DNA from: Podarcis filfolensis
Taxonomy: Eukaryota
Length of the DNA: 64,000 nucleotides
Direction: 5' to 3' (one strand)
Assembly: GCA_964270895.1 (NCBI GenBank)
Contig: OZ185436.1
Below, one piece after another: positions 1 through 64,000 of the stretch. Under the pieces are notes generated by a model that ran no database searches, was not told where the DNA came from, and was given only the letters and a program-made list of their open reading frames with translations. The position numbers and the translations under genes were made by a program. Numbering within the stretch: position 1 is the first letter of the stretch; every line of letters begins with the position of its first letter.

Positions 1-1289
1 ACGCTTACTGCCTGGCGTTCCAGTGCAGGCAAAGATGAATGATGGCAGAGGGAAGGGCACCCAGTGATGTCACAAATGTAGCAGTTCAGAGAGAAGATGG
101 CGTAAGAGAGAAAAGGCGGCAGTGTCCTCTCCAGACATATACACACAACAAAGTCCATGTTTGATTTGGACTGGAGCTTTGCAAAGGCTTTGAATCTCTT
201 TTCAGTTCAGCCGTCAAGAATGACATTTGTGATTATGGTGATTATGTTTCTGAGTATGCCAGGACACATTGGTCCCTGAGCATGTATGGAGTGATGATAG
301 CAAACCCCAGGCATGTCTTTTTCTTATTACATGTTGTGAACATGTCAAAAACCACTTTTGTATTTTATGTGAGTGCACTTCTAGATCATCCTGAAGCACA
401 GATATGAAGCAGAGCATTTGTTGATGTTGGCACTGCAGACATGAGCAGAGGAAACACTCGCACAATAGTAACTTAGAATATTACTTGAGAGAGAGAGATA
501 GTAATCGTTTGTTTGGGATATCTGTTACTGACCTGATAGATCTGTGTGGTGGGGACCCACTGACTGCAAGGCTATTTCAATAGCAGAGATGTCCGCAACT
601 ACTCCTGAGAATGATCTACTGTGTCCAGGATCTACTGGACACTGTTTTTGAATCCAGTTCATTTCAATGGTTTTTGCATTGGAATAATGTTTGAAATCAT
701 GAGCAGGGTATCTTGTATGCGAATAGTGACATACAAATTTAAATCATAGCATTAGCAATTCTTAGCACTTTTCCTGTCTCAAGCACGGAGTAACAGGTTT
801 CAGTAAGACTCCCAAATATATGTTTTAAGATTGCATCCTTTCACTGCAATTCATAGTATGGTACAGCTAAGAAATCGAATTCTTAGGGTGTGTAGTTAGT
901 TGGGCTACTAGCCTATCATAACGAAAGGAACAATGCCTATCTGTGTTGTAAATACTGTCATTCAGTTGAACCTATTAGTTTTATTTAGGCTAAATAAATT
1001 CGATTTATGGACTTTCCTTCATACATTCAGTTGTGGTGACTAAAGGTAGAAATCACCTTGCAGAAGCCCATTAAAATGAAATAGGAGCACCACTGCCCTC
1101 TTTTGTTGCTCTTAATCATTGCAATGGCATTTATGCAGGTGAGCTTCCCAGTGTATTTGTGCTAAACAGAATTCCAGGCAAAGAGACTGAAAGCTCATTT
1201 TTACTGCATATTCTTAAAAGGTGGTGTGGCTGTGAGAGGGTAGGGCTGTGACTATCATAAAAGGACCCTGCACTTCTGAATTTGGCACT

Positions 1290-1552
1290 AAGCTACTGCC
1301 GCTACTCAAACTGCACGGGATGAGACTCCAAAGGGGCAGCAGATGCGGGAGCATGTGAATTTCATGCTGGAATTTGTGGAGCATCTGAGAAGAACAGGGG
1401 AGGAACTGAAAGATAATAATTCAGCAGCCCTATTGCTGCACAGTCTTGCTGAATCATACAGGGCCCTGGGTTGTGCTGCACAAAGGAAGGAAATTGGTGT
1501 AATGACCCCTGAATCTATCTGTGACGTAGATACTGAGTCAGAGCCTGCAGGG
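1290..1552 (+). mobile_element. Ty1/copia gag (UBN2 / Retrotran_gag_2-like) remnant, copy 1
   Basis: LKLHGMRLQRG + frameshift + QMREHVNFMLEFVEHLRRTGEELKDNNSAALLLHSLAESYRAL resembles copia gag (KLY.M.L.EG..M.EH.N....LV..L...G..L.D......LLL.SLP.SY..L). Confidence 0.6.
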
Positions 1553-1732
1553 CAGTGGCGTAGCGTGGGTTGTCAGCACCCGGGGCAAGGCAAGTAATTT
1601 GCGCCCCCTAACCCGTGGATTTGCGCCCCCTAACCCGTGGATTTGCGCCCCCTAACCCATGGATTTGCCCTAACCCCAGATGTTGCGCCCGGTGCGGCCC
1701 GCCCCCCCTGCACCCCCCACGCTACGCCACTG
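1553..1732. mobile_element. Non-autonomous hAT MITE with internal 22-bp minisatellite
   Basis: TIR CAGTGGCGTAGCGTGGG / CCCACGCTACGCCACTG; perfect 8-bp TSD CTGCAGGG (1545-52, 1733-40); internal (TTTGCGCCCCCTAACCCGTGGA)x3.6 at 1598-1677. Confidence 0.9.
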
Positions 1733-3351
1733 CTGCAGGGTGAGCAGATGCTGCACTAGGTCAACTTCAGGGATCAGAGTTGACTGCTGAAGATAGGAAG
1801 GCCACTGAGGCTGTTGGACAGGAACCCAAGAGGAACCTCCCACACAATTATTCAGCCGTAGTGCCATCTCTTTTCCAGATCACCATTCGGGTACCTGGGT
1901 TCAACAACACATAAGTATTTATCTCAGAAATTCCCACAATCCCAGCCACATTTCCAAATGCAGGCTGCAAGGGTACATTGCTATGGAAAGCTGGTGCAAC
2001 ACTCAGCAGGCGTGCTGTGGCCCCAGCTCATGCTGCTGGAATCCTCCCCAAGTTGCTATCCAGAGAATGGCAAAAACCGTTTATTGTGCTAATCATTCTG
2101 ATTTTCCCAAAATACACCTCAAGAAAAAAAAAGATGGCTACTTATACTGTTGGATAGCCAAAATGATTTCTTCTCTTAAATGACAAAACAATTTAAACTG
2201 CAAGTATTGTTGCGACTGCACATTAGAAAACACAAAGAACATGAGAGTCTCACCTAAGGCATTTCATGTTCACTTTTGGGCATTGCTCGAAAGCCTTGTC
2301 TTTGATAGCTCAAAGGAAATGTCTGTTAGGGCACACTTCCAAGAAACAAAGGGTGGCAACAGCATTATTTGCTTAGGGTAGGAACAAATATTCTGCCAAA
2401 CAACAGAACAACAGAATCCTGATCAAGAAGAGAAAATTAAGAAAAGTTCCAGGAAACAAGAAACAAAGGCATGCTATGCCTAATAAGCTACTAAATGAGC
2501 CTACCCTGTTTCAGTCATCATGTTAGATTAAATACAAAAAACACCAGAAATTTAATTCATTTATAGCAACATTTAACAGGGTGTGCTTTTGTTATGGTAC
2601 ATGCAGTTTTGTATTTTTATGCTGACGTGTCTCTTCTTCAGCCAGTGGAACCATGTTTTCAGTACTGTCAAGGACAACATCCAGATCACTTCTGAAATAT
2701 TTTACTTTGAGGGATACTTACGAAAGAAAAAATTTAAATAATGAAAATAAAATAAACACTTTCTAAGTCAGAAAACAGTTTGAATCATTGTGAACAAGTT
2801 GCTTGAGGGTTTTTGTTTCTAAATTCACATTTGAATGAGCTCTAGATAGAGTGAACACCAGGACTCGAATACAACTCACTGTCCCTAAATAGTTTGGGCT
2901 CAAGGACAGGCAGTAAAATTTACCACCTATGCCCCCCGTACACAAACACATATACAAACAGCAGATTTCGATAGTTCATAATGCCTTGCATTGAGATTAT
3001 ACACACTGTACCCATGCAAAACAATGTACCTCTCTTACTAACTCTAAATACCTGAGAGTAAGCCTGCAAGGAAGCCCATTACAAAAGGGCATTTGCTTCT
3101 GCATTGCTTCAGGCAGTGGCAGGAATGAAAAGGGGAAGAGGCAGGGTGCTGCTTGCCAACATGTGCCAGTCCAGGCCTGAACCCATCCTTCAGGTATAGC
3201 AGAGCACCCAGTGGCTTCAATTTGATGATGTGGCTGGGAGGGAGCCTTGTGACTGGACGTCACTGAAGAACAACTGGCACATTTCCATCTGCATAAGAGC
3301 TGCCCTGAGCATGTGATTCCTTCCATGTGGGGCCTTCCATGCTCAGTGACC

Positions 3352-3390
3352 TTTATAACTACAGGGAAAGCCTGTTGTAACATTTATAGA
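3352..3390 (+). promoter_or_regulatory. TATA-like boxes upstream of the AprA-like gene
   Basis: TTTATAA at about 3352 and TTTATAG at about 3384, 115-150 nt upstream of the ATG; the first is retained in the duplicate at about 20753. Confidence 0.3.
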
Positions 3391-3502
3391 GGGAACTGCT
3401 CTGTAGAAAAGCTCTGGTGTGTGCTGCCAACCTACCTGTTGGTTAGTGTGATGTGAAGCAACTGGGACAACTGCCAGCAGGACACAGTCAAGTGACTGGA
3501 CT

Positions 3503-3692
3503 ATGTATGCTGCTGTCTCCCTTCTCCTATTGACCACTTGCCTGCCCTCAGGATGGATGGTGAAGCAGAAGGCCCTGGATGACTACGTCAAGCAGCATGA
3601 CCCTCACTACAGCTACACCCTGAAGAACAAGGAGGACAGGCCAGATGTCACCATCTATACCCTCAACATGACCTCCCTGAAGTGGTTGGATG
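3503..3692 (+). CDS. AprA/PqaA-like exon 1 (signal peptide; MYAAVSLLLL...LNMTSLKWLD)
   Basis: ATG at 3503; donor GTGAGA at 3693; phase 1. Confidence 0.88.
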
Positions 3693-6600
3693 GTGAGAGC
3701 AGAGAATGGCAGTTTTTCGCTTGCCCTTTTCATTTGAGGAGGATGAGAAAGAGCGGGAAGGAAGCCTAACGTGATATGGAGGCTTCTAGATGGGTGTGAT
3801 CTGCTCTGTGGGAAGTAAGGAAACGTGAGGAGGAGGAGCTACAGGCCTAGTCTCCCTGTGGCTGGCTAGAAAAGGGAGCATGGTCACTTCCCCAGCCTTT
3901 GGGGAAAACATAGTTCTTAGGTAGAGCTCAAGACATAGGTCCAAGCAGGAAATAGAATCTCTTTAAAGTGGTTAATTCGCACAAATTATTAAGGTTGGAA
4001 TTAGAAAACTTTGTAAGGTCAAGGTCTGATAAAAGGGTGAAGTTGTCCTGTCTGAGAATGTAATGAAGAAGAAATGATCCACCATCTACAGAACAACTGC
4101 AGGGCAATTGGAAGCTAAGCTTTAATTCATGCAAAGGTTTGTGTTGGGTCATTTGACTTTCTTGGGCCAGCAGCATTCTCCTACCAAATTTCTCCATATC
4201 CCAGACACTTCCAAAATCTGCCCACAAGGAATTGTTCACTTCAGAGCCCAATCCAACATGAAATGTTTTCACATATTGCTGCATCTTGCTTGAGCATGAG
4301 GAACAAGATACATGCCCCAACCTCCAGTCATACTGACCCTTTATCGGGGGATTTTCCTGACTGCTTTTATGATGACTCTTTTTTTACTTAGTGCATGGTT
4401 CTTTTGGTGCAGATTCCCGTGTGAATCAGTACATTGTTCTTACTGTTATCTGCAGGAGTGGCTCAACCATCCCTTTCCATTTCCCTTCCTTCCATGCTCC
4501 ATTTTTTGAGCTACGATTCATGGGGTTGATGGGATTTGGAATCTAACAACATCCCTGCCCAAATTGGTGGGGCTGGTGACCTTCCTTTCGCTTCATATGT
4601 CCTAACCCTGTGTGTGTGTGTGATTTCTCTACTATTAGATAAATATCAGTTATGTTTCTGTGTATCCATTCAGAATCTGAAGTGGATGCAACAGTTTGGT
4701 GGCATGAACTGACCATTGTTGTCCCCCGAAACCCCAAAATGATGAGCTTGTGTTTGCTGATGATTGGGAATGGAAGAAATGATGATGTCCCTCAACCCAT
4801 GGACTTAAGGGTTGATGAAGCCATTATGACAGCAAAATCTGCTGGGTTGTAAGTAGCCGGAAGAATCACTGAGAAATGATTATGACATCAACTCTGCTTT
4901 GTTAACACTGTTAAAGAAATTAGTAGCCCTACTAGAATAGAGAACTGTGAAGCAGATGTTTAATGGTAATCTAATCCAATTCACTGTATTCAAGAAAGTT
5001 TATTTATGCTTATTTCTTGGGTTATCTGCCTCTCAGCTCCCCAGTACATATGTACAAATTATGACCAAGATGTTTCTTGAACTCTTTGTCACACATACTC
5101 AGATAGGGCATTCAAATCATTTAAGAAACTATGACCATGATTTACTGTTAATTAAAATGGCAGCAAAAGAACAGGAAATTAATTTCAGTTTGCTCTTCTC
5201 TGAACTGCTGTAATAGTGTGTCTTGATTTTAGCAAATTTTATGACTAGCCCCAAAGCCACCCAGAGCTGTTGGCTCTGGTTGCTTTGGCATCATTGCCTG
5301 TCAATCATAGAGCGTATTTGCTTGTGTTGATGTTATTTTCAAAGAAGCATGAAGCACTTTCACAGCTATTGCAGAACAGATACTAATGACTAATACTTCG
5401 CTTTGTCTCTGAAGTTGCACAGCTATTTTGAGGCAGATCCCAAACCAGCCAATTACCTACCACGTAAGTGCTCTTCCCACACTCTTTCATACTCTTATGT
5501 GTGTCCACAGAATGAATTGATTGGGTGTAGGGATGTTCACATCTGACAGTTTTGATTTCTCTCTGTTTCTCATCCACCCACCCACTCAATCAAATCTAAA
5601 GTTCAGTTCTCCACAATTACGCACCCGCCTATGGAATTCTTTTAGGGGCTTGTGAAGTTTCATCACTATTTTAGGAAAATTTCTCCTAATAAGCACATTT
5701 TGTGTGTGTAATTTCCCCTAATGTACACATTTTTGCAAGCACTTCCCCTAATATTACGCATTTTAGATGTTATTTTTTCCTAATACATCATTTACTTATT
5801 ATTAGTTTCCTTCCACACACATACCTCTAGGCAATTTACAGTAAACCAGGTAAAAAACAAAAACAACACAATAAGCAGGGGATATATTTTAAACATATGC
5901 ACACACCAGTCCAAAATAGACACCCATAGCTAAAGACCGATTCATCCAACGGGGAAAAGCAGTTGGAACAAAAATGTCTCCAATAGTTTGTAGAAAGTGC
6001 AGATAGTGAGCTGTCCCTGCTCTGTGGAACAGAATTCCTGCTGGGATACAGCACACACCCGCTCTTTGAACCTTCCACAAACAATGGAAGACATTTTTGT
6101 TTAGATACACTTTTCCAGCTGGATGAAATAGTCTCTGCCATAGATGGTTTATGTTGAATTGTTCTCAAATTTATCACCAGGCTGTTCTTATTTTGTATGG
6201 GTTTTTAAAGCAGCTACATGTTTGTAAATTGCCTTGCTACATGCATTGAAGGATATGCAAAAATAAACAAAAATGCAAAAATAAACAAAGAGAATAGCAC
6301 ATGCACATTTGTGTGTGCATTATTTTGCTGGCATACTGCATCGTGAAATCTGCGTGGACAGGTGTGTTTCATTTCACATACTGCTTCAGACAACACAAAT
6401 GAGGGACACTCACGCTAAAACGCAAGCTGGTTTGAATTTCTCCCTTATCCCTCACTGGTATTGTTTTCCAAATAAAACATTTGTATTTCACTTTTGATAT
6501 ATTGATCCTCATTCTGTCAAGCAGAATCACTCAACCTGTAACAGAACTGAACGAACACATTGCTATGCTAGAGTAATAGATCATGGCAGTTCTCATTCCA

Positions 6601-9600
6601 CCTGGTATGAGAACTAGGACAGGCCTATCATGCTGTTCTAGGGGACCAGATGGGAGGCCTCAACCAAAAACTTTGATCTGTTTTGCTTCTAGAAAATCCC
6701 TATGCAAGAATGCAAGAATGGCATTGAAGATTATGCTGTTTTTTGTTCATGGCGGAAGTTCATAATTGACAAGATGGCACAGCCAGATGTGCTGATTCAG
6801 TTCCCAATGGTCAAGGTAACTCTGGCTTCTTCCTTCTTTCTGGATTGGTGGACAGACACTGCCAACATTCAGAAACATGTTCTGCTTGTTCCCATCAATG
6901 CAGTGATGCTAGAAGAGTTTTTTTAAAGGTTTCTTAAGCTTTAAGAAAAAGCTTAATAGCAGCATGGGATCATTCTTTAGAGGAATTGGGGGCGGGGGTT
7001 GGGAGGGAGGGTAGGAGGGAGGAGAGTCCCCCTTGTGCTGCTCAGCTGACTGGGGAACAGCTGAGAGTGGTGAAAAAGGGTGTCGGACTCCAGAATAAAG
7101 TTGATCTTTATTCTAAGGCGCCCCCCCCCATTTTTCCTACTGCTTGGCTGAGCCATGGGAAGGTATACTGTACTGTCAACCATGTAAGATTAGGCACTGG
7201 CCCAGAAGCAGCCTGGGAAGTGCAGGTTGTACAGTTCTGAACAGGAAATAGGAAAAAAGGCACGTTTCATGGAGACTATGCATATAGACTAGAGAATCTA
7301 CATATGCCCAGAAAATGTGCGAAATGAAGTCAAGATACATACATTTTCAACGGCCTGTTTGGGATTATGCATAATGGCCAGATAATGTTCAAAATTTAGC
7401 TGAAGATATGAACATTTTGCAAAGCCTATTAGGGATTATGTATAATTGCCAGTGATATACAAAATTCACTCGATATATGCACATTTCCTTGGCCTTGCTG
7501 GAAATTATGTGTGATGATCACAAATTCTGCACAATTCCCTCTTCATTGAAGGATTGTGTGCATATTCGGCTTGAGACCTGACAAATGAGCACAGTGTTGC
7601 AAAGAACTAAACACAAAATATATCAGAGTGTGAAATTAATTCATTTTGTTTCTAGGAGAACGATTTGTAAAAAATATCAGTTAGCTGATGAGTGCTGATC
7701 CTTACATCGGCACACTGTGTGTACCCTCAGTATTGCCTTTGCAAAATATAGGGTGCCCCTGTTAAAGCTCTGAAGACAAACCTCCTTGTGATGGCACTGT
7801 GACTATGCCATTCTAACAATAAAGTATCCTCAGACTCTTTGCAAGTATGTCCTTTGCGTTCCAGAGGCTGTAATCCTTTTGTCTTGTCTTCAGGCCACTG
7901 TGCGGGCCATGGACACCATAACAGCGTTCTTACAGAAAGAATCTGCTGGAAAGATGAACATTGCCAAGTTCATGTTGACAGGTGGTTCCAAGGTAGGTAT
8001 GAAGGTCTGTGCTGCTTTGCTTTCCATGTATGTAACTCATCAGTTGCATGATCCTCCTTGTTTTCTTCTCGTTCCCAGTGCACCTTCCCAACCTCATTCT
8101 TTTTTTCTCTTTTTGGCAGCGTGGCTGGACTAGCTGGCTTGCGGCAGCTGTGGATGAAAGAGTTGTGTCCTTTGCTCCACTTGTATTTGATCTTTTGAAT
8201 ATCATTAAGGTGAGAATCCAGTTTCTTCACAGTAAAGTAAAGAAGAGTAAAGAACAACAAGACTGTACAAAGGGCAATGCGCTACGTGTGTGTAGTAATT
8301 CTCCATTCTACAGGATTTCAAGTACCGTATTTTTTGCTCTATAAGACTCACTTTTTCCCTCCTAAAAAGTAAGGGGAAATGTGTGTGCGTCTTATGGAGC
8401 GAATGCAGGCTGCGCAGCTATCCCAGAAGCCAGAACAGCAAGAGGGATTGCTGCTTTCACTGCGCAGCGATCCCTCTTGCTGTTCTGGCTTCTGAGATTC
8501 AGAATATTTTTTTTTCCCTCCTCCCAAAACTAGGTGCGTCTTGTGGTCTGGTGCGTCTTAAAGGGCGAAAAATATGGCACTTTGGCACTTGCTGTATGGA
8601 AAGTCTTAATGTGCACAGAGAACTCACTTCTGGCTGCTTTGCTTCAGAGCTGGCATCATCAATACCGAGCGTACTGTGGCTGGACATTTGCATGGCGGCA
8701 CATACATGAACTGAAAATTACTCAGAAGTTGGACACTCCGCGGTTCAAGATATTAACTTCGCATGTTGATCCACTTGGTGAGCGCTTCTTATGTTCTCAG
8801 ATTTCTCTGATAAATGATATGGTAGCAGAAGAAAGGATAGTTTTAGAAATAGAAGGAAAGGGCAATTTTGGTGGCGCTACAATGCACGCAACAAGCATGG
8901 AAGAGCATGGTGTTATGCAGAGGAATAGGGAATGGCTCGATCAAATGAAGTCTTTTCCACTTTGGTGTAGATCCATTATTTTGTCTGGGGTGGGGCAGGG
9001 TGAGTGGAGCAAGTAAGCAGTCAAGCTAGTCACTGATTAGACACTTTTGCACGCTGTCCTTCAACAGCCTGCCTTGAGTAAGTGTTCACTCCCTTGCTGT
9101 CTTCCCCCACTCCAAACTTCCAACTCCTTTTCTTCTTCCTCTCTCATTTCTCCACTCCCCCTTCCTCTGCCTCTCCACATTTCTTCCTCTAGCAGCCAAT
9201 TACCGGCTTTGTCAAGCTACAACAGCCACTTACTTAAGTGGTATACAAATTTTGTTAAATAAAATAAGTTTCTGTTGTGGCATGTCATTAATTTTATATA
9301 ATCTGCAGACCTCATCTTTTGCATGACTGATTCTGGAAATCAAACGAATATGAGAACTGCAATTTCAGCATCTGTGTCCACTGGACAGAATTCTCCCACG
9401 TCCTTACATTCTGCCCCCTGAGTATATTCCACTCTTTAGGGATTTGTGGTTCTTACTCCATTCTACTTATTCTCTATTGCTTCTCTGCAGTCTTGCTACC
9501 CTTTTTATGATGATTTATGATAAAACAAGGTAGTAAAACAACCTGAGAACCATATGTTGGTCATTTCTAAAACAGTTAATTTTTCCATCCCCAGCATATA

Positions 9601-10722
9601 ACGAACGATACATAAACAAGCCCAAGTATCTAATCATAGCAGCAGGAGATGAATTCTTCCCTCTCGATGATTCCCACCATTTCTTCAATGAGCTATCAGG
9701 AGCAAAATATTTCCGGTGAGTTCATGCTGCTGCTCTCATTTTTCCTTTTACTATCAAACAGCAGCCCATGTTCCGCAAAACTACAACAAGCTAACTCATT
9801 CCGAGCCAAGAAAATCTGGATTCTAATCTGCATCAGTTACATGCATTTAAATGATAAAACCTTTTTTTGCTTAATTCTGTAATGTGTTACTGTTGTGCAA
9901 TAAATCTGCATAGTCTAATCAAGGATAATGGCAAGGAGCTGTGCAGAATACCAAAGCTTCACCCTTGATAACAGAAAACTTTAGTAGCTCCTGTGGCTTT
10001 TGAGACTTTACCGGGCACACCCCACACACTCCCAAGCATAGGACAGGATTCAGCTAACAAACACAACCAATGGAAGCCCACACAAGGACTTCCACTGGCA
10101 CAACAAGGTTTTCCCCCATTTCTGCACCCGCTTCCAGTTGGCTGGGGGGTTCAGGAGAACTCCTGGGACACAGGAGAGGAGATAAACAAACTTTCTTTGT
10201 TGGAGGAAGGGCAGAAGTGACCCAGGTTGTTAGGCAGTCAGTGGATGGTGTTATTAACCCACCTTTGTAATTAGAATGATAAACATGCAACCAGTGAACA
10301 AAATGCTAGTTCAGCCATCACTCCAGTTGACACTGCAATGTTTCTGATGAGTGTCTGCCACTTATTATTATTATCCACTGTGTTTCCATATCCCTCTGTC
10401 AATTTGCTTGTCATCTTACTAATTAAAAAGGATTAAAAAAAGAAGAAACCTGCAAAGCAGTTCGGCCCTCTGATGAGTTGAAACTCGATGACATAAAGGA
10501 CACCAACCAATGGGTTTTGCGCAAAGGCAGCTTTTGCTGTGTGGTTCAAATTAATCTATTCTTTCAAATTAATACGTTCAAATTAATCTATACTTTAAAA
10601 TGTTTACAATTGTCTTTACCCTCAGTAATTCCTGGCTTCATTTTTTTGAATCTCTCAAAGAACTCTGAAAGAAAAGCCGCCCAGAGTGGCTGGGGAAACC
10701 CAGCCAGATGGGCAGGGTATTA

Positions 10723-10766
<44 letters not shown>

Positions 10767-10774
10767 GGTTAGTA

Positions 10775-10807
<33 letters not shown>

Positions 10808-13800
10808 GACTTACCCTTGCAAAAGCCATGCTAGTTTTACTTCAATAAGTCTTGCTCTTTTATATGCTAATTCTATTTTTAATAAGGGTTTTCACCTAAT
10901 TTCACCTATTAACTGGCCTATTACTTCCTAGATCCCCTCTTGATTGCATTTTAAAAGTTGGTGTTACTTGGGCCCATTTGCATTCCTCAGACACGGAGAC
11001 AGGTCTTCGGAGCCAGTTAAATATTTTTGTTAGAAGAACAGCAATTTCACATTTGAGTTCTTTAAGAACTTTTTGGTGGGTAAAATCTGGTGATTTTCTG
11101 TTTGTAATTTGTCAGTAGAGCCTAGAACTTGGCTTCAGATCCCTGCTGCAAAATTCACAGAGGGTTTGAATTAGAATACTTCCCCCCCCGCCCCGCCACC
11201 TGTATATTTTTCTATATGTGTATATTCCAAAGAAGAAAAACCCAGAAAGAGTCAAATTTCTGTGATTAGAGGAAATATGTAATTGCTTTGTCTATTGCAA
11301 GGGAGCTATTATTTTAAAAACCTCTCTGTTGCTCTGCAGGGCCACCCCAAACAATGATCACTTGATGACACGGGACCCATCGATTAAAATATCAATTGCA
11401 ATGTCGGTTATAAGCTTTTTTCTTAGCACCATTTTGAATCTGAAAATGCCCCAAATTTCCTGGAAGAGAACCGAGGTGAGGAAAACTCATGTTGCAACAT
11501 AACTAATTCAGTCATGAGACTTGTTTTATTGTTTACTTCAAGCCATGGGTACACATAGCCTTTTAACTGATGAAAATCATAGTTTATCAAGGACACTCTG
11601 TTAAGCTCAAACTCACTAGGAAATTATCAGTATTATTGGAAGCTGGAAGCCTTGGCCAATGATCCAATAAATGACAGGAACATTATGACATTTGGCCATT
11701 TTCTGAGGTCACTTGGATGGTTTTGAGCTTTACTGGTACATATTAGAATATTATGACATTTCCTTCTGGCCTTTTAATGTTACATTCAGATACAGTGAAT
11801 ATTTAAATAGGCTCTATTAGTATATGTATATGAATATGCCCCTAGAGGCAAAACACAAAGAAAGGTTCTTAATTTCAATGAAATTGAAAGGTTCTTAATT
11901 TCAATGAAAGCTGTAGGTTGATTTCACACAGACTGTTTCCTGACACATGTTTCCAGTGGCGTAGCGTGGGTTGTCAGCACCCAGGGCAAGGCAAGTAATT
12001 TGCGCCCCCTAACCGCACCACACACCTGGCACACCCCCCCCCCCACAGTGGGCGGTGACCCGGCGGCTCGGATCAGATTCGCACAGCCAGCACTGCAGTG
12101 AGAGTGAGTGAGCCAGGTAGGGGCAGAGAGCTGCGAGTGAGAGCGCCCCCCCCCCAGATGTTGCGCCTGGTGCGGCTGGCCCCCCCTGCACCCCCCACGC
12201 TACGCCACTGCATGTTTCTATACTAGCCAGCTAATCAGGTGGCTGCTGTTGAAATGAGATCTTTGCGATCTACGTAGGAAGAACCATTGCACAGTGGTAT
12301 TTGCTTTGCATGTTGAAGGTCTTTGGTTTGATCCCTGATGTTTCCACATAGGCCTGGGAGAGAAACCTGCTTGTAATCACCGTAGACAACTGTTGCCAAT
12401 CAGTGTAGACAAAACTGAGGTAGATGGACCCAACGGTCTGACTCCGTATAAGGCAGCTGTTAAGTTGTGGGTGAACATATCAGACGACACAGCGATTCTT
12501 CCAAGCAGCTCTTTATTTGTAAGCTGGAACAGAACTGAGCTGAGGAGCTTAGTCAGCCTGCTTATATAGAGCTCCAGTGCCTTGTTACTGTAACAACTTT
12601 CTAAAACTATCCAATCACTGAACGTCACTTTCGATCCTTCATTTGCATAACTATCTACAGTGTCCCCCTGCTGGCCCAGGGTGAGAACTTCAGTACATAA
12701 CAGCAGCTTCCTATAGAAAACTTTCATGTAGCTGATAGAAGAAATGGATGATAGCTTGAGGAACGCTTGATATTTCTGTCCCATTCTCTCTTTTTCTAGA
12801 CAAAAGCTACAGGTATTATCGAGCTCTACACAGATATGGAGCCTTCAGCAGTTAAATGTTTCTTTTCTAACACTTTAGGCTCTGAAAGGTAGGATTTATT
12901 GTGTATGATTTATTAATACAAATATACAGAGTTGATATAAATATACGTACAAAGAATGGGACAATCTGTTAATCTCAGTTGTCTCTTTCTTAAATTCAGT
13001 TCTCCACATTTCTGCTGCATTTTGCAAATTACTGTTTTTTTAAAAATCCTCTGGAAAAATTGCCAGCATTTTTGTGTGCTTTTCTCTTAATCTCCACATT
13101 TATGTATGCCGTTTTGTCAAATATACATATTTTTGCAAACAATTCCCCCTAGTGCTTTTTTTGTTTCTTATTTTCACTAACCTATGCATTTATATACGCA
13201 CTTCACCCTAGCATTTCTGTGCACATTACTTGGCTTGAGAGCTGCACTTCAAACTTCGTAGACATGTGAATTTTGAAGGATGTCTGTGTTTTGGTTTCCA
13301 CATTATTTTTGAAAGTGTGACAATGGAGGTTCACTTTTAAATCTCTACAAAGAAGCCATTGGGGTGTTCCCTTCCCTAAAGCGTGCAGTATTTTCTCTCT
13401 GGCAAAAAAAAAGAAGAAAGCATTCTGAGTGCTTTTTGTGTCTGTGAACAGCTCCACAAAACATTATAGTTTTTATACTTTTATATGTTTTCAAACCTAC
13501 AAACAAGATTCATAAGGGAACTTTGTGGGTGGATTACTGAATATGCTCTAGAACTTTTGGAGTCAGGTTGATGGTATTGAAGAACCATCAGAATGCCTGA
13601 GTCATCTGAGTAGTAGACAAAGAGTATTTTTAATTGCTTAAACATAACGATCCCTTTTGCTTCAGTAAGTGAACTATTGCCTTGGCAGTGGTAAAGGTAA
13701 AGCTACTCCTGACCGTTAGGTCCAGTCGCGAACGACTCTGGGGTTGCAGCGTTCATCTCGCTCTAGAGTCCGAGGGAGGCGGCGTTTGTCCGCAGACAAC

Positions 13801-16800
13801 TTCTGGGTCATGTGGTCAGCATGACTAATCCGCTTCTGGCGAACCAGAGTAGCGCACGGAAATGCCATTTACCTTCCCGCTGGAGTGGTACCTATTTATC
13901 TACTTGCACTTTTACATGTTTTCAAACTGCTAGGTGGGCAGGAGCTGGGACTGAACAACGGGAGCTCACCCCATCGCGGGGATTCGAACTGCTGACCTTC
14001 TGATCGGCAAGCCCTAGGCTCTGTGGTTTAGACCACAGCGCCACCTTGGCAGTGGTACTTGTCTCCAAAAAGTAGCTTCCTCAGCACTCACTGTGCCTCC
14101 TCCTTCCCTTCTCATTCTCAGGCGAGACTTCAGGCTGTTGGTGGGTCCTGGTCCTTCAGGTGTTTCACAACCCATATCTTGGCTTCCCTGCAAGGTTGAG
14201 AAAGTGGTAAGAGGATTTGGGATTGGGGGTTTCTCTAAGCTTCGTAACACAGCTGAGTGAATCAAACCCCCACCCCTACGCACACAAGCAGTTCTTCAAA
14301 AATAAATTATTTCCTTCAAAGAAGGGTTCTGTTGCCGACACATTGAATTAGCCCATTTATTTGCAAAGTTCTTTTTTAAAAATTACACAGATAGTGAGTG
14401 TACTCAGTTAGGATAGTGGTGTGGTGTGGGTGTGGTGTGGTGTGGTGTGGTGTGTGTGACATGTACCGGCTGGTTACCATTTGTGATGGGCTGCACAGGA
14501 AAGTCCATTGCTGTTGCTTCCACCTTAAAGGAGCAGAAGCTCATATGTAACAATAAGGCCCACTCTGGAACCTGCTGGGTTCCTTCAGAAGAAAGGGGTA
14601 TACATTGAATGAATAAGTAATCCAAGAGTCAAACAACCAAATAAAATGGGATTCTTTTGTTATATAAGTTACCAAAAACATCCATAGGATGGTTTCATTT
14701 CAAAGCGCAGCAGAGTGTATTTCCATGTATTTCCATCTAATGTTGCCCCAGGAGATGTGAGCTAAAGAGCATTATCTTTATGCTGTAGTTCTAAAATGAC
14801 CCATGCTAGAAAGTAAGACTCACTAATATATTGGGACTCATGAGTCTATAGCGGGGTGGTGAACCTCTTTCACAATGAGGGCTGCATTTCCTTCTGGGCA
14901 AGCTTGTGGAGGCTGCATGCCAGTGATGGGCAGTGTCAAAGGCAAAAGTGAACAGAGCAATCAATGTGAATTCCACAATTGTGCAGTAGCCTAGTTTCTT
15001 CACAGACACACTTTTTTGTCTATCCTCCATCCAGGCAAGCAAGAAGTATTATCAGAGTCCAAGGACACATTCCAGCCAGGGGGAAACAGTCTAGGAGGGA
15101 GGAAAGCACAGCTGGTGAGGGTTGTGCTTTGGAAGTGTGGGTGTCCTGGAGATTATCCCAAGGGCCAGATAGAGAGGGCTGGAGGGCTGCCCTTGGCCCC
15201 TGGGCCTGAGGTTCCCCATCTGTGATGTATGGAATGGTTTATGATCACCTGGAAAGAAGTAGGATGTAACCCCAACCCATCCTGCCCCACTTTGAGCACA
15301 GTCGCCATAGCTGTTCCACTCTACCCTGTCCTTGGGAGACTCAAACCAGGAACACGCTTCTCCAGATTCACACTAGTGAACATTTTAGAATTTCATAAGC
15401 TCAGGGTTTACAAGAGCGCCTGTTACCTGTTCATTTCTCAGTGGCTTCTGTCTGATCCCATTGCAGAAAACGGGTGTTTATAAGGCAGAAGAGGAAAAGC
15501 CACAATCAGGATGGAAGGCTTTCTTTATTGAGGTAAATATTCACTCCAGTCTAGTATTTGACTCCCCCACCCCCAGGAGAGAAAACTCTGAGTGCCTTGA
15601 GTACCAGGACTGATGGAGATTCACCCAAATCAGTCTCCCTGGAAATAACAGGCACTTTTAGGAGGGTCATGTATTGGCATTAGCACTGAGATGCTAAGCC
15701 AGAAGAAATCAAGATAGGTTGTTAGACTACGTTTCTCAGATCACACAATTGCTCTGGAGTGTCTACCCTATTCCAGTGTCAAATCTTCATCAACACCTAA
15801 AAATAAAGGCTAGAAGGTTTAAGTTTTCCATAAAACGTGTTTTGGGCAAATTATGGCTTGAATAAAGCACTCCTAAATCAGAGTGGTTGACAGGTAGGAA
15901 CTATGAGCTGGAAATTGCTGTTCCATGTTGCAGTCCAGGCATTAATTCATTGGCTGCTGTAATCACGCCATGATATTTCTTAGGGCTCTGTGAAGCAACC
16001 CAAGCTGCTTCACTTCTGACTGTCCCCTATTCAGTTTGAATTGCTACAGGAAGGAGGTGGTGTTGCACCCCAATTCCAAAGCTGCAGCTTCAGACCTCCC
16101 ATTGACTTGCATTGGGAAAGCAAGATATTCACAAATTTTGGAATAGTTACATAGGTGCATAACACCTGCTGACATAGATGGCCCACCTCTCCAAAAATAG
16201 GATGAACCCTGCCAAATTTGAGACACATAGATCGTGTGACTTTTCTAATAATAATAATAATAATCCAGAACAGTCATAACTTATTTGAAAAAGATTTTGA
16301 AAACCTATCTCAGAAAACACTATGGCCAGGGGACAACACACAATATGTGTATATGCTTGTGTGCATAGATATATGTATATATAATGTTGGATTGGGAAGG
16401 ATGGAAAAGAATAGAAAACAAACACGTAGTTTGATTATGAAGGATCTATGACTCATTGAGAGATGATACAAATGTAAATAAAGTTCAAAACACCATAGCC
16501 ACATTTGGGAGAGGAAGGAAGTAAAACTGCATTAGTGGCTATTATAACTGGAGACTAAAAGTGACAACAAGCTCTATGTGTGTGTAGATAGAGAAGGGTG
16601 AAAAAAGCAAATAGGTAGAAATGTTGGGTTAAGAGACAAGCTGAATCAAAATACCACAGCAAACTCCTTGTGCCATTCATAGTACTAGCCAAAGTGTGAG
16701 GGGAAAGGCACTGGGACAAAGATACTAGGATTGTGGGGATGTAGGATAATATTCTACGTCTGGGTTTGAGGCTACGGGGAGCAAACACCAGTTCTACTAC

Positions 16801-17640
16801 TCCCATGACTCCATCATCGTGTTTCCCTTATTTGAGGACGTTTACATTTTTCCAGTCATTTTGGAGACAGGTTACTTGGCTTAGATCACCTTTGCTTTGT
16901 AACTGAATGTCTCCAGAGCAGGGGGATCTTCTGCTCAGATCGCTTTGGGGGCAGAGCTGAGCCTTGGAGGGACCCTACTTTGATACCACCTCATCTTGGG
17001 ATTTGGATGAAGTGGTTGCACAACCCTAGCTGTTAAAACAATTTTGGGGGATATTGCATCATGTGAACTACTTCCTTCTGTTTAATGAGGGAATATTGGC
17101 TTTGTAACCAATAATCTAAAAGACTCAAGTCAAAAACTGGTAGTACCCAAATTACCAAACACTGGGTGAGTGGCTGGGGAAACCCAGCCAGATGGGCAGG
17201 GAATTAATAATAATAATAATAATAATATTAATTTATTAGCTTTCCTTTCAGTCTAGCTCACTCACTGTGTCCTTCCAAAAACAATAAAGCAACTATGCCT
17301 GAAAGCTCTACTTTCATGTACTAATTGAAATCCAGTGACAGAAAGCTGTTGTGCTGAATAGGCAGGAAGTATTCTTCCATAAGCTACAATATGCTGTAAG
17401 GCACAATTATTTTTTAGCTATATTTTTTAGCTATCCCTGTGCTTTGCACTCCCAATGTAGGCTCCGTTCTATTAGATTTGCAAGGCGAGCTATTGAGCAG
17501 AACTGCAATTTCTTTTCCAGGCCACCTTCCCAGGACCTGGGACCATTGATTTTGTGTTAAGTTCTGAGGTTCACATCATTCCAGACACTTTTCCATGTCC
17601 AGCCTGCCACGGAAAGGAATGCAAGGGGAAGGTGGTATGA
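3503..17640 (+). CDS. Autocrine proliferation repressor A (AprA)-like / PqaA-family (PhoPQ_related) secreted alpha/beta-hydrolase, 13 coding exons, 490 aa
   Basis: Exons 3503-3692, 4674-4848, 5415-5463, 6693-6815, 7894-7992, 8120-8209, 8648-8777, 9595-9715, 11340-11475, 12800-12888, 14122-14206, 15467-15532, 17521-17640. All introns are GT..AG with compatible phases; total 1473 nt = 490 aa + TGA. Family motifs in order: ALDDYV..DP.Y, LNMTS..W, W.HEL, LRQIPNQPI, QFPMVK, GGSKRGWTSW, HH.YRAYCGWTFA, DP..Y.ER, GDEFF, PNNDH, RRDFRL, GW.AFFIE, FPGP, EV.IIPDTFP, C-terminal C..C.G..C. Hydrophobic N-terminus MYAAVSLLLLTTCLPSG. Family assignment is from recalled motifs. Confidence 0.9.
4674..4848 (+). 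CDS. AprA/PqaA-like exon 2 (ESEVDATVWWHELTIVVP...AKSAG)
   Basis: ttcag acceptor; GTAAGT donor at 4849. Confidence 0.9.
5415..5463 (+). CDS. AprA/PqaA-like exon 3 (CTAILRQIPNQPITYH)
   Basis: tctctgaag acceptor; GTAAGT donor; not in ORF track. Confidence 0.88.
6693..6815 (+). CDS. AprA/PqaA-like exon 4 (KIPMQECK...QFPMVK)
   Basis: ttctag acceptor; GTAACT donor. Confidence 0.88.
7894..7992 (+). CDS. AprA/PqaA-like exon 5 (ATVRAMD...LTGGSK; putative nucleophile Ser codon 7987-7989)
   Basis: cttcag acceptor; GTAGGT donor. Confidence 0.9.
8120..8209 (+). CDS. AprA/PqaA-like exon 6 (RGWTSWLAAAVDERV...NIIK)
   Basis: ttggcag acceptor; GTGAGA donor. Confidence 0.9.
8325..8577. mobile_element. Tc1/mariner (pogo/Tigger-like) MITE with internal hairpin
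   Basis: TA|CCGTATTTTTTGCTCTATAAGAC...GTCTTAAAGGGCGAAAAATATGG|CA (degenerate TIRs, TA target site); internal 30-bp inverted repeat. Confidence 0.75.
8648..8777 (+). CDS. AprA/PqaA-like exon 7 (SWHHQYRAYCGWTFA...HVDPL)
   Basis: cttcag acceptor; GTGAGC donor. Confidence 0.9.
9595..9715 (+). CDS. AprA/PqaA-like exon 8 (YNERYINKPK...GDEFF...KYF; putative acid Asp codon 9648-9650)
   Basis: ccccag acceptor; GTGAGT donor. Confidence 0.9.
10675..10806 (+). repeat. LINE (L2-like) 3' end with (ATT)n tail
   Basis: gccgcccagagtggctggggaaacccagccagatgggc followed by about 75 nt of (ATT)n; the same 3' end recurs at 17168-17230 with an (AAT)n tail. Confidence 0.6.
11340..11475 (+). CDS. AprA/PqaA-like exon 9 (ATPNNDH...WKRTE; putative catalytic His codon 11359-11361)
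   Basis: ctgcag acceptor; GTGAGG donor. Confidence 0.9.
11860..11909. repeat. 24-bp perfect tandem duplication (period 26)
   Basis: gaaaggttcttaatttcaatgaaa x2. Confidence 0.85.
11954..12210. mobile_element. Non-autonomous hAT MITE (same family as 1553-1732)
   Basis: Same TIRs; perfect 8-bp TSD CATGTTTC (11946-53, 12211-18). Confidence 0.9.
12285..12460 (+). mobile_element. Squam3-like (Ther1/MIR-derived) SINE, decayed
   Basis: tgctttgcatg...gaaggtc...gtgtagacaa.actgag.tagatggacc...ctgactc.gtataaggcagct; related copies at 22040-22125(+), 53768-53895(+), 44410-44560(-), 57622-57750(-). Confidence 0.65.
12800..12888 (+). CDS. AprA/PqaA-like exon 10 (TKATGIIELYTD...GSER)
   Basis: ttttctag acceptor; GTAGGA donor. 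Confidence 0.85.
13694..14044 (-). mobile_element. Sauria SINE (near full length)
   Basis: Minus strand 5' ggtggcgctgtggtctaaacc...ggttcgaatcccc-like tRNA head (box B cagttcgaatccc) and (ACCTTT)n tail; 13-bp TSD CTTGGCAGTGGTA (13681-93, 14045-57). Confidence 0.9.
14122..14206 (+). CDS. AprA/PqaA-like exon 11 (RDFRLLVG...KVEKV)
   Basis: ttctcag acceptor; GTAAGA donor. Confidence 0.88.
14417..14458. repeat. (GTGTG)n microsatellite
   Basis: gtggtgtggtgtgggtgtggtgtggtgtggtgtggtgtgtgtg. Confidence 0.85.
14850..15222. mobile_element. Old hAT-type non-autonomous element
   Basis: Degenerate termini ggggtggtgaacct / aggttccccatc with gggccagat/ggccc subterminal motifs. Confidence 0.4.
15467..15532 (+). 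CDS. AprA/PqaA-like exon 12 (KTGVYKAEEEKPQSGWKAFFIE)
   Basis: ttgcag acceptor; GTAAAT donor. Confidence 0.88.
17521..17640 (+). CDS. AprA/PqaA-like exon 13, terminal (ATFPGP...PDTFPCPACHGKECKGKVV*)
   Basis: ttttccag acceptor; TGA at 17638-17640. Confidence 0.9.
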   Translation, partial: ATFPGPGTIDFVLSSEVHIIPDTFPCPACHGKECKGKVV

Positions 17641-18284
17641 CACTCACCAAGGATGCTACAGCTCCTGCTGCTGAAGACATCCATGAGTGTAAACACGAGA
17701 GGTGCTCAGAAAACCATGCAGAGGAGTCAGGGTGTGTTGGGCAGAGAAATAATACTGCATAGAGAATGCACAGGTTCAACTTCAACTAACATGAAATGGG
17801 AGAGGGGTGTGGGGTCGTGGGGTAGGTAGGTGAAGATGTCAGTCAGGAACAGGAGCCCTAAAGGAGGGTTGTGGAAAATGGGTCTGGTGGGTGGATGAAG
17901 CATATTGGGCCTGAGACAGAGGGAGGGCCTGGTTATATAAAATTATGAACGATGAATGCAGCAAAGGAAAGTGCCTTTGTATTCCTCAGATCTCAGGATC
18001 AAAAGAAAGAGAAGCACTATGCTCTATAAGTCTTCACTGAAACTCTGTACAAGTACTTGAGCATTTGATGCACAATTCCTTAACCCGGATTTAAAATAGT
18101 TTAGCCTCGTAGACTTTGATGGGATTAAATAGCCTCTAATCCAAGTAATTGATTGTAGCTGGATTGTAAATCATGTAAAATGACTGAGTTCAAATTGCAC
18201 GTGAGTCACAGACGGAAGTGGGTGTCTTCTTTGGCTAGCTATTATCTCTTCGTTTTCAAGTCCCTTCTGCAAAATGGGGGTAAC

Positions 18285-18383
18285 AATAAAGTGACTATAT
18301 TTTGTGTGGCAGAAGTGAGCCCACCTGCTGTGGCTTTCATGGCCTGATGATTTCTAGCTGCTCTCTCCCTGTTAACAAATAAA
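18285..18383 (+). terminator. Candidate polyadenylation signals of the AprA-like gene
   Basis: AATAAA at 18285-18290 and 18378-18383, the latter followed by GT/T-rich sequence; which is used is unknown. Confidence 0.4.
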
Positions 18384-18924
18384 GGTTGTTTCTGGCATTC
18401 TTACCATCTTGCACTGGGTGAGATTTTCTTGTTTTGAAGTGAACCGCCACTTGCTCCACTATCCTCCTATAGCTACTGTATGGGGAATGGGTGTCTGTTC
18501 TTAGGGTGTGTAGCAGGTTGGGTCATAAGCCTATCATAACAAAAGGAGTAATACCTACCATAGTACTATCAGTGTTGTGAATATATGTCATTCAGTTGAA
18601 CATATTAGGTTTGTTAGTAAAGTGGATCTACAGACTGTCCTTCATACAGGCAGTTGTAGTGACTGAAGTACAAACCACCAGGGAGCTCTCTTGTAAAAGC
18701 CCATGAAAATGAAATAGGAGCACCACTGCCCTCTGCTGCTGCTCTTAATCATGGCAAAGGCATTTATGCAGGTCAGCTGCCCAGTGTGTTTGTGCTAAAC
18801 AGAATTCCAAGCAAAGAGACTGAAAGCTCATTTTGACTACATAATCTTAGAAGATGGTGTGGCTGTGAGAGCGCATGGCTGTGACTATCATGGAAGGACC
18901 CTGCACTTCTGAATTTGGCACTAA

Positions 18925-19143
18925 GCTAGTGCCGCTACTCAAACTGCATGGGATGAGGTTCCAAAGGGGCAGCAGATGCGGGAGCATGTAAATTCCATGC
19001 TGGAATTCGTGGAGCAGTTGAGAACAGGGGAGGAATTGAAAGACAATAATTCTCCAGCCCTATTGCCGCACAGCCTTGCAGAATCATACAGGGCCCTGAG
19101 TGGTGCTACACAACGGAAGGAAATTGGTGTCATGACCCCTGAA
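18925..19143 (+). mobile_element. Ty1/copia gag remnant, copy 2 (duplicated with the gene)
   Basis: MREHVNSMLEFVEQLRTGEELKDNNSPALLPHSLAESYRAL; 55/60 nt identical to copy 1 over 1321-1380 versus 18954-19013. Confidence 0.6.
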
Positions 19144-19599
19144 ACCCTCCAACACCGCAAGGGCTTATAAGGAGTTCTCTACAAGTGGGTGGAGCTGGGA
19201 AAAACAAGTCATTCGCTTAGTGCTATCCATGAGCCAGCTTCCAGGCTTGCTTTCCCTGTAGAATTCAGCATCAGACCTGAGCAGGACAGGACTTTCTCCG
19301 TCTCTCATAACTCTAGAACTCGTGGATGTTCAATGAAGCTGACTGTTAGAAGATTCAGGACAGATAACACCTTTCTGACTGCTATTCTTGCTGCAGCTAT
19401 CTCCTGCTAGGACTCATGGAAAACCTATCAGACAGACAGCAAAATTTATCATCTATGCCTGGTTGACAATTTTATACCATTTTGTCTGTTTGCATGCACA
19501 CACATGCAAGCAGCAGGTTTCAACAGTTCATAATGCCTTGCATTCAGATTATACACACCGTACCCATGCAAGACAATACACCTCTCTTACTAACTCAGT

Positions 19600-20330
19600 T
19601 TATCTGGGAGTTGTTGGCATCCATCTGTTTCGAAAGACAATGGGGTGCTCCTTCAGGGGCGAAGTCAAACTGCTGCACCAACAGGACCGATTTGATCTTC
19701 TCGGGGCACAAGCCTGGGCAGTGTGTATGGAGGTCCTGGGCTGCCCAGATGACAAGACTCTCAGCCTTGTTGATGTAAGTTCAAAGGAAAGCAGAGTGAT
19801 ACATTTGGCAGCAGCTTGGATGTAGGAGTTGCTGGAAAGAGGCAAACAAGGCACCATACAACTGTCTTAGGGACTCCACTCTGGATTTATGTAGGGTTTA
19901 CTCCTTACCCTTTTCTTTTCCCAAAGATGTTCTGCAAGGCAGTGGAGGTTTAGGGTCAGACTGTTCCTTCTCCTAGGTGGGCTACCTTCCCAGGTTGATG
20001 AGCCCCATCTGCCCCTCACTTCCGCCTATAGCACTTGCAGAAACTGCCTTCTTCACCATTGGACCCCCTGTTGGTCTCATCCACTCAATCCACCACAGCC
20101 TGTCTTCGCCTGCCAGGGAAATCCCTAACTCACTGAGGGTTTGAGACCAATCTGATACCCTCATCTGGTTTAGCTGGACTGTCTGAGCCGTTCCCAGGAT
20201 GTTGTTGCTGTTGCATGCTGATAGTTTCTAAGAGCCACAGGGGTCCAAAGGTGGACAAACTACCCCAGAAGGAACATGACCCCACCAGAGGCACCACCTT
20301 CTGAGTTGGCAATGGTTAAGACTACAGTAC
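19600..20330. mobile_element. Probable non-LTR (RTE-like) fragments inserted only in the duplicate copy
   Basis: Interrupts the alignment with 3065/3075 of the intact copy; family assignment from recalled motifs only. Confidence 0.35.
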
Positions 20331-23300
20331 TTTCAAAACAGTTCCTCCTGTTTGCATTATCTGGCTAGCTGCTTTTCCTAGTGCCCCTGTACCTGACTAG
20401 CTCTGCTCCTCCCAATCATCTTTTGCCTAGCAAGATGTTCCCCTCCTCTCTTTCCCCTCAGGTGGAGACCAAACCCATTACAAAAGGGCATTTGCTTCTG
20501 CATTGCTTCAGGCAGTGGCAGGAATGCAAAAGGGAAGGGACAGGGTGATGTTTGCCAGCATGTGCCACCTTTTTCTCCCTCCACTTCAGTCTAGGCCTGA
20601 ACCCATCCTTTAGGTATAGCAGAGCACGTGTCGGCTTCAATTTGACCATGTGCTGGGAGGATGCTTTGGCCACTGAAGAACAACTGGCACATTTCCATCT
20701 GCATAAGGGCTGCCCAGACCATGTGGTTCAGTGCCTTCCATGCTCAGTGACCTTTATAAGTACAGGTATTTGTGCTGATACTCTTTTTCAAGAAGCATGA
20801 ATTACTTTCATATCCTTTGCAGAACTGATACTAATGACTTAAGTACTTTTACTTTACTTTGTCTCTGAAGTTGTGTAGCTCTTTTGAGGCAAATCCCAAA
20901 CTAGTCAATCACCTACCATGTGAATACCCTTGAATCTTTTCCATGTCTGGATCTTGACAAATTCTCTTCTTCTAATACACTCTGATGAGGAAAGTGTTTA
21001 CTTTCTCATGTCAAAATCTAGTGGTAATCTGGAGTTTGTTTGAAAACCATGCTTTATAACAACATCTAAATTTCATAGTCTGTGAAGAAGTGGACATTGC
21101 TTTCACAAAAGTGGTTTAATACTAGAATTAAAATACAGAAGCCAAATCATGAAGTTACCTTAGAGAGAAACTGGGAGTTGCCGTAAGCTGTTCCCCATCT
21201 TCTTACATTTGGAGCCCCAGGCTCTCACCTGTTCCCTGTTCAAACAATCCCAGCATGCACCTTATCAGGATGTCTGTTCCTGCGCTCTCTTAAATGTTGT
21301 GTTGCTTGTGCCTCTCTGGTGACTCATCAAATTGTAATTGTTGGTTCTGAGAGCAATGAGTTCAAAGATGTGTGTAGATCAAAAAAGTGCAGAGCTTTTT
21401 AATATATGTGGAATTTTTAAACATTCATATTCAAAAGCTCTGATTTATACACATCTTTGAGCTAAATTGCTCTCAGCGCTGATGATTACAATTTGTTATT
21501 TGAGAACTCTGTGCTTTGGAAACTCCCTAGGCAGAAAATATGCCCTACTTTTATTACAAAGCTGTGCCTTTTCAAGCTTAATTATTTAAATATCCTTCAA
21601 ATGCATTATTTTCCTTTGCTTTAATGCTATGCACAGAGAACAATGTGCTAGCATATGCCCTCAAGCACTTGCCCTGTAAGACAACATTACTTGTTGCTCA
21701 TGCTTCTCGGTGCAGCCTTTTCCAGCCAGCGCACTTCAGAGCTCCTCCTTCCCAGAAAACCCTGTTCCCCAAACCTCTGTGGTGACATTGCACCCCTGTT
21801 TCTCTGGCAATCTCCCCCTCTCATTTCTGCTAAGTAACACACAGCTGGAGGAGGAACTCCACCTCTTTCCATGTCTGACTGAATATCTGACCTTTCATCA
21901 GGGTATTAATGATTCTGCCTTTGTTCTTTGAAGTCAAGTCAGCTTCCTGGGGGATTGGCTTAACAAACCCCACATATATAAATTTTAAAAATTATGGAGA
22001 ACCTGGCACTGGGAGTGATGTAGATTGGGGGAAAACTGTAGTTCACTGGTAGAGCATCAGCTTTGCATGCAGAAGCTCCTAAATTCAATCACCAGCATCT
22101 CCAGGGAGGTTGGAAATGCATGTGAAATACTTTCAAATCACCATTTAATTTCCAATCTAAGACATTTTCAGGCCTTCCATCAGATATCTAGACAATTTAG
22201 GGCAAAACCTGGTGCAATAAAAGGCAGCAAATATTTTTCTTGTTTACAGACTAGCTCAATCTAATGTCCTTTTGAGGGAGCGGTAATGAAAAATAACAGC
22301 TTCCTAAAAATAATATAGCATTAAGAGGCGCATAACTGCATAAAGTATTCTGCCATTAGGCACCACTACTGAAAAATGCAATCATTGTTGCTTGGCTATC
22401 TTCGTGCTGCCCATTTTTCACTCTTTGTAAGACTAATTGCAATTTCTTTTCCAGGTCACCTTCCTGGGACCCCTGGGCACAATAACTACATATTCACCCC
22501 AGAGGTACAGATCCTCCCAGACACATTTTTCTGTGCAGACTGCAACGGAGAGGAATGCCATAGGAAGCTGGTTTGAAACCAACAAGGGATACTGTGGCTC
22601 CTGCTGCTGAAATCATCCATGATGGAAGAATAAGAGGCACTGAGAAGACCATACACAGGACCAGGTTGGCAGAGAAAGAACCTTGTGTGGAGAGAGTGTA
22701 CAGGTCTCGCTGTTAGACAAACTAAATTGGTTTGGTGGTGGGGATATGATGTCACAAGCTGGAGAAGGATGCTAATCAGGAGCCCTGAAAGAGGACTAGA
22801 TAAGAGTAGAAGTGGAAATGGTAGTGGAGAGCAACTAGGGACTCATTCTACAGTATTTTCAGAAGCAACAGTGATGCCATGTATATTGGCCTAAAGCATG
22901 GCTTAGCTTGGAAGCAAACTCCCAGTGTTCTTAAGGGGGCACTGCAAAAGGAGGGGACAAGTTGTTAAGGCACCCTTAAAGACTTCTCTGGCTAAAATAA
23001 ATTATCTGGGACAGAGGGTTCATTGTTTCCTTTAATCTGCACCTCCCCCTGACCCCAAAGCATCCACCCTTCCTCCTTACTCCCCTAAAAGCTGAAATGG
23101 CAGCATTGGAAGATGCCCTCCCCACACTACAGTGCCAGAAGGCCCAAGCACCACTGCTCTTTCAGTCCTGATGTGGTACTGAGAGCATCCAGAAAGAGCC
23201 CTTCCTCCACTTACTGCTACCACTGCCATAAAAGGAAATGAGGAGAATCCTCTTTCCCGCCCATAGAGGCCAGGCAGGGACCACATATCCAAAGCAAGGG

Positions 23301-23596
23301 ACCACCCCTTGCTTTGGATATCAGAGAAAGGGGTGGAAGATCATGAGAAGCATGAGCACTGCTAACATATTCATCCCACCTATGACTTAATCAAACCAGC
23401 TTACCCACTACCACCACAGCTAGCACATTGATTCTTATTTACATTTTGTGGGCACTGAAAACCATTTTGCAAGGCTGCTATAAACTCACATTCCTTAAGA
23501 AAAAGCAGCCTAGAGTGTTAAGAGATTATTTAAGATAAGGTAATTTCTGGAGATAAGCATTCTTTTTTTCCCTACAAACCCAAATGTGATACCTTG

Positions 23597-23610
23597 GTGC
23601 CATCTGCTGG
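23597..23610 (-). promoter_or_regulatory. CTCF motif (candidate insulator)
   Basis: Minus strand CCAGCAGATGGCAC matches the CTCF core CCASYAGRKGGCRS; lies between the AprA-like cluster and the CYTH1 3' end. Confidence 0.5.
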
Positions 23611-24984
23611 TTGCTGCTCAGGCTGCATGAGTTTGAAAAGTTGAACCAATTCTAGCAAGAGCAGGATCTTCAAAATTCTGCTCGGGTCCATAATTTTTCT
23701 TTTGAAGTTCTTACTAAGAACTCATGTAGGAAATTAGCCAAAGTTCAACCCCACTTGCTCCATTATCAGGAAGAGCTGCGATGGTCAAGAAAGTCTGCAT
23801 TAGATACACCGCCTCTGTTCTGCTAATGTGTATTTTGAATGCAATTCTCTGACTCAGATTAATTCACTTTTGTAGAATCTGAGACACACTGGAGGTGAAC
23901 ACCCAAGTTTTGCTGGATGTTATTTAGACAAAGCAATTGTTGCCTATTCTTGGAGGTAATCCTGTTATTCTGTAAGTATACAGTGCAACTAAGATTTTAA
24001 AGGCTTTATAATAGATAGAAGTCAACTGGCATGTTAACCCCATCTAGGCACATCCCCTGAGACAGCTTTAAAAATCCAGAATCTGATGAAACAAAAACTG
24101 CATTTTGCAAAGCCATGCAGGGAAAAGACATAACAGTATCGTAACATTATGCTGGTTTGTGACGAGGTGGGTTCAGTGTAGGCATGTTTACATTTTACCA
24201 ACAAGTGGGTTGCTCTTGCTGTTCCCTAAACATAACATCTTGCAGGTTCCCCAGCTTGTGTAAACTACTGTACTGTGGAGATGCAAACCCAGTGGGACTA
24301 GGGGCCCTACTGTAGCCTGCTGTCTTACCCCAAATCCACCAGGGTCTTCTCTAAGCCCCGCTCAAAAAACAACACCCTGGGCAGTATCCAGTTAAATAAT
24401 TGTACCTGTGCAAGGATTTCTGCTAGCACAATGGGACTTCCACTCCCAAACACACAATCCCCAGCTCTGCTCCAGAGGGTTAGGGGATCTTCCAGAACAT
24501 GTTTAGGGAAAGAACATTCTGTTGAGCAAGGAGAATTCATTGCCCTGACTGTTCGCCTTAGTGCAAGCTTGAATACAGCCCACTGTAACCTCATTTCCTA
24601 ATGTACGCTTTATAACCTCTTTGCATCTGGCTACTGATAGCAGCTAGCTATCAGTAACCAGTGTCAATGCTGGGAAGCCAGATGAATGCTTTACATTCTG
24701 GTCCCTTAACTTAAACCAATCTTACCAGCAGCTTCCCCTGGCAGATAGAGAAAAATTAAAGCTGGGGAGGGAAACCACAATGAAACCCTTCCTCAGTATG
24801 GCTACAGAAATGTCCCCAATCTCACAGATCTAAAGAGACTGGCCCAGTTTACCAGCCCCAACTGGCAAGGCCCCTGAATCGCTTGATGCAATGCTACTAA
24901 CCTCAAATAGGAAAACCACATAAATGTAGATCACAGAGACAGAGGCAGCCAAAGAAGGGCATAGAGCCAAGTGTGAGATCAACA

Positions 24985-24990
24985 TTTATT
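24985..24990 (-). terminator. Candidate CYTH1 polyA signal (3'UTR about 1.7 kb)
   Basis: AATAAA on the minus strand; U-rich UTR-like sequence upstream, including TGTACATA (Pumilio-element-like) at 25253-25260. Confidence 0.5.
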
Positions 24991-26711
24991 TGCTGCAGTT
25001 GCTCTGTGCTAGTTCACAAGGTTGTGGCAACAAAAACCCAACAATGGGGTGGAAAAGGATTCAACACAAAAAACTGTAACCAAACTTTTTGACCAGGAGT
25101 AACTTCCACCTTCCTCCCGCAACCCCCTTGCTTCCCGCCCCCCCTTGTGCCACAGCAATTTTTTAGAATTCTGCTATGTTTCACAGAAAACAATCCTCTT
25201 ATTTAAAAACAAATACAAAATAATCTAAAAGGAGAAAAATCTACACAGAGAGTATGTACATCTCCGATAAATAGATTAATACTGAGCTGGGGAAAACTGG
25301 AGCTTTTCCAAGGCGCATAATGAAATCAACAGTCGGGGAAAACCGTCTTCTTACGGCCTACCCCAGCTCAGTGCTCCAGGCATAAGCCATCATCTCATAC
25401 CCCACCCACCCTGGGCTTCCAATGGTTCCCCAGCAACCAATCATCTGCTTGTGCTTCAGAGCCAAGAAGTGCCCCCACTGGTCCAGGACAGCCTTCATCC
25501 CAATCCATCCACTCCCTCTACTGAAAAGTGCAACTGTAAGAAGATAGCCTATGTCAAAGAATCCAGAGCCAGCCTGTTTCAACTTCTTTCTTCAGGGTAC
25601 AGGGAATGGTGCAGGTCTTTTTTCTTCAGCTCTGTCTGCTCCCGATTGCAATGTTAAACAAACAAACAAAAAACGGAGGAAGCTCTGGCTGCAGGGATAA
25701 ATTTTTTGTGCCCAGTTGTTGGGTGAGATGGTTCCCAGCAGCCACTGGCAAAGGGGTGAAAAGCCTCCCTGTAAAGCATCCATGAGGGTTACACTACCTG
25801 CCCACCCACAACCACATGCATGCCGCTAGCTCACAAGAGCACCGCCTTCTCATCTGGGCAAGGTTGCTTGAGTGAGCCCTCTGCTGGCCTCATTCCTGCT
25901 TCACATACGAGGCAGCCTAAGTCAGTGCCCTCTAGAACGAGGGCAGGGGAAATCCTGGAGGTGGCAGCCTTGCCGTTCATCATGCCAGCTGTTGGGACTG
26001 ACATTCTTGGTTGCTTATTACTCAACGTGGTTAACAAAACTCCTTGCGACAGAGAACCCCGGAAATTAAATATGAAAGAGCATACAGCTCAATTGCTTTG
26101 GGGGAAAGAAGCCGTTGGGCTTACCTGACCAAAGAACAGGGAGCAACATGGCGATGCAGAGGGCCACAGGGATCTCTCTGCTTCAGTGCTAGAGAGCCAT
26201 GCCCCCAACCTCTGCTGCAGACTGATCTATGCCTTTGGCAGTTTGTGGTCCATTCCTGATTCAGGGTCTCGGAGAGTATTAGGCCTAAAGCCTGGTACAG
26301 CCGACACTTCTCGCTGGCAGCTTGAATAGGCCTGCCTCACCATCGGCACAGGCAAGGAGCAAGTCAGCCACGGTAGCAGAAAAGACCCCAACAATTCTTC
26401 TCTTCCTGCCACTTGGGCTACCAGTGACGCGGTTTGGCTTCAAGCTGCCCAGCTGAGGGGCTGGCAGGGAGGTGGCATTCTTGCAAATTAAATAAGTCAG
26501 TGAGAGCTGGTGGTTGCCATCAACATAGCCTACCCCCCGCAACTCTTCCTGCCCCCAAACCAGAAAAGAATAGCAAAAGCTGAAGCTAGTCCCCCCTCGG
26601 GGTCATAATGCAGAGCAGGCGGGTCTGTGTCGTCTCGCTCCTCTTCCTCTCTGCCAGGAGACAGAGAGGCAACAGCTGCCAATGTCACTGCTACTCAACA
26701 AAGCCATGTGG

Positions 26712-26790
26712 CTAATGTCTCTTGGTGGAGGAGACCTTCTTCTTGCGTGCAGCAAGCATCTCGTAGAATGGATCCCGGCTAATTGCAGCT
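26712..26790 (-). CDS. CYTH1: CYTH1 terminal exon ([25 protein letters not shown])
   Basis: cttcag acceptor; TAG stop at 26714-26712. Confidence 0.95.
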
Positions 26791-26822
26791 CTGAAGAGAG
26801 ACAAGTGGGAGGCGGGGGGGGG

Positions 26823-26863
<41 letters not shown>

Positions 26864-29800
26864 TAAAAAAACCCACAAAGTGTTAAGGGAAATCCCCAAC
26901 TGATTGGAGATGCCACCCAGCACATAATTATAGGATCAGTCCACCCCCTTAGCTACTGTTTCTGGAAGGAAGCATGATTTAGCTTGAAGAGGCAGCAGGA
27001 AGATCAGGGGACTGTACTTCATTAAGGGCTGCCCTATTTCCCCCTCATAACCCACAACCCACTGGCAAATCTCAACCAGGGAGCTATAGAGAGGCCCCAT
27101 TCTCAGATGCTACATCTCCTCCCCAAAATTCCAGATGTCCACCTAACCACAGATTTGCGCCCCCACCTCCCTCACAGTGAGGAAATCTGGAGGAATGAGA
27201 AATAATTCTTTTCATGGGAGGGGTGTTTACAGCTACTCCACCCTTTGCCCATGTAAGCCTTATAAGAAGCTGCTGCAGGAGAAGGACTGTGAGCTACTTC
27301 ATGGGAGGCATATTTCTAGGGCTAAGCCTGAAACTGAAGCTCCCTTGTTAATTTTGGCTATTGGATGCTACATTTTTAAGTAATCTTTGTTATATTTATA
27401 GCGCTGAAATGTGGGGGTTTGGGGGTTTGTTGTTATGAAATTGTTTTGTAGTATTTGTTTGAAATGCACCCTTTTTTCTTTGTCGTGAGCCACTTTGAGC
27501 ATTTGTGTGTGTGCAGAAACGCAACATGCAAATGAATGAATGAACGAATGAACGAATGAACGAATGAACGAATGACACATTGCTCAAGCAAACTACCCAG
27601 ATCCCTTCACATCATTCCTGCCCCTCCTCACTTGATGCATTTCATCCACTCTTCCTTCTCCTCTGGGGTGGGTGCAGAGATGCGGTACACAGTGTGATTC
27701 CCTTCCACCACACGCCCGTCCGCCTCAGTCTTGCAAGCCTTGATCACCTGGTCTTTGTTGTCAGGGATATACAGCTCAAAGCAGTTCTGCAAGAAGAGAA
27801 GGATAAACAGAATTGATTTGTGGCCAACACCAGCTCAAAATTTCTGCATATTCCAGGGATTTCCCAGACATCCTTCAAGAGCAGGAATTACAGGATTTTC
27901 GACAGCAAGTAACCAGTTCTCTGGTATGACTTCCTGGCAGCAATACAACACTCTGGGAAGGCAACTCTCACCAAGGGCCTACAATTCCACTAGCCGAGCC
28001 AGCATTCCTGGCCCACTGCAGTTATCACCAGAACGACTTGATAAAAATCACTGGCAAGCTGTCTGAGGATCAGACGTAGTTATGAATAAGCCTTTTACCC
28101 ACACATGCAGCCCCATTGCTCCTCAAGAAAGCAAACTAGAAATATCACTGATTAACCACAGTTTCCCCATTTCATCCAAACAAGGAAACTATGGGTGAAG
28201 ACTCTTTGGTTGGATTGATCACAAAGCAGAGGAAGGAGCGAACTAGCTGTGAACAGGAATGGGGCTTTTTCCTATCTTGGCTATTTAAGCTCTGATAGCA
28301 TTATCCAAGTGTAGTCACTAACAGCTCAGATGCTACAGGGTCCTTCAACACCTTGGAGACCTCCAAAAGACAGTGCATATCCTGCACTGCAAAAGCACAG
28401 AAAATAGTACTCTGTGTGCAGGTTTAACATCACCTTGCAAACATCAACATCCACTTAAACACATCAAGCATTTTGCTCTTAGGGCAGAAAAGATGAGTCA
28501 AGTTTCAAAAGCCTGGCTTATCCCTGTGCAGGATTTTTCTGTAGCCAGCTGGGTGTCCTTGCATAGCTTTGCCTCTTCCCCCATGGCAGAATCAGAATCG
28601 ACTCTACAAAAGTAGGCAAGCTTAGTTAATGATTTGCATAATTCAGTTTTTCTTGGTATCATCCTTTTCTTTCTTTTTACATGCACACAGTATCCGCAGC
28701 CTAGGCTCCCCCCAGGTAGGAAGTGGAGAGCACTTCCTACTCTCCAGCACTGGCATTTACTCACAGGCTTCTTGGAATCTTCAACCTCACGGATACTCAG
28801 ATTCTCCAAGGGAATGATGCCTCGTGGCTCCTTGTCCTGCAAGACAACCATTTGTTAATTCAGACACATCCAGGCTGGTTCATTCTGACAAAATATTACA
28901 GGTTCTTCCATCCCAACACTGAACAGTAAGAACACTGCTCTCAGACAGATTCCTCCTTAATGCTCATTTGAAAGGAGTAGCCTACTGCTGCAAACACAAC
29001 CATGGCATCTGACCGACTTAACTGTTTTATTAGGGCATTCGCTTTCATGGGTCCACAACAGAATGCGCTGCACCCAATATATACCCTTGAGATGTCTGAC
29101 TTGGCCACAGTGGCACATGCCTTAGTTGAATCCCGTTTCGATTACTATAACACACTCTACATGGGGCTACCTTTGAAAAGTGTCCAGAAACTTCATCTGA
29201 CTCAAAGAGCTGCAGCCAGATTGTAGACTGGGGCTTGTTATAGAGAGCCCCTTGTTACAACAGCTCTACTGGCTACCAGTCTGTTTCTAGGCACAATTCA
29301 GAGTGCTGGTTATATAACCTATAAAGCACAATACAGTTTAGGTCCTAGCTATCTGAAAGACCACAATCCCTCATACAAACCTGCCCAGAATCTGAGATCT
29401 TTGGGGGAGGCCCTTCTCTCAGTCCTGCCCCCCTCACAGGCACCTTTGGGATGTGGGATAGGACCTTGTGGTGGCTGCTCTCAGACTCTGGAACTCCTTC
29501 CCTAGAGAAGTTTGACTGGCTCCTTCCTTGCTGTCCTTCCGCCAGCAGCTGAAGACTTTCTTGTTACAACAGGCTTTGGGCAACTGACTTGCTTTTAATC
29601 AAAGGGCTGGTGCCATGCTTTTTTCAACATAATTATCTGTACCTTTCTAATAATATATAGTTAGTTTAGATAGTTAAACAAACCTTTATAGTTTTAAAAC
29701 TAACTGCTTTTTAATAATTAAGAGTTTTTCTTCCTATGTTTTTAGCTTATTGTAATGTGTAAGCCACCTTGAATTCTTGTCAGGGGGAAAAGGTGGTATG

Positions 29801-32800
29801 TGTGTCTATATGAAATAATTAAAGCCAAGTCTGCAGTACCTCTACACCAGGCTTCCTCAACCTTGGCCCTACAGATGCTTTTGGCCTACAACTCCCATGA
29901 TCCCTAGCTAGCAGGACCAGTGGTGAGGGATGATGGGAATAGTAGTCTCAAAACATCTGGAAGGCCGAGGTTGAGGAAGCCTGCTCTACACCATTCCCAC
30001 ACCAGTCAGTAAGAGCTCAGCTATGCAGTTGAATCCAGATAACCCATGTCCTGGACTCTTACACGAGCCTAAGACTACATACCATAGTCCATCTTTCAAA
30101 ACTGCACATTAGCAATCCCGTCATGAGATCATGTCCGTGGACACTTACGAGAGCACCCTGTGCCACTCACCGTGGTGTACTCAAAGTAGTAAAGGCAGTT
30201 GTCCGTCAAGATGAACCAGCGCCGTTTCCACGTCTTCACCCGGCCACCTGTGCAGAGAAGAGGCAAGCTTGACAATGCATGCCCAGGCCGAAAGGAGGGT
30301 GCTGGGCACAAGAGCAGCTAAGGCAAAGGCAGAGCTAAGAGCCTACAGGCACAAGTAGGCGGTGTAAGAGAGCGAGTGGCGTCAGCAGTGCAAGCAGAGC
30401 CAGCCGCACACCACAACAGCAGCAGCAGCAGCCAGTGGCTACATGGCGAGCATAGCAGCTGAAGGGGGCAGGCGGAAGGCAGAGGTGGTGGTCATCAAGA
30501 GAAGTGCCCTGCTGCGTATACTATGGAGCAGACATGGATCTGCCGACATGCTGGGGAAGGAAGAGGCATCAGTGTCCTGCTAGTGCTGGAATCTACCTAC
30601 TTAGGCTCTTTATGGACAAAGCTCATAGCTTAGTCAGAGTCTGAGCTCCATGGGATTCTGTTTGCCCTGAGGCTACCCAGGCATCCTGCCTCATAGCCAG
30701 CTCCAACTAATTTAAAAAGAAAGACACACCAACAGACAACCCATGGCTACACAGTCTTTCTCAGCTATGGGTTCTTGTCCCTGAGACTTGCCTGCCCAGG
30801 TACATACAGTTCCAGGCAAGAAGCAGAGCTTAACAACAGCTTCAGGATTAAAAAGGGGTGAGTATTGAAACTACAGGAATCAGCTATTCCCTTTCCTGCC
30901 CCAGTGTGGCTTTTAAGTTGGGCCTCCAGAGCTCCACCCAAAAGGCGGGGTGTGGGGCGGGGCCTGAAATACAAACATGACCTGAAAGTCTTTTCTGTAT
31001 AAGCCCATCTCAGAATAAAAGTTCAATGGAATCCCGCTCTGGTGACTTTTAGTCAGGGTGAGGTGAGAGGGAGGGAGGGGGATTGGCTTAGAACTGGAAC
31101 CCATTGAGAAAGATGCCCCCACCCACCATCCCATCAGTAAACACCGGAGACTCCAGTGGCCCTTCCCAAATTGACACCGAAACTCAGTGTCCAGGATCCA
31201 AATCCAGGGTCTTGGGAAAAGTTTTTGCACAAGCCATCACCAAAATAATGATAATAAAAAGAATCCATACCAGACAGCTCAGATCCCAAGTACAGGGTCA
31301 GAGACCTTGCGACCGCCAGTCAATACAGCGGGGGTCGTTTTGAACACCAAGAGACCCCCAGGACCACCTCCAGCAAAAGCCACCTTGCACCTCACTTGTG
31401 AAAACGACAGAATGCTGTAGCTGCAGGCCCTCCTCGCTTGGCCTCCCCAGTCAGAGGCTGCAAACAACAGCACGTCCAAGAGAGGTGGGGAATACAGGAC
31501 AGGGAGGCAAGATGGAAAGATCTCAGTGGTGGAGAGGGCAACAACTTTGGGTATTTTCTGTCAGCATTGGCTGCTCTCTCAAGCCCATGGTAGTGGAGAT
31601 GAGTCAACAAGATTTAAAAGGTGCAGAACACTAGAGACCCCTCCTAAGGAGGCCCTGACAGCCACAGACCAGCACATACAACAATGAGACCTCATTCAGC
31701 AACACAAGAAGGGAAAGAAAAGGGGGAAAAAAGACAAAACAAGCCAACTGCTCCAGATAGTGCCTGCCACAGTCCCCAGGGAACACAGAAAACCCCACCT
31801 GTTGGGAGCCCCTGGCATCATGGGGTGGCCCACTGCACCACCACTGCCAACCTTCTCAGAAGAGCCACTGCAGGGATCCTCACTCTCTGGTGGTGGGGCA
31901 CACGCCTTTTACGAGGAATGCCAGGAATCTTAAGGCCCTTCTCAGCCCCAAACACTGGAGAACTGCTGCCGGTCAAGAGTAGACCAGGGTGAGGAAACAG
32001 AGGCCCATGAGATTGGCCTCATGGGACAAGTTTGACAGGTGGACCGGGCTACTGATCCACCCATCACACGATGTCACATGGCAGACAGGCATAGCTTTGC
32101 AAGCCTTCATGTCACTCCCCTTCAAACCCTATGTCGGGGGTTTACAATAAGAAGATGGGGTTTCAGAGGCAAGTGCTTTAACACAGTCTTAAGGCTGAAA
32201 AGTGCAATTGGAAGCAGCTTCCACCCCCACCCCCCCTTGAAAGGAGGATCCACTCACTAGAAAGAAAGGTGTGTTTTGCAAGGAAAGCCAGAGGAGGGGG
32301 ACTTCACCAGCACTCTGCCTTTGCTTGCAAAACACAACTTTCTGCTTGCCTTGACTATACACACCTGTTCCCAGTAGAAGGATTTAGACTCCACTCTTCA
32401 GCTGACCAGGATTTGTGGGGAAAGGCCTTGCGGGCCGGGATTAGCCCATGTGCTGGAGATTCCCCACCTTTAGAGTAAACAATACTGGGCTATATGGACC
32501 AATGGTTTGACCTGGTGTTAGGAAGGGTTGCTACCGTCCTATCGGAAGAGTACACAGTGAAACATCTCTAGGGAGCACCAGACAAAAGATGCTTTTTAGT
32601 GTGTGCAAGTTCCAAACAGGTTGTGTTAAGGGTCTGAGGCAAAAACCCAAGTTGGAATTTCACTCACAAAGTTGTTTTCATGCTAGAACAGCTTCTGAGG
32701 TACAACAGCCTTGTGAACAAAGCGGGGGGCAGGCGGTGTCATTACCCCACACACCCTGTTAAGGAGCCCCCAAGCGAAGCTGCTAATAACCAGCTAGAAT

Positions 32801-35800
32801 TACCCAAAGTATTTTTCCCTCAGGACGAGTATAAATAAGCTCATGAGACCAGGATATTATTAACCAGTGGTTTCTAGCCATGGTTGCTGTTCAGTGAGTG
32901 TGTCCCATCTGCTATAAGCCAAGTCCACAAAGTTTTGAAATCTTTTAAGCTGGCTACCAAATGTTCAAGAAGCAACGTTGTTTGAGAGGTTTTCCAATTT
33001 GCTGTCAGTTTTAAGAAGCTGAGGGAATAGACCCTGCCCATTCATTACGCAGCTTTTCCTCCTCCGCCACGACATGGCATTAAATTTAGAAGCCAGGAAT
33101 ATACAATATATACTTTGGATATATATTTTAGCGGTCTGGAGACTTCTAGAGAAAGAAGCCACAAGAATTTCTGCTGATTCTTTGTTTTAAGTTATTCTGG
33201 TTGCCAAGAAACTCTAAAAAAAGCTAACCCTAATTTAGGCTAATACATCTGGGATAGAGGAAGAGACTCTTAATCTCAGAGTTGTGGGTTTGAGCCGCAC
33301 ATTGAGCAAAACATTCCTGCATTGCAGGGGGTTAGACTGGATGACCCTAGCGATCCCTTCCAACTCTACAAGTCTGTGATTCTATCACATTAAACAAATT
33401 AACATTCTCCCTTCGTTTATGATGGCGCGAGTCGATGTTCTCCAAAGGATGGCACAAAAGACTCATCAGCCATGGAATCATTGGGTGGCCAAGGCCCCGT
33501 CTCCACCTCCACCTCCCTACCCTTAAAAATGGAAGCAGTGACCTACTCCACAGGGTTGTTGCAGAGTTAGGCAGGATAAGGATTGGAAAGGATTTACAGT
33601 GTTATAAATGGACTGGTAAGAACCATGACGCGTTACCCAATCAAGATCTTAACAGCTCACTGCCGCCATCGCCTCCCTAGCTCTCTGGGCCTCTTCCCTC
33701 CACCAACTGGGACTCCAATGCCATGCGGCTGCCAGCATGCATCAGCTTAGCACAATTAATACTTCATTAGTCCTTGTTACAAGAGGCCTCCCCTTCTTTC
33801 TGCTGCCTGCGAATTCTTAGGGCCCTTCAGGACAAATGTCCTATGTTAACAACCAGGCTTCTGCAGTTCTAAACTTTATCTCTTGGTTTGGAAATTATTT
33901 TAAATGAAGAGAGGTCGAGAAATCTGTAATAGAAATGTACTGAGATATTTTCTCCATGAAAGGAATGCGGCTTTCTCTGAACACTAGCTTTCTCCTTTTC
34001 CAGCTTAATGAGAAGGGGGGAAACCCAAGGGGAAGAGCTTTCAGTGGGGCATAGAAAGTTCTGCGGGTATGTTGGGAGGCAGGAGGTGGGGCTTCTCAAG
34101 TGACCGGCAGTAATATAATGGGGCAAGTGCAGTAAGTGCAGGTAGCACCAGCACAGCCATGCGTGAACACCCCACCACCATGAACAGCTATGCCTGCTGG
34201 GATAAGGAACCACGATTTGCCAGCTGCTTGCTGCAGGGCTGGTAATAAGGCATTGCCAATGCCTGGATGGTTTCATGATGGCAGCTATGCACTCGCTGTA
34301 GCTGCACTGCTGGGCCTTCTGGAGCAGGAAGCAGTCAGTCTTAAGCAGCGAACGCAGAGTTTCTTGGCAATAGCAAGCCAGGCTCAGTGGCTATGCACCT
34401 TCTCAGGCCGGATTCACAGTGTCAGTTCCCAGAGAGATGTGGCCACGCTGCCATTTTCAAGCAAAGGCGCCATACTGGACAGCAACGTCCATGCCGTGAG
34501 GAGCTGCCTCATCTTGAGGGGTATAGTGACCTCCCTGCCCCCTGCCTCTTTGGGGCAGACAAAAGGCTGGTTCTTCACTGCTGCATCCTACAATGTGATT
34601 CTGACTCCTAAAAATCCAGGGTACTGACAAAGCTGGGGAGAGAGATACTGCCAGGCTCAGACCTGGCCATGTTGTGAAGCTTCTTTGGGGCAATTTTTTG
34701 AGGGATGGGCCAAACAGGACATGGAAACTCCGCCTTCCCGTCACCCCCCCCCCAATCCCACTCACCATCCCACCTGTCCCCCAGTTCCCCATGGACTGTG
34801 CAGCCAGTTAGCAACGGTGGCAATAGCAGCGATAAGACTAGTAATAATCACCAGCAATTTAAAAGAACGAAAGAACAGAAAAATAAAGAAGCATGGCAGC
34901 ACACCCCTGGCCCCGGCAAAGCTAGCGAGGGGATATGGGGGTACGTACCTCCTGGAGTTTGGAGGGCAGGGAAAGGCAGTGCCAAAATCATGGAAACATA
35001 CAAAATGAGGGAGAAAAGAAAATTAAAAAACAAAGGACTTTATCAAATCTGCCCTTGGCGCACACCCCAGTTGCTGCTAACAGGGGGCGCTGCCCAAGCT
35101 AATGAAAGGTGTTGAGCATTAGGGAAAAGAGGGTTGGCAGAAGGGTTTCTCCCAAAACCAGGCCCACGTTTCTCCTGTTGTGGTGCAGGTCTCCCTCTCC
35201 GCTAGAATACCAAGAAGGAGAGTGCCCACCTCGAGGTCATCAAGGTGCCAAAGCCAAGGACACAAAAGCCCCAGCAACTCCTGGCAAAAAAAAAAATAGG
35301 TTCGTCCTTGTTGCTAGCTTAGGAAATCCTGGCAGCGTCAGGAATTTGCTTGCCACAGAAATGGCTCCCTGGTCACAGAATTAGCGATTTTAGTGCCAGG
35401 GCTGGTGACAGCTGTTAAAGTGGCCTGCAGCCCAGACTCCTCCATGTGGGGGTGGCATGCATCATTCGCAGGCGGAAGCAATCAGCAATTTGCTGCTGGG
35501 ATTCAGCTGGAAGACAGCCAAGGCCCCTGCCCCCAAAATCGTGAACACACGAGGAATCGCCTCTGGTGATTACCAACGCAGTTTGGAGCATTCACGGGCC
35601 AAATTAATCTCACTCTCCAAGGATTTTAGGCATGTCTTTGTTTTCTGCCGCCACCCTGCGGCACTGTATCCCAGAATAAAGCTCTACCAAGTCCTGGGCA
35701 CTCAGTGGAAGGGTAAAACCACAGGATGCTGTCTGAGTGATTGCTTCTAACTCAGCAGATTTAGCATTTTGTGATAAAGTCAGCAACATGGTCCCGCAGG

Positions 35801-38800
35801 GATCAAGGGGACTTTCTTCCCATGTAATGGGGAGGGGAACGGGGACGGGGACAGGTAGTATTGGGAACCAGGGGGCCTAAATTTGGATATAGCTGCAGTC
35901 TAGAATTCCCAATTCAAACATCCCCATTCAGGCAGAAAAGCTCACCTATCTGCGAAGAAAAGGATTCAGGCCAGTTCTTTCTATTGCCTCTGAGAAAGCT
36001 AGCCACAGGAGAAATTCCCAAAGTTGGAAAAGGCCATGCTGAACTGAGTTCTCATTGCAATGTCTGCACTCTTTGCATTAGTACCTGCAGTTTTTTAGTC
36101 ACAATTTTTAAAATCCGGCGTTAAAAACAAACAAACCCACACACCCCACCTTTGCACCTGATACAGATACACACACCAACATAGATCTGGTGAATGCTTC
36201 CTGAACTGAGACACAAGAGGGCTGGAGTTTGAAATAAATAGAAAAGAGGATTTGATCATGAGATTCAATCAAGGCTTATTTAACTATAAGCCAGCTATGG
36301 TGTATGTTAGCCTGTGTTTATCAAATTAGATAGCCCGTTGCCTTGGCTATAGCATGATCAATGTCTTTCCCAAGTCTTCATTTGTTTATCCATTGGGTGG
36401 ATCTGGAGTTAGGGAAGACGTTATGGCTGTAGGGAAGAAAATTGTGGAGTTTTTGCCAGAAAACATCCTTCCCAGTCCGAAATGAAACTATCTCTTAGGC
36501 CTCCTCTTCTGGCTGAACTTCAGGATCACGTATCTTTTCTAAACATAGCTAACAAAGAATGGAAACTTCACAGCAAACAAAATTTATGCTTTGCTACAAT
36601 CACAACTGTAATATACAACTATGTTTTCAAGCAACCATATATTTGCTGCTTACGTGCAGGTCTAAAATGGTAAACTGTAAAATATTCTCAAGTTATATCC
36701 ATGTCCGTAATGGTGCACCTAGCAGCCTGTCCTTAAGTCTGCTTTGTGAGCAAGCCTCATTTCTGTCTCCACTGCCGTGCAATGCAACCTCTTATTTTAA
36801 AATAATAAAATGTGTGTTCTAAATAACAATATCTATCAATTCTTTGACATTTTGTTGCATGGGCTTTGGTTGAAAAGAAAAAGAAAGGGCACGGTTTAGA
36901 AGGCGTGTCGTTCAGACTCAGCACTGAGTCTCAGCTCAGACATCATTCCCCAGGAATATCTCGAGTGTGTGCATCCTCCCTCAATCCCTTGGAATCAAAA
37001 GCATCTGTTTCCATTTTATTTCATAAAATGCTCCAAGCAAAAAGAGGATGGTTACACATTCAAACATAGATGAATAATTCCATTAGCCATATTTCATTAA
37101 AGATTCAGTGATTGCAAATTTGAATATTCAGAGGATTTGTGCTTTCAAATTTGATTTGCAGATTCCAAGAGATTTAAACAGCCCTAAAGGTGGTGGGGAA
37201 AGAAATCGGCGAAACAAACCAGCCAGGGAGCTGCTCCAGCCATAACCTGGCAAGACAACTGAACCATTCTGAGTGAGCAGGAGAAAGATGGTCAAGGGCT
37301 GCGCAGGGAAAGGCTGGTGGGCTGGTGGATGCCTTGCAGGTGCCATGCATGCACTGCCGGTGCGCACACAGCGGGGATGTGGGAGGTGATGCCAGAGACT
37401 AGCCTCCAATGTCAGGTGAGAAGCACAGAACCACAGACAAGTCTTGGGCTAACGCTTAGTCCACTGTGGTTAGGAATATTGGAGCCAGGGAGAGAAAGCC
37501 CAAGTTTATCTGCTGTTCCTGGGGCCCATGAAACCAAGGTATCTTCCTCACTGTCATAAGCGCCCCAACCCACCAAATCACTGAAACCAGTCAGCCATGC
37601 CCAAGTTAAGGGAACCATTAGGGGACGCTGAGCACTGCAACCAAGACTGCCCTTGCTGGACATCCTGCTGAAGCATGGATGATTAGGAAAGCATCCTGAG
37701 TTCGGCAATGGGTATATGTTGTGCTGGATTGTGGCCACCGAGCCCCATGCAAAAAATAAAAAACGAAGAAGTCACCAGACTGCAGCCGAGCTCCCTGCTC
37801 CCTGCAGCCTATGCCATGGCGACAGCTGCACTGCTCCGCATGGCTGAGGCCTTGCACCTTGCGCAGATGCACTCACCGAGCTTCAGAAGCCAGCCTTCAC
37901 GGTCTGGGTTGAAGAAAGTGTGTGTCAGGTCATTGCCATCATCCTCGGGAATTTTGAAGGGCTCGTTTTTAATGCTCTCGTACAGATTCTGGTAGGAGGA
38001 AGAGAAACGCATTGGGGGCCTGTGCAAGTCCAACTCTTGCTTCCCAGGAGGAATAGCCAACCTGGGAAGGGACCAGCGTTTGCATGCAGAAGGTGCCGGG
38101 TGAAATCCTCCACATCTAACATGCAAAAAAGTAACGGGTAGCAGGCAATGTGAAAGATCTCTGCCTGAGGCCCAGGAGAGAGTCTCTGTCAACCAGATAA
38201 GATGCAACAGGACAATAATGGGTTAGATGGACAAATATGACCAGGTACAAAGGCAACTTCCAATATTTCGATGACCTGCCACCCCCATGTCCCTTATCGC
38301 AGTCCTGTGATTTCCAAACACTACTTCCACTCCCTTCCCACAAAGCTCACCCTAAGTAGCTCCTCGGGCAGGTCCCCGCCATCATTGATGCCACGATTCA
38401 TGGCAATGAAGCGCTCCACTGTCGGCTTGTCCTTAACGTTGGGATTATGAAGACTGGTGTTGAGCATGATGATGGCAAACGAGAGCACATAACAGGTATC
38501 TGGGGTGGAGAAAGGTGTGAAGGATGGATCAAGCACAGAATGGGCTGCCCTTTGGGCTCCATCCATTACCAAGGCACAAACTCAGACAACTGGGTAGCCT
38601 AGGAAGTGTCACCAAGTCCCAGGATGCATGCTCTGTGTTGGGTTGTTTGCTATCTTGGGGTGGGTGGGTGGCTCGGCGGGGAGCCCTGCTGGATCAGACC
38701 AAAGGCCCATCTAGTCCAGCATCCTGTTCTCAGAGTAGTCAACCAAATGCCTGCAGAATGCCCACAAGCAAAACACAAGCTCAAAAGCCCTCTCCCCACT

Positions 38801-41800
38801 TGTGATTCCCAGGAACTACTTTTCAGAGGCATTCTGCCTCTGACAGTGGAAAGAGAACATAGCCACCACGGCTAGTAGCTACTGATAGCCTTATACCCGT
38901 GAACTGGGTCTTTCCAAGCCATCCCAAGTTGGTGGCCATTTCTCCATCTTGTGGGAGCAAAATCCACACTTTTAACTATGGGACAGAACTTTGTGCGGCC
39001 CAGTGGCCAGCCCTTCTCCACTCCCAAGCAACAAAGCCTGAAAATCTGGCAGTGGGAGCCAGAAGGCACCCAACTGTGAACTCTCTGAGGATGCTCCAGG
39101 AAAAACTGCATCCCAAACCCTTGCTGCCTGCAGAGTTCAGCATGTCAATTCGTGCGTACCTGTTGACTGGAAGACACCCGGGTTGCATTGACAGTACCGT
39201 TGTGCAAAGGCTTCCATCATCCGATCAATCTTTTGTGCTTCGCCCGGCAACCGGAAGCTCCAAAGGAACTGCCTGCGGGGAAAACGAGCACATAGTCAGC
39301 TAAGCTGAGTAGGACTGTGAGCAAAGCTGCCAGAGAAGTAACATTCCTTGGTAGAAGGGCTGTGTGATGTGCCAGAGACTTCCAAGTCACATATTTCCCT
39401 CTGTGTGCGTGGACTGCAAACCACTGCTCTTTCCTAGGGAGCCCCAAAGCCCACACATGTCCTCTTCTTGCCTTTTCCGTGCAGGAAAAAAGAAAAAGGA
39501 CACACCTCTGATTCACTCACAAACATCCTGCTGCCACTCACCGCAGTGCCTGGACAAGGTTGAGGTCTGTAAACTCATGCAGCTCCACGAATGAGTGCAA
39601 CACCTGGATATTGAAATCATCTCTGTGAGGAGGCAAAAGAATAGGGGAACATGTGAGAGCGACCAACCTCACCATTCCCATACAGCTGCCAAACCCCTGC
39701 TGCTGCTGCCAAGAACTGGGCTCTCCTCTTGGCCTGGCCTGGAAGCTGCCTTATCCCAGGTGGGACTCTCTCGCCATCTTGTCCAATATTGTCTGTTCCA
39801 GTGGTTCCCACATTTCCCCACCCCAGCATGGACTACTGGATGGTCTGGGCAGACCGCTTAATGATTTTTCTGGCTGTTGCAATGTGCCATGCCAGACACG
39901 GTATGGTTTTTAATTGTATTTTATTACTCCTTTCATTGGTCTATTCTGACAGGCAGTCTTTCTCCAGGGAAAGACATGTAGAGAAGGTTCTCTGTTGTGA
40001 CTTGCTACCCAATCCATCATCATTTTAATTGCTACCCAATCCTGGATCATTATACCTGGAGATGCCAGGAACTGGACCTTCTGCATGAATGCAAAATATT
40101 CAGTTTTCAATCTGTCCGTTCTGGGCCTTTAAGATGGCCTGGTGTCTATTCTTAAGAAGTTACCAGAAGTCTTCCAAGAAGCTTCAGAGCACAGGCAAGT
40201 TATATCAAGGCTTTAGGTGTTATGCAGTGCTGAAGTACCCAGTACTGGCCAGCTGCAGCGAGAACGATCCTGAAGTCCCACACAGTTTAAATATTCACAA
40301 TTTCAGTTGGCATTCCTCAGCTGTCCCCCGCAACTTGGTAAGCAAAGCTTGGTTCAGGGCACAGAAACCCTCCAATTAGCCAAGGATGCTAACAAGGTCC
40401 TGACTATGAACTCCGGTTCAGCCAGTCCACATGGGAAACTCGAAACAATGGAGCACTGGCAAGAGATCTCTTGGGATCCCAAGTTCTTTTCCCATGCCTT
40501 GAATGCCCATGAGAGATAGGAACCAAAGTCCATTATGGTAGTGGCTATAAAGGAAGACCAAGCCCCAGAGCTCCCTTCTCCCATTACCTTTCACCCAAGT
40601 AGTCACCAATGGCTGTCTTGTTGAGCCCTTCCCCTTTGTAGAGGAACTGGGCAATGTCATCGCGGGTGTTCTTCAAGAGGTCATTCTCTATCAGGAACTG
40701 GATTCCCTGCAAGCACAGAAAGAAGAGGGTGTCTCTCTGCATTTGCTCCTGCACAGGACACACAGGTACAGGAACCCAAAACACCTCCAATAATGCACAG
40801 AGTGCAGATAGTAGATTTGACATGGTCAAGCTGTGTCTCATGCAAACCTTCTTAGTAGTGCCTACAATAGCCCTAAAGGTAGGCTATATTTGCAGGTGAG
40901 GGAGCCTGCAGTCAAGAAAATAGTGGCTTGCCTAAGACCATTTAATGGGTTTTGTGGCTGACGTGAGATTTGCACCAGCAGCTTACTGGCCCGCAACTAG
41001 CTCCACCTTCCCTAGGAGCACATGTGCCTGTTTGGGCATTTCTAGCCATTAGCCAGGATCAGTCACCCTGAGACCTAAGTATCCCAACACCATGCCAAGT
41101 CTACAAGGCACGTTCCAGTGAGCTTTGCTGCTAAGGATCATCCCCACCTTAGAGCTCTCCTTTAGGGTGGAACAGGGAAACAACAGATCTTGGGCACTTG
41201 CTTCCCAAGAATTCCTGAACAGGAAGAGCAGGACACACAAATAATGTTGTGGAAAGAGAGCAAGGCAGACGGTGAGACACACACACAAGCAGAGTAACCA
41301 CAGATGACAGTAGCCAGTTTGCCTGCAATGAGGGACCTTGTGGTGGTCCCTGGATGACACCTGTTGCCAGCTCCATAGTAAGGAAGTGTCGATTACCTTC
41401 TTAGGGTCCATGTTGAACTTCTTCCTGCCCATCGCCACCTGCTTGTTCCTCTGCATGGTTTTCCTACAAGGCACAAAAGATTTGGGTTAGAGACACCCCC
41501 ACCAAGGAGCAGCATGGGGCTGTGCCACTTCATCAGTGCTCCACCTGCCTACATCTTAGTCATAGATATGAGGCAGGCTAGGAAATCAGGCACTTTTCGT
41601 TCCCCCTATCTGACAGGGTGCATCGCACATGCACAAACCCCTCCCCTACTAACGGCAAGCCTAAATTTATAAACACAAGGAAATACATTCTCTACCCCAC
41701 GAAATAATGAAGACCTCTCGCCACTCCAGCTAAGTTTTGGTGGAAACTGGATGTCTTCCCAGCACTAAAATGGAGCCCACAGCAGGGAACTGGCATACCA

Positions 41801-44800
41801 GCAGACCGGTCTCTAGACCATATACTGTGGAAGAGGAGGAGGAGGCCTCCTGGGATGCCCTACATGACAAGGGCCTGGCGTCCGCAGGGATGGGCAAAGG
41901 AAGCCACACTGAGTGATTGAAAGAGACGTCACATGTCAGTTTCCATTGACAATTTGGGCCGCCTAATCTGTTGGTGACTCCATCTGCCTCAGTTCAGAGT
42001 TAACTGCCTGAGACAGGGAACCTGCTGCCAGATGGGGAAGCGAGACCAGTCCTAGAAAAGGGGGTTTTTGGGGGGTGGGAGGGATGACTCTGGGCAAGAC
42101 AAAACCTAGAGCCTGTAGCGGAACAGACCAAGCCAGAGATCCCTGATGATATTCAAGGCAAAACAGCCTGGGAGCTTTTCGTTCCACATGGTTACTTAAA
42201 GAGACTGAACATTACAGCCAGCCAGCCAGAACACACACACACACACCACTGTCACCCCATTCTTCTCAATAGATTAGTATGATCTTTTTTTTTTTGACAG
42301 GCCAGAGGCTCAGCATATAGGCCTCAAATGTAAGCAAAGCTGCTCTACGCAAACAGAGCCAGGATTAAAATGTCAATTCTCAACACAAGTGTGATGGAAT
42401 CCAGACCAAGGGAATCCCATTCCTCAGACAACTGAAGTCAGCAAAATAGGCAAATCTATTTTTACTGGGCATCTGAATGGGTCTCCGATAAGTCTTTGGG
42501 GGTTATTCTTCAAGTTTAAACTCTTGTTTGCCTTTAGATATTGTTTCATCCTCAGCATGAAATGTGCAACGTTATCTGGACTGACACTCAAGTATCGCTC
42601 CTGGTAGAAGGGGTTCTCTTCTGTTTTCAGTGGGCCGATTTGACCCTGAAGATCCATTAATGTTAGAATTCATGCCAGCTCTGCTGTGCAGGCTTCTGCT
42701 TACTTTATTTCTCCCTATTTCTATTCTGAAAAAGCCCCCCAAAATATCAGCTTCCCCATTCCTCCAGCAGAAGCACCACTCACCTCTCTTCTGTAGAGCC
42801 CAGGTTCTCGATTTCATTAGTGACCTCTGCTATCTCATCTTTCAGACGCTGCAGAGGAGAAGAAAGGCAGAGGAATGAGCACACCATCAAGTGGGGCTCG
42901 GGGGGGGACTTTTTTTAAAAAAAAGAACACCTTGGAATTATTACTCCAGCTTTTTCTGTCCTCTTATGCCTTTCCCCATGCTCATTAATCTAGGTTTGAG
43001 GATCAGTTGGGTTGGGCAGAGGGAGAAGTAATGCATACAGAGCAGAGGAAAGACTTGCCAAGTTGACTTCTCCACAAAAATCCAGGAGTCTGCAAGGTAG
43101 AGGCTTAAGGAGACTCAGGAAGCAGGGTTCAACAACAGAACTTCTCCCTTCCTGCGTAAGGGGAAACCCTGTTCCCTTCTTCAGAGACTCATCAGATACA
43201 GCTGAAGCCAGCTGCAGGCACCCACTGCCCTGGGAAATGAAGACCAGAGAGAAGCCTGCCTGTCTGCCTGTCTTGGCTCAGAGGCAGGCTGGGCTATGGA
43301 TGCCAATCTGTGGGAGGCACCAGCGTGCTGAGCTCTAGGAAGGAAGGAAGAAGAGCAAGCCCCTGGGGCTAACACAATTACTGGGCTAATCTCATTAGGA
43401 AGTGTCCAGCATATGGCAGTGATTAGCCTCTCCTACTGCCTTATTTATTGCTGATAGGACTGATGAGCAGCCCTGCCAAGCCCAGTACCCGGGAGCAAGT
43501 TGCCACAGGAACAGGCAGCCCATGTCAGAGCCAAGGGGAGGATGAGCCTTACTGCCTCTGAGGGCATGGAAGGAGTGGGACGCAGGGAAGGGGATGTTTT
43601 CCCGGCATCACTTTGGAAGGCGCACTCCCATCTTCTTAAAGGTCTGCACCAATATTGGCTAGTTACAGCATCTTTCCTTATATGAGAAAGACGGAACAGG
43701 TTTGACTGGGAGGTGGGGCTGGTTGACAGAGAATCCTATATCCGTAACCCACCTTCTAGCTTGTCATGTCCATAAGGTACATCAACCTGACAGGTCAAGG
43801 CTAGAGGCGGGTGGAGATGCCCCTCCCCACCAACTTGATCCTTCGACATGGAAGCTGCACTGGGTAATCAGACCCCACCCCCAGCCATTTCTCACCCCTC
43901 AACCCCTGCTGGGGTGGCCAGAACTGTGCCTGGCTGCTGATCTGCAGTGACGTTTGCCCAAGACACCTGCTGTGCAGAGCCTCAGGACTGCTGTGCACAG
44001 AATCCTCTGTGGGAACAGGAGCAGGAATAGCCATGCACTTAATATCCAAAGAAAGAAATGCCAAGGGTTTCGTGTCCACAAAGAACCACTTGCTGCTAAC
44101 CTAAAGTGTGTGTGTTGGGGAGTAGGGGGGTGGGAGTTTCCACTGTGGCTACTCAGGATCAAGGTAAAGCAAGTCTACATGTGCTCAAAGGCATTCTATT
44201 TTTGTGTGTGTGTCACATTTCCAGGGAGAAGTTACAGCACTGAAAACAGTTAAGCCCCAAAAGAGAGGAGGTGGAGAAGGGAAATCCAGGACACACAGAG
44301 GCACCAAGTCTGGAAGCTACAAAACAGCCACCAACCCGTTTTTTGTAATGGGAATTGGTAGGAAGTATTGTGTCAGTCTTGTGCCATACAAACAAACCCC
44401 ATTAATTCAGCAATTACTTGAACACATCTTAGGAAGCCGTGTTAGACCCAGTCAAAACCACTGGTCCATCGAATTCCAATATTGTCTACACTGACTGGCA
44501 GGGAACTTCGTAACCCTGCCTGCAGATGCCAGAGACTGAACCTGGGACCATCAGCATGCCCTCCTGCACCCCACACCCCTATCCCCCACATACCTGTATA
44601 TCTGCCAGCAGCTCCTGCTTGCGTCGGCGGATGTTCTCAAGTTCTTGACGCTCCTCAGGGGTCAGGTCGCTGGGCACTGCCAGGGTAAAGAAACAAAGAG
44701 AGAGTTGCTTACAATGGGTGGATCTCAACAAGGATATGATGTGCTCCTAGCAGGCCAGGGAGACTGATGCAGAAGTCACAATTGCACCCAGAACTGCTTG

Positions 44801-47800
44801 CTGTAACCAGAATATGCAATAAACCCTTGGGGTATGCAACATATGACCCAGCGTACACATTTTTTTCATTCCACTGTTGATTCCACTATATGGCATTCAT
44901 CAGCACAATATGTGTGATGACCACTGGTCGTTATGGGTTGATGGTGGTGCTGGTTTTTCGGAGGGGAGAAATAGTCCAATATACGAGGCGGGAACAGCAA
45001 ACCAATATTTGCTATGACAAGCCAATGGGGCCACCATTGTTAGATACAGTGTGTATCTGTTGGGTTCTGGGAGCAAACAGGCTATGGATATTACATGATG
45101 CCTTGCTTGTGCATTTCCCAGAAGCTACTGACTGGATAGTGTTGGACACAGAATGCTTTTGGTAACAGACATAGCAGTCAGACAAGCCAGAAACTACTTT
45201 GCTCCAATAGTGAGTAGCATCAACTTCCCACAAATCATTTCTTTCCCACTCCACTCCAAAATCACCAAGCACAGAATTGCTGCACTGACTTCTGCATATT
45301 AGGTTAGAGAGACCTGTGTTCGATCACTAGCTGTCAAAGCTCCATTGAACACAATTAGATCCTACTTTGAACAACAGAGAGGAAGACATTATTTCTGGGA
45401 AGGGAAAGCCACAGAAACATACAAAAATAAAGGTCATTGTGAAGGTCAAGGCAACTGCAGGACTCACAAAATAGAAGCAACAATCTGAAACATGGAAAGC
45501 CGTGGTTTGTCATTGGCTTATGAAGCCTGGTTTATTTTAAATATGACTTGGTTTTACACGTGAACCCAGCACCCTTCCTTAACTGTGGTTTGCTTGGCCA
45601 GCCCACCCTAGACACTGATGAAGCTACAAAGAAAGGAGGCAAGAACAGCTGGAAAACAAAACTGACTACAGAGTAACAAGCCATGGTTAGTTTGATTCTC
45701 TGTGGGGCAACCTCTGGTTAACATGTGGTTTGTTAAGCAAACCATGGCTTAGCATTATGTGCAAACCAGAAACTCTTCCTTCTAGGTAGCCATTTAAAAA
45801 AAGGCCCAGATGTCTCTCACACATTGAATCTTGCCAACCTACAACCCAGTCTCAAGATTCAGGAATAGATGCTTAAGCATCTGTTTATTGGGGGCTTAAG
45901 CTTAAGCGGGCTGTTTATTGCCAATGACAAGAAAGGCAAGATTAAATTGTTGCATGTGTGAAACAAGATCTTCTCCTATAGGACTTCCTCCCCTCTCCCC
46001 TGCCCACAACACATGAACAGGTTTGGGGAGGAATGGGTGGAAAAGTCCCATTGCGGCAGGGGACCTTGTTCCACTGACGCATACATCACTTAATGCTATG
46101 TTGAATTCTTCCCAAGGCTTCTCCTATTAAGCACCACAATCACCACCATAAGGAAGGATCTAAAGCAATCTTGATCCTCCAGAGTGAATTAAGGATGCAG
46201 GTGTGCTGCCACAAGCATCAGGCAACAGGGGCAAAATTTGCCGTCATACATACACAGCAATGTCATACTTCCAAGAGATGGCCCACTAAACCCACTGCAG
46301 TCATTCAAGGCTACATCTCTGTTTTTGTCACTGTCCAAACGAACCCTCCGAAACAGTGCTAGGATACATGCAGAGCACTGCACAAAGGTGACTTGAAGCT
46401 GCAGGCCTCAGACCACAGGCCAGCTCCTCCTTTCTCATGTGTGAGCCCAAACAAAAATAGAAGCACTTAAGAAGGCCACGTCGGCTGTGGCTTCCTAGCA
46501 AAAAGGCACGACTCCTGTTGAGCACCCCAGAAAGAGAGGCAGGACACAGCACATGAAGGTAATGATGCACCCCAGAACTCTGTCCTGCATCTGTGCGGTA
46601 TAACATACAGTGGATTCTCACATCTGCAGCTCGCAGCATGAGACAGACATTTCCCAAATACCGCTGGAGGAATTCAAGCAATGCTCCAGGCATCACATTC
46701 TAGTCTCTGCAGGCAGGGGGAGTGTCTCGGTTTGACCCTGCTGGGAGCATTGCTGATTCAGCTGCTTTGAGATGGGGAGAGGCAGGACCAAGCCCAGAGG
46801 TCAACAGAGGAACAGAAGGCAGGTTCTACCATCCTGGCCATACCACTACAGTTGCCCAGTGGGGAACGTCTACCCAGACAGTCAGGGGCAGAACGTGGTG
46901 GTGCTCCCTTGCCTTATGGAGGGTGTGTGGAGAGCAGCAGGGTCCCTGTCCTCAACAGGGAGCACAGACCTGTAGCCGGGGTGGGGAGCCGGGCTCTAGC
47001 TTTGAGGGCTATTTCAAAGAGATCAGAGTTCTTGACACAACAAGGCTCCATTGTGTGGCTGCTGGAACAGAGAAGCCAGAACAAGGGAAGTGCCTTTTCA
47101 TTGCTTTGCAGTTGGACACGAGGGCAGGAGCCCAAAGCCAAGATACTGCAGCCGCAGCATACAAAGGAGGCAGCTCTTAAAGAGGCAGTGCCTCCCCCCT
47201 TCCAGCAGGCAGGGCAGGTGGGCCCAGAGCAGGAGCTCTGGGAGGCTTAAAGCTGAAATTCAGCATTCAACTAAGTAATTACGTAATGCATTAAAAGAAT
47301 GGCACTAACTGGGGTGGAAAGAAATATACCAATTTCCAAAACTACTGTGCTCTCCTCAGAAGCTTAACAAAAACAAAGCAGAAGATCTCACAGAGGGCCC
47401 CTCTTTCCAACAGCAAGTACAGTGGGTGTGCTGGTGGACCTTACTCCTGGGTACTCGTCATAATCTTGTTTCCAAAAGAACCCAGCACCTAAGGCTGGGA
47501 GCCCCTAAATATGTGCAGAATTCACTCCCAGAGGTCTGCCCTTCCTTTTGTGAATGGAAAAGTGCACACACCCACACCCAAGCACCTATCCTTTGGGGAA
47601 GAAATGCCTCTTTGCCTGGAGAATGAAATGTAGCGTCCCACACAATGTTTTCATAGAATTGTGGAGTTGGAAAGGACCACGAGGGTTATCTAGTCCAACC
47701 CCCTGCAATGAAGGAATCTCTTTTGCCCCATGTGGGGCTCAAACCCACAACCCTGAGATTAAGAGTTTCATGCTCTACTGACTGAAACCAGTGGCTTCAG

Positions 47801-50800
47801 CTTGCTCCTCCCCCACCAGACTAGATGATAAGGCTGATTGTTGAATAACTACATGAGAGGGGGAAGTGCAGGCGACATTCTAGGGAGGACAACTGGTCTG
47901 CATGAAATCCGAGAGACCAAGGAGTAAACAAGCTGAGTGCACCCCGCAGAACGATATCCAGCACCTCCATGGTCCTCTTTGGTGCGCAGGCATTCTGAAT
48001 CACAGCGCATGTAGTCTGCCACAAGTGCAACTGGCCCTCCTATGTCATATCCTGTCGAGTTGGCAATTCTAGGCCCATGACCCTGCAATGACTCCAGCGG
48101 AGCCATCCAAACCCTGGCTCTTTGGTTACAGAAACAGGTTTCTCATAAAAGGTTGCATTAGCAAGATGGATGGCAAGAAGAGCCTTCATTGCAGCCTTGT
48201 AAACAGGCAAAAACTCACAGAGGTTAAATGCTACAAATGCCATTGTGTTCTCCCTCCACACACACTCCACTGGCCCATGCCTCCTTTCTGCATTATTGGC
48301 TCCACGTTTCCTCCTAAACTCTGTATGTCCCTGTTCAAAGATGCCAGCAGTTGGCTTTGTCAATGGAAAAGGCTGGGCCTTTTGGATTAATTGGGAGGAG
48401 AAAGTGTGTAAGTGACCTGCTATTGCTATCAAGATGCAATAAAACAGCTGTCACATTCACATGGGCCTTCTTTATTTCATATATCGCTTGACCACAGTCA
48501 AATAATAGGCAGTCAATTGACTGGTATCTGACTGGTCAATTGACCTGAGTCCCAACTCCAGCTAAGTCAGTGCTACAGATAAACAGTGGGGCTGGTAATT
48601 AGGAGAAGATGTTCTGAAGGAGGGGCTGGGGTGTGTGTCTATTTATGTGCCTCCATAAGTACAGAGAAACACTAATAAGCAAAGGCACTCTGGGCTTAGT
48701 CCAAGCAAAATGGACTAAACGACTTGGAGTAAACGACTTCTAATCAGCTGGAGAGGCAGAACTCCCCAATGAGCAATGATTTATCCAGAGAATCACCCAT
48801 CAGCACAATCCCTGACTGCTCTAACCCCTACCACTTACTCTCTTCCCAGAAGACCAAGCAATAAGGGCTCCAACACCTGAAGCTATCAAAAAGAAAAACA
48901 TTTTTTAACAATTCATTCAAAACATTTGTAACCCATTCTTCGGCTGGAAACGTTCCCAGAGTGACTTACAAATCAATAAAAGCAACACAGTCCCTGCCTG
49001 CCATCCGGCTTACGGTCTAAAAATGCATGGTGCAAAAGGAAAGAAGGGAAGGGGGAGCGGGATGGAGAAGAGGAAAACAAGCAAAGACTGGTGCAAAATT
49101 CTCAAAACATGCTTTTAGTGTGAATTGTGTTTATTTTATATATTTTATGAAACGGCCTGCTTTGCTTTCATCCAATGCTGTTGTCTGGGTTGCAAGTAAG
49201 AGTGCTGTTCTACCCCACCTGTGGGTCAAATGCATCTGAGCTCAGTCTGAAGAGAGCTTTGGTCTGCAAGAACGGGAAACCCTAGCTTGAAGGAACCCCC
49301 TGCCCTATATGTCAGCCCCAATGGGAGTCCTACTCAACGCCCAGAGACAGTGCTGTCCTCTACACCCCCTACCAAAGCATATACAGGGGGATGTGTCAAA
49401 ACAGGAAACAGAAAGCAGAATCACACTAACATTATTCTAAGACAAGGATGTTAGTGGGTTACTTCTATCCTCCTCATTTGTGTGCTCTTTCAGGGCCAAC
49501 TCCCCCTCTTCCTCCCCTCCTCACCCCAGCTTGAGCTTCCAATTTCTTCATTTTTCCAGGCCCACCAGCTGCTTGACCCACAAGAGGGACTCTCTTTGCC
49601 CCTTGGGCTCTTAATGCCCACCCACCAATTCACACACTTGGCTGGCTGCCAACATAGACTGCCCCCCTTTGACAGCCACCACTCTAAGCAGCCTTTCCCC
49701 TTTCTTAGTGCCTATCTACTCTCTGAGCAGGGCAATGGCAGCCCATGAGGAGGAGGATGGTGGTGGCATCTACCCCCACCCAATATCAGCCACTTCTGTA
49801 CACCTTTCAGTTAGGGGCCCTTGACTTAAACAGCCCCGGAGTAGAAACATGACATTCCCACCCTGGTGAAAGCACTCTCTTCCCTCCTCTCCTGCAGACA
49901 CTTTGGGAAAATCCAGTCCGCGCATAAACATGGGCCCCAAGGAAGGCAGGAGCAACAACACACTGTGCGTTTCCCCTCCCTTCCATGCCTGGAATAATCT
50001 GCTGGGGAGCCAGAAAACGGGCAGGCAGGGGAAGCACAGCATGCTGGTGGATGGGGCAGAAAGGAGTGCAGCACCAGGCATGGCTATGACAGAAAGGCCA
50101 GGCACATGGTGCTCGGCATGGAAAAGGCACTGGCACATGGCACCAAATGCAGCCATGAGGGACCAAGCAGCACACAAGACAGGGGGCCAAACAGGAGCAG
50201 AGAATTCCCCTTTGCAAACATAATACGCAGGGTGAGAGAGGGAGAGACTTACCCCAGGCTGCCGCCCAGCTCTTTCTGCCCACTGTCAAAGTAAGCCCTG
50301 TGACACACCATCAGTGCGCTAGTAGCCCATGTGCTGGGGAGCCCAGCCCTGTCAAGGAGAAGGGGCTGTGTCTCGGCCTCCTCTCATTCTGCTCAGCTGA
50401 GCTCCTCTGCTCGTGCTGCCTTCCATGGAGGATGACAGCTTTGGAACCCCGCCCACCTGCCGAGGCCTGGGGATTAACCCCTGCCTGTCCAGGCTGCAGC
50501 ACAGGGAGGGCATGTGTGCAGGACATTTGCATACAAAGTGGGAGCAAGCAGCAAATACATGGAAATATGAGTATCAGACACGCTGGTTCGTTCACACACA
50601 TATTTGGGTGTGATATTACGAGTTTCTGGCAGAATTACATGCTCAATGAGGAAATGCTGTTCAGCCTCTAAGGAAGATGTGTCTTTTTCCCTTACTGCCT
50701 TTCTCGTCTTCTCAGGACCCTAAAACAGATACTAAAGTTGCAGCCACACAGGTGCTATTCTTAGAGCCTCACTCAGAAGCAATTCATTGTTTCTCTCATT

Positions 50801-53800
50801 GTCATGCATGCCAGAAACAAAGGCAGCACTCCTGCATCACAACATGCACACTCTCATAGTTTAATGCAGCTGAATAAGTGTTTAATCTTGGGGGGGGGTG
50901 CGTGCGCGCGCACACACACACACAGAGGTTTCTGATACCACAGACTTAAATATTGGAGAATTCAGCTTTTACCCATGGCATGGTGAAATTTGATCTTAGT
51001 TTCCTATAAATTAAGGTTTTTAAAGCTAAACTTATTTCTTGTTAAGTTTTGTAAATTTAAGGTTGCGTCAACTTCATCTGCTTTAATTTTCATTGTATTT
51101 AAAGGATGCCCCTGCATTACTTGTTCCAGCTTCATCCTTCATAGTATGTGTTTTTATACCAGACAACATTATTTCCTCGCCTTGCATTCTGCCTTAATGA
51201 GAGATGCCTTCTCTGAAGTTTTGGGCAAGTTTTCTTCTGATCAGACATCCAATCTGCTTTTGAGTTAGCGACTTGTTAAATGTGCTACACAGCCAGGCAT
51301 TTTATCATTCCCATTCTTAATTATACCAGGTGGTATGAAATATAGGTGTTCTCTTTCAAAGCCCTGACTGCCCAGCAGCACAACTGCTCTTCTCCATGCC
51401 AGAAGGGGAGCAGTGTACCATCATCATCCACTGCCTGTTTGAAGGAAAAGATGCTCCTCCACAACAACATCCCTTTCTTCTTAATCCTCACAATCTCCCA
51501 TGTCTTAGTAGGACATGTTTAATTTTTCAAGTTTCAGGTGGAGATGCTAAAAAGTTGTAACATGACTTGGGAATTCAAAACATATTTTGGTTAAATTAAT
51601 ATAATTTAGTTCTGCTTGGTAAGTAAATGCATGTAAAATTGCGTAGAGATCGTTAAATTGATTGCCAAGTAATAGTATTAATATCAATAATACTATTATA
51701 TAATATTTTTTATTATTAAGCATTACCTAATATTTGAATAAGGTAAAATTAAAATTATTTGGTTTTCCAAAAGCAGTTTATGTGCTTCTTCATCCAATGT
51801 AGACTTAACAAGCTAAATGTTGCCCGATCACAAAAATAGTAGATTTGAATTCCTCATACACAAAACCATATTTTTAAGGAACACCCCCCCCTGAAATTTG
51901 CAGAAATTAAGTTTCACCCCCTAAAATGACACACCCTAATGTCCTAATCTTGCTTATGAGAGTCTGCAAGCATATGGATTGAAATAGGGGGTGAATTTTC
52001 AGAGGGGGCATTGACTTTTTAGAGGGGGTTGCGAACTAAGGGGAAAGACCCTTCATCCCAGGTAAATGTGGGTTCAGCTGTGTGGCATTTTAGTTTGTTT
52101 GTTTTTTAATTTCACATTCATGGCCACTTCATTATATTTAGCTATAGTCACATGCTTATTTTCTTGTGATTTTGCATAGCTTCTGCTAATCTTTTCAGAA
52201 GCCTTTTGTGACTCTGATATGTAGTTCCATACCTTTGACTGATGTACTCATTCATTCAGAAGATCAACAACATGTTGACCTGGAGTTGCTGTGTTTGAAA
52301 AGTTGCCAAATATTAATTCCTATTCTGTTCATTCTAGGAAACATAGCACCAAAGTAAGGTTGTAAGTCACATTTTTCAAAATAGAGAACGACAGCAAATT
52401 GATTTTGGGGCGGAGCATTCAGGGGTGGTGTTTATGCCCCCAAAAGATTTAGAATGCTGTGCTAAACTCTTCAGATTCTAATTGCAAGAAAATAACTTCC
52501 ATGCACTTTGATACTTGCCCATGTGTTTTCAAATTCAGTACTTTCCTGCAGCTTAGTGAGCTAGAAAGCCAACCCTACAGACTCACTAGTAATAGAGTTC
52601 CACTTTGAGAAAGCCCCATTAGAATTCAGCACTGGCAGTCCCATTAGATTTGTTCCACTTTTCCATTTTCTCCTCCATTTCAGACCAAACTCTCTGGAGC
52701 AGCAGTGGAGAAGCAATGATGTGTGACTGGCGGGGTCCAAAGGGAGTTGCAGTCCAGCAACATCTGGAGAGTCACCATTTCCCCATCCTTCCTCTAGAGG
52801 AGCTTCTTCAAGCAAAGTATGAGAGCTCCGGGGTCCTTCTGACACATCCCTCACTTTTATGCCACCTCTTCTAAGGCCTGGTTTGGTGCATCTAAGCTAG
52901 CACTTCCTTCAGGCTCTCCCAGCACAAGCTTCTCTAGCAGATGCTAAATCTCCATTATCCTAAGCTCACAGCAACAGCACAAACCTATGCATGTGTGTTC
53001 AGAAGTTAAGTACTGCAAAGTTCAGTAAGTCTTACTCCCCAGCAAATGGGTATGGAGTACCTCAGTGGAGCAATTTCTCAAAAGGCCTCTTCTCCTCCTA
53101 AATGCCCTAAGAGCAAACTGTCCCAAGATGCAATGCATTCAGATTATGTTCCCAAGATCAGTTCCACCCTGTTGTGACACCAGACCTACGGTACATACAA
53201 GTATCTGTGTCTTCTGCTTCTGGCATTGCTTGAACCTCTTTCCTAATCCTAGTTGCAGATTCAGGTTCTGAACCCCGAAAGTTTTTTTGTTCCTTTGATT
53301 TCTCCCATGAAGCCCTGGACTGGAATCCGAAATATCTTCAACCTAATCCGGGAATTTTAAAAACCACACACAGACCCGCCTCTTCATAACAAGCACTTTT
53401 CTCCCCACTGCCCCCTTGCATACGCAAGGGCATCCCTCCCCACAAACCTTGAAAACAAGGTTTGATTCATCCCACTCCCCAAATCATGGCTACATAAATA
53501 CAACTTAGCTAACAAGATATGACAGCATCTTCAAGAACCAGTGTCCTTGTCAATGACACTTTGTCATTCCACTGATGCATGGCAAGATCCACAAGGCAGC
53601 CCACAACAGCAGGCAACAATGGAGAACAAGCAAGAGGAACATGTGGCCAATTCCACAGAGCAGTGTTGTGGCTGCCCCTTTAAACTCAGCACATGGCAAG
53701 CCATTTGTATCCTGCAGCTCATCACAGAAAACACAGTATTTTTACCAGCACACCAAAGGAAAAGATAAGGCTCAGTGGTAGAACAACTGCATTGCATATA

Positions 53801-56800
53801 AAAGGACCCAGGTTCAAAGCTTGGCATCTTCTGGCAGGCTGGGAAAAGACTCCTATCTGAAATCCTGGAGAGCCACCACCAGTCAGTGTGATGCAGTCCA
53901 GTGGTTCCCAAACTTCTCTCTATCAGTGCCAGATTAAACCCTGTGGAGGCCCCTAGGAAGTCGAAATATTGGGGGCTCCCTCTCAAATTATCTCCCGAGA
54001 TGTTTTTGTAATCATCTTTCAAGATCAAATCAGTATTATTTTGATCTGTTGTCGCAGGGCCCATAGGCTGGGGCTTACTCTGCCTGTTTGGTAATCTGGC
54101 ACTACTCTCCACCCTCAACAACCAAATGGAAATTGCCATGGGTCTCAGTGAACCACAATGATTTTTCTGCCTGTTGCAACAATTGTGATGCACTGTGCTA
54201 GATGCTGTATGATTTTTAACTGCATTTCTATTGCTTCTTTTATTTCTTATATTGCATTTTATTGTATCACAACTTGAATGCCATAATCAACATATTTAAT
54301 GTGGGTGTGCCGCAGTTAAACCTGTAGCAAGTGAAATGTACAGCTCTACATTATTTCCCCTGTTTACCCCCTGCCTCCCCTTCTCTTGTATCCTCGCTCT
54401 CTCTTTTTTTTTAATTGTAGGATCCTTGGATCCTTAAGACAAAGGCCTTGTCTTCTTGTACTCTGTAAACCACCACACACACTGATAGGTTTATAAGGGA
54501 AACAAACATGCAACAGAAATTCCATGCTCTCCCCTCATCCACACAAAGTCAAGTGAGGGTAGGGAACTCTCCTGCCCTAAGGCAGTGAAACTATAGAACA
54601 GGACTCATGAATGCCAAGTGTCCAATCCCAGGCGACCTCGTGTGTACTAAAGGCAGTGGCTGGGGTTACGAGAAATTCCAGATACCATCAGTTTCCTGCA
54701 TGTGTGCGCAAGAAATTTAACCCTTAGGATTACTCTCCCTGTTACATCATCAGGTGCCTGCAGGGTAATGGAAGCTTGACTTGACACCCTAAGTCTCTCT
54801 CCCTGCTCTTCCTCTGGTCCCTCATAAGAAATTATTGCCTTGACACCATAAGACTCAGTGGAGTCAAGGCAGTTAAACTCACATCACAGACTGGGAGCAA
54901 GGATAAGATGGCACCCCACAAGTTATCCTGTAAATTTCCAGCAGCTTTCCCCACTCAGATGTTGGCTGGGGCTGATGGGAGTTCTAGTCCAAATGATCTG
55001 GATGGCACCAGGTTGGGAAAGCTAATTTAAGGCCACAAGAGCCAGTTATCCTCTGGCATTCGCCACAAGAAGCAAGGCAAGGCAGTCTATTAAGGACTTC
55101 CCCCCAAACTCAGTATCTATCCCTTACAACAGCAGAGCTTGTAATGGTGGGAGAACTGCACACCACAAGGCACCACTCAACTGGTATGTTTGCTCCAGAA
55201 GTTCTCCTCAAGGCAGGTTCCTTCAATGAGTGCTCCATTTCTGGGTACCGTTACTGGGAAGCTGAAGAGAGGTTCACTTCCTAGCAAGGCTTAAGCAGAC
55301 ATTAAGATGAAGGCTGCAAATAACACACATCTTGTGGGAACAGATCCATGCAGTGGGATGTTCTGCAGCCTGCCATTTTAAGTTGCACAGTAAATTTGCT
55401 CGCAAGGAAGCAGCAACCCTGAGTACAGAAGGCAAGGGTGTTTTACTAACAATTCCTGTGTGGCTCCTTGCAGATAATGGGCTTGGCACCAAAAAGCAAC
55501 ACAGCATGTTCTGAGGAGGAGGGATAACTTGTTCCAAAACTGAAACAGGGTGTTGCACACACACCCTTATGCACACACAAAAACCCATAGTAGGCAGCAC
55601 AGGGAATCCATGTGCCACATTTGCCTCCTGGCTTCAAGGGTTTTGGCAACTGGTTCATGGTAAGCGGCTGTGAGATTCCACCCACAGAAATCCTATCATG
55701 GCAGAAAGGGATTTATATCCTTCTCCCTGTAATCACAGATGCTACTCAGCACCAGCTTCATGACATGATGCCCACACTTGCCCAACATTACACTTGGGCT
55801 CCTTGCTAACAAAGATAAAGGATTATGTTCAACTAAGTCAACTACTCAGAGTAAAACCTTTAAAATTAACAAACCTATGTTAGTCAGGCCCATTAACGGT
55901 AATGGGTCTACTCTGAGTAGGGCTAGCATTGAATACCACTCATGCAACATCTGGGCAAGCATTTTAGCTTGCCAGGTGGAATGATTCCCCCTTCTCCTCC
56001 CCCTGTGTGCTGTTCCAGGGGTTTTCTTGCTTCCCTGAGCCAATTTCGGGGGGTGGGGGGGGAAGGAAGGAAAGCCCCATTGCTCAAGCAGAAGTTATTG
56101 TGCAGGGCTTCTACTGATGGGGCTCATTAAATGAATCCCACTCAAAGGCTCCACAAGCAACTAACACCATATTCTCAGGTAAGAAGACTACATCCTCTGT
56201 GGGAAGTCTAAAGCAGTGGCAGCACATAAAGTTATCAGATGTTTCACATTGTGGGTGGCACTAAACATCCTCACAAATCACACATGGACAAGTAACCTTG
56301 CAGGTCAACAAATATGCCAGATCTGTAGGCTTCAGGTGAGCTTCTGCAACGCCAAGGACTAAACACTGCTGGCAGCATCATGTAAAAGCTCCAACAAAGA
56401 GAACTGATGGGATTCATAATCACCAAAAAAAGGTACTTATAGAGGCCATCAGATGCAAAGAGTTCTTTAAACCAATGCCCAAGGTAAACTCACATGGGTC
56501 TTGAAAGCAAAAAGTCAGCATTTAATAAGGGCTAGGGGCTCAGAAAGTGCAAGTTAGGATCTTCGCTGCAGATTGTGAAACAGACTCTGTGACTATAATT
56601 TGCATTGTGGTTGTTGTTTTAAGGGTGAATGAAATGTAGAAAACTAGTCATTCCTAAGTGCCTTGATTCAGTAGAACCACAAATCCCAATGGCTATTGGG
56701 CAAATCCTCAATGCTCACTCTTCACTGCAGAGGAGACAAAAGCACTGCTGATGTTAATGCAAGAGACACTGCCGCAATGTTTGGGACCGCTGCCTTTCAC

Positions 56801-59182
56801 CCATCACTGAGTGCACACTGGTCTCTTGGTTGCGTCAGTTTCAGGCAGCGTGGGAAGAGTGTGCATGGCCAGGTAAATGCACCCCAAGAGGAAACCGAAG
56901 TCCTAAAGCGCCATGCTACATGGAGAGCAGCTGTCAAGGTAAAGACTAAGCCAGAAGTGAGGGAGGCTCCACATTGCACAGAACGCAGGCAGAGACCCCT
57001 TGCCATAAGCAAGCTGGCCAGCAAAGGGGGAAATGCATGTTGCTGTTCCAAGACTGATTGATTGACTTGGCTCTATGTTGCACTTCTAGACCCCCACACC
57101 CACACCAAATAAGTGGCCCACCCTTTGATAAACCAAAAAAGCTCTATTTCATAAAAAAAAATCCATGCTCTGCTGGAAGAGCCCTTATCTGATGATGTAA
57201 AAAATCCAGACTGAATTACTCAAGAGAGAAATTTTGGGATAGGAGAGAAGCCACAAGACTAAGTTGGAAGAACACTGATAGCGTTGCAATAAAAACAAGG
57301 GAGCAAACCCAGTCCCACGCTAGGAAAGGATTTCTTCTTTGGGCTTGCTTGGGCTCAGAGTTATGTTGAGCTCCAAGCTTAGAATGAAACTATTTCCCAG
57401 TGCTCATGGTCACTCTAAGGCAAGCATGGACAAACTTGGCCCTCCAGCTGTTTTGGGACTACAACTCCCATCATCCCTAGCATACAGGACCAGTGGTCAG
57501 GGATGATGGAAACTGTAGTCCCAAAACAGCTGGAGGGCCAAGTCTGGCCATGCCTGCTCTAAGGGTTCATCAGTTGACCAGGAAAACATTATAACTGACT
57601 GGTCAATTGACCACTTCATTAGGACATAGGAAGATGCCTTCTATCAAGCAGGACCATTGGTCTACCTAGCTTAGAAGTATTTACAGTGACTGGGTTTCTC
57701 CAGGGTTTCAAACAAGAGTCTCTCCAGGTCTCACCTAGAGATTCCCTGGCTGTACTTGTTTATTTTTAAAGCTTTGGTGGATTTCATTCTCAAAGTTAAA
57801 GGTCTTTTAAAAACACACTTGACGATTATTTGACAATACGGGGAACTCCCCATTTGTGCGTGGGTTGTGTTCCAGGTTATTGTGCGCATCAGCAGTTGTG
57901 CGTAAGCTCATTCCGCCCTCTTCTGGGGCCAAAAGCAGTGCACGTGTCAGCTGTTGTGCATCAATCAGACACACACAAAATGGTGGCCNNNNNNNNNNNN
58001 NNNNNNNNNNNNNNNNNNNNNNNNNNNNNNNNNNNNNNNNNNNNNNNNNNNNNNNNNNNNNNNNNNNNNNNNNNNNNNNNNNNNNNNNNNNNNNNNNNNN
58101 NNNNNNNNNNNNNNNNNNNNNCCCTCTCTCCAAACACGTTTCCCACTCATCTGGATCCACATGTGGCTCAGGGACAGCCATGTTAACCACTCTTGCTCTC
58201 AAGGTGGTGCCCAGAGAAAGTAGAGAAGCCCTGCCCTAAGTGCGGGGGAAGCAGCCTGTTGCGTCATTAAATCCACGTGCTCTTCTCCCAGCACCCTCCC
58301 TGGTGCCCAAGGGCTGAAGCGGAACTGAAAAGGGCAGGAGAGGTATTTTGGGAGAGTCGCATGCTGGAGCATGCCGCTCAGGGCGCTGCCAACAGAAACT
58401 CCTGCTTTTCAAGTACAGCGAGACTGGGCCTCTCCCGGCTGAGAGCAGGAATAGGGCACTTCACCAAAAAAAACCCACCCCTCAAATCTCTAGGCCACAG
58501 CAGTGGCCCTATAGGAGTAAGCCTACCTGGCATTGCTTACTATAACTGCTTGTCCCATATTCCAGTGCAATCCCCCCCCCCCCGCCCCCCAGGGCAGCAT
58601 ATCTTCATAGGATGTGCTCCTAGTGAGCCAGGAGCTCAAAGCACTCTTCAACTCTCACTAGTATTATCAGAACCAGGGCTTTTTTTCAGCTGAACTCTCC
58701 AGAACTCAGTTCCAGCACCTCTCAGATGGGGGCCATTGCCATTCCAAGAGAACAAGGGAGGTGTTCCTGGTGAGTTCCAGCACCCCTTTTTCTAGAAAAA
58801 CAGCACTGAGCAGAACACTAGTCAGTTATCACTGCAACATGGAAGGCCATGTTCTGAAGAACTCACCCCATGTTTATGTATTTATTAAATTTATATTCCA
58901 GACTCACTTCCAGAGCAGCACACAGTGAGAGATAAAACAACGAAAACTTATTTAGAAACAATTCCAATACAGATGCAGGTTGGGAAAGATCTCAAATTTA
59001 AAAGGTTTAATGAAAGAGGAAGGTGCGTACTTCTGTACAACATCCAACTTGACCATGGCTCCCCACAAATGAAGCCTTTAGCGGTCGCCACCACTAAACA
59101 CAACTCACCCAACCACCCAAAGAGGGGGCCCGGGAGTTCCCCACCCTGCACCGCTCTCACCGTTCTCCATCCTGAGCACCAT
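26712..59182 (-). CDS. CYTH1: Cytohesin-1 (coiled coil - Sec7 ARF-GEF - PH domain), 397/398 aa
   Basis: Exons (minus strand): 59161-59182, 44594-44676, 42784-42848, 41397-41463, 40588-40706, 39542-39622, 39160-39272, 38351-38499, 37877-37988, [34949-34951], 30171-30247, 28765-28836, 27632-27786, 26712-26790; 1197 nt with the microexon. CYTH1-diagnostic residues as I recall the human paralogs: [69 protein letters not shown]. Confidence 0.95.
26813..26860. repeat. G-run + (GA)n microsatellite
   Basis: Forms a (TC)n/(C)n pyrimidine tract on the CYTH1 strand just upstream of the last exon. Confidence 0.9.
27530..27575. repeat. (GAAT/GAAC)n tetranucleotide microsatellite
   Basis: aatgaatgaatgaacgaatgaacgaatgaacgaatgaacgaatga. 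Confidence 0.9.
27632..27786 (-). CDS. CYTH1: CYTH1 exon ([24 protein letters not shown]...EEWMKCIK)
   Basis: 155 nt, cag/gtgag. Confidence 0.95.
28765..28836 (-). CDS. CYTH1: CYTH1 exon ([24 protein letters not shown])
   Basis: 72 nt, cag/gtgagt. Confidence 0.95.
29040..29815 (+). mobile_element. L2-clade LINE 3' fragment
   Basis: [41 protein letters not shown] is typical of the L2 ORF2 post-RT region; decayed 3'UTR ending tgtaagccacctt. Confidence 0.8.
29848..29983. mobile_element. 136-bp hAT MITE
   Basis: TIR CAGGCTTCCTCAACCT / AGGTTGAGGAAGCCTG; 8-bp TSD CTCTACAC (29840-47, 29984-91). Confidence 0.9.
30171..30247 (-). CDS. CYTH1: CYTH1 exon ([25 protein letters not shown])
   Basis: 77 nt, cag/gtgagt. 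Confidence 0.95.
33254..33385 (+). mobile_element. tRNA-derived SINE with CR1-like tail
   Basis: gactcttaatctcagagttgtgggtttgagcc head; cccttccaactctac...gattctat tail. Confidence 0.7.
34949..34951 (-). CDS. CYTH1: CYTH1 3-nt microexon (GAG; adds the third Gly of the PH-domain beta1/beta2 loop)
   Basis: Minus strand ...ctccag|GAG|gtacgt; about 83-nt AG-free pyrimidine tract upstream with UGC motifs; G|GA G|GT GGC gives LGGGR. Confidence 0.8.
37877..37988 (-). CDS. CYTH1: CYTH1 exon 9 ([18 protein letters not shown]...GWLLKLG)
   Basis: 112 nt, cag/gtgagt. Confidence 0.95.
38351..38499 (-). CDS. CYTH1: CYTH1 exon 8 ([19 protein letters not shown]...EELLR)
   Basis: 149 nt, cag/gtgag. Confidence 0.95.
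38680..38905 (-). mobile_element. CR1-type LINE 3' fragment
   Basis: gagccctgctggatcagaccaaaggcccatctagtccagcatcctg resembles a reptile LINE 3' end; family name from memory. Confidence 0.5.
39160..39272 (-). CDS. CYTH1: CYTH1 exon 7 ([22 protein letters not shown]...FQST; catalytic Glu finger)
   Basis: 113 nt, cag/gtacg. Confidence 0.95.
39542..39622 (-). CDS. CYTH1: CYTH1 exon 6 ([27 protein letters not shown])
   Basis: 81 nt, cag/gtgagt. Confidence 0.95.
40588..40706 (-). CDS. CYTH1: CYTH1 exon 5 ([12 protein letters not shown]...GDYLGER)
   Basis: 119 nt, cag/gtaat. Confidence 0.95.
41397..41463 (-). CDS. CYTH1: CYTH1 exon 4 ([22 protein letters not shown])
   Basis: 67 nt, tag/gtaat. 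Confidence 0.95.
42784..42848 (-). CDS. CYTH1: CYTH1 exon 3 ([22 protein letters not shown])
   Basis: 65 nt, cag/gtgagt. Confidence 0.95.
44594..44676 (-). CDS. CYTH1: CYTH1 exon 2 ([28 protein letters not shown])
   Basis: 83 nt, cag/gta sites; absent from ORF track. Confidence 0.95.
47652..47785 (-). mobile_element. tRNA-derived SINE with CR1-like tail (same family as 33254-33385)
   Basis: Minus strand tcagtcagtagagcatgaaactcttaatctcagggttgtgggtttgagcccc...ttccaactccacaattctatg. Confidence 0.75.
57421..57556. mobile_element. 136-bp hAT MITE (related to 29848-29983)
   Basis: Shared core ctacaactcccatcatccctag...ggatgatgg; 8-bp TSD CTCTAAGG (57413-20, 57557-64). Confidence 0.88.
57989..58121. 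other. Assembly gap (133 N)
   Basis: Run of N. Confidence 1.
58674..58808. mobile_element. 135-bp hAT MITE
   Basis: Termini CAGGGCTTTTTT / AAAAACAGCACTG; flanks ATCAGAAC / AGCAGAAC (7/8 TSD match). Confidence 0.7.
59161..59182 (-). CDS. CYTH1: CYTH1 first coding exon (probably alternative/internal): MVLRMEN
   Basis: gcagcATGG Kozak; ATG GTG CTC AGG ATG GAG AAC G|GTGAGA; 22 nt, phase 1, joins exon 2 as V-PSDLT. Confidence 0.75.
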
Positions 59183-59290
59183 GCTGCCAGCAGCAGAGAG
59201 ATGTTGCAGACCACTGTCTCTGTCCGTTCCACAGTTACGTGCTGTTCGGCTGGGTAGACACCTGAGTCTGACTTGCTGTCTGGCTGCGGC

Positions 59291-59387
59291 TTCCTGGAAT
59301 GAGTCAAGTCTTGTCCCAGCCAATGGGAGGCCCTTGCCTTGGAGGATAGGCGTCATCACAGTCCTGGCCTGGCGGTAACTGAGATAA
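59291..59387 (-). promoter_or_regulatory. Putative internal CYTH1 promoter (ETS/AP-1, CCAAT, CRE half-site, GATA)
   Basis: + strand TTCCTG 59291-96, TGAGTCA 59300-06, CCAAT 59320-24, CGTCA 59351-55, AGATAA 59382-87; 110-205 nt upstream of the MVLRMEN ATG. Confidence 0.5.
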
Positions 59388-59968
59388 CCAGCAACGCCCT
59401 GTTGCTGTGCTGATCCCACAGCCTCCGGAGGGCCGTTAACCCCCTCCTGCTCTGGAGGCAAGGAGGAAACTACAGCTTGACGGATGTAAACACTAGCTGG
59501 CATGATCTGTGTGGGGTGGGATAGCAGAAAGAACCCCTCCCAAGCCTGCAGCAAAGGGTGGGGAATCACAAACTATTACGCACATTTGAGTGCAGAGCCA
59601 GTGTGGTCCACTGTGGCAATATTAGGGGTGAGAAAAGACTGGCTGAAATTTCTGTGCAGCCCCCCTTGAAGCTTGCTGGCAGAGGAGAGAAGAACCACAA
59701 AGTGTGCCACCTTGAAAAAGTGTGTTATTAATGCAGTGAAGAAAAGCATGTTATAAATGCTTTTAGTCTACCAGGAGAACTGTTATTAGACCATCCACAG
59801 GCCCAGTCGTTCCTGAAAACAGCTTTTGAATCCTCAGGTCATGTTACAATTTTTTAGCACCCCTCACTTTTGGAATTTGAAACTTTAAAAATTCAACATG
59901 CCCCAGCATGGTAACTATTCTTCATTTGTGGCATGTGGTGTTTTGTTTTGAATGACATTTATTCGAAA

Positions 59969-60255
59969 CAGGGGCTCCCAAACTGAAGTCCGTGAGCTTC
60001 GTTCAGGTAGTCTGCACTGTGTCTGGATTTGTGGCTGAGGGTGGGAGGAAGCAAATCCATCACATAAAATATTCTGACAGATTTTAAATTGTATTTTTAC
60101 TGCTTCTTTTATTTTTACGTTGCGTTCTATTGTATTACAATTTGAATTCTTCAAAATGCACGTTACAATTGCTACAACAGATAGAAAAATCTTGAAGTGG
60201 TCCACCCAAGACCCTCAACCAATTTCAAGTGGTCCATGGAAATCAGGAACCACTG
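59969..60255 (+). mobile_element. Charlie/MER5-like hAT non-autonomous element
   Basis: Termini caggggctcccaaact / ggaaccactg and an AT-rich core (tgcttcttttattt...ttgtattacaatttgaat); an inverted copy lies at 61661-61997, partial copies at about 53899-54290 and 39800-39950. Confidence 0.6.
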
Positions 60256-61660
60256 CCTTGCAGAATGGCTAATAACTTGCCATTCAAAGTCAAGTTAAAG
60301 TAAAGGGCAGCTAATTCCATCCAGTTTAGGCCTCACTGGCATTCATAGGTCTGTTAGACACATTTGCACAGATTTTTATGAGCACTTTATGTGTAAAATT
60401 CACACTGTTGTGTAAAATACACACTTTTTCAACGCTTTTCAGTTCACTCACCGCCCCGCCCCCCATGAAGCATGTATTTGCATGCAAACTTTTTCAGCCC
60501 CGAAAATGCACTGTAAGATGTGGGGAAGTGTGTAACAGAACAGCACAGATAAGAGCTGGCCATGTGCTGCCCTCTACTGATAATAAAAAGGCATTGGCCC
60601 AAGCGGAGGTCACATTTGTCTTTTAACCCATCAAGCCAGTAGAGGACTGCAGAGAGAACTCCTTCCTGAATACAAACTCATGAACCATTACAAATAATCT
60701 CTCTGCTACCACCTCTACCCCAGATTGCAAAAAGCAATTACACACATTTATGGTCCAGTAACTATATGACTGCAGCTTACTCCTTACTCCAGCTTACTCT
60801 AGGGCTTCTGCAAGCTGTGTCTGAGCACATATGTGAATCACTGTAAAATCACCCTGCAATTTTTGCTGGGCAAGTCCCAGATTTTACATTTTAAAAGAAA
60901 GCATCATACCCAGACAGCTGCCCAAAGGCAGACAGGAGGGCACCTAGACTAAGAGAATAGGTGGGAAAGCCCTGGCTCAATAGAGTGCCAATTAGTAAGT
61001 CAAGCAAATGCATAGATTCCCAACACACAATAACGCATTTTCTTCCTGAGGGCCTTAGAAAGGAGGGACATGGTGATGCTCCAAGTCTTCTCCATCATTG
61101 CTGATTTATTCACACATCTTCACATTCCCAATCTGCCCAAAAACTTCATCCAGTTCACTCCACAAGATAGGGCTGCCTGGAACAAAGCTTTGTAAGACAC
61201 ACACCTCCCCAAACTCAGTTGCAAACCAGAAGTGGTCAAACTGTGGCTGAGGAAATCATACACGGGTGCAGAGCCATTCAAAAAGTTGCTCCCAGGCAGT
61301 TCAAGAATCAAATCAGAAGTTAATGAATAAACCTTTTGGTTCCCTGGGAAGAAGGACTGACTGTTAAACCACTACTCTGAGGACTGTAGCTCTGTAAGGG
61401 GAATAGGGCTCTCTTAACTCCTCTCAGCACCCTCAACTAACTACAGTTCCCAGGATTCTTGGGGGAAGCCACAGCTGTATAAAGTGGTATGATTCTGCTT
61501 TAAATGTATGGTGCAGTTGGGGACCTCATCTGTATGCCTAGAGGAGGTGTGGGGGTATTTCAGTCCACGGTGGAGGGGGACAAATGCGGCTTTCTGGGCC
61601 TCTTTATCCATCCCTCAAGTTTCTCCCCAGACCACAGATGTCACTGGCCACACTCTGCAG

Positions 61661-61997
61661 CAGTGGTTCCCTATTTATATCCCACACAGGATACGGGGGT
61701 CTTGGTGGCCCACTTACTGACTTTCCTGTCTGCTGCAGCAATTGTATTTCTATTGCTTCTTTTATTTCTTACACACTGTATTTTACTGCATTTCATAGAA
61801 TTCAAATTGCAATGCAATAAAATACAATATTATAATAAAAGGAGCAATAAAAAAGCTGTTAAAAATCAATAGGAGTATTTAACGTGATGGACTTGCCAAT
61901 TGCCATCTTCAACAGCAAATCCACAGAAATGCTGCAGACCACTTGGATGAAGCTCACAGACCACCAGTGATTCAAAGGTCACAGTTTGGGACCCCTG
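61661..61997 (-). mobile_element. Charlie/MER5-like hAT non-autonomous element, opposite orientation
   Basis: Termini cagtggttcc / agtttgggacccctg; CTCT-starting flanks. Confidence 0.6.
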
Positions 61998-64000
61998 CTC
62001 TAAATCAGCCTGGAGTGATTTTGCCTGATTGGAAGCTGTCCTCCACTGTGGTAATACTAGCATGGCCAAAGATACCTGTGCATAAAAACCTCCGGCTTTA
62101 GCGCGGATTCCCATACAAAGGGAAAATTCGCATCCACAGCCCTACCCAGCTTTGCCTCTGGAGATGCCCACATCCGCCTCTGTTCCTGCCTACTACCAGC
62201 ATGCAGCCTGCCCCTGAGGGAATGTGGCATTTGAGCTGAAAGACCTGGTCTAGCTAGGGAGAGAGGGTACAATGGCTTTTGTAAAGTTGTTCCTAGATTA
62301 AGAAACTTTGGAGTGCTCCTCTAGTTTAAATAGCGTCTGACAAGATCCGGCTGTCAACAAACTTTTGCCCGTCTCCTCCAAGTTGCCAGGCACAAACGGG
62401 TTGAAGGCACCACAAGAAGTTCCTGCTCTCAGCTGCTTTTGCAACCACATCCTGTTTTCCTAATGACAGTTGCCTCTCATTGCTGCATCAGATACGGTAA
62501 GACTTCAGTGCTGCCAGGAAAGGGACTCCATTTCTAAGTCTGCCAGGCCCATTACTTTTGCAGAAGTGCAACCAATTCCTCACTTTTAAGAGGCAGACAC
62601 ACACAGGGCCCATCACCCCACTCTTCACTCACAGCTGAGGCATAACAACAGCCCCAGCCATGCTTTGCCTGGAGCCACCTGGCTGTGCAGAGTACAGGCC
62701 TTGTTTCCATGGACACCATCTGGCTTCCGTTTCCCCCTCCCAGCTCCTGCCAAGGCAGAATCCCCTTCTGTTTGACTGTTGGGGATGGAGCTAGCAGCCA
62801 TATGGGAAACGGCTCTCCCCAACGTCTGAAGAGGTGGGGAGAACAACACAACCAGCCCCTTGGGTTCCCCCTCACATACTTCATGACAAACTGCAGCTGT
62901 GCCCTATTTGTAAGCCACTGGGCGATGGCAGAATTCCTCTCCCAGTTTGGCAAGAGCTTGCAGGCTGCCAGCCATTACTCTGCAGTATCTATCCTACTGC
63001 CAGGCTGCATGGTAGAAATTCACGCAGCTGTTGATACTTTGGTCCTACAAAAGAATGCCTAAGAAGAATGGATCTATCTTTTTGTGGGAGTAGAGGTGTA
63101 TGCCTTTTTGCACAGGATACTTCATAAGGCAGAAGAAGAAAAAGGCAACTAGACCCCAAGCTTTCTGCCCTCCACAATTTAGCTGTCTTCCTCACCTGTA
63201 GAGTTCTGCATGGCTTTACAAGCTCACACACCATGCTTTAGTCACTAATCTAGTATGAGATTTCACTTTCCACATTTTGTATTTCAGGAAATTCACTGTG
63301 AAGCAACAGGAATCAATACCCTGTTCTGCACAACCACATATGGTATCTTCTAGACCAGGCAATTTCACCTTGGTTTGTTTTGCTAAAAATAAGCCTCAAA
63401 ATCTTTAACCAAAACCCCAGGTTCTGAGGCAGAATAAACATGATGCCCACCCAGACAATGCTGGACTGCAACTCCCATCATTCCTGACCACTGCCATGTT
63501 GCCTGAGTCTGGTGGAAGTTGCAGGTGGACAGCATCTGGAGCAGTACTAGACAGAAGCTAAACTGGGATCTACTGGTAGGTCTAAGTGACATGCAGCAGA
63601 CTACCAAGGATTTTTGACTCTGTGTTTTTGAACTTCCCACCCCCAAAAAGTTAGGCTGCTAATGAATTAATGCAAAGTATGTTTTCTATACATGTGAACA
63701 AGTCAATGAAAGATTATTCTTCATTTTTTATCCTAAAACTCCAGGGTCAGCTTACAATTGCTGTTTGTTCTGTTTTACAATGCAATTAAAATAACAAACT
63801 TTGCCAATGAAAACAACTTGCATTCCTGTTTGGAGATAGCTGCAATTGTAGCAGGGGGTTGGTAGGAAAAGGTTTTCTATGTTGCTAGGCTTGCCTTTGA
63901 CCACTAGAGAGGTAAGCAGTCCTCATCAAGAAGTGAAACCCATAATGAAATAAAATGCAAATCTGCCACCTAAGCAGTGGTATTCTTGCCTTCATGGAAT

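Follow-up and report, generated by a model that had tools for sequence, protein, structure and literature searches.

The window analysed here, 64,000 nucleotides of contig OZ185436.1 from the lizard Podarcis filfolensis, contains a 13-exon gene on the plus strand (3503-17640) that encodes a 490-residue protein of the AprA/PqaA family. Scripted splicing of the exons yields a coding sequence of 1473 nt, corresponding to 490 codons and a TGA stop codon, with zero internal stops. All 12 introns begin with GT and end with AG, and intron 5 interrupts the nucleophile motif between GGSK and RGW. The exons are as follows:

Exon 1, 3503..3692, plus strand: residues 1-64, with the start codon, the leader (about residues 1-17) and the N55-M-T sequon
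Exon 2, 4674..4848, plus strand: residues 64-122
Exon 3, 5415..5463, plus strand: residues 122-138; 49 nt, with the IPNQP motif
Exon 4, 6693..6815, plus strand: residues 139-179
Exon 5, 7894..7992, plus strand: residues 180-212, ending in G-G-S211-K; nucleophile codon at 7987-7989
Exon 6, 8120..8209, plus strand: residues 213-242, starting with R-G-W
Exon 7, 8648..8777, plus strand: residues 243-286
Exon 8, 9595..9715, plus strand: residues 286-326, with AGD304EFF; Asp codon at 9648-9650
Exon 9, 11340..11475, plus strand: residues 326-371, with PNNDH333; His codon at 11359-11361
Exon 10, 12800..12888, plus strand: residues 372-401; start of the C-terminal beta-sandwich
Exon 11, 14122..14206, plus strand: residues 401-429, with a conserved RDFR motif
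Exon 12, 15467..15532, plus strand: residues 430-451
Exon 13, 17521..17640, plus strand: residues 452-490 and the TGA, with C477-x2-C480-x4-C485

Splicing reproduced the 13 GT-AG exons and the single stop-free reading frame of 490 residues that had been proposed in an earlier note on this DNA. Several exons had been described there as invisible to the ORF track, and several are indeed 49-90 nt long and lie under ordinary ORF-list thresholds. Ser211 in GGSKRGW, Asp304 in AGDEFF, His333 in PNNDH, the N55-M-T sequon and the C-x2-C-x4-C motif each fell at the residue assigned to them, and the hydrophobic character claimed for the N-terminus is evident in a nine-residue Kyte-Doolittle mean of 2.1-2.4 across residues 1-15.

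Family membership, catalytic triad and predicted fold

The lizard protein belongs to Pfam family PF10142, the AprA/PqaA family, which corresponds to MEROPS peptidase family S82 and has been described as barely characterised (PMC11878206). Five exon translations match the PF10142 profile at successive positions, with E-values from 1.7e-9 to 5e-3: exon 1 (profile positions 1-38, E 1.8e-5), exon 2 (41-91, E 6.9e-6), exon 5 (155-181, E 0.005), exon 6 (181-209, E 1.7e-9) and exon 8 (256-294, E 3.4e-8). Four of the five score above the family cut-off of 20.3 bits, exon 5 alone lying under it at 16.0 bits. For full-length scores, orthologues that are 97.8% and 94.5% identical to the spliced protein were used as proxies; both span the entire profile (positions 1-367 of 367; E 2.6e-94 and E 4.1e-94), and PF10142 is their sole match, with no second Pfam family at E up to 0.01. 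The family assignment suggested earlier is confirmed. The successive profile matches of five exons, together with the 94.5-97.8% identity of the spliced protein to annotated lacertid proteins, indicate that the 13-exon gene is not a product of chance. Searching the ESM Atlas with exon 2 yielded nothing beyond fragmentary bacterial clusters of PF10142.

Conservation of the triad was assessed in an alignment of 72 homologues, 49 of them eukaryotic and 23 bacterial. The nucleophile column is Ser in 71 of the 72 rows, the acid column is Asp in every row, and the histidine column is His in 67, the five exceptions being gecko copies. The family motifs G-x-S-K-R-G-W, G-D-E-F and P-N-x-x-H are all kept in the window protein.

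The fold was evaluated in an AlphaFold model of the Zootoca orthologue, which is 94.5% identical to the window protein (pLDDT 92.6, pTM 0.92). An alpha/beta-hydrolase fold and a full triad had been claimed from the sequence, and both are borne out by this model, in which the Ser-Asp-His set is complete and occupies canonical fold positions by secondary structure: Ser211 lies between strand 204-210 and helix 212-223, Asp304 follows strand 296-301, and His333 follows strand 323-328. In the family profile, the Asp and His motifs align with their counterparts in solved cinnamoyl and chlorogenic acid esterases. The predicted layout consists of an alpha/beta-hydrolase domain (about residues 24-360), a beta-sandwich (about 365-471) and a short disulfide-bearing tail. 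Residues 340-358 were considered as a transmembrane segment, a reading that was rejected because the stretch is a confidently modelled core helix. Sequence searches found no solved structure of the PF10142 family (best single-sequence match E 0.6), and comparison of the profile with solved structures picked up unrelated esterases, and these in the Asp-His segment alone (E 0.007). Folded alone, the C-terminal domain (pLDDT 89.8) takes the form of a generic beta-sandwich that matches nothing in the PDB significantly, its best match having E 0.006 and a TM-score below 0.5.

The solved structures closest to the catalytic domain are those of the CE7 family (acetyl xylan esterase/cephalosporin C deacetylase; 1l7a, 1ods, TM0077), which align at Z 21-23 (best 22.9) over about 283 residues (model 19-359 against chain 22-318). 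CE7 enzymes use the Ser-Asp-His serine esterase triad that is predicted in the lizard protein, but the likeness is structural only: identity is 12-16%, there is no Pfam AXE1 match, the nucleophile motif GGSKRGW is not of the CE7 type, and the lizard protein is extended by a leader and a C-terminal beta-sandwich. S9 peptidases have a similar catalytic-domain fold, with Z ranging from 17.6 for DPPIV (1orv) to 19.4 for acylaminoacyl peptidase, and the DPPIV alignment covers the catalytic domains only (model 46-360 against DPPIV 507-766). They rank below the CE7 esterases, are 9-13% identical to the lizard protein, and have an N-terminal beta-propeller before the catalytic domain, which the model of the lizard protein lacks. 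DPPIV and its S9 relatives are proposed, from the predicted structure, as functional analogues and not as family members. Within the family, Salmonella PqaA and other bacterial PhoPQ-activated pathogenicity-related proteins have PF10142 and the catalytic motifs in common with the lizard protein, and its identity to bacterial and metagenomic members is 29-37%.

Proposed secretory route and function

The locus probably holds a functional, vertically inherited lizard gene for a 490-residue AprA/PqaA hydrolase with a leader and a charge-relay triad, and its product, judged from sequence and model, is most likely an active hydrolase of the secretory pathway. The N-terminal hydrophobic leader would direct the protein into that pathway. 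Ser211 would sit on a strand-Ser-helix nucleophile elbow, with Asp304 and His333 placed after the next two core strands, and the three residues would act as a classical charge relay cleaving an ester or peptide bond of an extracellular or luminal substrate. Two kinds of substrate are conceivable: a small acyl ester, on the model of the CE7 esterases that the catalytic domain most resembles in structure, or an N-terminal dipeptide, in line with the DPPIV-like protease activity reported for AprA (PMC8326840, citing Herlihy 2013, 2017; PMC5821085). A gland, defence or signalling role, as put forward in the earlier note, is conjectural.

A hydrophobic leader is also present in most of the 24 eukaryotic homologues with N-termini that were compared. 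The leader cleavage site is not clean, in that cleavage after Gly17 would put Pro at -3. The sequon Asn is kept in 46 of the 49 eukaryotic rows, whereas 19 of the 23 bacterial rows have Asp or Glu in its place. The predicted mature protein has ten cysteines, of which C480 and C485 occur without exception in the 49 eukaryotic rows; this C-terminal pair is mostly missing from the bacterial rows (present in 2 of 23), and the eight further cysteines are squamate-only in the alignment.

A leader peptide demonstrates ER entry only, and the protein might be a luminal hydrolase retained in lysosomes or secretory organelles instead of a soluble enzyme released from the cell. Multilamellar bodies, which derive from lysosomes, have the Dictyostelium family member Q86JB6 as one of their major proteins (PMC4920372), and AprA is recovered together with lysosomal enzymes in Cln5 pull-downs (PMC6406579), but AprA itself is secreted (PMC5821085). 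The C-terminus of the lizard protein, KGKVV, is without an ER-retention motif, no transmembrane segment is supported, and the squamate gain of extra cysteines suits an extracellular protein equally well. Retention within the cell is unlikely.

A second alternative gives the protein the main role of an extracellular signal, like AprA in Dictyostelium, which works through a receptor to repress proliferation and repel cells; catalysis would then be secondary or dispensable. AprA (Q5XM24, Dictyostelium discoideum), the type member of MEROPS S82/PF10142, is secreted and acts as a chalone and chemorepellent through the GPCR GrlH (PMC5821085, PMC8326840), and among reviewed proteins it is the only one that has the whole architecture in common with the lizard protein. 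Models of the Zootoca orthologue and of AprA match as two-domain whole chains (TM 0.88/0.87, 489 aligned residues); both proteins have an N-terminal leader, and the triad and the C-terminal C-x4-C pair are likewise common to them, as seen in an aligned Dictyostelium firmibasis homologue. The two differ in that their identity is only 32%, in the eight extra cysteines of the lizard protein, and in that the GrlH receptor pathway and the partner CfaD are known from Dictyostelium only.

The signalling alternative also draws on the geckos. In 20 sampled gecko copies the catalytic His and the K-R that follows the nucleophile are gone wherever the region is present, and about half of the copies are without the catalytic Ser. 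This wholesale loss of His clearly exemplifies the drift of a family into pseudoenzymes, and the dead proteins are retained in multiple copies, which implies that a non-catalytic function exists in squamates. Outside the geckos, the lacertid gene and its relatives in snakes, iguanians, lungfish and eels keep the SKRGW, Asp and His motifs without exception, an argument that catalysis is of importance in this lineage. Human neutrophils are not repelled by AprA, and DPPIV acts on neutrophils as a chemorepellent (PMC8326840). The retained motifs, the low identity to AprA and the failure of AprA to repel human neutrophils make a mainly signalling role for the lizard protein distinctly unlikely.

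It is a long shot that squamates, lungfish and eel-like fishes keep the true animal orthologue of Dictyostelium AprA, apparently missing from mammals, and that in lizards it serves as a secreted signal of the protease type. If this were so, it would control leukocyte movement or tissue growth, and the multi-copy, catalytically dead gecko proteins, as its descendants, would serve purely as ligands or decoys. The genes provide a direct vertebrate system for asking what role MEROPS S82 enzymes play.

Conservation, annotated models and origin

In four other lacertids, P. raffonei, P. muralis, L. agilis and Zootoca, every one of the 13 exons aligns without gaps, keeps its AG/GT splice sites and is free of internal stops, and in Rhineura the 13 exons are intact and of identical size. 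Values of dN/dS among the lacertids and Rhineura range from 0.17 to 0.45 (binomial p from 7e-4 down to 7e-9), and exons 9-13 taken alone give 0.28-0.51 (p 0.001-0.03). Selection on the gene is purifying, yet the constraint is moderate only.

Full-length annotated models exist in Zootoca and Rhineura. The NCBI models in P. muralis and P. raffonei are 326 residues long, run into intron 8 and are without His333; a second P. muralis model (303 residues) joins exon 7 to exon 10, and the L. agilis model has 292 residues, both of these being without Asp304 and His333. These truncated models in Podarcis and Lacerta suggest that full-length mRNA may be rare in the tissues sampled. Intronic polyadenylation was considered as the origin of the 326-residue Podarcis models and was rejected: an AATAAA lies 184 nt into intron 8 in the window species only, the other four lacertids having AATAAT there.

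The truncated models could also be the mark of a decaying locus, whose transcripts are mostly truncated or mis-spliced and without His333, and whose full-length reading frame is not the working product. Two successive P. muralis annotations, P. raffonei and L. agilis have truncated models only, the Zootoca orthologue has lost its stop codon, and the family undergoes birth-and-death turnover, with two remnants in the window:

20869-20934: exon-3-like piece with a stop codon, part of a decayed duplicate just downstream of the gene
1915-1996: frameshifted last-exon fragment of the same family, upstream of the gene

Decay of the gene itself is nevertheless very improbable, given that exons 9-13, which carry His333 and everything after it, are gapless, canonically spliced and stop-free in five lacertids and Rhineura, that their dN/dS is significantly below 1, and that Zootoca and Rhineura do have full-length models.

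Judged by its sequence, the gene is old and vertically inherited, not transferred, because all 12 introns agree with those of eel and amphioxus in position and phase and because the vertebrate copies (squamates, lungfish and eel-like fishes) fall into a single clade within animals (SH-aLRT 98), with the bacterial sequences as outgroup to the eukaryotic clade. The 49-nt length of exon 3 is also common to eel, amphioxus and Rhineura. Bacterial contamination or recent horizontal transfer of a PqaA-type gene, to which a mostly bacterial family with a patchy vertebrate distribution might point, is almost certainly wrong and was rejected on the twelve spliceosomal introns, the tree and flanks that are collinear with four other lacertid genomes.

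Among the matches listed in the sequence searches there is no mammalian homologue, in keeping with the earlier statement that no human gene of this family is known, and most other vertebrates are likewise absent from the matches, the family being retained in squamates, lungfish and elopomorph (eel-like) fishes. This patchy retention in the searches represents ordinary but clear differential gene loss. The lizard enzyme had also been called uncharacterised, which stands insofar as a literature search found no paper on any vertebrate AprA/PqaA-family member, but databases already name the orthologues: in many squamates NCBI automatically applies the label "autocrine proliferation repressor protein A-like". 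The findings leave current knowledge standing, and the gene already bears this automatic name in public annotation. Some vertebrates carry genuine AprA-family genes that are intact and under selection and that lie in tandem arrays undergoing turnover. Exon 2 is 52% identical to a Zootoca paralogue. The long ORFs neighbouring the gene have no Pfam match, and a PDB sequence search with the neighbouring ORFs returned a cytohesin exon.

Gene structure and family membership

The gene under study occupies the following part of the window:

3503-17640, plus strand: 13-exon gene encoding the 490-residue window protein

Exon pieces were found by a stop-to-stop reading of the plus strand and by a search for the motifs named in an earlier note on this DNA. 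Five of the seven exon translations scanned against Pfam matched PF10142 (the PhoPQ_related family) at successive profile positions (E 1.7e-9 to 5e-3), and four of these five exceeded the family's 20.3-bit cut-off. A search of 1.84 billion representative proteins with exon 2 returned a 487-aa lizard homologue (P0001), with which tblastn placed every exon on the window, exact boundaries being taken from the flanking sequence. The introns are all GT...AG, and the 13 spliced exons give a coding sequence of 1473 nt, that is 490 codons and a TGA, with no internal stop codons. The earlier note had described an intact, secreted AprA/PqaA-family serine hydrolase, and its observation of the gene and motifs is confirmed: splicing reproduces the stop-free 490-aa reading frame, and Ser211, Asp304, His333, the N55-M-T sequon and C477-x2-C480-x4-C485 all fall at the residues it had assigned.

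Full-length protein searches show PF10142 to be a large family, the animal members of which carry the NCBI name "autocrine proliferation repressor protein A-like". None of the closest relatives is identical to the window protein. Across its full 490 residues, identity is 94.5% with Zootoca vivipara and 73% with Rhineura floridana; the values for the other relatives are 97.8% with Podarcis lilfordi (over 414 residues), 97.5% with both P. muralis and P. raffonei and 97.0% with Lacerta agilis. The family assignment made in the earlier note is upheld by the five exon matches and by near-identical orthologues, which cover the entire PF10142 profile at E about 4e-94. The family corresponds to MEROPS peptidase family S82, whose members are described as barely characterised (2024 alpha/beta-hydrolase survey, PMC11878206), and the PF10142/S82 membership tests of profile match, triad motifs and, on the Zootoca orthologue model, overall architecture were all positive. 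Of the papers found in full text, 17 under the NCBI name and 9 under the Pfam name, none deals with a vertebrate member, functionally characterised or otherwise, in agreement with the earlier note. The lizard gene adds a new and uncharacterised vertebrate member to an enzyme family that is known but poorly understood, and its family label is already in public databases through automatic annotation. Its value is as a true vertebrate counterpart for AprA biology and for family turnover within squamates.

Predicted fold, catalytic residues and secretory features

The Zootoca orthologue (residues 1-490) was modelled with AlphaFold2 from a 72-sequence alignment, with a mean pLDDT of 92.6 and a pTM of 0.92. 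In the model, strand 204-210 is followed by Ser211 and then by helix 212-223, Asp304 comes after strand 296-301 and His333 after strand 323-328; the predicted triad residues are at the standard positions of the alpha/beta-hydrolase fold that the earlier note had proposed. Of the 72 aligned homologues, 71 have Ser, all 72 have Asp and 67 have His in the triad columns, and the Asp and His motifs of the family profile align with the corresponding motifs of cinnamoyl and chlorogenic acid esterases of known structure. The C-terminal 130 residues are modelled as a beta-sandwich for which no informative structural match was found, and no PF10142 member was found among solved structures.

The sole whole-chain structural match to the Zootoca model among reviewed proteins is Dictyostelium AprA (autocrine proliferation repressor protein A; TM 0.88, 32% identity). 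The nearest solved structures to the catalytic domain are the CE7 acetyl xylan esterases/cephalosporin C deacetylases (Foldseek E 1e-11, VIA Z up to 22.9), followed by the catalytic domains of S9 peptidases (among them DPPIV, Z 17.6). Both likenesses are limited to the fold; the lizard protein has neither the AXE1 sequence signature of CE7 nor the propeller domain of S9. AprA is a secreted protein with DPPIV-like protease activity (PMC5821085, PMC8326840), and a second Dictyostelium family member is one of the major proteins of multilamellar bodies, which are secreted (PMC4920372). The best-supported reading is that the window gene encodes a predicted active serine hydrolase of the secretory pathway; an alternative is that the role of the product is mainly signalling, as for AprA.

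Residues 1-15 of the window protein are strongly hydrophobic, matching the leader described in the earlier note, and the putative cleavage site of this leader is not textbook. Among 24 eukaryotic homologues inspected at the N-terminus, most have a similar leader. The sequon Asn occurs in 46 of 49 eukaryotic rows of the alignment, whereas 19 of 23 bacterial rows have Asp or Glu at this position, and the adjacent Met-Thr is family-wide; this pattern would fit a glycosylation site gained by secreted eukaryotic members. Residence of the product in the lumen or lysosome is an alternative to its release. The mature window protein has ten cysteines. C480 and C485 are in every eukaryotic row, and the other eight (residues 90, 123, 145, 156, 252, 391, 424 and 477) are nearly squamate-only: C90, C252 and C477 are shared by every one of the 15 squamate rows and by no others, and C123, C145, C156, C391 and C424 in 9 of the 15. 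These eight are missing from fish, protist and bacterial rows, and invertebrates match C391 only (3/25 rows), which suggests that disulfides were gained on the squamate line.

The locus in other lizards and its neighbourhood

At the orthologous locus in each of P. raffonei, P. muralis, L. agilis and Zootoca, all 13 exons aligned gap-free with the window at 94-100% identity, with AG/GT kept at every junction and no internal stops. Only Zootoca (locus L004) is without the terminal TGA, having a Leu codon instead; its NCBI model (P0218) extends 84 residues more, into downstream sequence. Within the five lacertids, pairwise dN/dS values span 0.17-0.36. In the comparison with Rhineura, which has exons of the same sizes as the window gene, dN/dS is 0.41-0.45 with dS near 0.35, a value significantly lower than 1 (p 6e-7 to 7e-9).

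The NCBI models of P. muralis and P. raffonei end at residue 326 through intron-8 read-through, a newer P. muralis model skips from exon 7 to 10 with loss of the frame, and the L. agilis model stops after exon 7; all are without His333, and an alternative first exon lacking the leader is also among the defects of these models (P0216, P0217, P0219, P0220). That the locus yields mostly truncated products is an alternative that draws on these models, but the genomic reading frame is intact in all three species and exons 9-13 alone, which matter because of the truncations, have a dN/dS of 0.28-0.51 (p 0.001-0.03). At the DNA level, the full reading frame is maintained.

The 3.5 kb upstream of the gene is collinear with other lacertids, in which the PF10142 gene annotated next to it on the upstream side has the opposite orientation. 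Other features of the window are as follows:

1915-1996, plus strand: last-exon-like fragment of another paralogue, upstream of the gene, spread over two reading frames and without two of the three cysteines
about 10664-10830 (intron 8) and 17144-17236 (intron 12), plus strand: two copies of the same short interspersed element, each with ...GETQPDGQGI... in translation and followed by a trinucleotide microsatellite
20869-20934 and 22433-22573, plus strand: decayed paralogue just downstream of the gene, its exon-3-like piece interrupted by an in-frame stop (IPN*SITYH), its exon-13-like piece retaining the cysteine motif
about 28500-41500, minus strand: cytohesin (Sec7-PH) gene exons, with an ORF at 37812-38207 matching cytohesin-3 structures (E 3e-21) and more cytohesin-like pieces at 28498-28851 and 41049-41474
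57989-58121: 133 consecutive N, either an assembly gap or masked sequence

Origin and distribution

Among the matches listed (best 120 per search), those from vertebrates came only from squamates, the lungfish Protopterus and seven elopomorph fishes (eels, tarpon, bonefish). Mammals, birds, turtles, crocodilians, amphibians and other teleosts were absent from these lists, in which invertebrate proteins, though more distant, did appear. Non-vertebrate matches included tunicates, amphioxus, hemichordates, echinoderms, molluscs, rotifers, a sponge, Dictyostelium and many bacteria. A quick maximum-likelihood search, with SH-aLRT as the sole support measure, united all vertebrate sequences in a single clade (98) and likewise the squamates (100); the window gene clusters with Zootoca and Rhineura, and their sister group is three lacertid-specific paralogue lines. 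Exact spliced mapping showed that all 12 lizard introns are common to eel and amphioxus in position and phase, the amphioxus gene having three introns more. Contamination or horizontal transfer is excluded by the tree and these shared introns, which argue for an old chordate gene, probably lost in many vertebrate lines.

The gecko sample comprised 20 copies from Eublepharis, Heteronotia, Sphaerodactylus and Euleptes (P0016, P0127, P0133, P0164, P0172, P0177, P0026, P0027, P0033, P0044, P0146, P0159, P0173, P0030, P0035-P0037, P0045, P0116 and P0158). In every copy with this region present and aligned, the catalytic His is changed to Tyr, Gln, Ser, Phe or Arg; all 20 are without the K-R that follows the nucleophile, and the Ser is also gone in about half. 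From these losses, the family appears to have been expanded in geckos in the form of pseudoenzymes. All three motifs are retained in snakes, iguanians, lacertoids, lungfish and eels, and a partial skink copy retains both motifs within its span.
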